In this document: piece by piece, positions 1 through 64,000 of the stretch
How the letters are laid out: each line of letters opens with the position of its first letter
How positions within the stretch are numbered: the first letter of the stretch is position 1
Assembly (NCBI GenBank): GCA_018992685.1
Contig: JACVGT010000001.1
Span: 100,458 to 164,457 of the forward strand
Origin: Theionarchaea archaeon
GTDB taxonomy: Archaea > Methanobacteriota_B > Thermococci > Methanofastidiosales > SZ-28-30
DNA: 64,000 bases
Direction: 5' to 3'
Notes under the pieces: model-generated
What the model was told of the DNA's origin: nothing
Seen by the model: only the letters and a program-made list of their open reading frames with translations
Database searches by the model: none
Position numbers and translations under genes: made by a program

Positions 1-589
1 CCTCCTTTGGTTGGATGTGGGCTCTTCTCGTTATGAGTATTTAAGTCTTTCCATATGAAATTATGGAACACATATATTATAAGTAATAAATTAGCATCTC
101 TTTGTAATATTGATCTCTGATTTTTTTTAATATAGTCAAGCTGATGCCCGAGACAGTCATTGATGGTACGATTCTTTTTTTTGAAGAAAAGGGGCCATTA
201 GTCATGTTCGCACGTGATACGATTGAAAGAGTACTAGGAGATCACAAAGAGAAATTGAGACAGTTCTTGTGTATCGTGGATTCTCCTGCGAATATGAGAT
301 CACTGATGCTATGTAGACCTGATAAATTGGCTTATTCAATTCGGATAACGCCAATTATCCGCACTCAGTTCTTTTCCTTCACATCTGGACCCTTCTCTGG
401 CATCCTGATGGAGTTCCTTCAAATCTGAAACACGGTTTCCCAGTATCACCATCTCAGTTCAACCTAGAAAGCATATTTCTTGAGGCTCCAGATTGAGAAA
501 CGACATCCTGGTATTCTACGGGAAAGTGGTGTGGAGAATGCTATGCCATGCCAGATGCCACGGAAAACTACTTCTCAATCTTTTGTTTC

Positions 590-1003
590 TCATGCAACTG
601 TGAAGATGAGAACGACATCACCATGAGCATCTGTCAATTCCAATGTAGCACTGACAATGACATATCCTTCTACTGATTCCAAAACTTGCAGAAAGTCAAG
701 TTCCTGTTCCATTACTCCTTCAGGTTCACTACAGTACATTTCAGTGACCCCAACAGGGCCGAATTCGATGTGCCCTTTATTAGCAGTGTATTCCGAAAAA
801 TAGGAATTGCACCCTGCATCTCCTGTAATTCTGCCGTCCTGAAATTGAGCAGTGATTCTGGTGTCCCGCAGAACAGTGACCAGTCCCGTCTCAGTTCTGT
901 AAGAGTCCAAGATCCATATGTTACCTTCCAGGGATATAGGTTTCTGACCGATACATCCTATTGCCAAACCCAGAAAAATAATCACCAATGAGGACTTCTT
1001 CAT
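590..1003 (-). CDS. META domain (HslJ-like) lipoprotein
   Basis: Signal/lipobox-like N-terminus (LAIGC); META motifs W.L..Y, ITGDAGCNSYF, GVTEMYC, MEQE..FL..L; GAGGTGA SD upstream. Confidence 0.85.
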   Translation of the reverse strand: MKKSSLVIIFLGLAIGCIGQKPISLEGNIWILDSYRTETGLVTVLRDTRITAQFQDGRITGDAGCNSYFSEYTANKGHIEFGPVGVTEMYCSEPEGVMEQELDFLQVLESVEGYVIVSATLELTDAHGDVVLIFTVA

Positions 1004-1273
1004 TATGATATCACCTCAGTATAGTATTCATATCCTTCTTGAAATAACTTTTGGTCCTTTTCAAGAATTCACGGGTTCCCCAGATTACCCATCCTTTTGA
1101 TTTGAGCATCACGATATCGCTGTGGCTGATGCTCTAGACCGGCTACAGGAAACACTTCAGTCAGTGTCCACATCGCAATCATTGAATGACTGTTGAAATG
1201 GATTCAGCAGTATTCATGTTCCAGAAGGAATTCAAAACATATTATTCATAAAAAAGAAAAAAGAAGTTGATAC

Positions 1274-1378
1274 TTACTTCTTTATTGCCAGTTTTGCACC
1301 ACAAACGGAGCATGTTCCCTTTTCTGTAATCGTCGGGGCGTTGTCTAGGGTAGCTCCACAGAGTCCACATTTAGCCAT
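1274..1378 (-). CDS. 34-aa zinc-finger microprotein (two CxxCG motifs), not in ORF track
   Basis: Read by hand: MAKCGLCGATLDNAPTITEKGTCSVCGAKLAIKK*; AGGTGA SD, upstream AT-rich TATA-like box, downstream T-run. Confidence 0.7.
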   Translation of the reverse strand: MAKCGLCGATLDNAPTITEKGTCSVCGAKLAIKK

Positions 1379-1740
1379 ACTATCACCTTGAATACATATG
1401 AAAACTCCTTAGATAAATAATTTTCGGTTCAGAATACAAGAAAAGATTCGTGGCTCACAGTTTTCAGAGATCATGTGCTTCCACTCTTCTCAAGATGGTG
1501 CAGATACGGTGCCGTGCAGTAGCGAGTGATCTGGAAATGTTTTTCAGTCCCTAATGGCTTTTTCTCTTGTGGCTCTAAAGAAAGTGTATAGAACCCTGTC
1601 ACGTTTCCAAGTACCAGCAGAGGAGAAAGTCTTAAATAGCAACACGTTTACATAAAGCAACGCTGAGATGACATATGAACTTGTAGAAATATATATGTAG
1701 ATAAGTTGTGCGTTATTGCAGGAAATAGGTTGAAGGAGGA

Positions 1741-3078
1741 GTGACACGGATGACAGAAATCAATGACTCTTTGCGGAAATTCTGGAAGTTCTGTCAGCAA
1801 AAACGGTTGGATCAGGCTGCAATTAGAGCAATTCCTTACATTGGTCCCTCAATTTGTGATATCGTTTACGGAGGAACTGAAAAAGATCTCAAAAATCTCA
1901 TTGAGGTACTTAATCTGACGATAGAGCAGCAGAATGAAATAATTTCGAAATTAGAATCTGTCATGAAGCCCCCTTTGGAGTGTATTCTTGTGATTGGGAG
2001 TGGGTATGTGGAGTATCTCCTGGAATTACACGGTGATTTCGAGCTTGGACGAAAGCATGTAGTTACCTGTCATGAGTTCATAGGGGGGAGCGGCATCAAC
2101 CATACTCTAAGGCTAATTCATGCTGGATTTCCAGCGCTTCCTATCTTATCGATAGGGAAAGATCAACTAGGACAGAATATAAGAGAAAAGATTTTGATTT
2201 CAGCTAAGAGAGCTGGGATTTCGCAACAGGTCCTTACTTTTATTGATTCTGAAGAGTTTTTTGCAGCTAACATTAGGACTCCGCTTTCAGCCATCGTCGT
2301 GGGAAACGTACGAAAAACCAATTTCTCGTCGCAAATATATGGAAGCACGTATTTTCTCGACCATGTGAGAAGCCGGCTAGAGTATCTTGACGCACAACCG
2401 AATATTGACATTAAAGCTATCATTATAGGCCATATCCATGCTGATAGCCCAGACTTGATCCCCTCGCACATGGGGGAGTGCACGAAACATATCATCGATT
2501 CATTCAGTGGCAAACGTTTTCTGTTTGGCAATTTCGGAGACAGTCAGATCTGTATGGGTGTTGATTTCTGGGAGGAGCACCTGCGTAAACTCAGCGTATT
2601 CCAGCTCAACCTAAACGAAATGAGAAGATTTTTTGGCCCCGATGGTTCGAAGAAGTCCTTGGTTGATATTGTTCACTGGTTCAGAGACAAACGGATTACT
2701 GCTGTCATTACCCTCGATAAGTTTGGTGCTGTTGGTATCCATAAGGACGGCCAGAATCGCGTGATACTGGCGTGGCCTTTTGAACTTGAAGATTATGTTG
2801 ATTCGACGGGAGCAGGAGACGCATTCGGAGCAGGCCTAACTTCAAAACTCTATCAAAAGGGGAATTTCTCGTTTGGGGAGTTCCTCAGTGCAATCGAAGA
2901 GGCAAGAGTCTGGGCAGCCTATGCGTGCACCACTCTGGGTGGGGCGACACTGTGCCCCGATCAACCATCGCTTCGAGAATTCCATCAGCACGTCTTGGTA
3001 CAGCCGCACCCCATAGAAGTTCAACAGATGGAACATGCAGAACGAATCCTGCAGATCCTGGACAAGGCATATCAGTGA
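1741..3078 (+). CDS. PfkB/ribokinase-family carbohydrate kinase with N-terminal extension
   Basis: GGSGIN motif, LNLNE, ITLDKFGA and C-terminal signature DSTGAGDAFGAG; AGGAGGA SD. Confidence 0.8.
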   Translation: MTRMTEINDSLRKFWKFCQQKRLDQAAIRAIPYIGPSICDIVYGGTEKDLKNLIEVLNLTIEQQNEIISKLESVMKPPLECILVIGSGYVEYLLELHGDFELGRKHVVTCHEFIGGSGINHTLRLIHAGFPALPILSIGKDQLGQNIREKILISAKRAGISQQVLTFIDSEEFFAANIRTPLSAIVVGNVRKTNFSSQIYGSTYFLDHVRSRLEYLDAQPNIDIKAIIIGHIHADSPDLIPSHMGECTKHIIDSFSGKRFLFGNFGDSQICMGVDFWEEHLRKLSVFQLNLNEMRRFFGPDGSKKSLVDIVHWFRDKRITAVITLDKFGAVGIHKDGQNRVILAWPFELEDYVDSTGAGDAFGAGLTSKLYQKGNFSFGEFLSAIEEARVWAAYACTTLGGATLCPDQPSLREFHQHVLVQPHPIEVQQMEHAERILQILDKAYQ

Positions 3079-3360
3079 TTGTAATTTCTGTTTCTTGATT
3101 CTTCCTTTCTACTGCTCTCATTCTTATGGACATCTCTCTTGCCCAAATGCACCTCGATGGCAGGCACGTCACTGCCCCGTGTCCATCCACTGCACCCATC
3201 CCCTCAGAATGAGTGTCAACCAATCATTTTGATTGGAATGGCTACTGAGCCGGCAATACATTCTCTCAGTGGCAATTTCATGCTAGATCTGGCATAGCGA
3301 TTAAGAGAGAGACGGAAATACTTTTATACTACTTCCGACAATACCCTTCGAGGTTAGAGA

Positions 3361-3540
3361 ATGAGGAAACAAATGCTCAGAGAGACACTTATAGCAACGA
3401 TACTCTTCGCCATAGTATTTGCTGCTTTACTGATCTTCGTTGGAATAGAGGGTGTCGAAACTCCAATAGAAAAAGCTGTTGCAGTGATTATTGGCAGTGT
3501 GGTATTTTTCATTGCCTCATATACCTTCAAGAGAAAGTGA
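3361..3540 (+). CDS. 59-aa two-TM membrane protein, not in ORF track
   Basis: MRKQMLRETLIATILFAIVFAALLIFVGIEG...AVAVIIGSVVFFIASYTFKRK*; GAGGT SD and TATA-like TTTTATA upstream. Confidence 0.6.
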   Translation: MRKQMLRETLIATILFAIVFAALLIFVGIEGVETPIEKAVAVIIGSVVFFIASYTFKRK

Positions 3541-3690
3541 CCTGATAACCATGAACCCTTCCATAACCCCTCTCTGTGATATTATCTGTGCGAAAATCCG
3601 ATTTATCCACCGCCAATCGAACGCCAGGGAGATACAGGCCAAAGTATTTAAATAGGGATGAGCCATAAGGCCATAGCAGGTGATGTATAC

Positions 3691-4044
3691 ATGGACAGAA
3701 TCATTGCCTTTTGCGGATTAAAGTGTACAGAATGTCCCGCATTCCTGGCAACCCAGAGAGATGACGATGAAGCTCGAATCAAGGTGGCTGAGACCTGGTC
3801 TTCCATCTATAATTCAGATTTCAAGCCACATGACATTAATTGTGATGGATGTATCTCGAAGAAAGGGCAACTGTTTCGATATTGTACTGTTTGTGAGATA
3901 CGAAAGTGCGGACAGAAAAAGGGAGTAATCAACTGTGGTTACTGTGACGAATATGCGTGTCAGAGACTGCAGGAGTTCTTTTCACAGGCTTCGGAAGCCA
4001 AAAAGAATCTGGAACACATCAGAAAGACACTGTATACTCTGTAG
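3691..4044 (+). CDS. DUF3795-family Cys-rich protein
   Basis: CGLxCxxCP, CxGC, CxxCxIRxC, CxxCxxYxC pattern; start moved to ATG 3691 behind AGGTGA SD. Confidence 0.8.
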   Translation: MDRIIAFCGLKCTECPAFLATQRDDDEARIKVAETWSSIYNSDFKPHDINCDGCISKKGQLFRYCTVCEIRKCGQKKGVINCGYCDEYACQRLQEFFSQASEAKKNLEHIRKTLYTL

Positions 4045-4400
4045 ATCATCCGCTACCTGTGCTGTCCTTCAATGAGTACTGTCTGTGGCAGAGAACTCTC
4101 ACCAATAACCGTTTCAGATGGTTGCATGTGTGGATCAGTTGCAGCCTGGGAGCCTGCCTGACTCTTTCCAGTAGAGATCTTTTTGGTGTATTTCAGGAGA
4201 TGGGACATAGGTTCTCGGTGAATAATTTCACTATAACCGAGAATTTCCCCATTTCATTCCACTGCCTTTCCTTAACCTCGTAAACCTGCATTAAAATCTC
4301 CTTGAGGCTCAACTGATGGCTATCTTTGCAAATAACAAATTTAATTGGAAAAAAGAGTCTTGAGAGTTAATTTTATATAGTCTGCGATATCCCTTACCTG

Positions 4401-5330
4401 ATGATAGAGGAGTCTGTCTACAACGTACTGAATGCGCTGCAAACAGCCACAGTACTCAGTCCTGAACTGAAAGGTGAGCTCCTGGCAATCCTGGCTGCAT
4501 TGTGCTGGGCAGCTGGCGGTTCTATTTACAGGAAGGGTCTGGACACGACAGATCCTTGGTCGGGGAACCTCATGCGTATAACACTGGCTTCGTTGGGATT
4601 CCTGGTTCTCATGGTGACCAAAGGGACACTTATAGAATCCCTTGCGCGTGTCAGTACGTCTCTTGCACTGTGGCTTATTCTCTCTGCATTCATGGCTCTT
4701 GTCCTGGGTGACTATCTTCTTCTCAGATCGCTGAAGGATATCGGAGTGGCTCGTACGATACCAATCAGTTCTACGTATCCCCTTTTTGTGGTGCTGTGGT
4801 CTGTCCTTTTCTACGGGAAGGAAATCAGTTACGTCGTGGTCATTGGGACCGTTTTCATCGTTGCCGCCATCAGGCTCATTTCAGAACCCCAACAGAAGAT
4901 GTCAATAGACGCCTCCCTATACACCAAAGGGGCTGTAATTGCTTTGTCTGCAGCTGTGTGCTGGTCAATCAGCATTGTGATGCTGGATTACCTCACCCAG
5001 TTTCTGCCTTCAGAAGCTGTGGCAGGATTCAGGTTTATTGTGTCTGCAGTCATGCTGTCAGCAATTGTCTCTCGCAGTGGATTTTTCTGGGACAGAAACT
5101 CCTTGATGTGGATTGGTATTGGAGGAGCGCTGGTACTAATTGTAAGCAACTATGCATTTGTGGAGGCTATCAGAATGGCAGGATCGGTAGCTGTAGCCCC
5201 TATCACATCGGTGTATCCTGTGATTTCTGTTTTCGTGGCAGCAATCTTCTTGAGAGAAAAGCTCAGCCTGAAGATTCTGGCAGGAACACTCCTTTCATTT
5301 TCAGGGGTCATACTGGTAATCATGGGCTAG
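4401..5330 (+). CDS. EamA/DMT-family transporter
   Basis: About 10 TM helices in two EamA repeats (A..AA.CW, P..S.YP..., FLREKL). Confidence 0.9.
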   Translation: MIEESVYNVLNALQTATVLSPELKGELLAILAALCWAAGGSIYRKGLDTTDPWSGNLMRITLASLGFLVLMVTKGTLIESLARVSTSLALWLILSAFMALVLGDYLLLRSLKDIGVARTIPISSTYPLFVVLWSVLFYGKEISYVVVIGTVFIVAAIRLISEPQQKMSIDASLYTKGAVIALSAAVCWSISIVMLDYLTQFLPSEAVAGFRFIVSAVMLSAIVSRSGFFWDRNSLMWIGIGGALVLIVSNYAFVEAIRMAGSVAVAPITSVYPVISVFVAAIFLREKLSLKILAGTLLSFSGVILVIMG

Positions 5331-5541
5331 ATGAAGCTCACTAGATATCCAGATTCGGGAGATCAGGCTTTCTGAACGGTTCTTGAACGGAACTTTCTCT
5401 CTGATTATGAATGGAATCAGTAGGATATTTGGTTGGACTGTTGCTCGAGGTCTCCAAGTGAACTCATACGTGTGGCACAGGTCTTCATTTACTGCAACAG
5501 TGACATGTCGTATGCAAAATCCTATAAATTAGGATACCTAT

Positions 5542-8532
5542 ATGTACATGATGAACAAAGAACTTGTTGTCACCAAGCTTCTTACCAACAGGACAACTCT
5601 TGCCATTCTCCTCCTCCTAAAAACCCAGCCCCTCCACTGTCGGAAGATTGCTGCGATCCTCCATAAGAAGGAAGCTGAAATAGCAAGGAGACTTTCTCAA
5701 TTGGAGAGGGTGGGTATTGTCAGGGGGGAATGGGTCTATAAGGACAGGAATATAAAAGTCTATTTCCTGGAAGTAGACACTATAAGCATCCAGATAACTG
5801 CAGAGGGAGTACACATGCAGTATAATCCAGAAAAAAGGGAGAATTTCTATTCCCTAGAGAGTATTTTTCGGTTCGATGTCCCGGAACCCGACTGTTTAAT
5901 AGATAGACGCCAGCAATTAGAAGCACTGGACAGGTTCTCATTTGTTGTTGTAACAGGGATTGCTGGCATAGGGAAAACTACGCTGTCATCCTACTACGCG
6001 CACCTGCTCAAAGAACGGGGAAAAAAGGTTTTCTGGCACAGTTTTTCAGAACTGGATTCAGTACCGTATGTGGTGAAGAAACTGGCCACCTTTCTTGCTT
6101 CTCTGAACCGTCCTGACCTTCTGAATTATTTGAAATCTGATGGTTCTGATATGCGGGTAGTTACCGCTTTTCTCTTGGAAGGAATGGGTGATGGGCAGAC
6201 TGCTTTCTTCTTTGACGACTACCATCTGGTGATGACTGAATCCATGAATGAGTTTTTCAGCTCACTGAAGCTGTGCAAGGGAAAGATATGTGTGATCTCC
6301 CGGTACAGGCCGCCCTTTCTGTCAGTATTTGATGATGTCTCAGAGATACGACTTGGAGAAATGGATGTCATGAGTACCAGGGAGATGCTGGATAGGAAGG
6401 GCTACCACATCCAGGCAGACTCTCTGGAGAGAATATGGAGGAAAATCGGAGGGCATCCCCTTGCAGTAGAGTTATTGTGTCAGGCAGCATCCGGTGAGGA
6501 CCCCGGGCTCGTGACAGAAGAGATTCCCTCCTCGAATGTTGAGACGTACCTGTGGGATGAAATCTACGCCCAGCTACCTCCTGAAGAACAGCAGGTCCTG
6601 ATGATATTGTCCATCTTCATGAACCCTGTGACTGCGGTTGACGTGGAGCCATTGTGTTCTTTTCGGAATGTGAGGACAGTGCTCAGACGCTTGATGAAGA
6701 AAAATCTGGTGAGACGAGTTGACAATAAATACACGCATCATGCTGTCACCAGGTCCTTCTGCCGATCTCTTCTCCATGATGCCAAAAGTCTTCATTGTGA
6801 GGCAGCACATGTATGCCTGCAGCGAGGAACTCCCACCAGCATCATGGAAGCAGTGTACCATCTGGTGGCAGGAGAACGCCATGATGAGGCAGTCCAGGTT
6901 GTCCGTGGCTACAGTGATATGCTCATCAATGAGGGATATGCAGAATCTCTCTTAGGTGTCACAGGAAAATTAGGAGCTGAATACAGACGCCAGCTGAGGG
7001 AAGTGGAAGGAGAGATTCACGTGTTGAGGGGCGAGTATGATGCAGCCATTGCATGCTACACTGATCTTCTCCGTGAATCGCCCCTGGGTCATTCTTCTTT
7101 ATACAGAAACCTGGGGCATGTGTTCGAGAGGAAGAGAGAGTACCAGAAAGCAAGGACTCTCCTTGAGGAAGGACTCGCACATGCAGGGTCAGACCTCCTG
7201 GAACAAGGAAAAACACAAGTTCAGCTCGGTACTGTGCACGCTGCTCTCGGTGAGGTGGGTGAGGCTCTTGCCTGTTGTGAACGCGCAGGAGAATGTTTTA
7301 GAGTTTTGGGATACCAGAAGGGACTTGCTCAGGTATACACAGAAATGGGAAAGATATACCGATTCAATAATACAGAAAAAGCGCTGGAACTACTGTTCTC
7401 CAGTCTGGAGATCAGCCAGAGTATTGGAGATTTTCGGGAAGCAGCTTCTACCTTAAGTACAATTGGCATTGTCCTGTATGAGAGAGGGCAGACGGGTGAA
7501 GCTGTTACCTATTTTGAAAAGAGTCTCGCCATTTCAGAGCAGATAGGAGATATGGTGGGGATTGCCCGGTGCTGCAACAACATTGGTGTAAAATATGGGC
7601 TTGAATGGAACTGGGTCATGGCGATGAAATACTATCTCAGGACGCTGGATATCTGCCAGAAAATCAACGATAAGAAGGGAATTGCATTCTCCTACAGCAA
7701 CCTTGGAAGAGCGTATTCATATCTTGGGGCTCCTGAAAAGGCCATGGACTATTTTTTCGCGGCATTGACACTACGAGAAGAATTATCTGAAAAGGTGGAA
7801 ATGGCCTTTCTCTACTACAACATTGGACTAACCCACGAGGAAATGGGCAATTTTGAACACGCCATGGATTGGTATAAGAAGAGTCTTGCGCTGAGGGAGG
7901 ACGTAACCCATGCTCTGGGAGTTGCTTACAGTTGTGCGAGCATGGGTAAGTTATTGGGCAAGCTGGGTCAGTACGAGGCAGCACTTGAATATCTCAGCAG
8001 GGCTCAGGGGATTCACGAAAAAGAGAAGGGTGCTTGGATGATTGCCTGTACCAAGCTCCAGTCGGCCCAGGTCCATGTGGAAAGCCATCATCCTGAGCTG
8101 GCTCTCGCACTTGTTTCAGAAGGTATTCCCGCCGTTGAAAAAGCAGGAGACAGAGCTCTGCTCATAGAAGCTCACTGTACTGCTGCAGAAGCATGTGTCG
8201 ATATAGGAAGGATTGAAGAGGCCAGACATCATGCAGAGATCGGTCTTGAGGCTGCCACCGCTATCAGGAGTACAAAATATGAGGGGGAAGCTCGAAGAAT
8301 CTTGGGAAAGGTGTTCATAGCAGCAGGAGAGTATGATTGTGCTGAGGAAGAACTGAGATTGAGTATGCGCCTTCTCAAGAAGTGCAAGTACGAACTGGGA
8401 AAGGATCTTCTTCTGTTGGTCAACCTGTGTGAAAAGAGAGAAGCCTCAGAAGAGAAGTGCAGGGCACTCAGAGAGAAAGGGTTGGGCCTGTTGAGGGAGG
8501 CGCAAGGGCACGTCTCTCTGGAAAATGTGTAA
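5542..8532 (+). CDS. ArsR-like HTH + STAND (NB-ARC/MalT-like) ATPase + TPR-repeat transcriptional regulator
   Basis: N-terminal wHTH; Walker A GIAGIGKT; Walker B FFFDDYH; GGHPLA motif; long TPR array. Confidence 0.85.
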   Translation: MYMMNKELVVTKLLTNRTTLAILLLLKTQPLHCRKIAAILHKKEAEIARRLSQLERVGIVRGEWVYKDRNIKVYFLEVDTISIQITAEGVHMQYNPEKRENFYSLESIFRFDVPEPDCLIDRRQQLEALDRFSFVVVTGIAGIGKTTLSSYYAHLLKERGKKVFWHSFSELDSVPYVVKKLATFLASLNRPDLLNYLKSDGSDMRVVTAFLLEGMGDGQTAFFFDDYHLVMTESMNEFFSSLKLCKGKICVISRYRPPFLSVFDDVSEIRLGEMDVMSTREMLDRKGYHIQADSLERIWRKIGGHPLAVELLCQAASGEDPGLVTEEIPSSNVETYLWDEIYAQLPPEEQQVLMILSIFMNPVTAVDVEPLCSFRNVRTVLRRLMKKNLVRRVDNKYTHHAVTRSFCRSLLHDAKSLHCEAAHVCLQRGTPTSIMEAVYHLVAGERHDEAVQVVRGYSDMLINEGYAESLLGVTGKLGAEYRRQLREVEGEIHVLRGEYDAAIACYTDLLRESPLGHSSLYRNLGHVFERKREYQKARTLLEEGLAHAGSDLLEQGKTQVQLGTVHAALGEVGEALACCERAGECFRVLGYQKGLAQVYTEMGKIYRFNNTEKALELLFSSLEISQSIGDFREAASTLSTIGIVLYERGQTGEAVTYFEKSLAISEQIGDMVGIARCCNNIGVKYGLEWNWVMAMKYYLRTLDICQKINDKKGIAFSYSNLGRAYSYLGAPEKAMDYFFAALTLREELSEKVEMAFLYYNIGLTHEEMGNFEHAMDWYKKSLALREDVTHALGVAYSCASMGKLLGKLGQYEAALEYLSRAQGIHEKEKGAWMIACTKLQSAQVHVESHHPELALALVSEGIPAVEKAGDRALLIEAHCTAAEACVDIGRIEEARHHAEIGLEAATAIRSTKYEGEARRILGKVFIAAGEYDCAEEELRLSMRLLKKCKYELGKDLLLLVNLCEKREASEEKCRALREKGLGLLREAQGHVSLENV

Positions 8533-8696
8533 TGAGAGCAGGTATTGTTCTTGTCTCATGAAGTATCTTTGGCGACATTTCTGGAGGAAAACCAGTATAA
8601 TTACTTTCTCACGTTTGATTATTCTTCATATACAAACTATTTTCAAATCTGAATCTTTCTGACAAACCTTATAAGCCTCCTGCCTCAAGAAGGTGC

Positions 8697-11162
8697 ATGA
8701 TCATGGTATCTCTCCAAGAATCTGCCCCAGATATCACTCTGGTGGGAGGAAAAGCATTCAATTTGATGAAATTACAGGATGTTCATGTGCCCAACGGGGT
8801 GTGTCTGACTACAGAAGCGTATGATCTTTACTGCAGGCACAATAACCTTGGTGATCAGTTGAACAGCATAGCGGCCAATGCAGATTACGATAACCCTCCG
8901 CACCTGAAGGAATCAGCACAAAAAATCAGAACGTTGATCATGGAAGGGGATATGCCCGAAGAAATAACAGTCCTTTTGGATACCGTCCCCTACAGGAATC
9001 TGGTGGTACGGTCTTCTGCCACGCTGGAAGATCTCCCTCATGCAAGCTTTGCGGGCCAGCAGGAGACAATTTTTAACCCTCGAACCCTGGAACAGGGAGT
9101 CAAACAGTGCTGGGCTTCTCTGTGGAATGAGCGGGCACTGGTCTACCGACGTTCCCGAGCTGTTGGGGCCTTGCCCAAGATGGCAGTCATTATCCAGGAA
9201 GCAGTACCATGTGATGTCTCAGGGCTAGTATTCACCCGGAATCCTCTCACTTCAGGTGAAGAGATTGTGGTGGAAGCCATACACGGCCTTGGAGAGCCCC
9301 TGGTTGCAGGAGAGATAACACCAGATCGGTACGTTCTAGATAGAACCCTCAAGATTACTTCTCAGGACCTATCTGACCAGAACCACCAGAGCGTTTTGGC
9401 ACCCTCAGGTACTCAGAGTGTCCCCTGTGGGAGCACCCCGTGCCTGGATGATGCTGTACTGAATAGACTCTGCAGGGTCTGTCTTGACATAGAGGCTCAG
9501 TTTGGCGAACCTCAGGATGTGGAATTCGGCATCTACAGTGGTCAGATCCACATCTTTCAGGCACGGCCCATCACGACCCGCAAAGAAGATGTGTGGACGA
9601 GAGGGTACAGCGATGATTACTGGACGGGGGTAACTTCTCCTCTATATTTTTCTTTGTTGGGCGAATTCCTAGACGTCTATGTCAACCAGGAGGGCAATAG
9701 GATCATGGGTTATACTGAGCTGGAAGGTGTCCCTCTCCTCCGATACCACAAGGCACACGCTTATTTCAATACAACAGTCCTGCGTGAAGTGTTCAAATAC
9801 AACCCACAGTGGAGCAGGGTGAAAGAATTGTTGGATTATTTCCCTGAACATGAACGGCAGACCATGAAAGAGCTGCCCTTCAACCTGTGGAAACGGGTTC
9901 TGGCCGAGCTGCGTATTGCCCTTCTGGACTGGGATGGGACCCTTTTCAATACATACAAAAAGTACAACGAATTCTCAGAGAAATACCTCAAGAATCTGAC
10001 TGAATTTGACAGTCTCACCCTTGAGGATTTAACTGATCAGGAGCTCTTGGACCAGTTCTGGCACCTCTACACCCTGTGTCTGAAACACTACCGGCTGGTG
10101 CGATGGGGAATTGCCACCCACAACATGGGCATGAACATGATTCTGAAACGATTCCTCATGTCTTGGTACCGCGGTGATCCTGATCAGACCTACAACATCC
10201 TGGTGTCAGGTCTCCCACATAATAAGGCCACAGAGACCAATATTGCTCTATACGATCTGGTGGAACCCAGAAAAACAGGAAATTTTGATGCAAAACTGCA
10301 GGAATTCCTCCACCAGTATGGACACCGTTCCTATTCCAGGGACATTATCTTTCCCACCTGGCGGGAAAAACCCCAGCTCATTATTGATATCGTGGATTCG
10401 CTGGTAGAGAACGAGAGGGACGTCCAGCAGATCGAAGCCGAAAAGAAGGCCCAGAGAGAAGAACTCACCCAGAACGTCCTGGATGAGATTGAAACCCAGC
10501 AATTTGGTTTGGTTAAGAAGCTCGTGTTCAGGATGATACTGAACTATGCCCAGATATACATCGGGTTCAGAGAGAACCAGAGGTTCTTTCTGGATCATCA
10601 GGATTCCAGGTTCAGAGCTGTGTTTCTGGAAATGGGGAACAGACTGGCCCAGCGAGGTGTGTTGCAGCACAGAGATGATGTGTTCTTCTTGTTCAAAGAG
10701 GAGGTGTTCACAGCGTTGCAGACAGGAGAGGTACCCCTTGATCTCCTGACCAAGAGAAAAGCAGATTTTCACACCTATCAGCACACGCTTCCCCCCAAGT
10801 TTCTCCAGGGCAACCTGGAATTCGATGAGGATATTTCCTATCAGAAAGCCCTCATAGGCGTTGCATCAAGCCCGGGCGTGGTCACAGGCACTGCGAGACT
10901 CATACAGAGCATTGAGGAGCTTCACACCATTGAGAAGGATGAGATTCTGGTGGCAACCTGTACAGACCCTGGGTGGACTCCCATTTTCATCAAGATCAAG
11001 GGATTGGTTACAGAGACGGGAGGAATTCTCTCTCATGGGGCGGTAGTCTCCAGGGAATACGGGATACCTGCAGTAACGGGAGTCAAGAATGCCATGCAGT
11101 ACCTCAGAGACGGTGACATTGTTACCGTGAATGGGAACACAGGAGAAGTGCGGGTGAAATAA
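8697..11162 (+). CDS. PEP-utilising / rifampin-phosphotransferase-architecture enzyme (ATP-grasp, central substrate domain, C-terminal His swivel)
   Basis: VGGKA, VRSSATLED..ASFAGQQET, QARPIT; C-terminal TDPGW..ETGGILSHGAVVSREYGIPAV. Confidence 0.85.
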   Translation: MIMVSLQESAPDITLVGGKAFNLMKLQDVHVPNGVCLTTEAYDLYCRHNNLGDQLNSIAANADYDNPPHLKESAQKIRTLIMEGDMPEEITVLLDTVPYRNLVVRSSATLEDLPHASFAGQQETIFNPRTLEQGVKQCWASLWNERALVYRRSRAVGALPKMAVIIQEAVPCDVSGLVFTRNPLTSGEEIVVEAIHGLGEPLVAGEITPDRYVLDRTLKITSQDLSDQNHQSVLAPSGTQSVPCGSTPCLDDAVLNRLCRVCLDIEAQFGEPQDVEFGIYSGQIHIFQARPITTRKEDVWTRGYSDDYWTGVTSPLYFSLLGEFLDVYVNQEGNRIMGYTELEGVPLLRYHKAHAYFNTTVLREVFKYNPQWSRVKELLDYFPEHERQTMKELPFNLWKRVLAELRIALLDWDGTLFNTYKKYNEFSEKYLKNLTEFDSLTLEDLTDQELLDQFWHLYTLCLKHYRLVRWGIATHNMGMNMILKRFLMSWYRGDPDQTYNILVSGLPHNKATETNIALYDLVEPRKTGNFDAKLQEFLHQYGHRSYSRDIIFPTWREKPQLIIDIVDSLVENERDVQQIEAEKKAQREELTQNVLDEIETQQFGLVKKLVFRMILNYAQIYIGFRENQRFFLDHQDSRFRAVFLEMGNRLAQRGVLQHRDDVFFLFKEEVFTALQTGEVPLDLLTKRKADFHTYQHTLPPKFLQGNLEFDEDISYQKALIGVASSPGVVTGTARLIQSIEELHTIEKDEILVATCTDPGWTPIFIKIKGLVTETGGILSHGAVVSREYGIPAVTGVKNAMQYLRDGDIVTVNGNTGEVRVK

Positions 11163-11163
11163 C

Positions 11164-12039
11164 ATGGAACATCTGGAGCATCCGCCTGGCCCGGAAAAAG
11201 AATGGAACGAGAGCTACTATTTCAACTTCTATGATCCCAGAACCTGCATCGGTGGGTTCACCCGAATAGGGTTCAAGCCCAACAAGAACGAAGCTGTCGG
11301 ATACCTGTTCCTGTTCTACCAAAATGAGATTCTGAAGGTCGTCCTCCAGGACAAGGTCGAGACCGTCCCTGAGAGAATACAGGTAGGGTCCCTGCAGTTT
11401 GTCCCCGAATGGACTCTTGCATTTTCTGGCAAGATGGCTGGAGGAGAGGCCACTATCAGAAATGTCGATGTACGGCTGAAATACGCTCCCCTGCATACAG
11501 AATTCAGCTACCTTGCGTGCGTCACCTCTCAACAACAGGAAATATGCAAAGTAGTGTGTGCGGATCATTACGAGCAGATGGGGCTGGTGACAGGGCGCAT
11601 AACAGTAGATTCTTGTTCTCAGGATATTAGGGCTCTGGGGGAGAGAGATCATAGTTGGGGGGAACGAGATTGGAATGCCCCTGATCTCTGGATATACGTG
11701 ACTGCACCCTTTGACCCTGAATTCGGGATCAATATCGCCCAGATGCGTATCAATGGAGAAGAAATCAACACAGGGTTTATCATGGAAAACGGAGAGAACT
11801 TTCCTGTTCTGGACGTTAAAGCAGAATGTATCACCCAGGATGGGAGGCAGAAAGAGGTTCTCTACCGCATCAGTGATGTGAGAGGGAGGAGGTTCACACT
11901 GAAGGGGAGGGTGTTGAACACAGTGCAAATTCCCTATAGAGGAAGAGGAGTGTCAGTACTCAATGAGAACTTGACGTCATTCGAGTGCGGGAAAAAGAAG
12001 GGATATGGTATTGCTGAATATCTGGTAAGAATAGAGTAA
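11164..12039 (+). CDS. Lipocalin/tocopherol-cyclase (CrtC)-like beta-barrel protein, coupled to the phosphotransferase
   Basis: WNESYYFNFYD, HYEQ.G..G, GERDHSWG.RDW motifs; starts 1 nt after the upstream stop. Confidence 0.6.
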   Translation: MEHLEHPPGPEKEWNESYYFNFYDPRTCIGGFTRIGFKPNKNEAVGYLFLFYQNEILKVVLQDKVETVPERIQVGSLQFVPEWTLAFSGKMAGGEATIRNVDVRLKYAPLHTEFSYLACVTSQQQEICKVVCADHYEQMGLVTGRITVDSCSQDIRALGERDHSWGERDWNAPDLWIYVTAPFDPEFGINIAQMRINGEEINTGFIMENGENFPVLDVKAECITQDGRQKEVLYRISDVRGRRFTLKGRVLNTVQIPYRGRGVSVLNENLTSFECGKKKGYGIAEYLVRIE

Positions 12040-12343
12040 ATTAAAAATAAAGGGCAGCAGGAGGAGGAAAGGGATATTCTCATTGTTCTTTGAGTGACTC
12101 CACGCATTTCCTGGGATTCTATGGTGTCGTTGCATCAGGATACTCCATATTCTCCCCACATATACCCCGGAAATAAACTACACCAACATGCTTCTCAGGA
12201 GGATTTCCCACCCGTGACCAGCCCCTTTTCTTAAGGCAATCATCGAAACATTTATAAGTATGTAGATATGCTACCTGCATAGCAAGTCTACCTAGTAGAG
12301 GATGGAGGAGAGAACATAGATAACAGGTTGTGAGGTGTACTAG

Positions 12344-13327
12344 ATGAAGATATTGTTAACTGGTGCCTTTGGCAACGTAGGGAGGAGCACACTCAAAGCA
12401 CTCATAAAGAAAGGATACTTCGTGAGAGTCTTTGATGTTTACACAGACCAGACTACGGTTCGTGCACAGGAATTTGAAGATCATCCCCAGGTGGAGATGT
12501 TCTGGGGAGATCTGTGTGACAAGGAGGACGTTCTTACAGCGCTTGATGAGACTATTGACGTAGTCATTCATGTGGCAGCCATTATTCCACCATTGGCAGA
12601 TAAGAGACCTGAATTTGCCAGAGCCGTGAATGTAGGTGGAACAGCGAATATTCTCGCTGCCATGGAGTCTCTTGACAGGAGCCCGAGGCTGATTTACACA
12701 TCCTCAATTTCTGTCTACGGGGATCGAGTGAAAACCCCTTTCATACAGGTCACTGATCCTGTGGCCCCCAATGATGACGATGAGTACGCACAGACCAAGC
12801 TTGAAGCAGAAAAACGTATTACAGGCTCTGCTGTAGAATGGGCTATCTTTCGGTTGACCTACATTGTTTCTCCAGAAAAGCTGGAAATGGACCCGCTCAT
12901 GTTTCACATGCCTCTCGAAACGTCTATTGAAATATGCCACACAGAGGATGTGGGAGTTGCCCTGGCAAATGCCGTCACATGTGATGAGATCTGGGGAGGC
13001 ATATATCACATTGCAGGGGGAGAGAAATGCAGGACAACATACAAAGAGTACATCCAGACCATGATGGAGATATTCGGGCTGGGAAGCCAGTGCCTGCCTG
13101 AAGAAGCCTTCAGCACGGGGAAATTTCACTGTGGATTCATGGACACGTCAAGGAGTCAAGCCTTACTGAAGTACCAGCACCACACTCTCGAAGATTACTA
13201 CAGGGAAGTGAAGAAAGAAGTTGGACCGAAGAGATGGTTGATGCGTCTCGTCTCATGGGCTGCACGGCTCTACCTCTTGAACAAGTCAGAGTTCTACAGA
13301 AAGAACAGCAGAAAGCCCACGGTGTAG
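12344..13327 (+). CDS. NAD-dependent epimerase/dehydratase (extended SDR)
   Basis: TGAFGNVG Rossmann motif, HVAA, NVGGT, TSS, YAQTK catalytic YxxxK. Confidence 0.9.
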   Translation: MKILLTGAFGNVGRSTLKALIKKGYFVRVFDVYTDQTTVRAQEFEDHPQVEMFWGDLCDKEDVLTALDETIDVVIHVAAIIPPLADKRPEFARAVNVGGTANILAAMESLDRSPRLIYTSSISVYGDRVKTPFIQVTDPVAPNDDDEYAQTKLEAEKRITGSAVEWAIFRLTYIVSPEKLEMDPLMFHMPLETSIEICHTEDVGVALANAVTCDEIWGGIYHIAGGEKCRTTYKEYIQTMMEIFGLGSQCLPEEAFSTGKFHCGFMDTSRSQALLKYQHHTLEDYYREVKKEVGPKRWLMRLVSWAARLYLLNKSEFYRKNSRKPTV

Positions 13328-13480
13328 AACCTTCTTCTTTTTCTGTGTTCCCTTTTCGACTATTTGAAGAGAACCACAGAGTTCCATCTGATGTTGTCAC
13401 AGGGGTCAGGGAAATTGTGGGTTTCATTCTCCTGGGCTGTGGTCAGTCCATCTCATGATCCATTGAAGGGTATTGATTCT

Positions 13481-14596
13481 TTATTGTCTCACCTTGAGAG
13501 CCACAGCTGCACCCGCCACTCCAACAATAGCCAGGAACACGAAGGACGCAGAGACTCCACTCTGTTCTGCGACAATCCCCATGATCACAGGACTCGAAGT
13601 GGCCATCAACCCAGCGAGTCCCTGGACCAACCCCAGGGCGGTCCCGTACCATGCCTCAGGCACACCCTCCACAAAAGCAGCAGTTGCAGGAACCCACACT
13701 ACGTAGGCCACGAATCCCAGAGGAATAAGGAATACCCACACAGAATGGAAGACCACGAGGACCAGAACGGAGGCCGCAAGCATTGACACGAAGATTATCT
13801 TTCGTCTGCTGTACCTATCTGTCAGGATTCCTGCCAGAAGTTCTGCAATAACCCCTGTGCCGTAGAAGAGGGTGATTGCACCCGTTACAGATGTAGTAGA
13901 AAACCCTATCTCTTCCAGTTGGATGGGTAGAAATACCACAAATCCCCTGAAGAACATGGCAAAACATCCAAAAAGAATGCACATAAGTATAGATTCTTTC
14001 TGTACGAGTGGGTATTGGCTTCTTCCAACGTGGGAAGAATGTTCTTCTCTCACAAAGAAAAAAAGTGCTGCTGATATGAGCCCTGTCAAAGGCAGGAGGA
14101 GGAGCACCTCATGCCACCCCCACTTACTCAAGATTATCCCTGCACACACGGGGTAGGTGAGTATTCCGATACCTCCACCAACTCCATGGATACCCAGGAT
14201 TTTTCCCCGTATTTTTTCTTTCATAGACTTGACAAGGAGGGCGATTCCACAGGGATGATAGAAGCTCGCTCCAAATCCTGCCAGCAGATTCAGCATGATG
14301 AGGGAGGAATATGATGAGCAGAATGACATTGCAAAAAGACTCACAGACAGGACAGCCAGCCCGAATGATATGAAGGGCCACTTCACTTTAGAAAAATCAG
14401 AAACATATCCTGCAATAATTTGGCCAAATCCAAGGGTCAGTACCATGGAACCTCCAAAGATTCCTATCTGCGTATAGGAGAGATTGAAGTCACGTGCAAT
14501 GAATGGAATAAGCAAGGGCAGCATGAGAATGAGTCCATCGTCCACAAAATGTCCCATGAATGTTGCAGCTACGACTCTTTTCATCGTGGCATCCAT
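13481..14596 (-). CDS. MFS transporter (Fsr-like)
   Basis: GHFVDD, GYVSD, GASFYHP, GILTDRYSRRK motifs; about 12 TM. Confidence 0.9.
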   Translation of the reverse strand: MDATMKRVVAATFMGHFVDDGLILMLPLLIPFIARDFNLSYTQIGIFGGSMVLTLGFGQIIAGYVSDFSKVKWPFISFGLAVLSVSLFAMSFCSSYSSLIMLNLLAGFGASFYHPCGIALLVKSMKEKIRGKILGIHGVGGGIGILTYPVCAGIILSKWGWHEVLLLLPLTGLISAALFFFVREEHSSHVGRSQYPLVQKESILMCILFGCFAMFFRGFVVFLPIQLEEIGFSTTSVTGAITLFYGTGVIAELLAGILTDRYSRRKIIFVSMLAASVLVLVVFHSVWVFLIPLGFVAYVVWVPATAAFVEGVPEAWYGTALGLVQGLAGLMATSSPVIMGIVAEQSGVSASFVFLAIVGVAGAAVALKVRQ

Positions 14597-14636
14597 GCAC
14601 GTACTCTTCTAAGACCTATAAAAATATTGAGGTTTG

Positions 14637-15332
14637 TCAATGGACAGTCCCACGTCTTGTAGCATATACAATGGCTGAAACCTCCCACGGCTGGATTTCT
14701 ACCTGTATCTCAGTGAACCCATGCACCTCCAGAGCACTCTTCATGGTAGTAACCCAGGTGGACTCAACGATTATGTGCTTGAGTTCTCTGCCCATTTCTC
14801 TCCACGACTGAGACATGTGGAGAACTGACCGGAGCAAGACCCAGTAGATATTGTAGGTGAGTCTGTAGAATGCGTTTTCTGGATAGGTGAAATCATGGAA
14901 CACTATGAGCCCCTCTGGATTGAGAATCTTGGAGCAGTTTCTGATTACCACATTCATGTTTATATATTTTGGGAGATAACTCGCAGTTATGAGATCATAT
15001 CGGTTTTCAACAACGTCCTCAGCATTCGCCTGGAAGAATTCGACATTCTTCACAGCACTCTTGATTTTCTTGGCTCTGGCATACAGGAGGTATTCTTCCT
15101 GAAGGTCAATACCAACCACTGCACTCTCAGGGAATCTCTGTGCCAGTGCAAAGGTCAGTATCCCTGTACCGCATGCAAGATCCAATATGGTTTTCGGGGT
15201 GATCTGACTTGATATTTCCAGGATTCTCTTCTTCCAGGAGCTGTCCTGCCCCAGGGTAGCGACCTTCACCATGAGATCGTATGTACTTCCTGTGGTGGCA
15301 AAAATCTGTCTTACGAGGTTGGGCTGGTCCAT
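14637..15332 (-). CDS. UbiE/MenG-like class I SAM methyltransferase
   Basis: IFA..G.TYDLM...T.G.D..WK, ILDLACGTG, GID motifs; start taken at MDQPN. Confidence 0.8.
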   Translation of the reverse strand: MDQPNLVRQIFATTGSTYDLMVKVATLGQDSSWKKRILEISSQITPKTILDLACGTGILTFALAQRFPESAVVGIDLQEEYLLYARAKKIKSAVKNVEFFQANAEDVVENRYDLITASYLPKYINMNVVIRNCSKILNPEGLIVFHDFTYPENAFYRLTYNIYWVLLRSVLHMSQSWREMGRELKHIIVESTWVTTMKSALEVHGFTEIQVEIQPWEVSAIVYATRRGTVH

Positions 15333-15485
15333 TCGTTTCTCCTTGCCTGCCTTCAGTGGCAAAGCTGAATCTTCTTCTTAGAGGAGACGGCATGTTCCTA
15401 AGAACATGAATTGAGGTACACGTCTTCCACGAGTGGTTTCCGTGGTTTGTGGTTCAGTACCATCCAATGGTTCCTGTAGCCTGAA

Positions 15486-16292
15486 TCATCCAGTTCTGTC
15501 TCCCAGCCACTTCATTGCATAGTCAACTGCCTCTTTCTGGGAGAACAGCCGCGACGCTGCCAGTCCGATATATCCTTTCTTCACGTCACATGCTTTCTCA
15601 AAATCCTCTCCCATGGCTTCGAATTCGTCACTGTTGTAGTCAATATCCTCATAGGCTTTCCATACTCTCTTTCCTTCTTCAAGAACGGGCGCCTCACACA
15701 TGGTCCTCTTTCGCATGTTCAACCGGTATTCTGCCAGATGGAATGAGGTATTCTTTGCGTATGAAACCCCCATCAGGAGAATCCATCCATTGAGTGCGTA
15801 CAGTTTCCCTAATGGTGATTGGACTCCCAGACTGTAGGAGAACCCATGGGTTCCTGTTACCATTCTCTTGTGCCTCCCCCACGCAGCAAAGGACACGGTG
15901 GGATGGTTGCTCCTCAGGACTCCGGGAAACGTTCTGAAGCAATCAACAATTCTGCCCATCTCGCGGGTGGGGGTGTATATTGGATTGAAAGCAGGCATAG
16001 TCTCCTTTATTGTCTTTACCCATTCTTGTGGTACAGGAGGGTTGCTCCAGTTCTCAGGATTCGAGTAATCACCTGAATGGGTGGGCATAACAAGTGTCCC
16101 TTCTTCTGTCAGTGTATCCATGAGTGCCTGAACCACAGCCACCGGACCGCCGCTTACCCACCCGATTCTGTTCAGAGAAGAATGCACCAGGAGGGTCATC
16201 CTTCTGGCAACGCCCAGCCTTCGCAGATCACGTGCCAGGGACTGCTGTGTCTGGGGGAATGGTGTATTTTCTATGAGGGATGCTTCAGGCAT
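15486..16292 (-). CDS. Aminoglycoside N(3)-acetyltransferase family (AAC(3)/YokD-like)
   Basis: LLVHSSL, GTLVMPT, RSNHPT.SFAAWG, SPLGKL, NTSFHLAE motifs; probable start MPEAS at 16292. Confidence 0.9.
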   Translation of the reverse strand: MPEASLIENTPFPQTQQSLARDLRRLGVARRMTLLVHSSLNRIGWVSGGPVAVVQALMDTLTEEGTLVMPTHSGDYSNPENWSNPPVPQEWVKTIKETMPAFNPIYTPTREMGRIVDCFRTFPGVLRSNHPTVSFAAWGRHKRMVTGTHGFSYSLGVQSPLGKLYALNGWILLMGVSYAKNTSFHLAEYRLNMRKRTMCEAPVLEEGKRVWKAYEDIDYNSDEFEAMGEDFEKACDVKKGYIGLAASRLFSQKEAVDYAMKWLGDRTG

Positions 16293-16362
16293 AGAACCAC
16301 TAGGTCTCGAACACTTATATTCTTTTTTTGTGGAAGGGGAGTTTACATGGGGACCGAGAACA

Positions 16363-17592
16363 TCAGAGCGCTGAGTTAAGCCATTTGGGCCCCTTCTTTG
16401 CCTCAATGTGGTGCCCTCCCAGGTATTCCAGAAATCGCTGTAATTCCTTGGTGACAGCGTCCTTAAGCTTGCTGTCAGGGTGGTTAAAGAAATGGAAATT
16501 CCTTATTTCTAATGTCTGTTCCTCTTTTTTGTAGAAAGGATCTATCAGCCCCACATAATCTCCATTATACAGTACGGGCAGGCAGTAGTATCCATATTTC
16601 CTGTCTTTGACCTTCTTGTATACTTCCCAGGAATATTCTGAACCATACACGGCCTGGAATAATGCCCTGTTCCAGGTAAGAGGGTCCAGGGGGGCCAGGA
16701 ATCGGAGACAATCCGAGGACGGTTCGGGGGGATCGTGCCACAGAGTGGAATCCTCTATTGGTGCATAGATCTGACCCTTCCATCCCTCCAAGTGAAGTGA
16801 AAAGAGGACACCCTCCTTCTCCAGGTGCCCGAGGAGCTCTCGAATTTTTGGCGTCTTCCCAATGCTGTACCATTGTTCTGGCGCCCTCAAGGGGGAAACC
16901 AACCGCGATGCCCTTGTGATCATGGTTGCCATCTGATTCATGCATTCTTCATCATCAGGAGGTTCTGCTGTATAGACAGACTGGGGAATCACGTCTTCTG
17001 CCAGAACGTAGTATTTGCGTGAACCCTCCCTGTGGTGAATTGCCACTTTCCCGGAGATCCAGAGCCGTTCCAGCAGGACCCGGGAGAGGGCTGTCTGTCC
17101 CCACCACCTCACTTTTTTCCATCCTTTAATGTCGAGCGAGGTGACGGGGCCATCTTCCAGCATCCTGAGAATGAATGCTGTCTCTCTCTTGTGTTCCTTG
17201 AAGAAGGGAGCATTTCTGTTCTGCATGCGGGTTCTCAACCAGTTGAAGACGGGATATTTTTCCATGGGAAGAATGGAGAGCATTTTGCAGAAGTATTCAA
17301 AGAGGTCCCGCTTCTGGTACAACAGGTGGTGCAGGTGACTCTGCCTGTAGTTTGAAACCCTGCTCTGCACGGTTAGATCTGCATTCCTGCCTGCAACGTC
17401 TATGGGGTCTGACTGAATGCACTGGTGTTTCTTTAAAACTCCCAGCGTCCCGGAGAGACCCTCCTGCAAAGAAGAAAACCCGTGCAGGTGGAATAAGACC
17501 TTTCTGGCATGTGAGGGCGTCACCGTGAGCATGAGAGAATGTGGCATTACCTCTAAAAAAGGTTTGGACTCCTTCCTTCGTGATGAAATCAT
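16363..17592 (-). CDS. YcaQ/AlkZ-family (HTH_42) winged-helix DNA glycosylase-like protein
   Basis: IQSDPIDVAGRN..L..SR (QxD), LAPLDPL.W.R, Y.WEVY...RKYGYY.LPVL; GGAGGT SD before ATG 17592. Confidence 0.85.
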   Translation of the reverse strand: MISSRRKESKPFLEVMPHSLMLTVTPSHARKVLFHLHGFSSLQEGLSGTLGVLKKHQCIQSDPIDVAGRNADLTVQSRVSNYRQSHLHHLLYQKRDLFEYFCKMLSILPMEKYPVFNWLRTRMQNRNAPFFKEHKRETAFILRMLEDGPVTSLDIKGWKKVRWWGQTALSRVLLERLWISGKVAIHHREGSRKYYVLAEDVIPQSVYTAEPPDDEECMNQMATMITRASRLVSPLRAPEQWYSIGKTPKIRELLGHLEKEGVLFSLHLEGWKGQIYAPIEDSTLWHDPPEPSSDCLRFLAPLDPLTWNRALFQAVYGSEYSWEVYKKVKDRKYGYYCLPVLYNGDYVGLIDPFYKKEEQTLEIRNFHFFNHPDSKLKDAVTKELQRFLEYLGGHHIEAKKGPKWLNSAL

Positions 17593-17850
17593 TGGTCTGA
17601 CCTCCCTTAGAAATATGAACAAAGATAGGTTTGAACAGAGATGACGTTCCTTCGTATACTCCCTCAACAGAAATGTGATTCTTCAGCCTCGAAATCAGAA
17701 AGAAAGCACCGTTAACCCTGGAAATCCAGAAAACAAAAGGACTGAAAAAGGAAAGGTGCTCACCCTGGCCAGTGTCTTTCGTAATTCTGATCTTGTCAGA
17801 TGTGGAGCTCCTCAACAGCAGCACGATGTCAGCCTGTGAAGATGAATAGT

Positions 17851-18013
17851 AACCTTTATAAGCATGGATGCACAGCATTAGCTGCAAAGGACTGTAAACA
17901 AAGGTTCGTACTTCGATCATTCGGATTCCGTAACTTTTCTGTTGTAAGTTTTTTGTAAAGAGTTCAGATACGATCTGGGGATATCTCAGAAACGGTCTGA
18001 GGAGATGATACAC
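17851..18013 (+). promoter_or_regulatory. Promoter and long conserved 5'-UTR of csp copy 1
   Basis: AACCTTTATAAGC TATA box, then a 77-nt block (17883-17959) 76/77 identical to 20404-20480. Confidence 0.6.
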
Positions 18014-18205
18014 GTGAAAGGAACAGTACAGTGGTTCAATGCCCGCAAGGGGTATGGATTCATCCAGGATGAAAATGGAAATGACATCTTTGTCCATCAG
18101 AGTGCCGTACCCATGGGCGTCTTCCTCAATGAGGGAGATCAGGTCGAATTCGAACAGGAAGAATCAGACAGAGGACCTCGAGCAGTAAATGTGCGAAAGC
18201 TGTAG
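18014..18205 (+). CDS. cspA: Cold-shock protein (CSD), copy 1
   Basis: KGTVQWFNARKGYGFI (RNP1), DIFVHQSA (RNP2); GTG start with GGAGATGA SD. Confidence 0.93.
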   Translation: MKGTVQWFNARKGYGFIQDENGNDIFVHQSAVPMGVFLNEGDQVEFEQEESDRGPRAVNVRKL

Positions 18206-18617
18206 GTTGTTGTTGATTCGTAAAGGCTAGTTTGTTCTTTCTTTTTTTGTTTCTTCAAATCACCTTTCCTTTTTAACCATTTCAATATTCCCAGACATTG
18301 AAGACATGTCCATCCATGAAGGAGAAGGAAATGGTTTTGCACAATTTTTTCTCTCGCAATAAGAAGATGATTGTTGAACTGGTGGCTGTTGTAGTGGTCT
18401 ACGGCGTCATGGTTGTCGTTCTTGTGCGCAGGCGAAAAGAGCCAAAAACCAATCAACCGGGGAAGACGCAGAAAGATGGGATCTTCTCAGATTTATCATT
18501 TCTTTCTTGATTTTTCCCTATCCGGTTTATATGGACTGGAGATTGTATTTTGACGGAGTTCCACCAGTGGAAAAACATCTGTTTGGACGTACCCTTTCTG
18601 GGGAAAGCAGGAGCTTC

Positions 18618-19964
18618 TCAAGGGGGAAGAGAATCAGCAGTTCTTTTCTGCAGTCCCCGCACATACATTCGTGCCCATACAAAGGCAGTCGTTCCTCCCG
18701 TGATATTGCCCGTGACAATCCCCCACCACACACCTGAAAGTCCCATGCCGAGGACCAGGGAGAACGTGAAAGCTAAAGGCGCCACCAAGACAATGGTCCG
18801 AAAGATTGTTACGATTAAGGCACTGGTCCCCCTCCCTGTCCCCTGAAACATGGCAGATGACAGCATGCCCCACGAGACCACAGGATAGTAGAAGCACATG
18901 ATCCTCAGGAACGTTATCAAGTCCTGGGTGATGCGGGCAGCATCTGGAGAAAAGGTGAATAACATGGTAATATACGGGGCCAACCCATAGGTTGCTGCAG
19001 CAACTACCAGCTCAATAACAATCCCGATTTTTACTGCATACAGGTGAGCTGCATCGAGCTTCCCGTAGTCTTTGCTCCCAAAAGCAGCCCCCGTCACTGC
19101 TGTGACAGCAGTAGCAATTCCCATTAATGGGAGTGACGCAAAAGTTGCAACTCTCCACCCCGTGGTAAAGACAGCCACACCGTCTGTGCCCCCTGCCCTT
19201 ACCACAATAACGTTCAAGAACAGCACTGACAAGGACATGGACAACTGGGATACAGCTGAGGGGAGCCCCACTTTGAGAATTTCTGCAATAATCTCTTTCC
19301 TGAATCTAAATCCACGGAGTGACGGAGAAACGAAGGTAATCTTCTTGATGAAGATCCAGGTGAATAGTATCAGGGAGGCAACTGTCAAGGACAGGACAGT
19401 AGCGACAGCAGCCCCTGCAACACCCATTCCTAAGGTGTAGATGAAGATGGGGTCCAGGATGATATTGAGTACTGCGCCACTCATCAGTGCATACATTGAA
19501 CGTGTGGCGTCTCCCTCACCTCTCAAGAGGGCATTGGCGACGTTGGAAAAGAAAATGACCACACTACCTGCTATAATTACCCGACCGTACTGTGTAGCAC
19601 TGTCAGTTATGTCTCCTGCACCCATCGCAGAGAAGATGTCCCTGGCAAAGATGAAAAACGGGATAGCAAAAGCCATGGCTGCCAGCAACATAATGACAAT
19701 GGTATGAGAACCCACAGTATCTGCACCTTTTTTGTCTCTGGCACCTATTCTCCTTGAGATGGCCGATCCCCCTCCAATGCCAATACCTGTGGCCATGGCA
19801 TTCATCATGAAGAAGAAGGGAAAAAAGAACCCCACTGCAGAGAGCGCATCAGCCCCCAGCCCTGAAACCCAGATGGCATCCACGACATTGTAGATTGTCT
19901 GTATTGACATTGCCACCATCATGGGCAGGGAAAGTTTTATGATAGCCTTCTTGGGATCGCCCAT
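18618..19964 (-). CDS. MATE-family efflux transporter
   Basis: GDPKKAIIKLSLP, YNVVDAIWVS, LNIILDPIFI, FQGTG motifs; 12 TM. Confidence 0.92.
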   Translation of the reverse strand: MGDPKKAIIKLSLPMMVAMSIQTIYNVVDAIWVSGLGADALSAVGFFFPFFFMMNAMATGIGIGGGSAISRRIGARDKKGADTVGSHTIVIMLLAAMAFAIPFFIFARDIFSAMGAGDITDSATQYGRVIIAGSVVIFFSNVANALLRGEGDATRSMYALMSGAVLNIILDPIFIYTLGMGVAGAAVATVLSLTVASLILFTWIFIKKITFVSPSLRGFRFRKEIIAEILKVGLPSAVSQLSMSLSVLFLNVIVVRAGGTDGVAVFTTGWRVATFASLPLMGIATAVTAVTGAAFGSKDYGKLDAAHLYAVKIGIVIELVVAAATYGLAPYITMLFTFSPDAARITQDLITFLRIMCFYYPVVSWGMLSSAMFQGTGRGTSALIVTIFRTIVLVAPLAFTFSLVLGMGLSGVWWGIVTGNITGGTTAFVWARMYVRGLQKRTADSLPP

Positions 19965-20370
19965 GAGGATTTTGGTACCCTTGGTTTCCTCTGCCGGTTT
20001 TTTCGCTGGTATGATGCTCGTGAGATCACCCTCTGTAGATATTGGTTTGTGTCTCTTCTGGAACTCACCTACAACGTGGGATTGTGAGGTTCTGCCTTGG
20101 ATTAATCGTCATAACGGTGGGGCGTTAATGACTTATAAACCCTTCCTGTTACTGGTTCCGGACTGTGACCTTCCAGCCGTTGCGGCTGTTATGCATGGTT
20201 GATGAACCGGGTGGCACGCAAGAACTTTTTTTTCAACCAGCGAAGCTTTTGTTCAGAGTGAGATAGCACGATGGTTCTGGCGTCCAGGTATTTTCTCTTT
20301 CCCATATGAGACAGGACTCCTTTTGGATCATATTCCGTCTTGTTCTGAAAAAAAAGAGGAAAGCGATGAT

Positions 20371-20511
20371 AACCTTTATAAGCGTGAATGTAGAAGAAGG
20401 ACATGCAAAGGACTGTAAACAAAGGTTCGTACTTCGATCATTCGGATTCCGTAACTTTTCTGTTGTAGGTTTTTTGTAAATAATTCAGATCTAATCTGAG
20501 GAGATGATAAC
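20371..20511 (+). promoter_or_regulatory. Promoter and long conserved 5'-UTR of csp copy 2
   Basis: Same TATA box AACCTTTATAAGC and same 77-nt block as upstream of copy 1. Confidence 0.6.
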
Positions 20512-20703
20512 GTGAAAGGAACAGTACAGTGGTTCAATGCCCGCAAGGGGTATGGGTTTATCCAGGATGAAAATGGAAAGGATTTCTTTGTTCATCAGAG
20601 TGCCGTACCCATGGGCGCCTATCTCAATGAGGGAGATGAAGTTGAATTCGAACAGGAAGAATCAGACAGAGGACCTCGAGCAGTACGTGTACGAAGGACA
20701 TGA
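20512..20703 (+). CDS. cspA: Cold-shock protein (CSD), copy 2
   Basis: Near-identical paralog of 18014..18205 with RNP1/RNP2 motifs. Confidence 0.93.
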   Translation: MKGTVQWFNARKGYGFIQDENGKDFFVHQSAVPMGAYLNEGDEVEFEQEESDRGPRAVRVRRT

Positions 20704-21096
20704 TTCTGGCTTCGATTCATGATTACTAGTCAATCGCCCTTCTTTATTTTTTTTTAGATATTATTCAATTTCTCTCCTTTTTTGATTCTGTCAACCATCA
20801 GACGAAACCGTGGATCCCTTCATGACATGGAGGGAGATGGTACCTCCCATGAAACTGGAAGGATGTTCTTTCTCTCATCTGATAGAACCCTCCCCCGGTG
20901 GTTCTCCTCTTTCAACAGTGTGGAATCAGGGTTCACTGCGGTTCTCTATGGTAGTCTACAGTACTATGGCTCATCACGAACCGCAGGTGAACTGAGGATA
21001 CAGGAGTATGCTAAAGAAGGAGGGGACGCAACTCACTTTGCACACGTTTGGGAAAACAGAAAACGAAAAAAAGGGTGAAAGAAAGAAAAATGGAAA

Positions 21097-24000
21097 CTAG
21101 AACTCAAGCATCTCCAGTAGGATTTCTATGAGTTCTCTGTACGCTTTGTTTCTCTGGTAACTCCAGTGAATTGAGGCGATGTAATTTCCCTCGTTGTAGT
21201 ACTGCTCAGAGTTTTCACAGCACTCTGCTACAAGGGGCAGCAGCTCCTGCACCCTCTGCCATTCTTCGGGGTACATCTTGTCCAGTCCCTTTTCCAGCAC
21301 CAGATTCATCAGATGGTTCACCACATCTTCCAGACTCTGGCAACAGGGGGTTCTTTCATTGATTTCGAACGTGGGATCACCGCTCTTGATCCGTTCGATG
21401 AGATCCCTGAACTCTCTGAAGCAATTGTCTTTGAGGTAGCGTGCCAGAGGACGGTAAAGCAGCTTTGGCTGATATGGTGTTTTGAGGGAGGGGACAGGGA
21501 TGCGTGCTGATCCCTCGCCTGACACCGGGGGGAGCCCATGATATTCTCCGGTTACAACGACTCTGTTACGAGCTGTCGGTTCCAGACCATTAAAGATTGC
21601 GGCAAACGTAATGATTCTGACATCTCCTGGCGCTAGGGGACCAATGTTGTTCCAGATGATGGTAGTAGTACCGTCAAGATTGGATACCACTAGGTCTGGG
21701 AGGACACTTGCTGCGTTTGCGTAATCCAGTCCAGGGGAAAGAGTATCCACCACCTGCACTGGGTCCAGGGGAAGCTGTCCCACATTGGTTATGGTGATGG
21801 TAAACGTCAAAACGTCTCCCTCTTGAGCCGTCTTAGGAGAGACCGATTTCACGACACCTATGGCGAGAGTCAATGGTGTCCCTGATACAGTGATTGTTGA
21901 GAAGTCCTGGTCATCTTCCCCAGGAACGTCGTTGCCGGGGGTTGAATCGGGATCGAGACACTCAGAAGTGTGAACCTGAGCGATATTCGTGATTACTCCT
22001 GTTCCAGTGACTTGAGCCGTGATCTGGAGAGTGGCGGAGGCTCCACTCGCAAGGGTAGTGACAGTCCAGATGCCTGAGCCACTGTCATAGGTTCCCTGGC
22101 TCACAACACTTGAGACGTAGCTCAATCCTGTGGGTAGAACATCTTCCACCGTCATGTCGGTGCAAGCGTCTGGTCCATCATTGTAGACGATAATGGTGAA
22201 AGTTATGGTATCTCCCACATTTGGATAGGGATTGCTGACCGTCTTTTCTACCCTTAAGTCAGCCGTGGGTGGTGCAGCTGTCTCTGAATCTTCGTCATCT
22301 TCACTCTGGTCTCCATCATCGTTGTCAGGTGTTGAATCAGGATCAGTGTGGTCTGATGCCGTCACTTGAGCTACATTCGTGTAGGTACCAGGAATCTGTA
22401 CCACCACCTGGAACGTCAAAACCACATTGCTGCCATTTGCCAGGCTGTTGATCGTCCAGGTCAGAATGGGATCGCCTGAATCATCTCTGGAATCTCCACC
22501 TGCTATCGTCCCTGCAGCGTAGACAAATCCACTGGGTATGAAATCCTCCACCGTCACGTTGGTGGCTGTATCAGGTCCATCATTGTAGACCGTGATGGTG
22601 AAGGTTATAGTGTCTCCTGGATCGGGAATAGAGTTGTCAACACTTTTCTTGATCCACAGATCAGCCTGCTGCGGTCGAGCCGTCTCTGAGTCTTCGTCAT
22701 CTTCACTCTGGTCTCCATCATCATTGTCAGGTGTTGAATCTGGATCATACTGGTCAGATGCAGTCACTTGAGCCACATTCTTGTAGGTACCTGTGGCCTG
22801 TACTACCACCTGGAACGTCAGACTCACATTGCTGCCATTTGCCAGGCTGTTGATTGTCCAGGTCAGAATGGGATCGCCTGAATCATCTCTGGAATCTCCA
22901 CCTGCTATCGTCCCTGCAGAGTAGACAAATCCACTGGGGATCACATCTTCTACCGTTACATTGGTAGCTGTATCAGGCCCATCATTGTAGACTGTAATGG
23001 TGAAGGTTATGGTATCCCCCACATCTGGATTGGAATCACTGACTGTCTTCTCAATCCGCAGATCAGCTGTAGGTACTGCTGCTGTCTCTGAATCTTCATC
23101 GTCTTCGCTCTGGTCTCCGTCATCATTATGAGGTGTTGAATCAGGATCATGCTGGTCTGACGCAGTCACTTCAGCTACATTCTTGTAGTCACCTGATGCC
23201 TGTACCACCACCTGGAAGGTGAGACTCACATTGCTACCGTTTGCCAGGCTGTTAATTGTCCATGTCAAGGTAGGAGCACCTGAATCGTCTCTGGAATCTC
23301 CACCTGCTATCGTCCCTGCAGCGTAGACAAATCCACTGGGTATGAAATCCTCCACCGTCACATTGGTGGCTGTATCGGGTCCATCATTGTAGACCGTGAT
23401 GGTGAACGTAATGGTGTCTCCTGGATTGGGTGTGGAATCACTGACTGTCTTATCAATCCTCAGATCTGCTTGCTGGGGTGAGGCTGTATCAAAGTCTTCA
23501 TCATCTTCACTCTGGTCTCCATCATCATTATCGGGTGTTGAATCTGGATCATGCTGGTCTGATGCTGTCACCTGAGCTACATTCTTGTAGGTACCTGAGG
23601 CCTGTACCACCGCCTGGAAGGTCAGACTCACATTACTACCGTTTGCCAGGCTGTTGATCGTCCAGGTCAGAATGGGATCGCCTGAATCATCTCTGGAATC
23701 TCCACCTGCTATCGTCCCTGCAGCGTACGTGTATCCACTGGGGATCACATCTTCCACCGTCACGTTGGTAGCTGTATCAGGCCCATCATTGTAGACCGTA
23801 ATGGTGAAGGTTATGGTATCCCCCACATCTGGATTGGAATCACTGATTGTCTTCTCTATCCTCAGATCTGCTGAAGACGGCACCGTAATCGTTTCATAGT
23901 CTTCATCGTCTTCGCTCTGATCTCCGTCATCATTGTTGGGAGTTGAATCTGGATCAGTCTCAGCACTAGAATACACCTGTGCAACGTTCTTGATTGAGCC

Positions 24001-25098
24001 AGTCATGGTGACTTGCGCTGTAATCTGCAAGGTTGCACTTCCTCCGTTGGCGATGAGACCAACGGTCCAAATGCCAGTTACATTGTTATAGCTGCCCTGG
24101 CTTGGAGAAGCAGAAATGTAACTCAGTCCTGCTGGCAGAATATCTTCTACTGATACCTCAGTAGCATCGTTTGGTCCATCATTGTACACGGTAATGGTGA
24201 AGGTGACATTGTCACCAAGGTTAGGCGTCGAATTGTTAACCGTTTTCTCCAGCCGCAAGTCTGCAATACCTTTTACTACGATGATTGTAATATCTGGATA
24301 GTCTGCGTTATAGTGATAACTGCCCCCACTTTCGTCGGTAATGAAGGAATCAATATTCGTAGTCCCTGGAGACAGTGCTCTGAACGTCCATACTGACGTG
24401 AAATCATCATCCATAGGGAGATCCAGTCGCACGTTGTTCGAGGTCACAGGAGGACTGGGTGGCTCCTGCCAGGTGACCAAAACGCTCACTGGTTCGATAA
24501 TGAGGGGATTATACTTTGAAACAGGCAGGTTAACTATATTGTAATTCTTTGCGCCAGTTGTACTGTGCACAGTCACAGTAAATGTTGAGCCCACCACCGG
24601 AGTTGAGGTGGAAGCCACTATTGACACGACCTCATTTCTGGCCTGAGACCTCAATCGTTCCACACTCAGCGTTCCTGTAATAGTATCCGCTGTTCCTGTG
24701 TCTGTTCCCTGAACTGTAATGGTGTAATTTCTTGTGGTATTATAGGCACCAGAATTCCTGGTTATTTCAATAAGATAGAAAAGATCCACTGTTGCCCCAG
24801 CTGCAATGTCCCCCAGTGACTTGACAGCTGATTCATTCGGTGCCAGGTTAATATACGTATTGACTGATGTCCATGATAACGTTCCAACAACGCTGTGTGC
24901 TGTTGTGCCCGCTGAATTCGTGACATGAATCTGAATGAGATATTGATTTGGCCCATCGTTGACATTGTTATGGTCTAGCCCCATTCTGTCCCACGATCCC
25001 TTGACAAGTTGGAGTGTTCCCGCATTTGCCAAGGGGAGCATCTGAAAGAGCATGATGCCCACTGCTAAAGCCGCCAACGTTACTTTCCTCTTTTTCAT
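21097..25098 (-). CDS. Large secreted surface protein with about 7 DUF11 (Ig-like) domains and a Cys-rich C-terminal domain
   Basis: Signal peptide; repeated ADLRIEKTVS..P..GDTITFTITVYNDGPD..T.V.VED.IP.G and acidic DPDSTPDNDDGDQSEDDED loops. Confidence 0.9.
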   Translation of the reverse strand: MKKRKVTLAALAVGIMLFQMLPLANAGTLQLVKGSWDRMGLDHNNVNDGPNQYLIQIHVTNSAGTTAHSVVGTLSWTSVNTYINLAPNESAVKSLGDIAAGATVDLFYLIEITRNSGAYNTTRNYTITVQGTDTGTADTITGTLSVERLRSQARNEVVSIVASTSTPVVGSTFTVTVHSTTGAKNYNIVNLPVSKYNPLIIEPVSVLVTWQEPPSPPVTSNNVRLDLPMDDDFTSVWTFRALSPGTTNIDSFITDESGGSYHYNADYPDITIIVVKGIADLRLEKTVNNSTPNLGDNVTFTITVYNDGPNDATEVSVEDILPAGLSYISASPSQGSYNNVTGIWTVGLIANGGSATLQITAQVTMTGSIKNVAQVYSSAETDPDSTPNNDDGDQSEDDEDYETITVPSSADLRIEKTISDSNPDVGDTITFTITVYNDGPDTATNVTVEDVIPSGYTYAAGTIAGGDSRDDSGDPILTWTINSLANGSNVSLTFQAVVQASGTYKNVAQVTASDQHDPDSTPDNDDGDQSEDDEDFDTASPQQADLRIDKTVSDSTPNPGDTITFTITVYNDGPDTATNVTVEDFIPSGFVYAAGTIAGGDSRDDSGAPTLTWTINSLANGSNVSLTFQVVVQASGDYKNVAEVTASDQHDPDSTPHNDDGDQSEDDEDSETAAVPTADLRIEKTVSDSNPDVGDTITFTITVYNDGPDTATNVTVEDVIPSGFVYSAGTIAGGDSRDDSGDPILTWTINSLANGSNVSLTFQVVVQATGTYKNVAQVTASDQYDPDSTPDNDDGDQSEDDEDSETARPQQADLWIKKSVDNSIPDPGDTITFTITVYNDGPDTATNVTVEDFIPSGFVYAAGTIAGGDSRDDSGDPILTWTINSLANGSNVVLTFQVVVQIPGTYTNVAQVTASDHTDPDSTPDNDDGDQSEDDEDSETAAPPTADLRVEKTVSNPYPNVGDTITFTIIVYNDGPDACTDMTVEDVLPTGLSYVSSVVSQGTYDSGSGIWTVTTLASGASATLQITAQVTGTGVITNIAQVHTSECLDPDSTPGNDVPGEDDQDFSTITVSGTPLTLAIGVVKSVSPKTAQEGDVLTFTITITNVGQLPLDPVQVVDTLSPGLDYANAASVLPDLVVSNLDGTTTIIWNNIGPLAPGDVRIITFAAIFNGLEPTARNRVVVTGEYHGLPPVSGEGSARIPVPSLKTPYQPKLLYRPLARYLKDNCFREFRDLIERIKSGDPTFEINERTPCCQSLEDVVNHLMNLVLEKGLDKMYPEEWQRVQELLPLVAECCENSEQYYNEGNYIASIHWSYQRNKAYRELIEILLEMLEF
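22264..23871 (-). repeat. Four near-identical 402-bp intragenic tandem units (DUF11 domains), A-B-A-B pattern
   Basis: CAGATC anchor recurs at 22657, 23059, 23461 and 23863 (period 402). Confidence 0.85.
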
Positions 25099-25214
25099 TT
25101 GATCACTCCGTTCTTTTTATGCGAGGATAAATAAGTACTTTTCGCTTACAAGATGGAAGTGTAGAGTCTCGATATATCTTTGTCTTTTCTTCCAGTTATC
25201 AGGCTTCATTTCAA

Positions 25215-25574
25215 TCACTCTCCATCCTTTTGCAGAGCAGTCCACAGAGGTATTGCGGGCGGAACCCTATGAAGGAGTTTCTCCTGAGTTACAGATTCGT
25301 AGGGCTTCATATTGCAGAGGAATTGTACATAGACAGAAGCTGTTGCTTCAGATTTTGCTCTTGATAAATTACATCCGAGAGAATTCAGTTTTACGCGGTT
25401 TCCTTCCTTTGATGCGAGTCCCCATATTTCATTTGCATTGATCTTTCGGGGATAGAGGTTCTTCTCTTCAGCGATTGCATGAGTTTCTTCGATTGTCACA
25501 GCCGCAGGATCTGTTCTTAAATGGTCAACTATTGCCTGAACATCTTCCAGATTTGCTAGAATCGGCAAAGACAT
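25215..25574 (-). pseudogene. Probable truncated N-terminal winged-helix fragment of a larger gene
   Basis: GGAGGT SD, then a helical/wing-like segment (WGLASKEGNRVKLNSLG) that runs into non-protein-like sequence. Confidence 0.35.
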
Positions 25575-25866
25575 TCTCTAACCTCCACCTATATGCTTGC
25601 ATTGCCTTCTTGATTTTTTTGATTCTCCAGAGCCCCCTGTGAGGAGGAGGCTGGCTTATCTGCTGGCTGAAATGTTGTGGCACGCATTACTGATTTTCAA
25701 TGGAGGAGCGAGGATATTGAGAGCTATAGCATCATGGATTGAGTTTCATCTTTCACCTTCTTATGTGCTCTTCAACCTTAAAGCTCTTTCCACTGCCAGG
25801 AACGCTGCTCTTGGTGAGAAACTCTTGCCAGTAGTTGACATCAGTGATTGTTGCGGGAGGTAGAAC

Positions 25867-26373
25867 ATGGAAGAAAAGCCCTTTGACCCTGTCACAGTGG
25901 ATATTCTGGAGAGGATTGTTGAAAACCGGAAGTGTACGGAAGAAGAGTTGAGGGAGAGCCCAGAAGTGATCAAAGAGAGCCAGAGAATCATAGACGATCT
26001 TGAGAGGAATGGACTCATAGAAATAGTACAGGAGACAGTGAAACTCACAGAGAAAGCCAGGATTCTCCTGAAAACTTTTAATGAACTGGGCAGTATACTG
26101 GAGGAAGGAGGTGTGACCATGGAACATAAAGAGGACGATCAAGAAGGGTATTTCCGTGAAATGTTTAATTTCTGCTGCATTTTAAGAGGAGAAGTAAAGT
26201 ACTTAGAGGAAATCAAAGAGCACATTATTACAGAGTACGTGAGGACAGAGAAAATCAAATTGATCAAGCCAACGTATGATAAAACTGAATTGTACATTCT
26301 GACAGATGCCCAGTGGAAAGAATACCAGACATTGAAGGAAAAGGATCGAAGATTGATTGAATCTTTGGGTTAA
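25867..26373 (+). CDS. Small wHTH protein fused in frame to a second small domain (possible second start at 26119)
   Basis: GGAGGT SD; LE.NGLIE....VKLTEKA wing motif; internal GGAGGTG-ATG. Confidence 0.55.
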   Translation: MEEKPFDPVTVDILERIVENRKCTEEELRESPEVIKESQRIIDDLERNGLIEIVQETVKLTEKARILLKTFNELGSILEEGGVTMEHKEDDQEGYFREMFNFCCILRGEVKYLEEIKEHIITEYVRTEKIKLIKPTYDKTELYILTDAQWKEYQTLKEKDRRLIESLG

Positions 26374-26665
26374 GTACAGAAATCCAGGATTTTTCCAGAT
26401 TTAGTACGGGAGACGGCACATGGGAGATTCAAACCATAGCAAAGGATGTGGACGACAGTCATTGTATCCATGTCCTGTACTGAAACCTAAAGAGGTGAAC
26501 CCATGGAACCAAAAAGTGACTTTGAGGGACACAGTACTGTGCTGTCTCTTAGAAAGAAGTGTGACAAATCTGAAGCGGATCTTCCATTGCAGGAGAGAGA
26601 ACATATAGAATCACAACCTGGATGCCCATGTAGTTACCCAGCATCTGTAACCAGGGGGTGGTTCA

Positions 26666-27601
26666 ATGGATGATAGTCTGTACACGTACTACAGAATCTA
26701 TAACCAGTTGTATGAGAACCCCTTTGTGCCTGTGGGGGAGATTGCCTTAAAATTGGAGATGTCTGAAGCTGATGTCAATACGTGTCTGGATGGTATGTAC
26801 CAGTCTTCAATCTTGCTGGGACCTGTTATCTCTGTAAAGCCTGCTTCAACCTATCACGTATACTGCTATTTTTTCAAGGCTAATGACCCGAAAAGCCTGT
26901 TAAGGTCTTTCCAGGAATCAGTTGTCTCCAAGAGTAGAGGATCGGGTGACTGGAATGTCATGGTTATTACTGACCAGGAGATGGAATTTACTGCAGGGAA
27001 AGGAGACTGTATTCATTCCGGGAAAAAGGGAGGAACCTTCATTTCCAAGGTCACCCAATTGGACTGGGATCACTCCTTAAAGGAGATATCTTCCCGGATA
27101 CGTACTCCTGACACCAAGAGTATCTCGTATGAGGAGGCACCACTATTGAATTGGGGTGAGAAGGAATGGATGTTATACCATGCTTTCCAGTTGAATGCGC
27201 GGCAGGACCCAGATCCCGTTCTCAAGAAGTTAGGGATTGACTCTAGAACCTACAGGAACTGGTTATCCACCTTATCCATGGCAGCTCATGTACAACCAGC
27301 CTTTAACTCTCATGGATTTTCTAAGTGTGGGATGTTTGATTTCCTCTTGAAATCAGACTACCAAAACCAGATCATGGACATTCTGGGGTTACTCCCCTGT
27401 TCCTGTGGATTTTTCTCTGCAGGTGACTTTCTGCTGGTAAGGTTCTTCCTCACATGGCCTGGCGAAGCCAAGAAGGTGGACACCATCTTACGGTACCTGG
27501 AGAAGTATGGCTACTGTACCGATTGGTTGAGGTCCTTCATCCTGTCCACCAGTCCTCGTAACTATGATGCTGACGAAGTTGAGACCTCTACAGTGCGGTA
27601 G
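26666..27601 (+). CDS. HTH transcriptional regulator, Lrp/AsnC-like duplicated architecture (paralog 1)
   Basis: N-terminal HTH (IA.KL.MS..V..CL..MY); shares GP.I...PA, GDWN.MVITD and L.WGE.EW..YHAF motifs with the next gene. Confidence 0.6.
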   Translation: MDDSLYTYYRIYNQLYENPFVPVGEIALKLEMSEADVNTCLDGMYQSSILLGPVISVKPASTYHVYCYFFKANDPKSLLRSFQESVVSKSRGSGDWNVMVITDQEMEFTAGKGDCIHSGKKGGTFISKVTQLDWDHSLKEISSRIRTPDTKSISYEEAPLLNWGEKEWMLYHAFQLNARQDPDPVLKKLGIDSRTYRNWLSTLSMAAHVQPAFNSHGFSKCGMFDFLLKSDYQNQIMDILGLLPCSCGFFSAGDFLLVRFFLTWPGEAKKVDTILRYLEKYGYCTDWLRSFILSTSPRNYDADEVETSTVR

Positions 27602-27611
27602 TGGTGATCCA

Positions 27612-28553
27612 ATGACCAGGGTATGGGAGAAAAAACAGAAGAATTTTCACAAGATCTATGAGCAGATTACCCTCTCACCAGGGATACCCATCTATGAGAT
27701 TGCTGAAAAAACGAGGTTATCCCGGAATACAGTCTCCAAGTACCTGGGTGAGATGTACGAAGATATGGTCTTAATTGGTCCCCAGATCAGGATGGTACCC
27801 GCCCCTGATTACAAGGAATACATACATCTCATGAACTTTAAAAATCCCTATTTCGTTTTTCGGAACCTCCAAGGGTTCCCCCACGTTCTCTGGTATGCCG
27901 TAACCTACGGAGACTGGAATTTCATGGTGATAACTGATAGACAGATAGATTTTTCCCACTTACCCGAGTACGAAGAGACCATCTACCAGGGGATACGGTA
28001 TCACTCAGCAACACCCAGAACGGAGTATACCTCATGGGCGAACAGTCTTGAGAAGGCCTTCAACGAGATTAAAACCTTCAATCCCCACAGAGAACAAAAG
28101 AATCGTCAAATAGCACCCCTCCTAGCCTGGGGAGAAGATGAATGGAAGATGTACCATGCCTTCAAGGGCAATACCCGAAAGATTGCAACTACCACCTTAA
28201 AGCAGATCCACGTGCGGTACGAATCCTATGTCGAGTGGATAAAAGACTTAGACACCCACTGTTCTATCCATACAGGGTTCTATCCTGAGGGATATCCAAC
28301 ATACCTCAACTACTGCTTCCTCTTTTCCACCTCTTATGAACAGACGGTAAAGAAGATCTTCTCTTATCTCCCCACCACACCCTTCTTCATGGAGGCTGGC
28401 GATCAGTTCATGGTTTTCACCAGTGTAGCACTATCAGGGATTGTGAGGAAGTTATTCCGTCTCATCTTTGACATGAAAACCCAGGGAATCATAAGAACCT
28501 TCAACTATGCAACCCTTCTCTTTCAGGCTGAAAGCGAGTTATTGCCAGAATGA
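27612..28553 (+). CDS. HTH transcriptional regulator, Lrp/AsnC-like duplicated architecture (paralog 2)
   Basis: IAEKTRLSRNTVSKYL HTH; GGTGA SD before ATG 27612. Confidence 0.65.
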   Translation: MTRVWEKKQKNFHKIYEQITLSPGIPIYEIAEKTRLSRNTVSKYLGEMYEDMVLIGPQIRMVPAPDYKEYIHLMNFKNPYFVFRNLQGFPHVLWYAVTYGDWNFMVITDRQIDFSHLPEYEETIYQGIRYHSATPRTEYTSWANSLEKAFNEIKTFNPHREQKNRQIAPLLAWGEDEWKMYHAFKGNTRKIATTTLKQIHVRYESYVEWIKDLDTHCSIHTGFYPEGYPTYLNYCFLFSTSYEQTVKKIFSYLPTTPFFMEAGDQFMVFTSVALSGIVRKLFRLIFDMKTQGIIRTFNYATLLFQAESELLPE

Positions 28554-28849
28554 TGGCTGGAAATTGTGATCCGGCAATCCCCTCTTGATGGCTCTGCGGC
28601 ATCCCCAAGGAGAATGTCATTCTGAGTTCTCGACTTCCATTCTCAAACTCCAAGAGTGCATATGCTCTTCAATACTCGATCAGGTCCAAGTTGTCCCGTC
28701 ATATTCCTATATCCGTGCACCATAATATTGCGCGTTCCCACACAAAGTTTCATGTTTGCCAAACGTCTTCTGATAGGTGGTAAAAGCCAAGAGGTCTTCA
28801 AGAACTTCTTTGCCAAATCTTTTAAGGCTCAAAAACACCATCGGTAACT

Positions 28850-29404
28850 ATGAAGATTTTAATCGCGTACTATAGTGAAACAGGGAATACCAAGCATGTT
28901 GCTGAAGCAATCTATGAAGAGGCTTCAAAGGAGCATGATGTGGAGTTAGTTGAGCTCCAGGATGGTTCAATTGATGCTCTGAACAATTCTCAATTGGTGT
29001 TTCTGGGTGCCCCCTGTCATGGCGGAGATCTGGCAAAACCATTAAAACAATTCTTGGCTACTCTTCCTGAGAATCCGGATTTCACACTTGCGGGGTTCTT
29101 TACCCATTCAGTCTTTATGCCTGAAGGAACTACACTAAGAAAAGAATTGTATGAGAAATGGGCTGGAAAATGTATTCCTTCCTTTGAACGCGTATGTCAG
29201 AAGAAAAACATTAAGTTTCTTGGATATTTTCATTGCTGTGGCTCTCCTTCGCCTCCCATTGAAGCGTTTATTCGCCAGGCAATTATCCCTTCTGATGAGG
29301 AATGGGAGGAATACCTATCTGAAACCCGGGACCATCCAAGTGCTAAAGATTTAGAGAACGCCAGAGATTTTGCACAGACAATCATCCGAAAATCTACAGC
29401 CTGA
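28850..29404 (+). CDS. Flavodoxin-family protein
   Basis: KILIAYYSETGNTKHVAEAI FMN-binding loop, VFLGAP. Confidence 0.85.
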   Translation: MKILIAYYSETGNTKHVAEAIYEEASKEHDVELVELQDGSIDALNNSQLVFLGAPCHGGDLAKPLKQFLATLPENPDFTLAGFFTHSVFMPEGTTLRKELYEKWAGKCIPSFERVCQKKNIKFLGYFHCCGSPSPPIEAFIRQAIIPSDEEWEEYLSETRDHPSAKDLENARDFAQTIIRKSTA

Positions 29405-29547
29405 AAAAACCAGCATATGAAGAACCTCCTTTTTTTTCAGGAGATGAATGGAATGAATACCAGAATTTGAAATGTTTTTCATGGAAGAAAGTAAGGAAAA
29501 GACTCAAACAGTAATGTTCATACTAAAAAAGTAAGGAGCTGTACCGC

Positions 29548-29779
29548 ATGAAAGGAGAAGCCACCATAACAGAGAAAGGGCAAGTAATAATACCGAAAGC
29601 AATTCGAGATAAATCAGGGCTGAAAAAAGGCAGAAAAGTCTATTTTGAACTTCGAGGTGAGGAAGCTGCCATATTACCAGAAGTTAAAGGCCCTGGAGGA
29701 GCTCAGGCAGTTGAGGAGAGAAATACAGGTTCCGGAAGAGGAAATCCAATCAGCAATTGAAGAGCCTAAGAAAATATGA
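29548..29779 (+). pseudogene. AbrB/MazE/SpoVT antitoxin, frameshifted, no cognate toxin
   Basis: TITEKGQVIIPKAIR..GL..G motif; a helical tail KALEELRQLRREIQ... continues in another frame to TGA 29779. Confidence 0.65.
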
Positions 29780-29909
29780 AGCAATCAGTACAGCGTATTC
29801 TATAGTGAACAGAATTTAAGGAGATAAAATACTTAAATCCTCAGGTATACAAGAAAAAACCTTTTTAAAACAGGGAGAAGTGTAGGTTACTAGAAAGGAG
29901 AAAGGTAAC

Positions 29910-30362
29910 ATGGAACCAGAAATTAAAAGCAAGCCAGCATTCACAGTTGTTGGCATAAAGTGTAGAGGAAAGAACGAGAACAATGAAATTCCCCAGTTGT
30001 GGTTTAAATTAGGGCCACGGATGAACGAAATCAAGCATAGAGTAGGTCCAGCTTACGGTGTCATGGACAACTACGATGAAGGGAGTGGCACATTTGATTA
30101 CATTGCGGGGATCGAGGTGGATAGTTCTGCTGACATTCCTGAAGGTATGGTCAGTATCGATGTACCCGAACAGACGTACGCAGTTTTTACGACTACCCTA
30201 CCAACCCTTGTTGAAACGTACCAACGTGTCTGTAAGACCTGGCTGCCCCAATCAGATTACAAGCGAGTTCATGGACCAGAATTCGAGCTGTACGATGCAA
30301 CTTTTAACCCAGCAGATGAAACTTCAGAATTGTATGTCTACATTCCTGTGACGAAGAAATAA
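29910..30362 (+). CDS. GyrI-like (AraC effector-binding) domain protein
   Basis: P.F.VVGI, EIPQLW, FDYIAG.EV, YAVF, WLPQS.Y, GPEFELYD, YIPV. Confidence 0.88.
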   Translation: MEPEIKSKPAFTVVGIKCRGKNENNEIPQLWFKLGPRMNEIKHRVGPAYGVMDNYDEGSGTFDYIAGIEVDSSADIPEGMVSIDVPEQTYAVFTTTLPTLVETYQRVCKTWLPQSDYKRVHGPEFELYDATFNPADETSELYVYIPVTKK

Positions 30363-30558
30363 TCGTCTGAATCTTGTTATCTTGAGAGTGAGGTGTCCAT
30401 TAAAGACACTTAAGGAAATGATAGGAAAGGAACCAAAGGACATTGGATTTCATTCATGTGGATTACTCTGAAGAATACATTTACATTCTTACAATTTATA
30501 GATTGTACAACGGCATACTACCCAAAAGGCTTTTAAAGTAAAAAGGAAAAGGAAATGT

Positions 30559-31146
30559 ATGACAATGGAACCTGAGTCAGAAAATGGTGAAAAGATCTGG
30601 AAAAAATTCATGAGAAAGCATTGGAAAGCGGTTGGGTCATTTGTCGTAGGAGGTATTCTGGCATTCATATGTGCAATTCTTGTCTATCTATGGTTCGTAG
30701 AAAAAGCTCAAGTAACTGGTCTGGTACCAATGACTCTAGACCTATGGACCATGGGACATCTCGTGACTTTTATATTACATGTGATTTTCTGGGAAGTTCT
30801 CTTCATCGGAGTCCCGCTAGCTTTAGTAGCTGTAGCAGTCTGGGGGTTGTGGTGGAAAAAATTTCCTGATGACGAAAAGGAAGGATACAGACGCGAACAT
30901 CTTTTCTCCGGTACTCGCTCGCGCGGGACAAACGGAGGAGGAGGAATATCGTTTCTGGTCTTTATTGCGTTCATCATCAAGGTTTACCTTGATGGAAACT
31001 GGAATCTCCCTTTTGCAACGTGGACATTTGACTATCTAGTGTATTCTTGTATTAAAGCATTTATCTGGGTTCTAATCATATGCGGAATACCTTTAGCACT
31101 AGGAGGCATCTGGTGGTTACGCCATGAAATGAAAAAGAACCCCTAG
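30559..31146 (+). CDS. Hypothetical membrane protein (about 4 TM)
   Basis: Long ORF with hydrophobic helices; TTTTAAA box about 25 nt upstream. Confidence 0.7.
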   Translation: MTMEPESENGEKIWKKFMRKHWKAVGSFVVGGILAFICAILVYLWFVEKAQVTGLVPMTLDLWTMGHLVTFILHVIFWEVLFIGVPLALVAVAVWGLWWKKFPDDEKEGYRREHLFSGTRSRGTNGGGGISFLVFIAFIIKVYLDGNWNLPFATWTFDYLVYSCIKAFIWVLIICGIPLALGGIWWLRHEMKKNP

Positions 31147-31415
31147 AATCTTGCGTTTGCTCCTTACCCTTTGCTGAGATTAGGTAGGTCATCAGTGTTG
31201 GCGAGTGGTTAGATAACTGTAAACCAGTGAGTTATTTTACAAAATGTGCAAATTTATCTGACTTTGATGTGTTATTTGAACCACTGGTAGGGGTATCCCT
31301 ATATTAATGCAATTCAAGCCTTATCAAAGAACATTAGTGGCCTTCATGATAGAGATACAGTCAATTCATTGATATGGAATAGCCTCCATTTGTGTACTGG
31401 GCTGTCTGTCTCACC

Positions 31416-32303
31416 TTATCCTAATTTTTTCAAAAATCCACAACCAAAAGAGGCATCAGGACCACAGCCTACCACAAATCCCAACCCTAGAATCCAGGCT
31501 GCTGCATCATTCATATCTTTGATTTCATACTCCACGATCCCCGTATATGAATGGAAGACCCTCTTATTGCTGCGGCTCGATCTTCTCTCCAATCTATGAT
31601 AGTGTTTCTCGCACCTGAGAATCCTTCCCTTACCCTTTACGTCCGGGACTGTTTCCCCACTCCCGTACTCATTAACGAGCCTGATGACTCTACTCCTAAT
31701 GAGAAAGAGAAGCCGTTCAAAAGAAAGAGGAAACTCATCCCCTGTAAAGGGTGTTTTGAACCCGACTGCAATTCTTTCACCCGTAATCCTTCCTACGTCC
31801 TCGATATCTCTTAATGACAGATTTCTCAAGTAGATTGTCTCTCCGTCGTACACATTCTTATCAGTAAACCCACATTCAATACTCTTAACATAGAACCTAT
31901 TTAGCCCCTCGTACCTCTGGGAGTATAATCCCTTTTTTCCCAAGAGGTTCATGCCCAGTATAACATGGGGCAAATACTTGGCGAAGTCTCCACAAAATAA
32001 GACATCCACTGATAGGGTAGCTTTCTCTTCAATTTCCATAGTTCTCCCAAAGAATGCAGGAATCAAAATGATTGGTTTAATGGGAGGGGCATATCCTCGT
32101 TCTGCTTCAATCTTTACGTATGTGTAAAAGAATAGACAGGTATCTTTCAATTCACAGGAAAGGCAGTCCTTATTATGGTCGGTGCAGATTGCTCTCCTCA
32201 AATTCTGCCCGAACCCTCCTCTGAATGTTGAACCCATCCAGTAGGGAAAGACTGCAGGAGTGGTGAACTCCAGATTCAGAGTCACTTTTGATAGTTGGAG
32301 CAT
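31416..32303 (-). CDS. cas6: CRISPR crRNA endoribonuclease Cas6
   Basis: GSTFRGGFG..L, C..C..C Zn motif and C-terminal G-rich loop GCGPDASFGCG; last gene of the effector operon. Confidence 0.88.
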   Translation of the reverse strand: MLQLSKVTLNLEFTTPAVFPYWMGSTFRGGFGQNLRRAICTDHNKDCLSCELKDTCLFFYTYVKIEAERGYAPPIKPIILIPAFFGRTMEIEEKATLSVDVLFCGDFAKYLPHVILGMNLLGKKGLYSQRYEGLNRFYVKSIECGFTDKNVYDGETIYLRNLSLRDIEDVGRITGERIAVGFKTPFTGDEFPLSFERLLFLIRSRVIRLVNEYGSGETVPDVKGKGRILRCEKHYHRLERRSSRSNKRVFHSYTGIVEYEIKDMNDAAAWILGLGFVVGCGPDASFGCGFLKKLG

Positions 32304-32324
32304 ATGATCCCCAGATAGTCTCTC

Positions 32325-34418
32325 TCAAGATTCAAGGCTCTGCGGAATGAGATACTTTATCCACATCTTTCTGTTTTTGTCTAGTAAAACCTGAGATGGA
32401 GCATTCAGATTTCCTATTACACCTTTTTCTGACTTCTCAAAGATCTTTGGGACACTGATTAGTCCTGCACTCCATGGATTGTGATTAGGAAAGTGATTTC
32501 CGCAATAGAAGACACAGATGTCATCAATATAAGGATTGATTTCTGAATATACTACCCTTCCTACTGAGGAACCTTTTCCACTCTGTGAAAAAGCAACAAC
32601 AAGTACGTCCTTGATCTCGTCTTTATTAATATCACTTGAGGCCATTTGTTCCAGAGATACTGATAGATAATCATACCCATATAGGAGCTTCTTCTCTTTG
32701 AGACTCTCGAATAGATCTTCGTAATCTCCCGCTTCAATAAGCTCTCTTAGGTCATCAATTGTCGATTCTCGTGCCCAGAAGAACCTGGCAGAAGGTACCC
32801 ATGATCTCGTTATGACGAAGCCACTGTTGTGCAATTCTTCTCTGGTTCGGTCAAATTCGTAAATGAATGCTGAAAGATATCCGAATAGTGCATTAGAAAG
32901 TTCATCCTTCACCAATCTTGGCTTCACGACCTCTTCTTGAATTTTTCTGGCAGGAAATGACGTTTGTTGATTTTTTTTCAATATTTCTACATATCTCTCA
33001 TAATCCATATCGGGTACTTTCATGAATTCATCTTTTTGAGTGAAATCAGTTCCTACTACGTATATCTTGCCGCGGGTTCCTTCTTTTCTTCCACACCTTC
33101 CTGCTCTCTGAATCAACTGGTCTGGATTACAGAAATCGGTGATCAGAAGGTCACTATCCAGATCACATCCAACCTCTATGGCATGAGTAGTAATGAGAAT
33201 GTAAGGTTTCCTAGCCTCGTCCAGTGCTTTAACCTGTCTGTATACCCTTCTTCTAGATTCCGAAAACAGTCTTCCGTGGTAAAGGAAAACTGGGATACCA
33301 TTATACATATGCTGCCCATTGGCCTCAGGAGTGGTATTTAACTTACTGTAAGTATCAAAAGCATCACTTACTGTATTCCTGACAATTATTATCCTCTTTT
33401 GTATGTCTGTTTGGGCCAGATTGAGGATCGAATCAGTTCTCTCATCTGATTCTACATAAGCTATCTCGTAATCCTTTTTTCCAGAGTGCTCTTCCCCTCT
33501 GATGAAGATAAAACCTAATTTCTCCTCTAGGAGCGGCACTAAGTCTTGTGGAAGTGTGGCCGACATAACAACGGCTTTGATACCATAAGAAACCAGTGTA
33601 AATACAAGATTGATGAAGTTGGTATACGCAACGCTTTCGTATGAATGAGCTTCATCGAACGCAATCAAAAGATTTTTCCTAGCCATATAACCCCATACCA
33701 ATCTCAAGGGATACAGGAGGTTATGTTTTCCCCCATAACCGAGGAACCTGTACACGAATTCATCAAGTGTAGTCAGAATTACATCTCCTCCGTAGAAGTG
33801 CGATTTTTCTTGGTAGATGGAAAAATTTGATTCAGAAGATTCTCTAATCTCAATTTTGGTATAAGGAGATATTCTGACTTGAATCTCAAACGAATTTACC
33901 TCCTTGATTTTTCCTGCTATGATATCCATAATTCCTTCTACATTTGGATTCTCAATTCTTGTCTTGTTGATCGTAACTTCTCTTAATTGAGAATTGCCTT
34001 CTGAATCTACTTTTTTTGCCCAGAACTGCAATTTCTTCTTTATTAGTCCTAGATCTCTTTCTTGATCGAATTTCCTGATTTGCAGGGCTTCTTTTCTATC
34101 GCCCAAATCAACTATTAAAGTCTTTTCTTCAAACCTTTTACTGATGATTCCGATTTTGATGTAGTCTCCGATCCTGCCAATTTGATCCTCGACAAGACTT
34201 CTGGTGGGATAAACCAATATCAACCTCTTGTTATTGAAGAGAGCTGGAAGAAGAACAGCTTCAGTTTTTCCAGAGCCAGTCCCCGAAAGCAGAGTGATCC
34301 CTGACAATTCAGGATCATCTCTTGCTATGAGTTCCCAGATTTCTTCTTGGTATTTATAGGGGCTGAATTTTCCTTTTTTGAAACTCTCAATTTCCCGGAA
34401 GATCTCATTTGCCTGCAA
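32325..34418 (-). CDS. cas3: Cas3' SF2 helicase (no HD domain)
   Basis: PYKYQ, GTGSGKT, YPTRSL, TTLD, DEAH, MSAT, HGR, EVGCD, QRAGRCGR; TTG start with GGAGGTGA SD. Confidence 0.92.
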   Translation of the reverse strand: MQANEIFREIESFKKGKFSPYKYQEEIWELIARDDPELSGITLLSGTGSGKTEAVLLPALFNNKRLILVYPTRSLVEDQIGRIGDYIKIGIISKRFEEKTLIVDLGDRKEALQIRKFDQERDLGLIKKKLQFWAKKVDSEGNSQLREVTINKTRIENPNVEGIMDIIAGKIKEVNSFEIQVRISPYTKIEIRESSESNFSIYQEKSHFYGGDVILTTLDEFVYRFLGYGGKHNLLYPLRLVWGYMARKNLLIAFDEAHSYESVAYTNFINLVFTLVSYGIKAVVMSATLPQDLVPLLEEKLGFIFIRGEEHSGKKDYEIAYVESDERTDSILNLAQTDIQKRIIIVRNTVSDAFDTYSKLNTTPEANGQHMYNGIPVFLYHGRLFSESRRRVYRQVKALDEARKPYILITTHAIEVGCDLDSDLLITDFCNPDQLIQRAGRCGRKEGTRGKIYVVGTDFTQKDEFMKVPDMDYERYVEILKKNQQTSFPARKIQEEVVKPRLVKDELSNALFGYLSAFIYEFDRTREELHNSGFVITRSWVPSARFFWARESTIDDLRELIEAGDYEDLFESLKEKKLLYGYDYLSVSLEQMASSDINKDEIKDVLVVAFSQSGKGSSVGRVVYSEINPYIDDICVFYCGNHFPNHNPWSAGLISVPKIFEKSEKGVIGNLNAPSQVLLDKNRKMWIKYLIPQSLES

Positions 34419-35154
34419 TGAGATTCACCTCCTTTGGTATATTCTCCTCAATTCGTTGTAGAAAATCTTCCTGCAATTCATATGATCTGAGCTTCCTGAG
34501 ATCATCTTTCTTATAGGGGGCAAATCGATACTCCAATTTCAGAGAATTTGTGATAAATTCCTCAGGAAACACTACAAAAGTATTGTCATCTTCTTGCCCT
34601 AAGCTGACTTCTGAAAGCCTACCCATTTCGAGATCTTTTGCATGGAAAATATTGCTAAGAATGCAGCTGTCTATCCAGTCCGCCATCTTCAGACCATACC
34701 AGTCCTTGATAAAAGACACCATGTTGTTTTGCAGTTCATAGGAGTCTTTCGAGCTCTCAAAGATGAATCCTGTATTCTTGTATAAAACGTTGGTATTGAA
34801 CGGTGAATGATGGAGTCTAATCAGATTGAGAACATAAAAATTCTTGAAGTTCTTGACTCTTTCACCAAGGTCGAATTCCACCTCCCTAAAATTGGGATTC
34901 AAGAGAAAATCGGGAAATTGAGAACCATGTCCAGGGAACAAAAGTCCTTTTCCGGTAATAAGGGCTTGCAGCCGGAATTTTCTCCTCTTATATAAGTCAT
35001 GGATTCCGGCAGCCTCCTCCAGCCAGGATTTGTATCCAAAGAATCGATTGCAGGCAGAACCAACAATCTTTCTCAAGTTCTTATTATGGCTTTCTATGTC
35101 AACGAATATAAATTCGCTTCCCTTCTGGAATGATTTTGCTATACCATTATTCAT
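34405..35154 (-). CDS. cas3'': Stand-alone Cas3'' HD nuclease
   Basis: AKS...SH, AAGIHDLYK, GHG, IRLHH, MADWIDS motifs; start at ATG 35154 with GGAGGT SD. Confidence 0.8.
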   Translation of the reverse strand: MNNGIAKSFQKGSEFIFVDIESHNKNLRKIVGSACNRFFGYKSWLEEAAGIHDLYKRRKFRLQALITGKGLLFPGHGSQFPDFLLNPNFREVEFDLGERVKNFKNFYVLNLIRLHHSPFNTNVLYKNTGFIFESSKDSYELQNNMVSFIKDWYGLKMADWIDSCILSNIFHAKDLEMGRLSEVSLGQEDDNTFVVFPEEFITNSLKLEYRFAPYKKDDLRKLRSYELQEDFLQRIEENIPKEVNLIAGK

Positions 35155-36127
35155 GAACGACCTCCAGTTTCTGTAGGGTAGACAGTGGAATTCTCCATTT
35201 ATTTCCTGCATCCCCGTAATAGGGTCCCGAGGCTAGGGAATCATTGTTTCCGAAGATCCCTCTTTTGAATTTCCCCATTTGTCGACTGTAGTAGTAAACA
35301 CTCTCGGGTTTTCTTGGCTCATATACTTCGGTATGCTCAATATGTGGATCAAGGGGTATGATCACGCTCGATCGAAAAGACCCTTCCTTCTTTTCGAGTG
35401 ACATGACTTCTGATAACCCGGAAATAAATGCAAATCCTTCCTTGCCAATTTTGAATCCATAGTTATGTGTTTTATCAAGAAGGCTCAGCAAAGTTTTCTC
35501 ATGAGAGACAAGAAAGCCAGTGAAATCAGATGCAAGACAGAAATACCAATCCAAGGGCTGTCTGCGGCCCTCCTTCTTGAAAGTGCCGTAAGTTGGAATT
35601 CCTTGGTATCCTTCTCTCACTGATTTGAAAACGGTACGCTTGAAATACTTGCTCTGTCCTGATCTGTCATACTCTCTCTTGAACTTATCTAGATCATCTT
35701 TTTTCAGTTGTCCAACTTGTATTCTTTGCGCAATTAGATTCTTCACTGTTTCATCGCTAGGATCAAAGATATCCAATCCATCTGCTAAGGAATGCCCCTT
35801 TCCCAAATGTTGATATCCCATTCTAAAACTGCAGAAAATACTCGATCCAGAGCTCATAGAGTACGCTCCAAGGCTATTCAATCCTTCCGTATCTTCTTTT
35901 GTTTCTAGGATGTAGTACTCATCGATATCAGGGATTTCCGATCCAAATGCCCTTGGAGTAGGGAGCTCCTCATCATTTGCCAATCTCAATATTCGGTACA
36001 TGAACCCCGAGAATGTAGTAGGGGGTACAAACGAATAACTCGCAATAGTCTTGTACGATACCGGAACTTTTCTCACGGTTAGAGCTGATGTCGGTGTCAC
36101 CCGAATTGTCTTGAGGAATATTGTCAT
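35147..36127 (-). CDS. cas5: Cas5 (long, divergent)
   Basis: N-terminal SYSFVPPTTFSG motif and C-terminal G-loop KIGKEG; lies between cas7 and cas3''. Confidence 0.75.
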   Translation of the reverse strand: MTIFLKTIRVTPTSALTVRKVPVSYKTIASYSFVPPTTFSGFMYRILRLANDEELPTPRAFGSEIPDIDEYYILETKEDTEGLNSLGAYSMSSGSSIFCSFRMGYQHLGKGHSLADGLDIFDPSDETVKNLIAQRIQVGQLKKDDLDKFKREYDRSGQSKYFKRTVFKSVREGYQGIPTYGTFKKEGRRQPLDWYFCLASDFTGFLVSHEKTLLSLLDKTHNYGFKIGKEGFAFISGLSEVMSLEKKEGSFRSSVIIPLDPHIEHTEVYEPRKPESVYYYSRQMGKFKRGIFGNNDSLASGPYYGDAGNKWRIPLSTLQKLEVVHE

Positions 36128-36154
36128 ATCGGATCCTGCTGTTTCATTCTACAA

Positions 36155-37102
36155 TCACTTCTGGGAGGTGTCTTGCGACAACATTGAAGACTTGATTTCC
36201 TGGCCACCGGCCAGATTCCTGAGAAGCTCGTGTGCCTCCTCTCCCATGTACCTCTCAAATTTGTTCTGAACGCTAGTAGACTCTTTTGACTTGAATGTGA
36301 ATTCCTCTATTGCCTTCTTAATGTCAGTTATCATTGGACTTATGACGGGACGTTTTCCAAGGGGCTCAGTATATATATCCACTGTAAGGAGAGGTTCAGC
36401 CTTATCTTCTAGCCATTTGTGATGGAATACTTCTGCACCTTTTGGATGGCCAGCCCCAATCCTCTTAAGTGCTTCTAGGAAACTATAGGCCACCATCTGT
36501 GGTTCAGACATCTTCCTTTCGCCTTTTTCTGTATCCAGAAGCAAAGCGTGCCAGTACACTGGAAAAAGGGCACCTGCAACCACGTATTCTTTTTCATATG
36601 GCATGGGTTGAGAAGATCTATCTAAATGCTCCTTAGTAACGCCTCTGGTTTGTAGAAGTTTCTTAATCTCTTTCTTGCTATACTGTCCGATTTGTCCATT
36701 TATGATATAGGAAGGAGAACTGAGCCTTTGCTTGATCTCCGGTGACGCTTCTTGTATCGCTACCCCACCTGCTTGAAAAACTCTGCTTGCTATGGAGCCT
36801 TCTTCTTCTCCAGTTGTAGTCATCAATCCACCAAAGAGTTTGCAGAGATCGCACTTGCCGCATGTAGCTGGAATACCACATGATTTCGCTTGATCATCTC
36901 CTAAGTCATTAAGTTTCCACAATAAGGCCCTTCTGGCTACGCCTCTTACTTTTGTAGGACTCATGTAGAGTTTTTGAAGTTCTCCATCAATACCAGGTAC
37001 AGTGGCCATTTCCAGTCTATTTACATTGAGATCCTTGACATTCCCAAAGTGCAGTTCCTGTGTTGCCTCTATTATTGCATATATATCCATGTTCACTCTC
37101 AT
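36155..37102 (-). CDS. cas7: Cas7 backbone subunit, Csc2 (I-D)-like
   Basis: YMSPTKVRG..R, C....CGKCDLCKLFG, SRV, EYV..G..FP, KRIGA motifs. Confidence 0.78.
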   Translation of the reverse strand: MRVNMDIYAIIEATQELHFGNVKDLNVNRLEMATVPGIDGELQKLYMSPTKVRGVARRALLWKLNDLGDDQAKSCGIPATCGKCDLCKLFGGLMTTTGEEEGSIASRVFQAGGVAIQEASPEIKQRLSSPSYIINGQIGQYSKKEIKKLLQTRGVTKEHLDRSSQPMPYEKEYVVAGALFPVYWHALLLDTEKGERKMSEPQMVAYSFLEALKRIGAGHPKGAEVFHHKWLEDKAEPLLTVDIYTEPLGKRPVISPMITDIKKAIEEFTFKSKESTSVQNKFERYMGEEAHELLRNLAGGQEIKSSMLSQDTSQK

Positions 37103-37105
37103 TTA

Positions 37106-37615
37106 CTACATACCTCCTATTAGTTCTATTCTTTTTGCAATAAGTGCATACTTAACGCGAGTCATAAGATCAGAGAATTTTTTCTTCCTTCTTTTTGGAT
37201 CTGGTTCTTCCGCACTCAAGAGATCTTGAATATACATGTAGACTTTCAATATGTCATCATGGTACAGAAAGAGTCTTTCTCTTTCGTCGTAAGAAAATCC
37301 TCCTGATTCCTCGATCCATTTTTTTCTCTCTTTTTGTTCTTTCTCAAAATCTCCAAGTTTTTCTTCCTGGTGAATTTTGATCAGAAGATCTCTCAACAGC
37401 TTAAACTGCGTTTTGTTGCGAAAACTTTGTTCAATTGTTGTGTAATCTTGGCCTGTGATCTGCATGAGCCTATACAAGGCCTGCTCGGGGTTTTCAAGGT
37501 AGTAGGCTACCTTTCTTACTTCAGTCTTTAGGTCTTCAGTGTCTTTCCAAGTTTTCGGAAGGAATGCATCCAGAAGTAGGGCAGTTCCAAACACGATATC
37601 AGGTCTTTCTTCCAT
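37106..37615 (-). CDS. cas11: Putative internally translated Cas11 small subunit (169 aa, in frame within the large subunit)
   Basis: GAGGTGA SD (37621-37627) 5 nt before in-frame ATG 37615 (Met412, MEERPDIVFG...). Confidence 0.6.
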   Translation of the reverse strand: MEERPDIVFGTALLLDAFLPKTWKDTEDLKTEVRKVAYYLENPEQALYRLMQITGQDYTTIEQSFRNKTQFKLLRDLLIKIHQEEKLGDFEKEQKERKKWIEESGGFSYDERERLFLYHDDILKVYMYIQDLLSAEEPDPKRRKKKFSDLMTRVKYALIAKRIELIGGM

Positions 37616-38848
37616 TCCTATCACCTCATTTCGGATTAATTCAAAGATTCCATCTTCCAAGAGAAGCTCTCTTTTTCGTGGAGCCAGATTTCTGGCTAAA
37701 AGACTAACGCTAGGCAAGAGAGAAAAATACTCATCATTTATTATAGCCCAAAGAGCTTTCTTGAACTCTCTTTCTAAAGGATTAATGCCTCGTATTCTTC
37801 TGTTAAATACTTCATATCCTAGGATGGAATCGAAAGCCTTCATTGCCAGAATCTTTTTCTTTTTCAGAGGAGATGCTGTCACTGTATTGACAACATCAAA
37901 ATCAGGATCAATCAGGATATTCAATGGAATTCTTGAAGCTGCAAGATAAGTGAGTGCAGTTTTTCCGTAGCTTGAAACAAGCCTGCTGTGAAAGCTTATA
38001 GTAATGAGATTTCCGATGCTTATGCCAAAAATCCTATTGAAGAGGTGCGAAAGCTCTTCTTTTTCATAATTGGCCTCGAGAGTTATGCAATTGTTGGGAT
38101 TTCTAATAGGGGAAATATAGGAAGCAAATAAACATATTGGGCAAAAAGAGGCATTCTTATTTAGAATCCGGCTTTGAGGTCTTTGAGATGCGAATTCAAC
38201 ATATTCCTTCTTGACTTCGTAAGTTATTGATTCTCTTCCGCAAAACATGCATCCAGCTACAACATCTCCGAAACTCCCTATCTCTTTGGTTACAGGGAGG
38301 GGAATTTTCTCCTGTATTATTATATCCCTTAGTGAAATGGGAGATGGCAGATTGCGATATTGCTGTAATCGGTACACAGATTGAATCAGCGCCCATCTTG
38401 ATTGCAGGTAGAAATCATCATATGTAGATCCCAAGAATTCCCAGAACGATTGATCTAAGTCGATCGGCTCAAATGTTGAAATTTCCAATTCAGATCCCAG
38501 GTTTCTGATCACGGCAAAATAGTTCTTTTCAAGGTAGTGCAAGAAATCTTTCACAAGCAATTCTAAGGCAACATTGAGTATTGGATCCGAAGCTTGTGGT
38601 GGTGAGAGGACGTAATTGAAGAAATCATGTTCAATGATGTTTTCTCCTTGAGGCTGATTGAATAATATCCATCTCAGATACAAAGGTTCATCAAGAGTTT
38701 TCAATAGATTCTTAGCCATTGGAACATCTTCAGGTTTCAAGTTGTTCAGATTCTGGAAATCATTTTTCCATCTCGCATATTGCACAACTTCTTTATAACC
38801 CATTGATATCTCCTCTAAGCCAAGCAATAAGTGGGGTTTGAAATCCAA
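37106..38848 (-). CDS. Type I large subunit (Cas8-like, CXXC...CXXC) with C-terminal small-subunit domain
   Basis: First gene of the effector operon; CMFCG and FCPIC Zn motifs; helical C-terminus; no HD or GGDD motif seen. Confidence 0.65.
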   Translation of the reverse strand: MDFKPHLLLGLEEISMGYKEVVQYARWKNDFQNLNNLKPEDVPMAKNLLKTLDEPLYLRWILFNQPQGENIIEHDFFNYVLSPPQASDPILNVALELLVKDFLHYLEKNYFAVIRNLGSELEISTFEPIDLDQSFWEFLGSTYDDFYLQSRWALIQSVYRLQQYRNLPSPISLRDIIIQEKIPLPVTKEIGSFGDVVAGCMFCGRESITYEVKKEYVEFASQRPQSRILNKNASFCPICLFASYISPIRNPNNCITLEANYEKEELSHLFNRIFGISIGNLITISFHSRLVSSYGKTALTYLAASRIPLNILIDPDFDVVNTVTASPLKKKKILAMKAFDSILGYEVFNRRIRGINPLEREFKKALWAIINDEYFSLLPSVSLLARNLAPRKRELLLEDGIFELIRNEVIGMEERPDIVFGTALLLDAFLPKTWKDTEDLKTEVRKVAYYLENPEQALYRLMQITGQDYTTIEQSFRNKTQFKLLRDLLIKIHQEEKLGDFEKEQKERKKWIEESGGFSYDERERLFLYHDDILKVYMYIQDLLSAEEPDPKRRKKKFSDLMTRVKYALIAKRIELIGGM

Positions 38849-39053
38849 GTTATGATCCCTTCTTCTGAGAATTGCCTACATATAAAGTTTTCGATACAGT
38901 GATGAATGACCCAGACAAAGCTAGACAATTCTTCTTATACATTATTATTTGTACCAACAATTCTCTCTCCTGTAGCTAGAAGTGAGGAGAAACACGTTCT
39001 TTCTGAAGCTGATGGAATCAAAAAGTATATTAACATCTTTGAGAAATAGGCAC

Positions 39054-39335
39054 ATGTTGACTCTGGTGATTTATGATATTTCTGATGACAAGAAACGTAC
39101 TAAACTCGCTAAGAACCTCATACGCTACTCCTTGCAGAGAATTCAGTACTCAGCCTTTAAGGGAGACCTAAATTCCCATGATAGATTTGTTCTGGCCAAG
39201 GAAGTCAAAAAATATCTCAGTTGCGAAACAGACAGCATTTACATAATTCCCTTATGTCAACGGTGCTTTTCCCTCGTGGATATACTCTGTCAATCAGAAA
39301 GGTCCCTTCGAGATGAAGAAATAAAGGTGATATAA
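39054..39335 (+). CDS. cas2: Cas2
   Basis: LVIYDISDDKKR, RIQYSAF.G, DSIYIIPLC..C. Confidence 0.93.
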   Translation: MLTLVIYDISDDKKRTKLAKNLIRYSLQRIQYSAFKGDLNSHDRFVLAKEVKKYLSCETDSIYIIPLCQRCFSLVDILCQSERSLRDEEIKVI

Positions 39336-40159
39336 TGTATTTCCTTAACGACGTGGAAAAAAAGTACTTACTCAGCCATCTCCACAGAGTGACAAGAAAA
39401 GTTGGAGTTACAGACGAGTTGCGGGGCTGGTCTTGGTTTGAAGAACCTCTCAAGCCGTACTACGACATTACCCTGCCCATGTACATAATCTGTGGCAAAT
39501 ACTGTTCCACATCCAGGGACGTCTACCTCCGCTATGTACAAAAAGAACCTGGTGAGCCATCCCCCAGAATGGTCTTTGGGCAGACCATCCATTCACTGGT
39601 AGCTTCCACATTTAATTCCTTCTTGGATACCACAAATCCTCCTTTAGAATCTGAAGACCCAAGACTGCAGCAAGTATCAGAGTTTGTGGAGGCAGAAGCA
39701 AAGGCTGCCATCCTGAAGCAAAAATCCCAACAACCATATGCCACTGAGAGAGATATCCTCCACACCAGTCTACCATTCCTTGTGGAGCACAGAATATCAG
39801 GCGAGTTACTGGGACTCTCTGGGCTCTTGAGCATAGATGCTTTAGACTATCTTCACGGGATCCTCTTCGATCTAAAAGTAGGGAAGAAAAAGGACTTTTA
39901 CAGGTTATATTGCACAGGATATGCTCTGGTGTTTGAAAGTATTTACGAAGTACCTGTGGATGTTGGATGCACTGTCTATATTGATTTCCGTAATGATCGC
40001 TTATTCATTTCAAAAGACCTGTTCCACATTTCTGATAACCTCCGCAGCTGGTGGGTTGAAGAGCGTGACCATAAGATGGAGCTGGTTTCCACAAGTGAAG
40101 ACCCGGGGAAACCTCGAACGTGTCCTGAATCTTGCAGTTATTATAATACTTGCAGGTGA
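39335..40159 (+). CDS. csa1: Csa1 (type I-A Cas4-like nuclease)
   Basis: ELRGW.W...PL.P, YC.T.RD.YL, G..LGLS..L.ID, D.K, GYAL..ES, C..C.YY..C. Confidence 0.88.
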   Translation: MYFLNDVEKKYLLSHLHRVTRKVGVTDELRGWSWFEEPLKPYYDITLPMYIICGKYCSTSRDVYLRYVQKEPGEPSPRMVFGQTIHSLVASTFNSFLDTTNPPLESEDPRLQQVSEFVEAEAKAAILKQKSQQPYATERDILHTSLPFLVEHRISGELLGLSGLLSIDALDYLHGILFDLKVGKKKDFYRLYCTGYALVFESIYEVPVDVGCTVYIDFRNDRLFISKDLFHISDNLRSWWVEERDHKMELVSTSEDPGKPRTCPESCSYYNTCR

Positions 40160-40163
40160 TTGT

Positions 40164-41186
40164 ATGGAACGATTGGCTATTGATGGGTACGGGCGCTTCC
40201 TGGGAACTGAGCTCGGACAGATCGTGGTAAAGGAAAAAGGAAAAGTCATTGAACGGAAGAACCCTTTAACCTTGAGGCAAATCGTTTTCTCCGGGAAAGG
40301 TAGTATAAGCTCTGAAGCAGTCAGGCTTCTTGGAGCTCATGGAGTGGAAGTTCTGTTCCTGGATTTTGATGGTAGTGTGGTGGCACGGGTTTCTCCCCCC
40401 ATGTTGAAAACAGTAAGTGTGAGAAAGGAGCAGTACTTTGCCTATCAGGATGAAAGAGGAGTTCTCCTATCCAAAGAGTTTGTCAAGGCAAAAATGAGAA
40501 ACCAGATTGCTCTCCTGGGAGGACTGGCCAAACACAGGAAGGATACCCAGCCGGACATTGCATCTCAGATACAGGACATGAGAACCCATGTTGAAAAGCA
40601 GACCGAAACGCTTGAAAAGATATCAGGTTCATGCATTGACGAGGTAAGAGATGTAATTCAGGGGATAGAAGGGAGTGCATCAAGTCACTACTGGAAGGGG
40701 TTCTCTTTGATAATCCCGGAGGAATTCGCTTTTAGCACACGAAGTGGGAGGTATGCTGCTGATCCCGTGAATAGTATGCTCAACTATGGGTATGGAATAC
40801 TCCAGGGAGAGGTTTTGAGGGCCATTCATTTTACAGGGTTAGACCCTTACGCAGGGTATTTACATGTGGACCGGTCGGGAAGGAGTAGTCTCGTTCTAGA
40901 TTTCATGGAAGAGTTCAGGCAACAGACTATTGATAAGGTGGTAGTCCGGTTAGTTACCCGAGGGCAGGTCAGAGATAAAGATTTTGAGATGAAAGAAGGA
41001 TTGTGCAGAATAAGAAAAGAGGGCCGCAAGCTCTTGTTAAAGGAAATTCTGGAAAGATTTGAGGATTTTGTGAGGATAGAGAACCAGAGAATTGCCTGGT
41101 GCAATGTAATATTAAAGCAGGCTCGGTTGATAACTACGTTTCTGAGAGGCCAGGGAGCGTATACGGGATTTTATCTTCGGTGGTAA
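40164..41186 (+). CDS. cas1: Cas1 integrase
   Basis: GIEG.A...YW, DPVNSMLNYGY, GLDPYAGYLH, SLVLDFMEEFR; AGGTGA SD before ATG 40164. Confidence 0.95.
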   Translation: MERLAIDGYGRFLGTELGQIVVKEKGKVIERKNPLTLRQIVFSGKGSISSEAVRLLGAHGVEVLFLDFDGSVVARVSPPMLKTVSVRKEQYFAYQDERGVLLSKEFVKAKMRNQIALLGGLAKHRKDTQPDIASQIQDMRTHVEKQTETLEKISGSCIDEVRDVIQGIEGSASSHYWKGFSLIIPEEFAFSTRSGRYAADPVNSMLNYGYGILQGEVLRAIHFTGLDPYAGYLHVDRSGRSSLVLDFMEEFRQQTIDKVVVRLVTRGQVRDKDFEMKEGLCRIRKEGRKLLLKEILERFEDFVRIENQRIAWCNVILKQARLITTFLRGQGAYTGFYLRW

Positions 41187-41187
41187 G

Positions 41188-41763
41188 ATGGAGGCCGATA
41201 TTGCAGTTTCTGATGTGGTTCAATTCATGTATTGCCCACGGAAGGTGTATTTCTACAAGGTGCTGGGGTTACCCATGGTGGACAGGAAGAAAATGACTTA
41301 CGGGAGGGATGAGCACGAGAGAGAACACCGAAGGGTGAAGGAGAGGAAGCGTATCTATGGGATTGAGAAAGACCAGATCAAGAAAGTTCAGCACGGGGTT
41401 TTCCTTGTTGATGAGGACGTTGGCTTGTATGGACAAATTGATACTGTTGTGGAGCTGCAGGACGGGAGTGTTATCCCTGTGGATGTGAAATACTCTGATT
41501 ATTCGGGTGTGTTCAAGAACTGGAAAAAGCAGCTTTTGGCATATGCTCTACTCCTGGAAAGGAAATCTGGTGTTAAGGTTAGGAAGGGGTTATTGTATTT
41601 CCCAAAACAGAGGAAAAAAGTGTTTGTTGAATTGAGTGCAGAGGATAAGGAGTTTTTTCTGAAGGATATTGAGAGAATTCGTGGAATGATAAAGTCAGGG
41701 AAGATGCCGCGGGGACGAGACCGTTGCGGATATTGTGAGATGAAGAAGTACTGTAAAGAGTAA
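41188..41763 (+). CDS. cas4: Cas4
   Basis: YCPR, GQIDT, PVDVK, QLLAYALLLE, CGYC..K.YC (Fe-S ligands). Confidence 0.92.
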   Translation: MEADIAVSDVVQFMYCPRKVYFYKVLGLPMVDRKKMTYGRDEHEREHRRVKERKRIYGIEKDQIKKVQHGVFLVDEDVGLYGQIDTVVELQDGSVIPVDVKYSDYSGVFKNWKKQLLAYALLLERKSGVKVRKGLLYFPKQRKKVFVELSAEDKEFFLKDIERIRGMIKSGKMPRGRDRCGYCEMKKYCKE

Positions 41764-41915
41764 GGGTTAGTTAGGTAGTGTGGAATTCTGTGAGCTAGAT
41801 GTGCAGCGTGCCCCTCTTTATAAAGGGTGCTCCGACTTTTCGATAGGCACGCGGGGGTGCAAAAAAGGAGGTACCACAAGGCTTTTAAGGGCTGATTGAG
41901 TAGATGAGGGTGGCT
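41764..41915 (+). promoter_or_regulatory. CRISPR leader
   Basis: Non-coding region between cas4 and repeat 1; TATA-like CTTTTAAG about 27 nt before the first repeat. Confidence 0.8.
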
Positions 41916-44900
41916 GTTTCAAAGGTCATACTCAGAAAACGAGGATTGAAAGGTGACCTATCAAACTCAACCCACAATTCCTGTATCTGTTTCAAAGGTC
42001 ATACTCAGAAAACGAGGATTGAAAGACATGGTAGAGAATCTCATTGTAAGTAATGTCTCGGCGTTTCAAAGGTCATACTCAGAAAACGAGGATTGAAAGG
42101 GAGTTGTATTCAACATATACAAGATGGGCGCTTCCAGTTTCAAAGGTCATACTCAGAAAACGAGGATTGAAAGACTACTCCGCTGAATGTATAGTGTTCG
42201 TCTGAGAAATGTTTCAAAGGTCATACTCAGAAAACGAGGATTGAAAGGTCTGGGTCGAAATTTATCCACTCCTGGATGAAAGCGTTTCAAAGGTCATACT
42301 CAGAAAACGAGGATTGAAAGCATAACTCTCTTTTGTGCTCTTGAGCCATTCCTTTGTTTCAAAGGTCATACTCAGAAAACGAGGATTGAAAGTGCTTCAT
42401 GGTCATGGTAAGTCCTACTTCGGTCGTTGTTTCAAAGGTCATACTCAGAAAACGAGGATTGAAAGATTGATTTAACTTTCATTATCGTCAATTTATCACC
42501 ACGTTTCAAAGGTCATACTCAGAAAACGAGGATTGAAAGGAGTAGGACTCGAAAAACGAGGATTGAAATGAAAAGGTTTCAAAGGTCATACTCAGAAAAC
42601 GAGGATTGAAAGCCGTATCACCGGGTCTTTTCCCTCTTCCTGATGGATTGTTTCAAAGGTCATACTCAGAAAACGAGGATTGAAAGACATTTTTATGAAT
42701 TTTTCAAAGACCGGCGTCAATATGTTTCAAAGGTCATACTCAGAAAACGAGGATTGAAAGATGGCAGGAACAGCTTTCAGAATGGCTATAGCACAGTTTC
42801 AAAGGTCATACTCAGAAAACGAGGATTGAAAGGCAGCTCTTCGAGCTTCTTTAACTGGTACAATGCCATGTGTTTCAAAGGTCATACTCAGAAAACGAGG
42901 ATTGAAAGTTATCATGCTATCCCTATGATTCCGTCCTTATAAAGGTTTCAAAGGTCATACTCAGAAAACGAGGATTGAAAGTTTCCAGTACTACTTCTCT
43001 GAGGGTCATTGAGGGATGTTTCAAAGGTCATACTCAGAAAACGAGGATTGAAAGCACCTCTCACTCATAACAGTCCTCGTAGTAATCGCGTTTCAAAGGT
43101 CATACTCAGAAAACGAGGATTGAAAGGAATTATATTTCATTAATACACCTCACTTTTCAATAGTTTCAAAGGTCATACTCAGAAAACGAGGATTGAAAGG
43201 CCTTTTTAAGTTCTTCTTTGTCTTCTGGGAAAACATGTTTCAAAGGTCATACTCAGAAAACGAGGATTGAAAGCTACGTACTGATACGACCTCAAGGGTT
43301 GTATCGAATGTTTCAAAGGTCATACTCAGAAAACGAGGATTGAAAGTCTTCTACGCGAGTATGGATGACGAACTTGGCTGTGTTTCAAAGGTCATACTCA
43401 GAAAACGAGGATTGAAAGCAATGACGAAAGCTCTTACCGGAGAATACGGAGAGTTTCAAAGGTCATACTCAGAAAACGAGGATTGAAAGATTTGTAAGAG
43501 AGATCCAGCCAGTTCCTAATTCTCTGTTTCAAAGGTCATACTCAGAAAACGAGGATTGAAAGAAGTGTGTCCTCACTGGCAATAGTTCTTAGAGCATCGT
43601 TTCAAAGGTCATACTCAGAAAACGAGGATTGAAAGCACGACTACCTGGACGAACAATGACGGTTCCACCAACGTTTCAAAGGTCATACTCAGAAAACGAG
43701 GATTGAAAGACCTTCAGCTGCTCCAGTGATCTCTCCATTTCCTGGGTTTCAAAGGTCATACTCAGAAAACGAGGATTGAAAGATGAAGAGGGTACATATT
43801 ACTGTTATTATTCTGCGTTTCAAAGGTCATACTCAGAAAACGAGGATTGAAAGTAATTATTGGGGCAGTCGCAGCGGTCTATATATTGGTTTCAAAGGTC
43901 ATACTCAGAAAACGAGGATTGAAAGACTTCTGGTAGGAAAGCGATACCGCGTCCTCTTCTTGTTTCAAAGGTCATACTCAGAAAACGAGGATTGAAAGAT
44001 CTATAATTATGAGCAATAAAAATGCGCTAAAGTGGGTTTCAAAGGTCATACTCAGAAAACGAGGATTGAAAGATCTTGTCCGCGTGAACCGTGCGAAGTT
44101 CCTCCGTCGTTTCAAAGGTCATACTCAGAAAACGAGGATTGAAAGACGGTCACAATTACGTTTTCTGCACCAACTGCCTTTGTTTCAAAGGTCATACTCA
44201 GAAAACGAGGATTGAAAGAAATATGCCGTGTATGCACATCCCAACCATTCATGTTTCAAAGGTCATACTCAGAAAACGAGGATTGAAAGTTTCGTAACAA
44301 AGCGAAGCAACGCTATTATCGTCTCGTTTCAAAGGTCATACTCAGAAAACGAGGATTGAAAGAAATTCAAGACGATGCAGAAGCGTACTACATAGAGTGT
44401 TTCAAAGGTCATACTCAGAAAACGAGGATTGAAAGGCCTACTACCACACCTTTCACATACCCATACCCAGAAGTTTCAAAGGTCATACTCAGAAAACGAG
44501 GATTGAAAGGTCATCTCTACGTCAGCAAAAGAACACCCTTTGCATGTTTCAAAGGTCATACTCAGAAAACGAGGATTGAAAGGGACTCGGTGGGGAAGTT
44601 TGACGAGTCCTACGGGAAGGTTTCAAAGGTCATACTCAGAAAACGAGGATTGAAAGTTTATCATCTTCGCTGCACCGTCAAGCCACTCACCGTTTCAAAG
44701 GTCATACTCAGAAAACGAGGATTGAAAGGGACTACATTCACACCTAAAGCTTTTCCTGATCATGTTTCAAAGGTCATACTCAGAAAACGAGGATTGAAAG
44801 GAATCCTCCCAGAACTCTTCAATGCAGGTGACTTCAGTTTCAAAGGTCATACTCAGAAAACGAGGATTGAAAGGATCCATAGCCTCTCAGGATCTGTGCT

Positions 44901-46339
44901 GCCTCTTTGTTTCAAAGGTCATACTCAGAAAACGAGGATTGAAAGTTTATATGCTTCGTCAATCATCTCAATCCTCCTCGTTTCAAAGGTCATACTCAGA
45001 AAACGAGGATTGAAAGTCAGAAAAAATCCCGGAATCGTAGTTATTCTCCAGAGTTTCAAAGGTCATACTCAGAAAACGAGGATTGAAAGCAGTCCTCCCA
45101 CATCTCCGGTACGCGAGGGTCTATCGTTTCAAAGGTCATACTCAGAAAACGAGGATTGAAAGACAGTCTGGAGGAGCTACAAAAAAGCCACTACCAGAGT
45201 TTCAAAGGTCATACTCAGAAAACGAGGATTGAAAGTGTACCATCTTGCACCTATTTCTGTTGCGATCTCGAAGTTTCAAAGGTCATACTCAGAAAACGAG
45301 GATTGAAAGTCTGTTATGCAGTCTAAGAACTCGTTGATGGAACAGTTTCAAAGGTCATACTCAGAAAACGAGGATTGAAAGAAGAATTCCCCTTGCCTCT
45401 CTGGCGGCAATGATGAAGTTTCAAAGGTCATACTCAGAAAACGAGGATTGAAAGTTAAGGCAGTGGAATATATCTATGTGTTTGTGTACGTGTTTCAAAG
45501 GTCATACTCAGAAAACGAGGATTGAAAGATTTTCCTTAATAGGAAATAGATTTTCGAGTAAGATTGTTTCAAAGGTCATACTCAGAAAACGAGGATTGAA
45601 AGATATTGTGGCAGCAGCAATCGATGTGGAGTGAATTAAGTTTCAAAGGTCATACTCAGAAAACGAGGATTGAAAGCCGTCATATAAATCCCTTACCTGA
45701 TCCCACTCCATGTGTGTTTCAAAGGTCATACTCAGAAAACGAGGATTGAAAGCTCCCTGGTTACTATCATGCTTATGTATTCACACATGTTTCAAAGGTC
45801 ATACTCAGAAAACGAGGATTGAAAGTAACTGGAATATGTTCTCTTTCTGGCATGGAATACGGTTTCAAAGGTCATACTCAGAAAACGAGGATTGAAAGTA
45901 AGCTTCGTATTCATAAAAGCAGCAAACAATAGAAGTTTCAAAGGTCATACTCAGAAAACGAGGATTGAAAGTGTTCATTCTGGCTCCCCGGGTAGAAAGA
46001 GAGGAGTGTTTCAAAGGTCATACTCAGAAAACGAGGATTGAAAGAATTCCACTTCATCCAGATGGTCCATCCACCAGGTAGGTTTCAAAGGTCATACTCA
46101 GAAAACGAGGATTGAAAGCAAATGGAAGCACAACTTCGCCAGCATCACAGAATAGTTTCAAAGGTCATACTCAGAAAACGAGGATTGAAAGTTTTGATTT
46201 GACATTTTCACTCACCTTGTGATATTCGGTTTCAAAGGTCATACTCAGAAAACGAGGATTGAAAGACTCACCTGACGACATGAAGGCCTTTGAGAAATGT
46301 GCGTTTCAAAGGTCATACTCAGAAAACGAGGATTGAAAG
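41916..46339 (+). CRISPR. CRISPR array, 61 x 37-bp repeat GTTTCAAAGGTCATACTCAGAAAACGAGGATTGAAAG, 60 spacers of about 34-39 bp
   Basis: Counted by hand; repeats appear invariant including the last; the ATTGAAAG 3' end and leader position give + orientation. Confidence 0.98.
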
Positions 46340-46464
46340 CTTGGTGTAGGTTCTATCAATTCAAGGTCTCCGTGATGTGGCCACTGCTTATTTTTGTCCA
46401 ATGCCAGTTTGCCAATATCATGTAGCATTGACGCTACTAAACCGTCAGTTGCTTCAGTGCCCAA
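46306..46464 (-). pseudogene. Truncated cas10-like N-terminal HD fragment running into the last CRISPR repeat
   Basis: Read by hand: TTG-GTEATDGLVASMLHDIGKLALDKNKQWPHHG...; SD-like GGATGTGA and BRE/TATA-like CGAAACATATTTAAG upstream. Confidence 0.6.
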
Positions 46465-46639
46465 TTGATTCACATCCTTAGTCGATCATGATATTGATTT
46501 CTTAAATATGTTTCGGTTTGTATGACTGAAAATTGGAGAGATCTCTTTCTAGCAGGGTTTGTGTCAGTGGGGTGTTTGCTATTATTTGATGGTTAGAGAC
46601 GTGATTAAAATACTCATGAATCAGGTCGCTAATGGCGTG

Positions 46640-46815
46640 GTCTTTTCAATTGAAGAGTGGAATGGGGTTGTCTGGACAAGTTGACACTGCATCGACTCCA
46701 CATTATGAGAATATTGTTCCCGTCAATGTGAAATACTCTAATTATTCCAGCGTGTTCAAGATCTGGAACAAGATCACTGCGAATATTGTGAGACGAAGGA
46801 GTATTGTAAAGAAGT
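46640..46815 (+). pseudogene. cas4 remnant with internal deletion
   Basis: GLSGQVDT..IVPVNVKYSNYSSVFKIW matches Cas4 GLYGQIDT..VIPVDVKYSDYSGVFKNW, then jumps to DNA resembling the cas4 3' end. Confidence 0.75.
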
Positions 46816-46862
46816 TGGGGTTGGTCGGGCTAGTGTGGAATTTCCTTGACCTTCAACTCGAA

Positions 46863-46966
46863 AGCGTGCCCCTCTTTATAAAGGGTGCTCCGACTTTTCG
46901 ATAGGCACGCGGGGATGCAAAAAAGGAGGTACCACAAGGCTTTTAAGGCATGATTGAGTAGATGAG
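46863..46966 (+). repeat. Orphan copy of the CRISPR leader (101/104 identical to 41805-41908), no array behind it
   Basis: Direct sequence comparison. Confidence 0.85.
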
Positions 46967-47874
46967 TATCATCTCATCACCTTTGAAATGGAATTCCAGT
47001 TCTTACCTGTAATATCTTGTAGTTAAGTGTTTATAAGGTTTTCGATTTCAGATTTTAAATTGTGGATGGATTGATTGCATGAATTGCCCTCATGTTCCCG
47101 TTAATTATCTAGAGTAGCGACTTCAGCAGGAAAAAGTACTATTTGTTGAGAATGGTGTCTTCTGTAGTATTTTCCTCAATGAGAACACATATTCTTTCAG
47201 TCCGATCTCCATACAAAAGGTGAAACCTGTTAGTGCTCTGGATTTCGAATGCGCAAATTGCTCTCTAATTATAAATTGTATATGAAAAGGTTTAGAACAG
47301 TGCAATTCTTTACTTTGAATAAGAAATCGAAAGAAATGCAGGTAGCAGGTGAGAAGTATGAAGTTGGGACTTCAGAAGTTTTCATATAGATTCGCTGAGC
47401 AGGTACTAAACAGCAGACCACGTTCTTATGTATTTTTCTCAAGGCACCCACGACATGTATAACTTCGCCTGAATGACTCGCTTGATTACTTCTTATGTGG
47501 TTCTTCACCTCGGCATTTCTATCCCCCAGAGTCTGAAAAAGTATGGCTCTCTCTATCAGAATTGATACGCACCATTAATATTGGCAGAAGGGTAGCCATC
47601 ATGGGAGGTTCATACAGATCACTGATTATGCGCTTGTCAAATCTCTGGGATGGATGTCATTCTCTTTTCACTTTCTTTTTTCGCTTTGTGGACGATTTCT
47701 TCAAAGGTTTTTCCTTCTAGACATTCGGCAAATTCTTCAGTATCCATGAGTTCACTACAATGTTCTATAGAGCGAAGTCTTATATAATCTGCCCATCTGC
47801 TGTTCTGCCAGCAATTCATCAAACAAGGATTCTGCATAGATAGCTTTTTATGTTTCTTTACACTACGCATCATC

Positions 47875-48117
47875 ATGGAAACTGTTGAACTCAACTTGAC
47901 AGAAGAAGAGTCTAGGCAAATCGATGCTTATGTTAAGCGAGCTGGTTATTCCTCCCGGTCTGAATTCATGAGGGAATTCCTACTCCATGTAACAGAACCC
48001 GAACTCTCTGAAAAGGTCTTAAAAGAAATTGCCGTTGCCCGGAACCAGAAGCAAAGAGGAGAAGTTTTCTCCCTCGAAAGAAATCAAGAAGCAGTTGGGG
48101 CTTTGAATGAGTTATGA
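47875..48117 (+). CDS. Ribbon-helix-helix (CopG/NikR-like) antitoxin, apparent frameshift near the 3' end
   Basis: METVELNL...IDAYV...GYSSRSEFMRE; the expected tail EEIKKQLGL* lies in a shifted frame. Confidence 0.7.
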   Translation: METVELNLTEEESRQIDAYVKRAGYSSRSEFMREFLLHVTEPELSEKVLKEIAVARNQKQRGEVFSLERNQEAVGALNEL

Positions 48118-48283
48118 TCTCACTTTTTCAGCATTAGCTTCAAAGAAACTCAGAAAATTGGATAAGAAAAAGGCTTTGCTCATTATCAAAAAACTGGAGG
48201 AAACAGCCAGTTCTCCAGCTCGTTATTTGGAACCGTTGCGTAGAATTGACGCATACAGGGTGAGGGCAGGGGAGCCAGGATAA
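48107..48283 (+). pseudogene. Truncated RelE/ParE-family toxin
   Basis: MSYDLTFS..A.K.LRKLD....I..KL....P....PL....YRVRAG, then stops where DYR would be expected. Confidence 0.7.
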
Positions 48284-48348
48284 TGAAGCATGAGCCAGGA
48301 TAATGAGGGGCTCCATCAGATCAAGACGTGATTGGAGAACGTGATACC

Positions 48349-49257
48349 ATGAGAACAAAGAAGACCCTGCTGGTTGTGTGGGTTACCCTCTTTCTATGCG
48401 GATTCGTCTTAATTTCCTATCTGAGACAAGAGCAATTTGAAGAACACCTGGAGAATGAAATAATTGATATACAAGAAGAAATGGAAACTGTCTCATCTGA
48501 GCTTCAGGACGAATGTGAAACTCTTGACAGGAGTAGCCCTGAAGATGTTCTGCTTTATCTTGGACTGACGACTTATCCCTATTCTGGCGATTATTTCCTT
48601 GATTTCAGCGAATATATGAAGAAAAAACCGAGAGGTAATCTCTTCTTGGGCACCTTCCTCACACAGGCAGATGAAGGTGCTTTCCTAGAGGGTTGTTTCA
48701 CACTTCGTGTATCGTATTTTAATGTACGTGACTACTGGTATAGTGAGACTGAACCAGGCAAGATATTTCTGGATTCCTGCCAGCAATATGAGAAAAAGAA
48801 CCAGGGCTTTTCCTGGGAAGAATTCAGGAACTCAGATGATTTTGGACAATTTCTCAATGAACTCTGCAATTTCATAGAAGACAAAGAGGATATCAGCCTC
48901 CAAGAGACATATCAGCAGATTGAGGATTTGGGAAAGATAAAGACGGGAAATATATATCGAAAGGCTTTACTACAGTCTTATATCTACCTGGCAGAGACCA
49001 GCTACAGTAAGTACCAGGAACACAAACAAGACGACTTTATGAAGGCACTCGTTGACGCCGAAGTGGTCTATACGGTCTATGATTTCTCTCAGAACTGGGA
49101 TACTAAGCAAATAGCTTTCACAACTCTAGAACCATTTCAAAGAGACACTTTTTTTATGCATAGTAGTGTTCTCGATATCGGATTTGCCTTTATAGTTTCA
49201 ACTTTGATTGTGATTGCAATCTGGATCGTTTTCAGTGAATTGAAAAAGGGAGAGTGA
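48349..49257 (+). CDS. Hypothetical membrane-anchored protein (N- and C-terminal TM)
   Basis: Long ORF with hydrophobic ends and an acidic soluble middle. Confidence 0.7.
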   Translation: MRTKKTLLVVWVTLFLCGFVLISYLRQEQFEEHLENEIIDIQEEMETVSSELQDECETLDRSSPEDVLLYLGLTTYPYSGDYFLDFSEYMKKKPRGNLFLGTFLTQADEGAFLEGCFTLRVSYFNVRDYWYSETEPGKIFLDSCQQYEKKNQGFSWEEFRNSDDFGQFLNELCNFIEDKEDISLQETYQQIEDLGKIKTGNIYRKALLQSYIYLAETSYSKYQEHKQDDFMKALVDAEVVYTVYDFSQNWDTKQIAFTTLEPFQRDTFFMHSSVLDIGFAFIVSTLIVIAIWIVFSELKKGE

Positions 49258-49318
49258 AGTTCAGAGAATGATCTCTATGGTACTAGTTTCTCTGTACTTG
49301 TTTGACCTCTTTCACTGA

Positions 49319-49610
49319 TCAACCACACTCAGACAGTGTATTATAGACTGTCCACATTAAGAAGCATATAATGTAGAACATGAAAAAATAGTACATAAGT
49401 TTTCTGTACTTTTCTGCGGATCGTCTTTCATATCTGAAGAAGAAATGAGCAAATAGCAACCAAGCGGCATTGAAAATCACGAAAAATAATATTCCCTGGC
49501 AGCTCAGGAAGAAATTATAGAAGAAGATACCGCCCAGAAACGTAGATCGCAGCCAAAAGCAGAACTTTCAGGGTGGATTTCATCATGTTTCTTGCATTTT
49601 CTTGCTTCAC
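49319..49610 (-). pseudogene. Small membrane protein gene with one frameshift
   Basis: GGAGGTGA SD + GTG 49610; hydrophobic reading continues in a shifted frame (FLGGIFFYNFF...LMWTVYNTLSECG*). Confidence 0.45.
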
Positions 49611-49737
49611 TTTTTCACCTCCTTTATGTTCTTAGTTCTCGGGACAGGAGGTATCATCCCACAGGATGATACCCCGAGCTCTCCCAGTTTCAATCGATCA
49701 GGGGTAGAGGACAGAACTCAAACCGTTCAGTGATAAC

Positions 49738-51297
49738 CTATTCTCCGGGAGTGTTGGCGAACGGAAAGAATGTTGGCAAGATACGGAGGAGAGCGTCTTT
49801 TCCTGCTTTGTCCAGAAAAGACAACTCAATCCGGACTATTCCATCATCTGAGATCTGAAGATCAACTCTTTTCTTCTGTATATTCACACGTGTGTTTTGA
49901 ATGGTATCCCACGGAATCACCCGGGGTTTCTTCAGGATAGTATTAAATAACGTTATGGAATTGCGCGTTATCAGAAAATAAGGTGTTTTGGCGAACCAGA
50001 ACCCTACGAGAAGATTCAAAAAAGGGAAGATGAGATACAAGAACCCAGCTGAATGATTCCTGCCGTATACCTCAAGAAACCCACAAAACATGAAAAGGGC
50101 TCCAGATACAAACCATATGGTGAAAATAGTAGAAGATCTCCTGAATTCGTGTATTTCCAGACCTTTATCTGCCGTATTCTCTATGTACCTTTGCAGGGGA
50201 TGGATTCCTGTTAGGAAAAATGCTCCCAGCACAGATAGCACAGCTAGTATCCCATAGTAGTATTCAAGTGGAGGGCGGGGGGAAAGTGTCCGAAAAGGGA
50301 TCCCCTCAAGGCTACAGCAAAATATGTCGCAATTGCCGTTTCTACAGCACTGCCACACCACTGTATCACCATAAACTGCAGGGTGCAATATGGTCTCCCT
50401 GCTTGAAGAAATGTAGAGCAGTCTGTTTGTGGCAAGATCATACCCAAAGAGGTCGCTCCTAGGGCGAGAGTCCGAATCAAAATCCGTTTCAGCCCATACG
50501 ATAGTATTCCCTTCAAAATCTATTTCCATACACTTATACACAATCTCAATCTCAATCTCACTACCCGTGGAGACAGTGTATACACCCACAAGCCTATCAC
50601 CGTGAGCTCGTCCCAGAAAGACAACCCTATCACCACTGGGCACGATTTGGTCGAAACGTGGGTCTTCACAGACACGAAACTCCCGGTTGTCGGAAAGATC
50701 ACATCCATAGCCAACATCCTTGCCATTTCTTTCGTCTATCCATACCACAACGTCCCCGGAAACTCGAGGCCACCTTTGATTATATTTGTTCTTGGTTATA
50801 CGAATCTCCTCATTACGAGAAAGATCATATCCATAGATTTCCCAGTTTGTATAGTGCCGGTCGTCCTGCCAGACCACCAAGGTTCCCGAAATATCGGGAT
50901 GGTTCTGATTTGATGAGTCCCAGGTGATACGGAATTCTTCCCCAGTTTCAAGGTTGAACCCATAAATATCATCATTGCCATTCCTGGTGTCTACCCAGAC
51001 GACGTACGACCCAGAGATTTCAGGGTTAGTCTGATCATTCGGATCATCTGTAATCTGAACCTCCTCTCCAGTCTCAAGGTTGAACCCATAGATGTCCCTG
51101 TTGCCATTTCTGGTGTCTACCCAGACGACGTATGACCCAAAAATTCGAGGAGCGTATTGATCATTCTCATCGTGGGTAATCTGAACCTCAGAAGAGCTCT
51201 CCAGAAAGCCACACATGACAGAATTCAAGAGCAGAAGGACCACAACGGAGACGAGCCCAACCCGTATGATTTTGACAGCCGTGCTTGCCTCACTCAT
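49738..51297 (-). CDS. Archaeal beta-propeller-repeat cell-surface protein with C-terminal TM helices and PH-like domain
   Basis: Repeated Q..P.I.G..VVW.D.RNGN.DIYG..L..GEE..IT motif. Confidence 0.85.
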   Translation of the reverse strand: MSEASTAVKIIRVGLVSVVVLLLLNSVMCGFLESSSEVQITHDENDQYAPRIFGSYVVWVDTRNGNRDIYGFNLETGEEVQITDDPNDQTNPEISGSYVVWVDTRNGNDDIYGFNLETGEEFRITWDSSNQNHPDISGTLVVWQDDRHYTNWEIYGYDLSRNEEIRITKNKYNQRWPRVSGDVVVWIDERNGKDVGYGCDLSDNREFRVCEDPRFDQIVPSGDRVVFLGRAHGDRLVGVYTVSTGSEIEIEIVYKCMEIDFEGNTIVWAETDFDSDSRPRSDLFGYDLATNRLLYISSSRETILHPAVYGDTVVWQCCRNGNCDIFCCSLEGIPFRTLSPRPPLEYYYGILAVLSVLGAFFLTGIHPLQRYIENTADKGLEIHEFRRSSTIFTIWFVSGALFMFCGFLEVYGRNHSAGFLYLIFPFLNLLVGFWFAKTPYFLITRNSITLFNTILKKPRVIPWDTIQNTRVNIQKKRVDLQISDDGIVRIELSFLDKAGKDALLRILPTFFPFANTPGE

Positions 51298-51335
51298 ATT
51301 CAAGAAAAAGAACCATACGTATTTAAAGATACCTA

Positions 51336-52244
51336 TCAAAGATGGAAAGCAGGGCCTCCACTACCAGAAAATAGTTTAGAAAGTACGATAGCTGGCGTGA
51401 CAGATTTCTGCAGAGAAGGAAAGCATTCATTCGTTGACAGATCGATGCAGTAACTGTGATCAGTTATAGTCATCCAGTCTCTTCCATATGACCATGCGTT
51501 GTCTCGAAACTGTGCTATGGTGTACCCACTGGGATTTTCGGCTTCACTTGTACAATTATCACATTGGTATGGGACTTCAGAAATGCCATCATAACCTGCC
51601 CGACTGCTGTAGCCTGTATGCACATGCAGGTCTCCAAAATGCCAGTATGAGTCGATGAATGGAGGGTATTCAGGATTAGGTATGGTAGGATAGGGTTGGA
51701 GAACTTGAATGGAGTGCACTTTTTCCACAGTGTGGGTTTCACCCTGGTACTCATACTCTAGGAGGATGTACATCGTTTCTGCGGTACCCACCATCGGACT
51801 ATCTCCAAATAGCTGACTGGAATCAATGGTGACTGTTTGAATATCCGTTCCTTGTAGAATTATCCCCATTAGGCTCACTAATCTTTCATGCGTTAGATAG
51901 ATATCTTCTTTTTCTCCTCTTGAACTCAAGAGAGTCTCGTATTCATCCAACGTCTTTTGGTACTCCTCCCATTCGTTTCCTACTCCTACCAGTTTTCTGG
52001 AAATACCCTTCTCGTGTAAAACTGCATTTTGGCAAGAGATCTTGAGTGAAGTGAGAATAAGCTCTTCACTGGAATCACCTTTAAAAGTGAATTGCACTTT
52101 CCCATGGAAAACTCCCTGTCGAATGAGGTATCCCGGCATTTCTATTCCGACCTCGACGAGCTGATCCTGACTAAGAAGTACTTCTGCTTGTAAGAACATG
52201 ATGAGAGCTGATGCCAGCGCAAGTTCAATGTGGACTGCTTTCAT
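51336..52244 (-). pseudogene. Secreted PHP-domain protein, apparently truncated after the TDH motif
   Basis: Signal peptide; GDLHVHTGYS and DW..ITDHS PHP motifs, but the rest of the barrel is missing. Confidence 0.55.
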
Positions 52245-52644
52245 GCTCTCCCTCTTTTTTCTCTCGTTTCCACAAGCGCAAAGTTACTGCTATTGTGGAC
52301 AGTAGTAGGACAGGGTATTCTATCCAGATAATTGGATCAGTGTGTTCAAATTCTCCAAGGACCATGGCAGAATAATATCCAAAAGGTAGTAGCCAGATAA
52401 TCGTGCCTATTCTACCCAGGTAAAGGAAAAACCTATGGCGGAAGAGCCAGACACCAATGATAATCAGAATCAATGGAACGTCAACAATAAGACTTGTTAC
52501 AATGGTTTGTTTCGATGGAGTAAAACCACTGAGAACATACCCAACAAACCCACCCCCCAATTCCCAGTACACTATAGTTGCAATCAAAGGAATGGTAGCT
52601 ACTCTCGCTGCAACGGTAATCCCCACTTTATTGCCAGTTTTCAA
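52225..52644 (-). CDS. 4-TM membrane protein (paralog of 53304..53723)
   Basis: ARVAT.PLI, FLYLGRIGT..WL.PFG, VLGE.EH..PI shared; TTG start with GGAGGT SD. Confidence 0.7.
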   Translation of the reverse strand: MKTGNKVGITVAARVATIPLIATIVYWELGGGFVGYVLSGFTPSKQTIVTSLIVDVPLILIIIGVWLFRHRFFLYLGRIGTIIWLLPFGYYSAMVLGEFEHTDPIIWIEYPVLLLSTIAVTLRLWKREKKEGEHESSPH

Positions 52645-52807
52645 TTGAGTTACCTCCCAGTCTATCTCTTGTTGGAAATTCCAGACCAATTATCCTTGAG
52701 AATCTGATCTTAAATCGCTTCCTAAGAAGAGACATTTTAAGATCATTAGAAAAGAATGTGCCATAACTCAATTTTCTGACTTTTCCGTACTCAAGTCTGA
52801 ACTTCAT
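52628..52807 (-). CDS. 59-aa small ORF at the head of duplicated unit B
   Basis: TATATATA box, AGGAGGT SD, MKFRLEYGK...GTFFSNDLKM. Confidence 0.4.
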   Translation of the reverse strand: MKFRLEYGKVRKLSYGTFFSNDLKMSLLRKRFKIRFSRIIGLEFPTRDRLGGNSIENWQ

Positions 52808-52906
52808 CGAGCCACAACCTCCTGTACTTTTCATACAAGAGCACTGGTATATATAGCTTTGCACGAGTGGCATGAGTGATTTGGCAATTAGTACACTGAA
52901 GTATAT

Positions 52907-53320
52907 TCATATATCAACAAGACTCTTAGTCTCTCTAGGCTGATTGAAACAGGACATATCTAGAGGAAATCTTCCTGGCATCTGAACTACGGAGAATCCT
53001 TGTAGGACCTTTTCTACTGAAATCGCCAATTTTGCCTCGGCACCGTGGATGTTTTCCTCTCCAGCTTGTGAATTCAGAAGAGTGTTGTATTTGCTCAGTG
53101 GATTTTGGCATTCTTCCGCCTCCTTTCCTATTCTTCCGAGTTTTCTGAAAATGTCATTCTCAAATGGCATTCCATTCTGCCCATGGATTCTAAGTGAAAT
53201 GAGGCCGAGTTCTTCATTGGGATTCCTTTTGAAGACGAGTTGATCTCGACCAAGAAATACTTCTACTTGCAACAAGATGAGTAGTAATGTCTGCGCTAAC
53301 TGATTATAGGTTGTTTTCAT
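52907..53320 (-). pseudogene. Decayed paralog of the N-terminus of 51336..52244
   Basis: LQ.EV.L..DQLV, EEL.L.SL.I..QN, I.RKL..G.E.EE.Q..L..Y.TLL.S shared. Confidence 0.6.
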
Positions 53321-53723
53321 GTTCCTTCTCCTTCTTACTCAGATTCCACAAGAACCAGATTACTGATACAGTCGATAAGAATAGTACCAAAAAGATAATG
53401 AAGACTATTGGCTCAGCATGTTCAGGTTCTCCCAGAACCATGAAAGAGAAAAATCCAAAAGGGAATAGCCAGACAGCGGTACCTATCCTCCCCAGGTAGA
53501 GGAATAATTTACGATGAGGAAGCCAGACTCCAATTGCAATTGCAATTATTGGAACGCCGACAATGAGATTCGATCCAAGGGTTTCTTTTGAAAGGGCAAA
53601 ATCCCTGTACACAATGTCTCCGATGAATCCAGTTGCCGATGCCCAAAGCAGTGGAACTATAATCAGAGGAACGGTAGCTACTCTCGCAAGGTTAGCAGCG
53701 TTTACTATACTGTCAGTTTTCAA
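53304..53723 (-). CDS. 4-TM membrane protein (paralog of 52225..52644)
   Basis: Same motifs; TTG start with GGAGGT SD. Confidence 0.7.
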   Translation of the reverse strand: MKTDSIVNAANLARVATVPLIIVPLLWASATGFIGDIVYRDFALSKETLGSNLIVGVPIIAIAIGVWLPHRKLFLYLGRIGTAVWLFPFGFFSFMVLGEPEHAEPIVFIIFLVLFLSTVSVIWFLWNLSKKEKEHENNL

Positions 53724-53886
53724 TGGAACTACCTCCGAATTTGCTTCTTGTCAGAAATTCCAAACCACCTATCATGAGAAGTGCTACTTCAAATTCCTTC
53801 CCAAAAAGTAACATTTTAAGATCATTAGAAAAGAATGTACCATCACTCAATTTTCCGGCTTTTCCGTACTCAAGTCTGGACTTCAT
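53713..53886 (-). CDS. 57-aa small ORF at the head of duplicated unit A
   Basis: Same promoter and SD as unit B; MKSRLEYGK...GTFFSNDLKM. Confidence 0.4.
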   Translation of the reverse strand: MKSRLEYGKAGKLSDGTFFSNDLKMLLFGKEFEVALLMIGGLEFLTRSKFGGSSIEN

Positions 53887-54284
53887 CGAGCCACAACCTC
53901 CTGTACTTTTCATACAAGAGCACTGGTATATATAGCTCTGCACGAGTGGCATGAGTGATTTAGCAATTAGTACCTGAGGTGTATTCATAGATCAACAAAA
54001 CTCCTAGTCTCTGCAAGCTGATTGAAACAGGATATATCTAAAGGAGACCCTCCTGACATCTGAACTACGGAGAATCCTTGTAGGACCTTTTCTACTCCAA
54101 TGAAGGAGTTTCTGAGATTCAGCTGTCTGTGCTGGCTCGATAGAAATAGAGAAGTATTAATATTTATAGACACTCCACCTGTGAGAAGATTCATTTCTGC
54201 AGGGAGACTCTTTTTCACAGGAAGGCTTTTTAAAGTCCGTGTCATAAGATTTCTAAAGATTTCTCAGCAGAAAAAGGTGATAAA

Positions 54285-55268
54285 ATGAAATACAGGAATC
54301 TAGGCCGTCACGGATTGAAAATCTCAGAAATCTCCGTTGGAACTATGTTCCATGGTTCCTATATTCCCCGAGAGGACTCAACAAAAGTGCTGGCAGAAGC
54401 ACTCAACCAGGGTATCAATTTCATAGATTGTGCAGATCGGTACGGGATTTTTGACTCAGAATTAGACTCTGACAAACGCCTGCGAGCAGAAATTATACTA
54501 GGAGAATTCTTGAAGGATTATGACAGAGAAGATTTAGTTATCAGCAGCAAAGTCTTTTACAAGATGCGCGAATCCCCGAATTCTGGCGGGCTGAGCCGTA
54601 AACACATCCGAGAAGAGATCAATCATTCCCTGGAGTATTTGCAGACCGACTACCTGGACATGTATTTCTGCCACAGACCTGACAGAGATACGCCGCTAGA
54701 AGAAACCATTGCTGTCATGAGCAGACTGGTGGATGAAGGGCTAATCCACTACTGGGGCACAAGCTGGTGGCCTCCTGTCATGGTAGAAAGAACGATTGCT
54801 CTGGCAAAAGAAATGGGACACCATCCTCCAGCAGTTGAACAGCCGCCCTACCACTTTAATGCCCGCTTCATTGAGACCGATCTCTTTGATGTCGCGAACT
54901 ATCATGGGTTGGGTATCACCGCTTTTGAGGCACTATCTGGCGGCTTTTACACAGGAAAGTACATCAATGGAGTCCCTGAGGGAAGTAGAGGATCGAAGAC
55001 CCATTTTGTAACACAGGAAAGACTTGAGGCCAGGAGAGAGCAATTACAGAAGTTGATTGAGATTGCCAGCTCTCTGGACATACCCTTGTGTCAGCTGGCA
55101 CTAGCATGGGTACTGAGGAGGCCGGAAATCTCTTCCACCATCATGGGTGCCTCACGGCCTGAGCAGGTTGTGGTCAATGCAGGAGCATCTGATGTGATGC
55201 TGGATCACGACATTCTTGACCAGATCGAGGAAGTCCTGGGAAACAAGCCTGTGTCACAATTCAGGTAG
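54285..55268 (+). CDS. Aldo/keto reductase (Kv-beta-like)
   Basis: YRNLG..GLKISEI..GT, GINFIDCAD.Y, SSKV, LQTDYLD.Y.CHRPD, QLALAW, GASRPEQ. Confidence 0.93.
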   Translation: MKYRNLGRHGLKISEISVGTMFHGSYIPREDSTKVLAEALNQGINFIDCADRYGIFDSELDSDKRLRAEIILGEFLKDYDREDLVISSKVFYKMRESPNSGGLSRKHIREEINHSLEYLQTDYLDMYFCHRPDRDTPLEETIAVMSRLVDEGLIHYWGTSWWPPVMVERTIALAKEMGHHPPAVEQPPYHFNARFIETDLFDVANYHGLGITAFEALSGGFYTGKYINGVPEGSRGSKTHFVTQERLEARREQLQKLIEIASSLDIPLCQLALAWVLRRPEISSTIMGASRPEQVVVNAGASDVMLDHDILDQIEEVLGNKPVSQFR

Positions 55269-55641
55269 GATAATCAACTCTCGGGATTCCACGCCGGAGA
55301 GAAAATGCCTTCCCTGGCCGGTGATATACAAGGTGAGCAATCACGGTTTCAGGAGACTGCTCGTTCTCTCTGGTACAGGGGAGGCACGAACACTCCCCTG
55401 AAGCATGTTGTATCCACCTTCTGTGGGGTAACAGACGCTCCCATAACAGCGAAAGATAGGGTTTCCCGGGAAATTCAGATAATCCACATTATCCGAAGTG
55501 ATTGGGGGCTCAGAGGCTCCCTTTTTGACTGAATCTGACCTTAGATTACCGCAGGAGATGTCATCTTTAGAGAATCAGGACAATGGACAAGCAAAAAGCA
55601 TTATTTTACCAGGTTACTGGCCTAGCGTTACGTTTGAGATC

Positions 55642-57093
55642 TTAATTCTTTACAAGGTTGAGGAGCTCCTTGTGTACAGCGACCATTGCCAGTGTATCTT
55701 GCTTACAGTACTCCAGGAGGTTCTGTCTTTTCTCTTTCATTTCGTGAGGGGAATATGTGCCCAGGATCATGTAGACATAAGTCACCATTGCTGTGTCGCC
55801 TTCTTTGATTTGCAAGTGGTTATAGGACATTCCAGGAACCAAGACAGGAAGTACAGCTTTGATTGAAAACCCTCCATGAAACCCTGGATAATATACACAG
55901 GATTCAATAATCTTCTTCAGATCAACTATCCGATCTAACAGAGAATCTAATTTCTCTTTGAGATCAGGGAACATCTCAGCCAGCCCCTTGATAATTCCTT
56001 TCTCGTACGATGTATAGACAAGTATGCTCCCCTCTCCCTTCAGGTCTTCTACCAATCTCTCAGCAAGTTCTCTCCTGCAGTCCCTGGTGGGGTCAGCCAG
56101 ATATTCACAGTGTATCACACAGCCAAACTCCTTTGAACAGACGTGGATCGAATACTGAAACGGGATCCTTGCGTAGGGTGCTGCGTCCTGAAAGAGTGGA
56201 ATTGCAGTCGTAAGCACCTCAAAATCCAGGTAAAAGGCAGGCCACTGAATGCGCTCCAATTCCTTTTTGAGGCCTTTCTTGTCGATAAACGTGCACCTTC
56301 CCTGCACACACGTCTTCACTCTTTCCTGAGGCGGGGTAAGAGATACCCCTGATGGAATACCCTCGATGCAGGTGATACCGCTGGTCAACAATCCTCCGAA
56401 TTTCGACTCGGAAAGTCGTGGGAGATCAAAAATGTGATTATCGACTCCTTTGCCAACACAATCTCTGAACAGATCACATCCCCTGCATTCATATCGAAGA
56501 GAAGGCTCCGGCATAGAAGGTCCCCGTGTACTTTCCTCAAGAGATTGCCAGCAAGACTCGAATTCCTTCACCTTTTCCAGAACATCCATCGTGTGGTCAA
56601 TCTCCACAAAGAGGGAATCATCAGGCATACCTAATCGAAAATTCCTGTCTAGCAACATGAGTGAGACCCTCGAGATCTTACATCCACACAGACTCATAAC
56701 CAGATATGTGTATGCCATGCCGTCTATGAATTCTTTCTTATCATTGACACCTGATTTCACTTCAATGAGATGCCAGCCTTCCTCCTCTGGTTCCAACATG
56801 TCTGCTCGGGCCGTGAGTCCCCCTGAGGAAAAGGTACCTTCGAAGATTACAGGTGGACCTGGACTAGTCATGACATGAGCTGTCTTTTCTGCTGCCGAGA
56901 CCGTTTTCCCAACGTGAAGAAGTAATCCTGCTGGATACAGGCAGCGTGCTCTCTTATGGATTTCAACCCCCTGGTTCATCCGGAATTTCTGACCTACAGT
57001 CGGTGTAATTATGACCTTTCCTGATCTCATCATCCATCCCAGAGACTGACACTCACGTGCTTTCAGAAAAATTCCTTTTGTCATGGTTCCCAT
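55642..57093 (-). CDS. DUF2779 protein (PD-(D/E)xK nuclease-like + RNase H-like domain)
   Basis: RADML..LIEVKS; C..C....C; YLDFE, IPFQYS.H, YEK, VDL, SIK.VLP.L.P..SY, YCKQDTLAM. Confidence 0.8.
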   Translation of the reverse strand: MGTMTKGIFLKARECQSLGWMMRSGKVIITPTVGQKFRMNQGVEIHKRARCLYPAGLLLHVGKTVSAAEKTAHVMTSPGPPVIFEGTFSSGGLTARADMLEPEEEGWHLIEVKSGVNDKKEFIDGMAYTYLVMSLCGCKISRVSLMLLDRNFRLGMPDDSLFVEIDHTMDVLEKVKEFESCWQSLEESTRGPSMPEPSLRYECRGCDLFRDCVGKGVDNHIFDLPRLSESKFGGLLTSGITCIEGIPSGVSLTPPQERVKTCVQGRCTFIDKKGLKKELERIQWPAFYLDFEVLTTAIPLFQDAAPYARIPFQYSIHVCSKEFGCVIHCEYLADPTRDCRRELAERLVEDLKGEGSILVYTSYEKGIIKGLAEMFPDLKEKLDSLLDRIVDLKKIIESCVYYPGFHGGFSIKAVLPVLVPGMSYNHLQIKEGDTAMVTYVYMILGTYSPHEMKEKRQNLLEYCKQDTLAMVAVHKELLNLVKN

Positions 57094-57301
57094 GGTTCTT
57101 CCTCCCTATCTCTTCCTGGATTTTGTGCACCAGTGTACAGTGGCTTACAGACTGGGTTATTAACTCTTGGGTTTGTTCTCTTTCGTGCAGAGAGGCAGGA
57201 GGTGATGAAAAGAGAAAAGCAATGAAAAAGAGTCGAGCTCACATTTTTTCGGAAAGAAGAAAGGAAAAAAAATGAAAGAAAGATTTCATTTCTTGTATCA
57301 A

Positions 57302-60300
57302 CTATGGCGTGCTCAGTAGAACGGTGATCTCATCAACATCCTGAATCTTGCCACACCAGTAGACGTCTGCGCGAATCGTGTACCAGATCCCTGTTGAGTA
57401 CCCGGTGGGGTCCCAGATGCACTGGTAGGGCCTAAGAGGATCTTCACAGAGGAGCACTCCTGTTACGTTGCCTCCGGCATCAATCCAGATCAGGTAGAAC
57501 TTTACTGAAGAGACATACCCTGCAGTTGTTGTGGTGATGGTGATTGGTGCAGTGTTCAATACGGTGCTCCCATCGAGCGGGCTGGTAATAACAATACTGG
57601 TGCGGGGTCTCTGGGTGAGACAGGGGGACTCAGGGTCTCCTATGAGGTTTCTCTCGTAGAAGCAGTACCGGTACGTGGAATTGGTCTGGGCTGATGAAAC
57701 AAGGTAGCTTCGTGCTTGATTCAGTATGTCACCCAATTTCTGATTTCCGTCAGTGAAGCAGGCCTTGAATTCCATTTCACAGAACTCACCGGAATACATG
57801 CAGGCATCACTGTAGGAATACCAGCCATAGGAGTAGTTCATGTAGGTAGCTATGGCCCCGTTATCAGGATCTTTGACGTATTCTTCAGCCAGACAGTCAT
57901 TCACAGTGAAATCTCCTGTCATACAAGCCACAGTCGTATGCCAGGGCCAGAAGGTGTTGGTCAGTGTTGAAATGTCTGCATTGTACCATGTGACATTACC
58001 GCCGTTGTTGTAGTTGAGGTAGTAGGACGTTGAAGAACCATGGCCAATATGAGCGACAGCCACGGGATTATATCCCCAGTACTGTATCCATAATGGCTTG
58101 GTGACTGTTCCATCCTCCTCAAAGAGGTAGTCCACCGTATAGTCCCAGGGTACCCAATCATCGCAATTGTAAGCCAGGCACCTGGTATCAGGATCGTTAC
58201 TGGAATTGGCTCTGGACTGGTGGAGTAAGACTCGCTTTGGTTTTTCAGCCCGTTCATAGGCTATAACCTTGTTGACGAAATCCCTGGCCTCTGCCACAGT
58301 TTCCACTGGTGCCCTTCCTACAGCAACCTCAGCATACCAGTCGACTTCACCCGGTTCTGCATATATGCCGTCACTATCATTGTCAAAGGTACCGTCCAGG
58401 TGGGCATAGTACATGTCAGCAGCTATGTAGGTGCCACTCACGTAGAACCATCTGAAGGGGACAACTGAAACATCTCCGCCAAGCAGGACGTATTCAGTGC
58501 CATGGTTGGTGTACATGTCAATGATGAAGTTCCTGATTTTATCCTGATTATCCACTCCAGGGTAGGTCGCATAGATATAGGCCAACGTGTAGACACCAGT
58601 TCCACTCACGTAACATGATTTGTGGTCTGCCAGTGTGTTGAATGTGGGTAGCATGTCATCGTTGGTGATGATGATATATTCTTCAGTTGTCAGAGGTATC
58701 GGGGCATCATAGGTCCCGACCATTTCTGGATTATCAACAAGTGATGCGACATCTTCCTTGTCTTTCTGCAGTCCTCTGTACAATGGACTTTTCTCACCAC
58801 TTTCCAGGTTCACTTCGACAGTCAGTGTGGAATAGAAGTGCACAGTCTGAGACTTGGGCTGATACTGTACAGGGTACAGGTTGATGTTGAGAATGGTGAA
58901 CCCTTTGAACGACTCAGTGCCTGTAACCTCGAACAGCGTGCCAGGATATGGACTGTCTGAGCTGTAGATTTCCTCATTCCTGTCGACTCTTTCCGGGGCA
59001 GGTCCGCTGAACGTGCAGGGTGGCTGGCCCCACGGAATGTCAATTCCTTTCTGGATAAGAGGTGTCCCGTGGTGGACCCGGACATCTTGTGCATCTGTAT
59101 TCTGGGGTAACAGGATTCGAGCAGTTCTGTATGGGATCAACGGTTCACCAGGTACTTCTTGGACGAATGTGTCTTCTACCATCCAGGATCCACACTCATC
59201 CTGTGGGGCAGGATTGAAGTGGTATTCCACAGTAATCGTGTCTGAAGACCAGATTGCTGCAGGAAAACTCAGAGCAAGTACTGCTAAAAGAATGAATGTC
59301 ATGGCCTTCTTCCGTCCTGAGCGTCTAATCCAGTTCTCAGTTCGTATTCCAGTGAATCCAAATAACAGCAGAGGCATCAGCAGCAGGGCCCACAAGTTCT
59401 TCTTGAAATTGCTGGAAGCGATATGATGCAGTTCTGTGGTCAGAGAAGGACGCAATTCTACCGTGATCTCGTCAATATCTTGGAGCATACCATAGTAGTA
59501 TCCTTCTGCACGAATGGTGTACCAGCCTGGTGAGTAGCCAGTCGTTTCCCAAATGCAGTCGAAGGGCAAACATGTGTCATTGCACTTCAATTCTCCCCTG
59601 ACTTCATCACCTTCCTCGATCCAGATCAGATAGAACTTTACCGTATCAACGGATGTTGCATCTGCTGCAATGTTGACTTTTTCACCTGTGTAGATACCAG
59701 TCCCATCAAGAGGACTCTTGATGGTGACATTGATATGAGGTGGCGTACACGAAAAGATGTCCTGGGCATCAGGTGGTGGGGAGACATTGGGGTTACATAT
59801 GATCTGGTTCACTGCAGCAAAGGCGTCCACTCGGCCCCAGCCCCACAGGACATTCTTGCCCTCGCACTTGACGACAGCAGTTGCACCGATACAGTTCTTA
59901 ATCTGGTAGGGCATTGCTGTACCATTGGCATTCAGCATGAGGGCAGCAACACCAGCGACGTGAGGGGCAGCCATCGATGTGCCAGACATTGCGACATCAC
60001 TGCATAACGTCCCTGCACGAGCAGCGTATATAGAAACCCCTGGAGCAATGACATCTGGCTTTGTCCTGCCATCAGTAGTGGGTCCTCTGGAAGAGAAACT
60101 GGCCAGAGCATCAGATTTGTCTGAAGCACCCACTGTAATAACATGGGTGGCATCCCCTGGAGTACCTACGGTGTAAAAGCTAGGACCACCATTGCCTGCT
60201 GCACATACCACAACGACACCCTGATCAACAGCCCAATTGCACTCTTGAGCGACGGCACTGGTTCCGTCGCCAGGAGGACCAGTCAAGGATATATTCTCGA

Positions 60301-61228
60301 CATCTGCACCTTGTGTAACACCGAAGTCAATCCCCATGATGATAGCAGAAGTAGGACAGGACCCTGCAGAACTACACACCTTGGCGCCCATTAAAGAAGC
60401 TCCCGGGGCAACACCGTATGGCGAATAGGAACCTGCAGCAATGGAGGAGACATGCGTCCCGTGCCCATGATCGTCATAGGGTTGAGGCAGACTGTTAATG
60501 TAGTCAGCCCAGGCCACGATCTTGCCGAGAGGGAAGTCACAATGGCCGGGGTCGATCCCCGTGTCAATAATGCATATGCTGATCCCCGTACCATCATATC
60601 CCATGTTCCACACGTCATCTGCATTGATGAGCGGTACACTCTGATACAAGACCGTGTAGCTCATTTCATCCGCTTCCACAAACTCAACAGCACCCTCTTC
60701 AGAGAGCGCTTTGATCCTGGAAACGCGAATATCCACGACAGCTCCCATGCCGCTTGCGAACCGATAGGAGATTTGGCCGAATCGCTCCAAAGCGCCAAAT
60801 GAATCTGGCTCTTTGAACCATGTCAGGATCCTGACAATGTCCCCACTGTTCATTCCAGAGATTTTATCCTTGATGGACCATTTCATTTTTGTCACATTGT
60901 TGGGAACGACCATAACATACTCGTCAGCACCAACTGCAGTCAAGTCTTCTCTTAGGATTTCAACGGTGGATTCATTGATCTGTGTCATGGGAAGCTTTTC
61001 CATGTTGATTTCCCTAGCAACCACGGTCAATGCATCTGGATCAAGAGCGAGATACAGGTAATCAGAATCCTCGCCAGTAATCGTGGCGGTGAAGATCGCT
61101 GCGTCTCTTCCTTCATAGCCGTACGTCTGGATATGGATGACTACTTTGTTTGTTACAGCACTAGTAGTTACGAGAGAGAACATGAGCATTCCGACTACAA
61201 CTACGAATACCTTTCGATCTATTTTCAT
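57302..61228 (-). CDS. Secreted S8 subtilisin + Ig-like + 2 TM + C25 (gingipain-like) propeptide/peptidase + Ig-like fusion
   Basis: S8 triad IIDTG / HGHGTHV / GTSMAAPH; C25 motifs YVLLGGD, ADMYY, VGRAP, GHG, VAC, NLIGDP; AGGAGGT SD before ATG 61228. Confidence 0.85.
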   Translation of the reverse strand: MKIDRKVFVVVVGMLMFSLVTTSAVTNKVVIHIQTYGYEGRDAAIFTATITGEDSDYLYLALDPDALTVVAREINMEKLPMTQINESTVEILREDLTAVGADEYVMVVPNNVTKMKWSIKDKISGMNSGDIVRILTWFKEPDSFGALERFGQISYRFASGMGAVVDIRVSRIKALSEEGAVEFVEADEMSYTVLYQSVPLINADDVWNMGYDGTGISICIIDTGIDPGHCDFPLGKIVAWADYINSLPQPYDDHGHGTHVSSIAAGSYSPYGVAPGASLMGAKVCSSAGSCPTSAIIMGIDFGVTQGADVENISLTGPPGDGTSAVAQECNWAVDQGVVVVCAAGNGGPSFYTVGTPGDATHVITVGASDKSDALASFSSRGPTTDGRTKPDVIAPGVSIYAARAGTLCSDVAMSGTSMAAPHVAGVAALMLNANGTAMPYQIKNCIGATAVVKCEGKNVLWGWGRVDAFAAVNQIICNPNVSPPPDAQDIFSCTPPHINVTIKSPLDGTGIYTGEKVNIAADATSVDTVKFYLIWIEEGDEVRGELKCNDTCLPFDCIWETTGYSPGWYTIRAEGYYYGMLQDIDEITVELRPSLTTELHHIASSNFKKNLWALLLMPLLLFGFTGIRTENWIRRSGRKKAMTFILLAVLALSFPAAIWSSDTITVEYHFNPAPQDECGSWMVEDTFVQEVPGEPLIPYRTARILLPQNTDAQDVRVHHGTPLIQKGIDIPWGQPPCTFSGPAPERVDRNEEIYSSDSPYPGTLFEVTGTESFKGFTILNINLYPVQYQPKSQTVHFYSTLTVEVNLESGEKSPLYRGLQKDKEDVASLVDNPEMVGTYDAPIPLTTEEYIIITNDDMLPTFNTLADHKSCYVSGTGVYTLAYIYATYPGVDNQDKIRNFIIDMYTNHGTEYVLLGGDVSVVPFRWFYVSGTYIAADMYYAHLDGTFDNDSDGIYAEPGEVDWYAEVAVGRAPVETVAEARDFVNKVIAYERAEKPKRVLLHQSRANSSNDPDTRCLAYNCDDWVPWDYTVDYLFEEDGTVTKPLWIQYWGYNPVAVAHIGHGSSTSYYLNYNNGGNVTWYNADISTLTNTFWPWHTTVACMTGDFTVNDCLAEEYVKDPDNGAIATYMNYSYGWYSYSDACMYSGEFCEMEFKACFTDGNQKLGDILNQARSYLVSSAQTNSTYRYCFYERNLIGDPESPCLTQRPRTSIVITSPLDGSTVLNTAPITITTTTAGYVSSVKFYLIWIDAGGNVTGVLLCEDPLRPYQCIWDPTGYSTGIWYTIRADVYWCGKIQDVDEITVLLSTP

Positions 61229-61484
61229 TGTTTTCAACCTCCTTAAAGTTTATATACTGAGAATTGTTTTACAGTTTATAATCCTTTTGAACGCAAATAA
61301 TTATAGATATGGAATTGGAAGAAAGAAACTTAATAAATCGAAATTAAATAGAATTAACTGAACCCATTATCGGAAGATTAGTCTTTCGTCGGAGCATCAT
61401 AGAAAAAGAGGGGCTAGCACTCACCTAGTCACAACCTAACCCATCGGGAAAACCTTTTTATTTTTCGCCATTCATTGTGAGTCC

Positions 61485-62687
61485 ATGACAACACAACAAT
61501 CAAAGGTTTTTTTTGGGTCTACCCAGGTAGGGAAAATGCATCAATCCTGTTGTCTTGCGACAAAAGTTGACACGATTATCAAGGCTCTGGACTTTTCTAC
61601 GATTGCTAAAAACGACAAAGTTGCCATCAAAATGCATCTGGGGTTCAAGGATGGCTACCAGACTATCCCAGTTTTCTTCGTACGAAGGATTGTGGATGCA
61701 GTGAAGCAGGCGGGAGGGTGGCCTTTCATCACTGACAATCCTACTGCAGTATACAATGCGTATTACCGAGGGTACACACAGGAAACATGTGGATGCCCCC
61801 TGATTCCTGCGGCAGGTGTCAAGGATGGATATGTGTACGAAACCAAGGTAGGCTATGGAAATGTAGAGACTCTCGACATGGGAGGTGTTCTGCACGACGC
61901 TGACGTGTTGATAGACCTCAGCCACGCAAAAGGACACAATTCTTGCGGCTACGGAGGAGCCTTCAAGAACCTTGCGTTGGGTGGATATTCTGCTCCCTCA
62001 CGGTGGAACAAAATCCACGGCATTGAAGAAACATTCCCCTACTGGGATCCTGACAAGTGTACTCCTGATCACGCACGAGAACTTGTTTCCTCATGTCCAT
62101 ATGGCTCCATCAAATATGATGAAAAAACTCACAAGCTTACTGTGGGATTCAGTGATTGCTATCAGTGTATGGAGTGTATTGAAGCTGATAAGAGTGTGGG
62201 CTGCCTGAGAATCAGTCAGGAGAACTTTTCTGCCTTCCAGTCATTGCTGGCACACGGAGCCAAGAAGGTCCTGGAGACCTTTGATGATACCAAGAAATTC
62301 TTCCTGACGTTCTTGATTGAAATAACACCCTTTTGTGATTGCTGGGGATTGGCCCAGCCCTGTGTGGTGAATGACATTGGAGTCTTGGGGAGCAGAAATA
62401 TCGTGGCAATAGAAACTGCAACTCTCGACCTCATCAAGAACGAAGGCATCATCGAGAAGAATATTCCCCTTCTTTTCAAGCATGCAAACCTTGATCCAGG
62501 TATAGACCTTCATCCTTTCCAGCGTCTCTTTGGTCCCATGAAAAACCCATATCTTGTCACGCAATTCGCTGAGAAACTCGGTATGGGTTCCCGGTCCTAT
62601 GAACTTGTGGAGGTCTTGCCTGCGTGCGAAACTGTGAAGATGGAGATACCTGAAGAACAGTTTGAGCGTCAGCCGTCTTTCTATTGA
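61485..62687 (+). CDS. DUF362 Fe-S cluster protein
   Basis: KVAIKMHLG, V..VK.AGG.PFITD, SHAKGH...GYGGA.KNLALG, ferredoxin-like Cys, ITPFCDC. Confidence 0.85.
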   Translation: MTTQQSKVFFGSTQVGKMHQSCCLATKVDTIIKALDFSTIAKNDKVAIKMHLGFKDGYQTIPVFFVRRIVDAVKQAGGWPFITDNPTAVYNAYYRGYTQETCGCPLIPAAGVKDGYVYETKVGYGNVETLDMGGVLHDADVLIDLSHAKGHNSCGYGGAFKNLALGGYSAPSRWNKIHGIEETFPYWDPDKCTPDHARELVSSCPYGSIKYDEKTHKLTVGFSDCYQCMECIEADKSVGCLRISQENFSAFQSLLAHGAKKVLETFDDTKKFFLTFLIEITPFCDCWGLAQPCVVNDIGVLGSRNIVAIETATLDLIKNEGIIEKNIPLLFKHANLDPGIDLHPFQRLFGPMKNPYLVTQFAEKLGMGSRSYELVEVLPACETVKMEIPEEQFERQPSFY

Positions 62688-63239
62688 TCAAGAGGTCTAT
62701 GGAACTGCCTGTCACTAGAAGACGCTGACTCGAACCTCAGGGCGACGAGAGTCGTCCCCGATACTGAGTAGGTGAGGAGTGGACACTGTCTTAATACATC
62801 AGGATTGGAGGGATTCTAGAGAAAATTCATGGCATACGCAGACTCATCTTATCCTTTGGATAAAAGAAGAGGTCATTTCGGATAACTGATGTTATCCGAA
62901 GCAATGAGGTATCATTATTAGCTTATCCAACTCGGTTGAATGGGACAGATTTCCTGGTTAAAGCGCCAGAAAAGCTGCTCTTCAGCCTTTCGTAACGGAT
63001 CTTCGTTCTGGAGGGGAATCCAATTACATTCGCTAATGAATATGATCGATGTTACAAACTGTCTTGTTCTCAGTCTTCTTGTGGTTCAATTCTCATGGTG
63101 TGAGTATCCGCATAGACACTGGTTCTTGTCTACTCACACGATTTAGAGAGGAGCATGACGTCTTAACGGAAGATTCATCTAGGCCTCGAGTAGTGCTGGT
63201 TACAAGAAGCTTTTTTTCATCAAAGAACCTGATCTATTA

Positions 63240-63570
63240 GAACCACATTTCCATTCTTGACATGAAGGTTTTACAACAACAGACATTGTATTCATATTAT
63301 ATCTTATCTAAAATATTTTCTTAAAAATATAACAAAAAGGATTTTGTAAAAAAAGTTTGTTTATTACAACATATTTAATAGAGTTTTATTAATAAAATTC
63401 TTAAGATTAAAGTAATTTAATAACATATAATAAGAAAAATTTAATACAACAAGTATTATATAGTAAGTTTTTTTTTATTTATATGATATAAAATGTATTA
63501 TATTATTTAATGAGTTTTAGACGATCAAAGATATTTGAAATAATATGTATAATACATATAATACTTTGTC
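63240..63570. other. Very AT-rich non-coding tract
   Basis: Almost pure A/T runs, in contrast to the mid-GC remainder; no ORF. Confidence 0.7.
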
Positions 63571-64000
63571 GTAGAATTCTTTCGCGAATCATAGAGATTA
63601 CATAAAATTTCTGCACATCTACACATTGGGATCATCACGCCAGTTACAGAAATCACTTTTCAGTCTCGGAAGCTGGGTTATTCAATAAAAAAATCCATTC
63701 TCGATTACATAGGGGAAGGTGTACCAAGAGATTATGAATTCTGAGATGTCATAAATTTTCTACACAGCATTGCGACACGAGCCCCATCTCGAGTGGATGT
63801 TATGAAGAAGAGGAAAAAGGACTCATTTGGAAAGTCTTCATTCCGAAGTCGCACCCGTTGAGTACGTATCCTTCGATTCCGGGTTTTCTACGAAGGAGAA
63901 CTACAGAATCTTCAAGCTCTCAGAAAAGAGGGAAAAGGTTATGAGTGAGTATGCCTACCTTGGAACAGACGTCACGAGTGAGTGGTGATTGTACATGGAT

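Follow-up and report, generated by a model that had tools for sequence, protein, structure and literature searches.

A spacer made of CRISPR repeat-like sequence, probably acquired from a related but different array, in a type I-B-like locus

The ninth spacer of the CRISPR array studied here (hereafter spacer 9) consists, over 30 of its 36 nt, of a diverged CRISPR repeat. It is probably a normal spacer, measured by the integrase in the usual way, whose protospacer lay within a repeat of a different array of the same family, belonging to a type I-B-like system. Spacers are usually taken as records of viruses and plasmids, and a repeat-derived spacer would instead record contact with foreign CRISPR DNA. 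An acquisition from a related but different repeat, as the original prediction had put it, is well supported by a match to a model of the repeat family, by sister repeats that are closer to the spacer than the host repeat is, by differences from the host repeat that are all of a family-variable kind, and by the retention of both stem and handle. Spacer 9 is a single case, and no donor was found.

The locus and the ninth slot

The window, by which we mean the whole 64-kb stretch of DNA that was analysed, contains intact adaptation and effector genes around the array. The features that bear on spacer 9 are as follows.

31416-38848, minus strand: effector genes cas8b, cas7b, cas5b, an unassigned 268-aa ORF, cas3 and cas6 (31416-32303), type I-B-like (PADLOC)
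38982-41763, plus strand: adaptation genes cas2, csa1 (cas4-like), cas1 and cas4 (NCBIfam)
41764-41915, plus strand: leader of 152 nt, from cas4 to the first repeat, carrying a TTTATAAA box
41916-46339, plus strand: CRISPR array of 61 identical 37-nt repeats and 60 spacers
42503-42539, plus strand: perfect host repeat upstream of spacer 9
42540-42575, plus strand: spacer 9, 36 nt, the subject of this study, single copy in the genome
42576-42612, plus strand: perfect host repeat downstream of spacer 9
46620-46966, plus strand: orphan copy of the cas4 3' end and of the leader core, with no array behind it

The adaptation genes were recognised by NCBIfam models (E-values of 3.8e-19 for Cas2, 8.2e-55 for Csa1, 4.9e-86 for Cas1 and 1.4e-36 for Cas4), and the effector genes by PADLOC (1.4e-101 for Cas7b, 3.6e-26 for Cas5b, 2.1e-07 for Cas8b, 9.9e-55 for Cas6 and 7.1e-65 for Cas3), the core of Cas3 being matched in NCBIfam as well. 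Both repeats that flank spacer 9 are identical to the other 59 repeats of the array, and the repeat-spacer period runs unbroken through its slot, the ninth of 60 counted from the leader. Its length of 36 nt is the mode of the array (27 of the 60 spacers; range 34-39 nt). The coordinates, sequence, length and intact flanking repeats were as originally described. With intact flanking repeats, an in-range length, and an adaptation module and leader adjoining the array, spacer 9 has the anatomy of a canonical spacer. It resembles the ordinary spacers that type I-B systems acquire with the help of Cas4 in its setting, modal length, cas1-cas2-cas4 and leader neighbours, and uniqueness in the genome, and it differs from them in content, which is usually virus or plasmid gene sequence and is here 30 nt of CRISPR repeat.

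Likeness to a repeat family

Within spacer 9 and its immediate surroundings, the following parts can be told apart.

42540-42569, plus strand: repeat-like part, equivalent to positions 8-37 of the 37-nt family repeat (host repeat 22/30, variant c 24/30)
42548-42560, plus strand: predicted 4-bp stem CTCG/CGAG with loop AAAAA, the family mini-hairpin directly upstream of the Cas6 cut position
42562-42569, plus strand: ATTGAAAT, the counterpart of the 8-nt crRNA 5' handle ATTGAAAG, read straight from the sequence
42570-42575, plus strand: GAAAAG, the last 6 nt of spacer 9, which have no counterpart in the repeat when the two are aligned

Without gaps, spacer 9 matches the host repeat best at offset 7 (22/30), on the last 30 nt of the repeat, and the longest exact run is 16 nt; recomputation thus returned the values first reported for this likeness. 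When all 139 spacers of the genome were compared with its three repeat types on both strands, the runner-up run for any other spacer was 9 nt, and none of 12,000 shuffled spacers gave a run longer than 12 nt. By our own arithmetic, the chance of a 16-nt run is about 2e-7 per spacer. Spacer 9 has runs of 11 and 10 nt with the two other repeat types of the genome because the 3' handle is common to them. Besides spacer 9 and the 61 repeats, the only places in the assembly where their shared 16-mer is found are two repeats of a mini-array on another contig.

The host repeat belongs to a family of 37-nt repeats of the form GTTTCA...CTC-loop-GAGGATTGAAAG, found in type I-B-like systems of related uncultured archaea. 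Arrays with the d- and e-type repeats of this family stand behind cas1-cas4 genes that have 51% and 48% amino acid identity to those of the window (tblastn of flanking DNA), so the family belongs to homologous systems of other organisms. A covariance model of the family, built from eight related repeats with the host repeat and spacer 9 left out, matched spacer 9 at 42542-42569 (model positions 10-37) with 29.2 bits and an E-value of 1.6e-4. This was the sole non-repeat match of the model in the window, where the next site scored 9.4 bits. Genome-wide, at E-values of 1 or less and with 150 of 749 first-look candidates scored, 65 matches were obtained, namely 64 repeats and spacer 9. Among the CRISPR-DR families of Rfam, the host repeat and spacer 9 were both weak matches (DR47 at 15 bits, DR9 at 12.7 bits); no match of either reached the gathering scores (39-45 bits), all E-values being at least 3.6, and we conclude that the family is not curated in Rfam.

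Some natural repeats of the family are closer to spacer 9 than the host repeat is. Variant c, from metagenomes, agrees with it at 24 of 30 positions and at 23 of 24 over guide positions 6-29, and variant d, from metagenome contigs, at 23/30 and 23/25, compared with only 22/30 for the host repeat; the closest natural repeat still differs from spacer 9 at 6 of the 30 positions. The host repeat mismatches spacer 9 at guide positions 1, 2, 5, 6, 7, 12, 13 and 30, and at every one of these eight positions spacer 9 has a base that is present there in another family member. None of the eight falls on the 15 invariant positions of the family, an invariance that is partly circular over positions 21-36: that 16-mer was the search word by which six of the ten compared members had been found (the repeats obtained from BLAST are G002 and G003 only). 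Further, given eight random mismatches over 30 positions, a clean run of at least 16 nt is expected in 0.5% of cases, which argues against neutral decay of a host repeat. Judged on these comparisons, spacer 9 is a genuine member of the family and no decayed copy of the host repeat.

The secondary structure of the family is retained. Stem pairs 16-28, 17-27 and 18-26 (repeat numbering) are all kept in spacer 9, so that the CTC/GAG mini-stem is present, and the predicted hairpin has a fold energy of -4.6 kcal/mol (z -2.3). The host repeat does not form an additional pair, 19-25, which is G-C in spacer 9 and in variant c and G-T or A-T in the two relatives from the same genus or family. Positions 19-30 of spacer 9 read GAGGATTGAAAT and include the family handle ATTGAAA(G/T) after GAGG; natural family repeats that end in T are known from two loci (L030 and L050). 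The GTTTCA that is invariant at the 5' end of the family is absent; the spacer starts at repeat position 8 and so preserves nothing of the 5' end of the donor repeat.

Donor search and competing origins

The original prediction had named a mini-array on a virus or plasmid, or a solitary repeat unit, as possible carriers, and had pointed to the host assembly, metagenomes and viral collections as places where a match to spacer 9 might be found. The only copy found there was the one in its own array, and in the 3.03-Mb assembly the 36-mer occurs once even at 8 mismatches. The proposed carriers gave neither exact nor near matches, and the viral matches to sub-words of the family all lay inside ordinary genes. 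In the viral contigs, which are a sample of viral diversity, the exact 36-mer had no match, nor did the 5' 19-mer of spacer 9. The 22-mer ACTCGAAAAACGAGGATTGAAA, which is specific to spacer 9, had no exact match in sampled collections of viral, genome and metagenome contigs. Likewise, the viral contigs searched yielded neither an array nor a solitary copy of the GTTTCA repeat family. The family signature CTCNNAAAACGAGGATTGAAA had two single matches in them, in a terminase gene and a ribonucleotide-reductase gene; the 5' half of the repeat had one, in coding DNA; and the 3' 19-mer of spacer 9 had one, at a ribosome-binding site and ATG, with upstream sequence unlike spacer 9.

Searches among related genomes gave a similar picture. 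The own genome was alone in matching a 30-mer at up to 3 mismatches among 61 relatives, and a 24-mer at up to 2 mismatches among all 133 genomes of the class. The whole array had no BLAST match in 50,697 phage records and 72,556 plasmids, and against 41 relatives it gave repeat matches and short weak ones only. The other spacers of the window matched none of the loci that were examined, and in five viral records with repeat-like words they matched nothing beyond those words. None of 641 unique spacers, taken from 51 related array entries and compared with 26 family repeats, was similarly repeat-like; their longest run was 13 nt, near chance by our arithmetic. The sole candidate protospacer was an imperfect self-match of spacer 56 (30/36) with TTC upstream, which is too little to define a PAM; in relatives this match falls where a conserved gene ends, and its flanks there differ. 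At the place corresponding to the TTC, the family repeats have CAA or AAC. Literature searches by phrase gave no paper on a spacer made of another array's repeat, and among the matches listed in a search by term none addressed one, judging by title or abstract; such a case may still have been published.

Four other origins have to be weighed against acquisition from a different array of the same family. The first, preferred in the original prediction, is that a virus or plasmid supplied the protospacer, either as a solitary repeat (an RNA anti-CRISPR-like decoy) or as a mini-array that mimics the family. Solitary repeat units and RNA anti-CRISPRs are documented in viral genomes, where, in the description given by Camara-Wilpert et al. 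(2023, PMC10651486), they usually have a promoter upstream and imitate the repeat of the host that the virus infects, and the mini-CRISPR arrays borne by viruses are portrayed by Medvedeva et al. (2019, PMC6858448) as moving on mobile elements and joining conflicts. Both are candidate donor types, the solitary units being, like spacer 9, repeat look-alikes outside the usual place. A 93.5-kb IMG/VR contig contains a five-unit array (L027) whose repeat ends in ...ACGAGGATTGAAAT, and arrays with such a handle thus do occur in viruses. However, the L027 repeat is unlike spacer 9 upstream of its last 14 nt (19/30), a decoy should copy the host repeat closely whereas spacer 9 agrees with it at only 22/30, and the phage, plasmid and viral collections gave the negative results and coding-gene matches set out above. 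We regard such a donor as unlikely. As for spacer 9 being itself a viral solitary repeat or RNA anti-CRISPR, we rejected this on its location in a chromosomal array beside cas genes and its limited mimicry of the host repeat.

The second, slightly less probable again, is that the protospacer came from another array of the same lineage, which would have belonged to a second, diverged adaptation module of the locus with a leader of its own and repeats of the spacer-9 type. Autoimmunity caused by the new spacer would then have selected for loss of that array, leaving an orphan cas4 fragment and leader. At 280-630 bp beyond the end of the array come a diverged 3' fragment of cas4 (46620-46812; 41-82% amino acid identity, in pieces) and a copy of the leader core (46863-46966), which BLAST aligns over 104 nt with 3 mismatches (97.115% identity). 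No array follows them, and a second CRISPR module may have left this scar. The last repeat of the array is perfect and not degenerate, so that the old end of the array seems to have been cut off; at the break (46979-46988) there are 10 nt of the repeat's 5' end in inverted orientation; and relatives exist with two arrays of different variants, c and d, on one contig. Against this, no more than 3 of 37 positions separate c from d, compared with 8 of 30 between spacer 9 and the host repeat, and the near-identical leader copy is hard to reconcile with the degree of divergence that the cas4 fragment implies for the module. Further, no spacer-9-type repeat is left in the tail or in the genome (no repeat-like site at a threshold of at least 22/37 or at least 19/30 was found in 28000-41915 or 46339-50000), and no strain was found with the second array intact. 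An account of the same remnants that we hold equally doubtful sets CRISPR against CRISPR: the array would have been immunised against a rival homologous module that had entered the same locus, the rival array would have been destroyed or deleted, and the truncated cas4 and orphan leader would be its scar. If this were true, repeat-derived spacers would let resident CRISPR systems exclude incoming ones.

The third is an origin in place or an artefact, that is, a decayed partial duplicate of a host repeat, a recombination scar or an assembly error, all of which we consider very improbable. The sole public run found (X1, DNA, share 0.06) does not span spacer 9: over 42300-42800 its reads cover the repeats and leave them into other spacers, and spacer 9 is uncovered. 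No RNA run turned up in the same search. However, all 61 repeats are identical, the slot is of modal length and, as the ninth from the leader, young, and the eight changes spare stem and handle and all use bases of sister repeats, unlike neutral decay. The unique words that flank the spacer occur nowhere else in the assembly, so there is no pair of sequences at which a chimeric join could have formed. A degenerate repeat of the array was rejected for the unbroken period, a slot that is not at the trailer end, and differences that are not random.

The fourth, chance likeness of an ordinary mobile-element protospacer, such as a ribosome-binding site (GAGGA) and ATG where a gene begins, is the least probable of all: the last 19 nt of spacer 9 do occur at the gene start of one viral contig, and identities of 19-22 nt to the 3' end of the host repeat lie within the viral terminase and reductase genes, but the viral sequences upstream of these common words are unlike spacer 9 or the repeat, and the run statistics, the in-register match to sister repeats outside the run (GGACTCG, as in variant c), the retained stem and the E-value of the family model in the window all stand against it.

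Putative route of acquisition and consequences

The protospacer could have come from a virus or plasmid, from a neighbouring archaeon or from a sister array that has since been lost; the most likely carrier would be the chromosomal DNA of a neighbouring archaeon or a plasmid or integrative element with another CRISPR-cas module. During inter-species mating, Haloferax acquires spacers against the chromosomal genes of other archaea, the described cases targeting genes. Such cross-species or self-targeting spacers likewise come not from viruses but from the DNA of related cells, and the same process is a plausible route to the repeat of a neighbour's array.

Under the reading that we prefer, acquisition from a different array of the same family, donor DNA with a homologous array would have entered the cell, and Cas1-Cas2, with Cas4 and Csa1, would have excised 36 bp that comprised repeat positions 8-37 and 6 nt of the next donor spacer. 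The terminal GAAAAG would then represent DNA beyond the donor repeat, either donor spacer or flank. The new spacer would have been inserted at the leader end and moved to position 9 by eight later acquisitions. Cas6, cutting in both flanking host repeats, would release a crRNA whose guide contains 30 nt of foreign repeat, and the complex of Cas8b, Cas7 and Cas5, so loaded and acting with Cas3, would find its target in each repeat unit of the donor array, since the units vary only in the six nucleotides distal to the PAM. Since the guide would match each repeat unit, the donor array would be a multi-copy target. The repeats of the host would be spared because of the mismatches at guide positions 1, 2, 5, 6 and 7, in the seed, and at 12, 13 and 30. 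If spacer 9 does stem from another repeat related to the host's, the cell once held a memory of someone else's CRISPR array.

It had also been suggested that spacer 9 might partly pair with the host's own repeats. This part of the original prediction has to be put differently: spacer 9 and the repeats read in the same sense, which leaves their RNAs unable to pair, and a meeting of the guide with repeat DNA would be mismatched at the eight positions given above.

A spacer of this kind would give one guide many targets in a foreign array. If such spacers were common, they would bear on the competition between CRISPR-cas modules after horizontal transfer and on the loss of arrays, as well as on the handling of "repeat-like" spacers in spacer databases, which pipelines often discard as annotation errors.

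Diverged repeat-like sequences that give rise to crRNA-like RNAs form a class to which the CreA-type antitoxin RNAs belong. In type I-B loci, such sequences are described as enriched near cas6, as intergenic elements between cas genes that flank short pseudo-spacers (2023, PMC10120712). Spacer 9 is instead a full-length spacer in the main array. We rejected its assignment to cr-like regulatory mini-arrays of the CreA type, whose short pseudo-spacer matches a promoter, on this location and on a cas locus that is free of repeat-like elements at the thresholds given above. A cut by Cas6 inside spacer 9, as originally suggested, may be possible and, if it took place at all, would fall between 42561 and 42562. 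With hairpin and handle kept and the conserved 5' end missing, spacer 9 is a natural experiment on the extent of repeat that Cas6 requires.

The repeat-like spacer and its locus

The ninth spacer from the leader of the window's CRISPR array (spacer 9) resembles the 37-nt repeat of the array that holds it (the host repeat). Judged by gene content, the cas locus and the array together are a complete type I-B-like system, with the following parts.

Features of the CRISPR-cas locus (window positions)
Upstream of the array, + strand: adaptation genes cas2, csa1 (cas4-like), cas1 and cas4
Between cas4 and the array, + strand: leader of 152 nt, containing a TTTATAAA box
41916-46339, + strand: CRISPR array, 61 identical 37-nt repeats ending in ...GAGGATTGAAAG, with 60 spacers
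42540-42575, + strand: spacer 9, 36 nt, slot 9 counted from the leader
Minus strand: effector genes cas8b, cas7b, cas5b, an unassigned 268-aa ORF, cas3 and cas6

The host repeat terminates at its 3' side in ATTGAAAG, the usual 8-nt crRNA handle, so the + strand is the one on which the array is read. Rfam has no curated family for this repeat. The cas locus itself contains no repeat-like element, unlike the cas loci with repeat-like regulatory elements that one paper describes and reports as enriched near cas6 in type I-B (PMC10120712).

Spacer 9 has the sequence, the 36-nt length and the intact flanking repeats (both perfect) reported in the original prediction; as also stated there, 22 of its first 30 nt agree without gaps with the 3'-terminal 30 nt of the host repeat, a run of 16 among them. 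A length of 36 nt is modal (27 of the 60 spacers), the remaining spacers measuring 34-39 nt, and the assembly (3.03 Mb) contains the 36-mer only once even with 8 mismatches tolerated. When all 139 spacers of the genome were compared on both strands with its three repeat types, the runs in every spacer other than spacer 9 reached at most 9 nt. We regard spacer 9 as an otherwise ordinary spacer of unusual content, seen in a single instance.

A family of related repeats

When metagenome contigs were scanned for two spaced copies of the 16-mer common to spacer 9 and the host repeat, each of the 25 loci recovered was an array of 37-nt GTTTCA... repeats belonging, with the host repeat, to a single family. 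Among the variants named a to g from these contigs, a and b are one base from the host repeat (b ends in T), c and d read GTTTCAACGATCGGACTCGT... and GTTTCAACGAGAGGACTCAT..., respectively, and e, f and g are further variants; BLAST of the array against relatives added the repeats of one same-genus and one same-family genome, in which TGAGG replaces CGAGG. Arrays of types d and e lie directly behind cas1/cas4, whose products are 50-52% and 47-48% identical, respectively, to those of the window, in the same gene order as in the window and in clearly different organisms. Contigs of 32 kb and 301 kb each carry both variant c and variant d. This places the family in homologous type I-B-like modules of uncultured archaea that are related to one another. 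In a public sequencing run (X1, labelled freshwater sediment metagenome), the host 37-nt repeat is joined to spacers unlike those of the window, and a related array is therefore present in another sample.

Spacer 9 is closer to variant c (24/30 overall, 23/24 across guide positions 6-29) and to variant d (23/30 and 23/25) than to the host repeat. At each of its eight differences from the host repeat, its base occurs in some other family member, and none of the eight falls on the 15 positions invariant among ten members, the invariance of positions 21-36 being partly by construction because the search word for most members lay there. The family stem has 3 bp (positions 16-18 with 26-28); spacer 9 and variant c have G-C at a fourth pair, 19-25, where the two close relatives have G-T and A-T and the host repeat has no pairing. 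The resulting hairpin of spacer 9, CUCG-AAAAA-CGAG, has a predicted fold of -4.6 kcal/mol (z -2.3).

A covariance model was built from eight family repeats, with the host repeat and spacer 9 left out, and searched against the window with filters off. It recovered the 61 repeats at 61.8 bits and 42542-42569 within spacer 9 at 29.2 bits (E 1.6e-4, model positions 10-37), with no other site in the window above 9.4 bits. Genome-wide, among the 150 of 749 first-look candidates that were scored, 65 matches had E<=1, namely 64 repeats and spacer 9.

In a separate search for two spaced copies of ACGAGGATTGAAA, 185,579 species genomes yielded 25 loci, mainly arrays of Asgard archaea (Freyarchaeota, Jordarchaeia and Hodarchaeota, per record annotation) together with unrelated bacterial repeats. 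In the Asgard arrays, several of them large (L003, L014, L016, L022 and other loci), the 37-nt repeat reads CTTGCAAAAG.AGTTCCTCAGTAACGAGGATTGAAAG; it has the stem and the last 13 nt in common with the window repeat family and differs in its 5' half.

Candidate donors

With all carriers pooled, it is very likely that spacer 9 derives from a related but different repeat, as the original prediction held: it matches the family model and is closer to variant c. The donor was probably a foreign array, its carrier left unspecified.

That the donor was a viral or plasmid decoy or mini-array is unlikely. Viruses are known to carry solitary repeats and mini-arrays (PMC10651486; PMC6858448). The virus or plasmid carrier proposed earlier found no support here: neither the 36-mer nor the 5' 19-mer of spacer 9 had a match in viral contigs, a 22-mer distinguishing spacer 9 from the host repeat had none in viral, genome or metagenome contigs, the whole array matched nothing in phage and plasmid collections, and no array of the GTTTCA family was found in viral contigs. 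A mismatch-tolerant scan of 61 relatives and of 133 genomes covering the whole class found only the genome's own copy.

Four single matches of shorter words in viral contigs were considered as a source. Two came from the family signature with two free positions (in a terminase large-subunit gene and a ribonucleotide-reductase gene), one from the 5' half of the repeat (in coding DNA) and one from the 3' 19-mer of spacer 9 (at a ribosome-binding site and ATG); none of the four has neighbouring bases that resemble spacer 9 or the repeat. Such matches show ordinary genes to contain short pieces of the repeat 3' end about as often as chance predicts, and they were rejected as the source, spacer 9 being repeat-like over 28-30 nt and in register.

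Two viral contigs are described in more detail. One IMG/VR contig (L027, 93.5 kb) carries on its - strand, at 1360-1900, a viral CRISPR array of five units and a degenerate sixth, whose repeat ends in ...ACGAGGATTGAAAT and has only the last 14 nt in common with spacer 9; the flanks analysed gave no cas gene matches to the window proteins. In another (L053, 21.5 kb), contig positions 2001-2022, inside a terminase large-subunit gene, are identical to the 22 nt at the 3' end of the host repeat, handle included, against a chance expectation of about 0.01-0.03 such matches in the collection; no window spacer matches this contig.

A lost sister array as donor is slightly less probable again. It draws on a scar that begins behind the last repeat, which is perfect and not degenerate.

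Features behind the array (280-630 bp past the last repeat for the first two)
46620-46812: diverged cas4 3'-end fragment, corresponding to the final ~190 nt of the gene, with 41-82% amino-acid identity in pieces
46863-46966: leader-core copy, BLAST identity 97.115% over 104 nt, 3 mismatches
46979-46988, - strand: inverted 10-nt piece of the repeat 5' end, right after the homology break

No array follows the leader-core copy, where homology ends 8 nt short of the expected start of a first repeat. The cas4 fragment and leader copy indicate that a second adaptation module and leader once joined the locus, which makes the entry of foreign CRISPR modules here plausible and leaves room for a bolder interpretation, in which spacer 9 was acquired against the second module's array and that array was then lost. 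Against this, neither the tail nor the rest of the genome retains a spacer-9-type repeat, and we found no direct tie between the scar and spacer 9.

An origin in situ, or an artefact, is very improbable: given eight random mismatches over 30 positions, a clean run of at least 16 is expected in 0.5% of cases, and the differences therefore follow a functional sister repeat rather than a decaying copy of the host repeat, which we rejected. The repeat resemblance is not chance, the least credible of these readings, since none of 12,000 shuffled spacers had a run >12 nt and the family model found spacer 9 at the E value reported for the window.

Proposed acquisition and other arrays of the genome

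For a foreign array as donor, we propose that Cas1-Cas2, with Cas4 and Csa1, would have excised 36 bp from DNA bearing a sister repeat, taking its positions 8-37 and 6 nt of what followed; after integration at the leader, eight later spacers would have pushed the piece to slot 9. The guide of its crRNA would find a 30-nt match in every repeat unit of the donor, with only the PAM-distal 6 nt of the target varying between units. Type I systems tolerate PAM-distal mismatches, and one guide would therefore have many targets. Even variant c differs from the guide at positions 1, 2, 3 and 5, and the true target would accordingly be a family member beyond those sampled. The host repeat mismatches the guide at 1, 2, 5, 6, 7, 12, 13 and 30, and no self-targeting is expected because these cover most of the seed. 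Haloferax mating work reportedly yielded spacers against chromosomal DNA of related archaea; a literature search found no description of a spacer made of another array's repeat, a weak negative.

Pairing of spacer 9 with the host's own repeats, also suggested earlier, is impossible at the RNA level, since it lies in the same sense as the repeats. A candidate Cas6 cut at 42561/42562 has the hairpin and handle, but the GTTTCA that is invariant at the 5' end of the family is missing; binding to the repeat 5' end is also a property of some Cas6 enzymes that act on weakly structured repeats. The 110-nt context of spacer 9 folds no better than shuffles (z -0.68).

The genome has three arrays elsewhere. 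A mini-array on contig C22 (3161-3343) consists of three host-type 37-nt repeats and two spacers, with one C>T change in the final repeat. It lacks a leader copy, and behind it lies what reads as a small ribbon-helix-helix-like gene pair. Contig C26 carries 57 copies (19254-22980) and 22 copies (32357-33772) of a 30-nt repeat of a different family, which has only the ...AGGATTGAAA(G/T) end in common with the window repeat; the repeats of these two arrays differ from each other by 2 nt, that of the second ends in T, and the first array contains two identical adjacent spacers, a duplication. Within the window, 22139-23956 is a tandem repeat (period 402 nt, 4.5 copies, 81% identity), probably a repetitive protein-coding region. 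Spacer 56 of the window array (45972-46007) matches the genome's own contig C8 at 67033-67068 (30/36, TTC upstream), at the end of a gene that is conserved across several relatives, and a spacer of the unrelated C26 array also matches C8 at 30/36, 700 bp from that site; the window and C26 systems thus seem to remember an element with a homologue of the C8:67033-67768 region.
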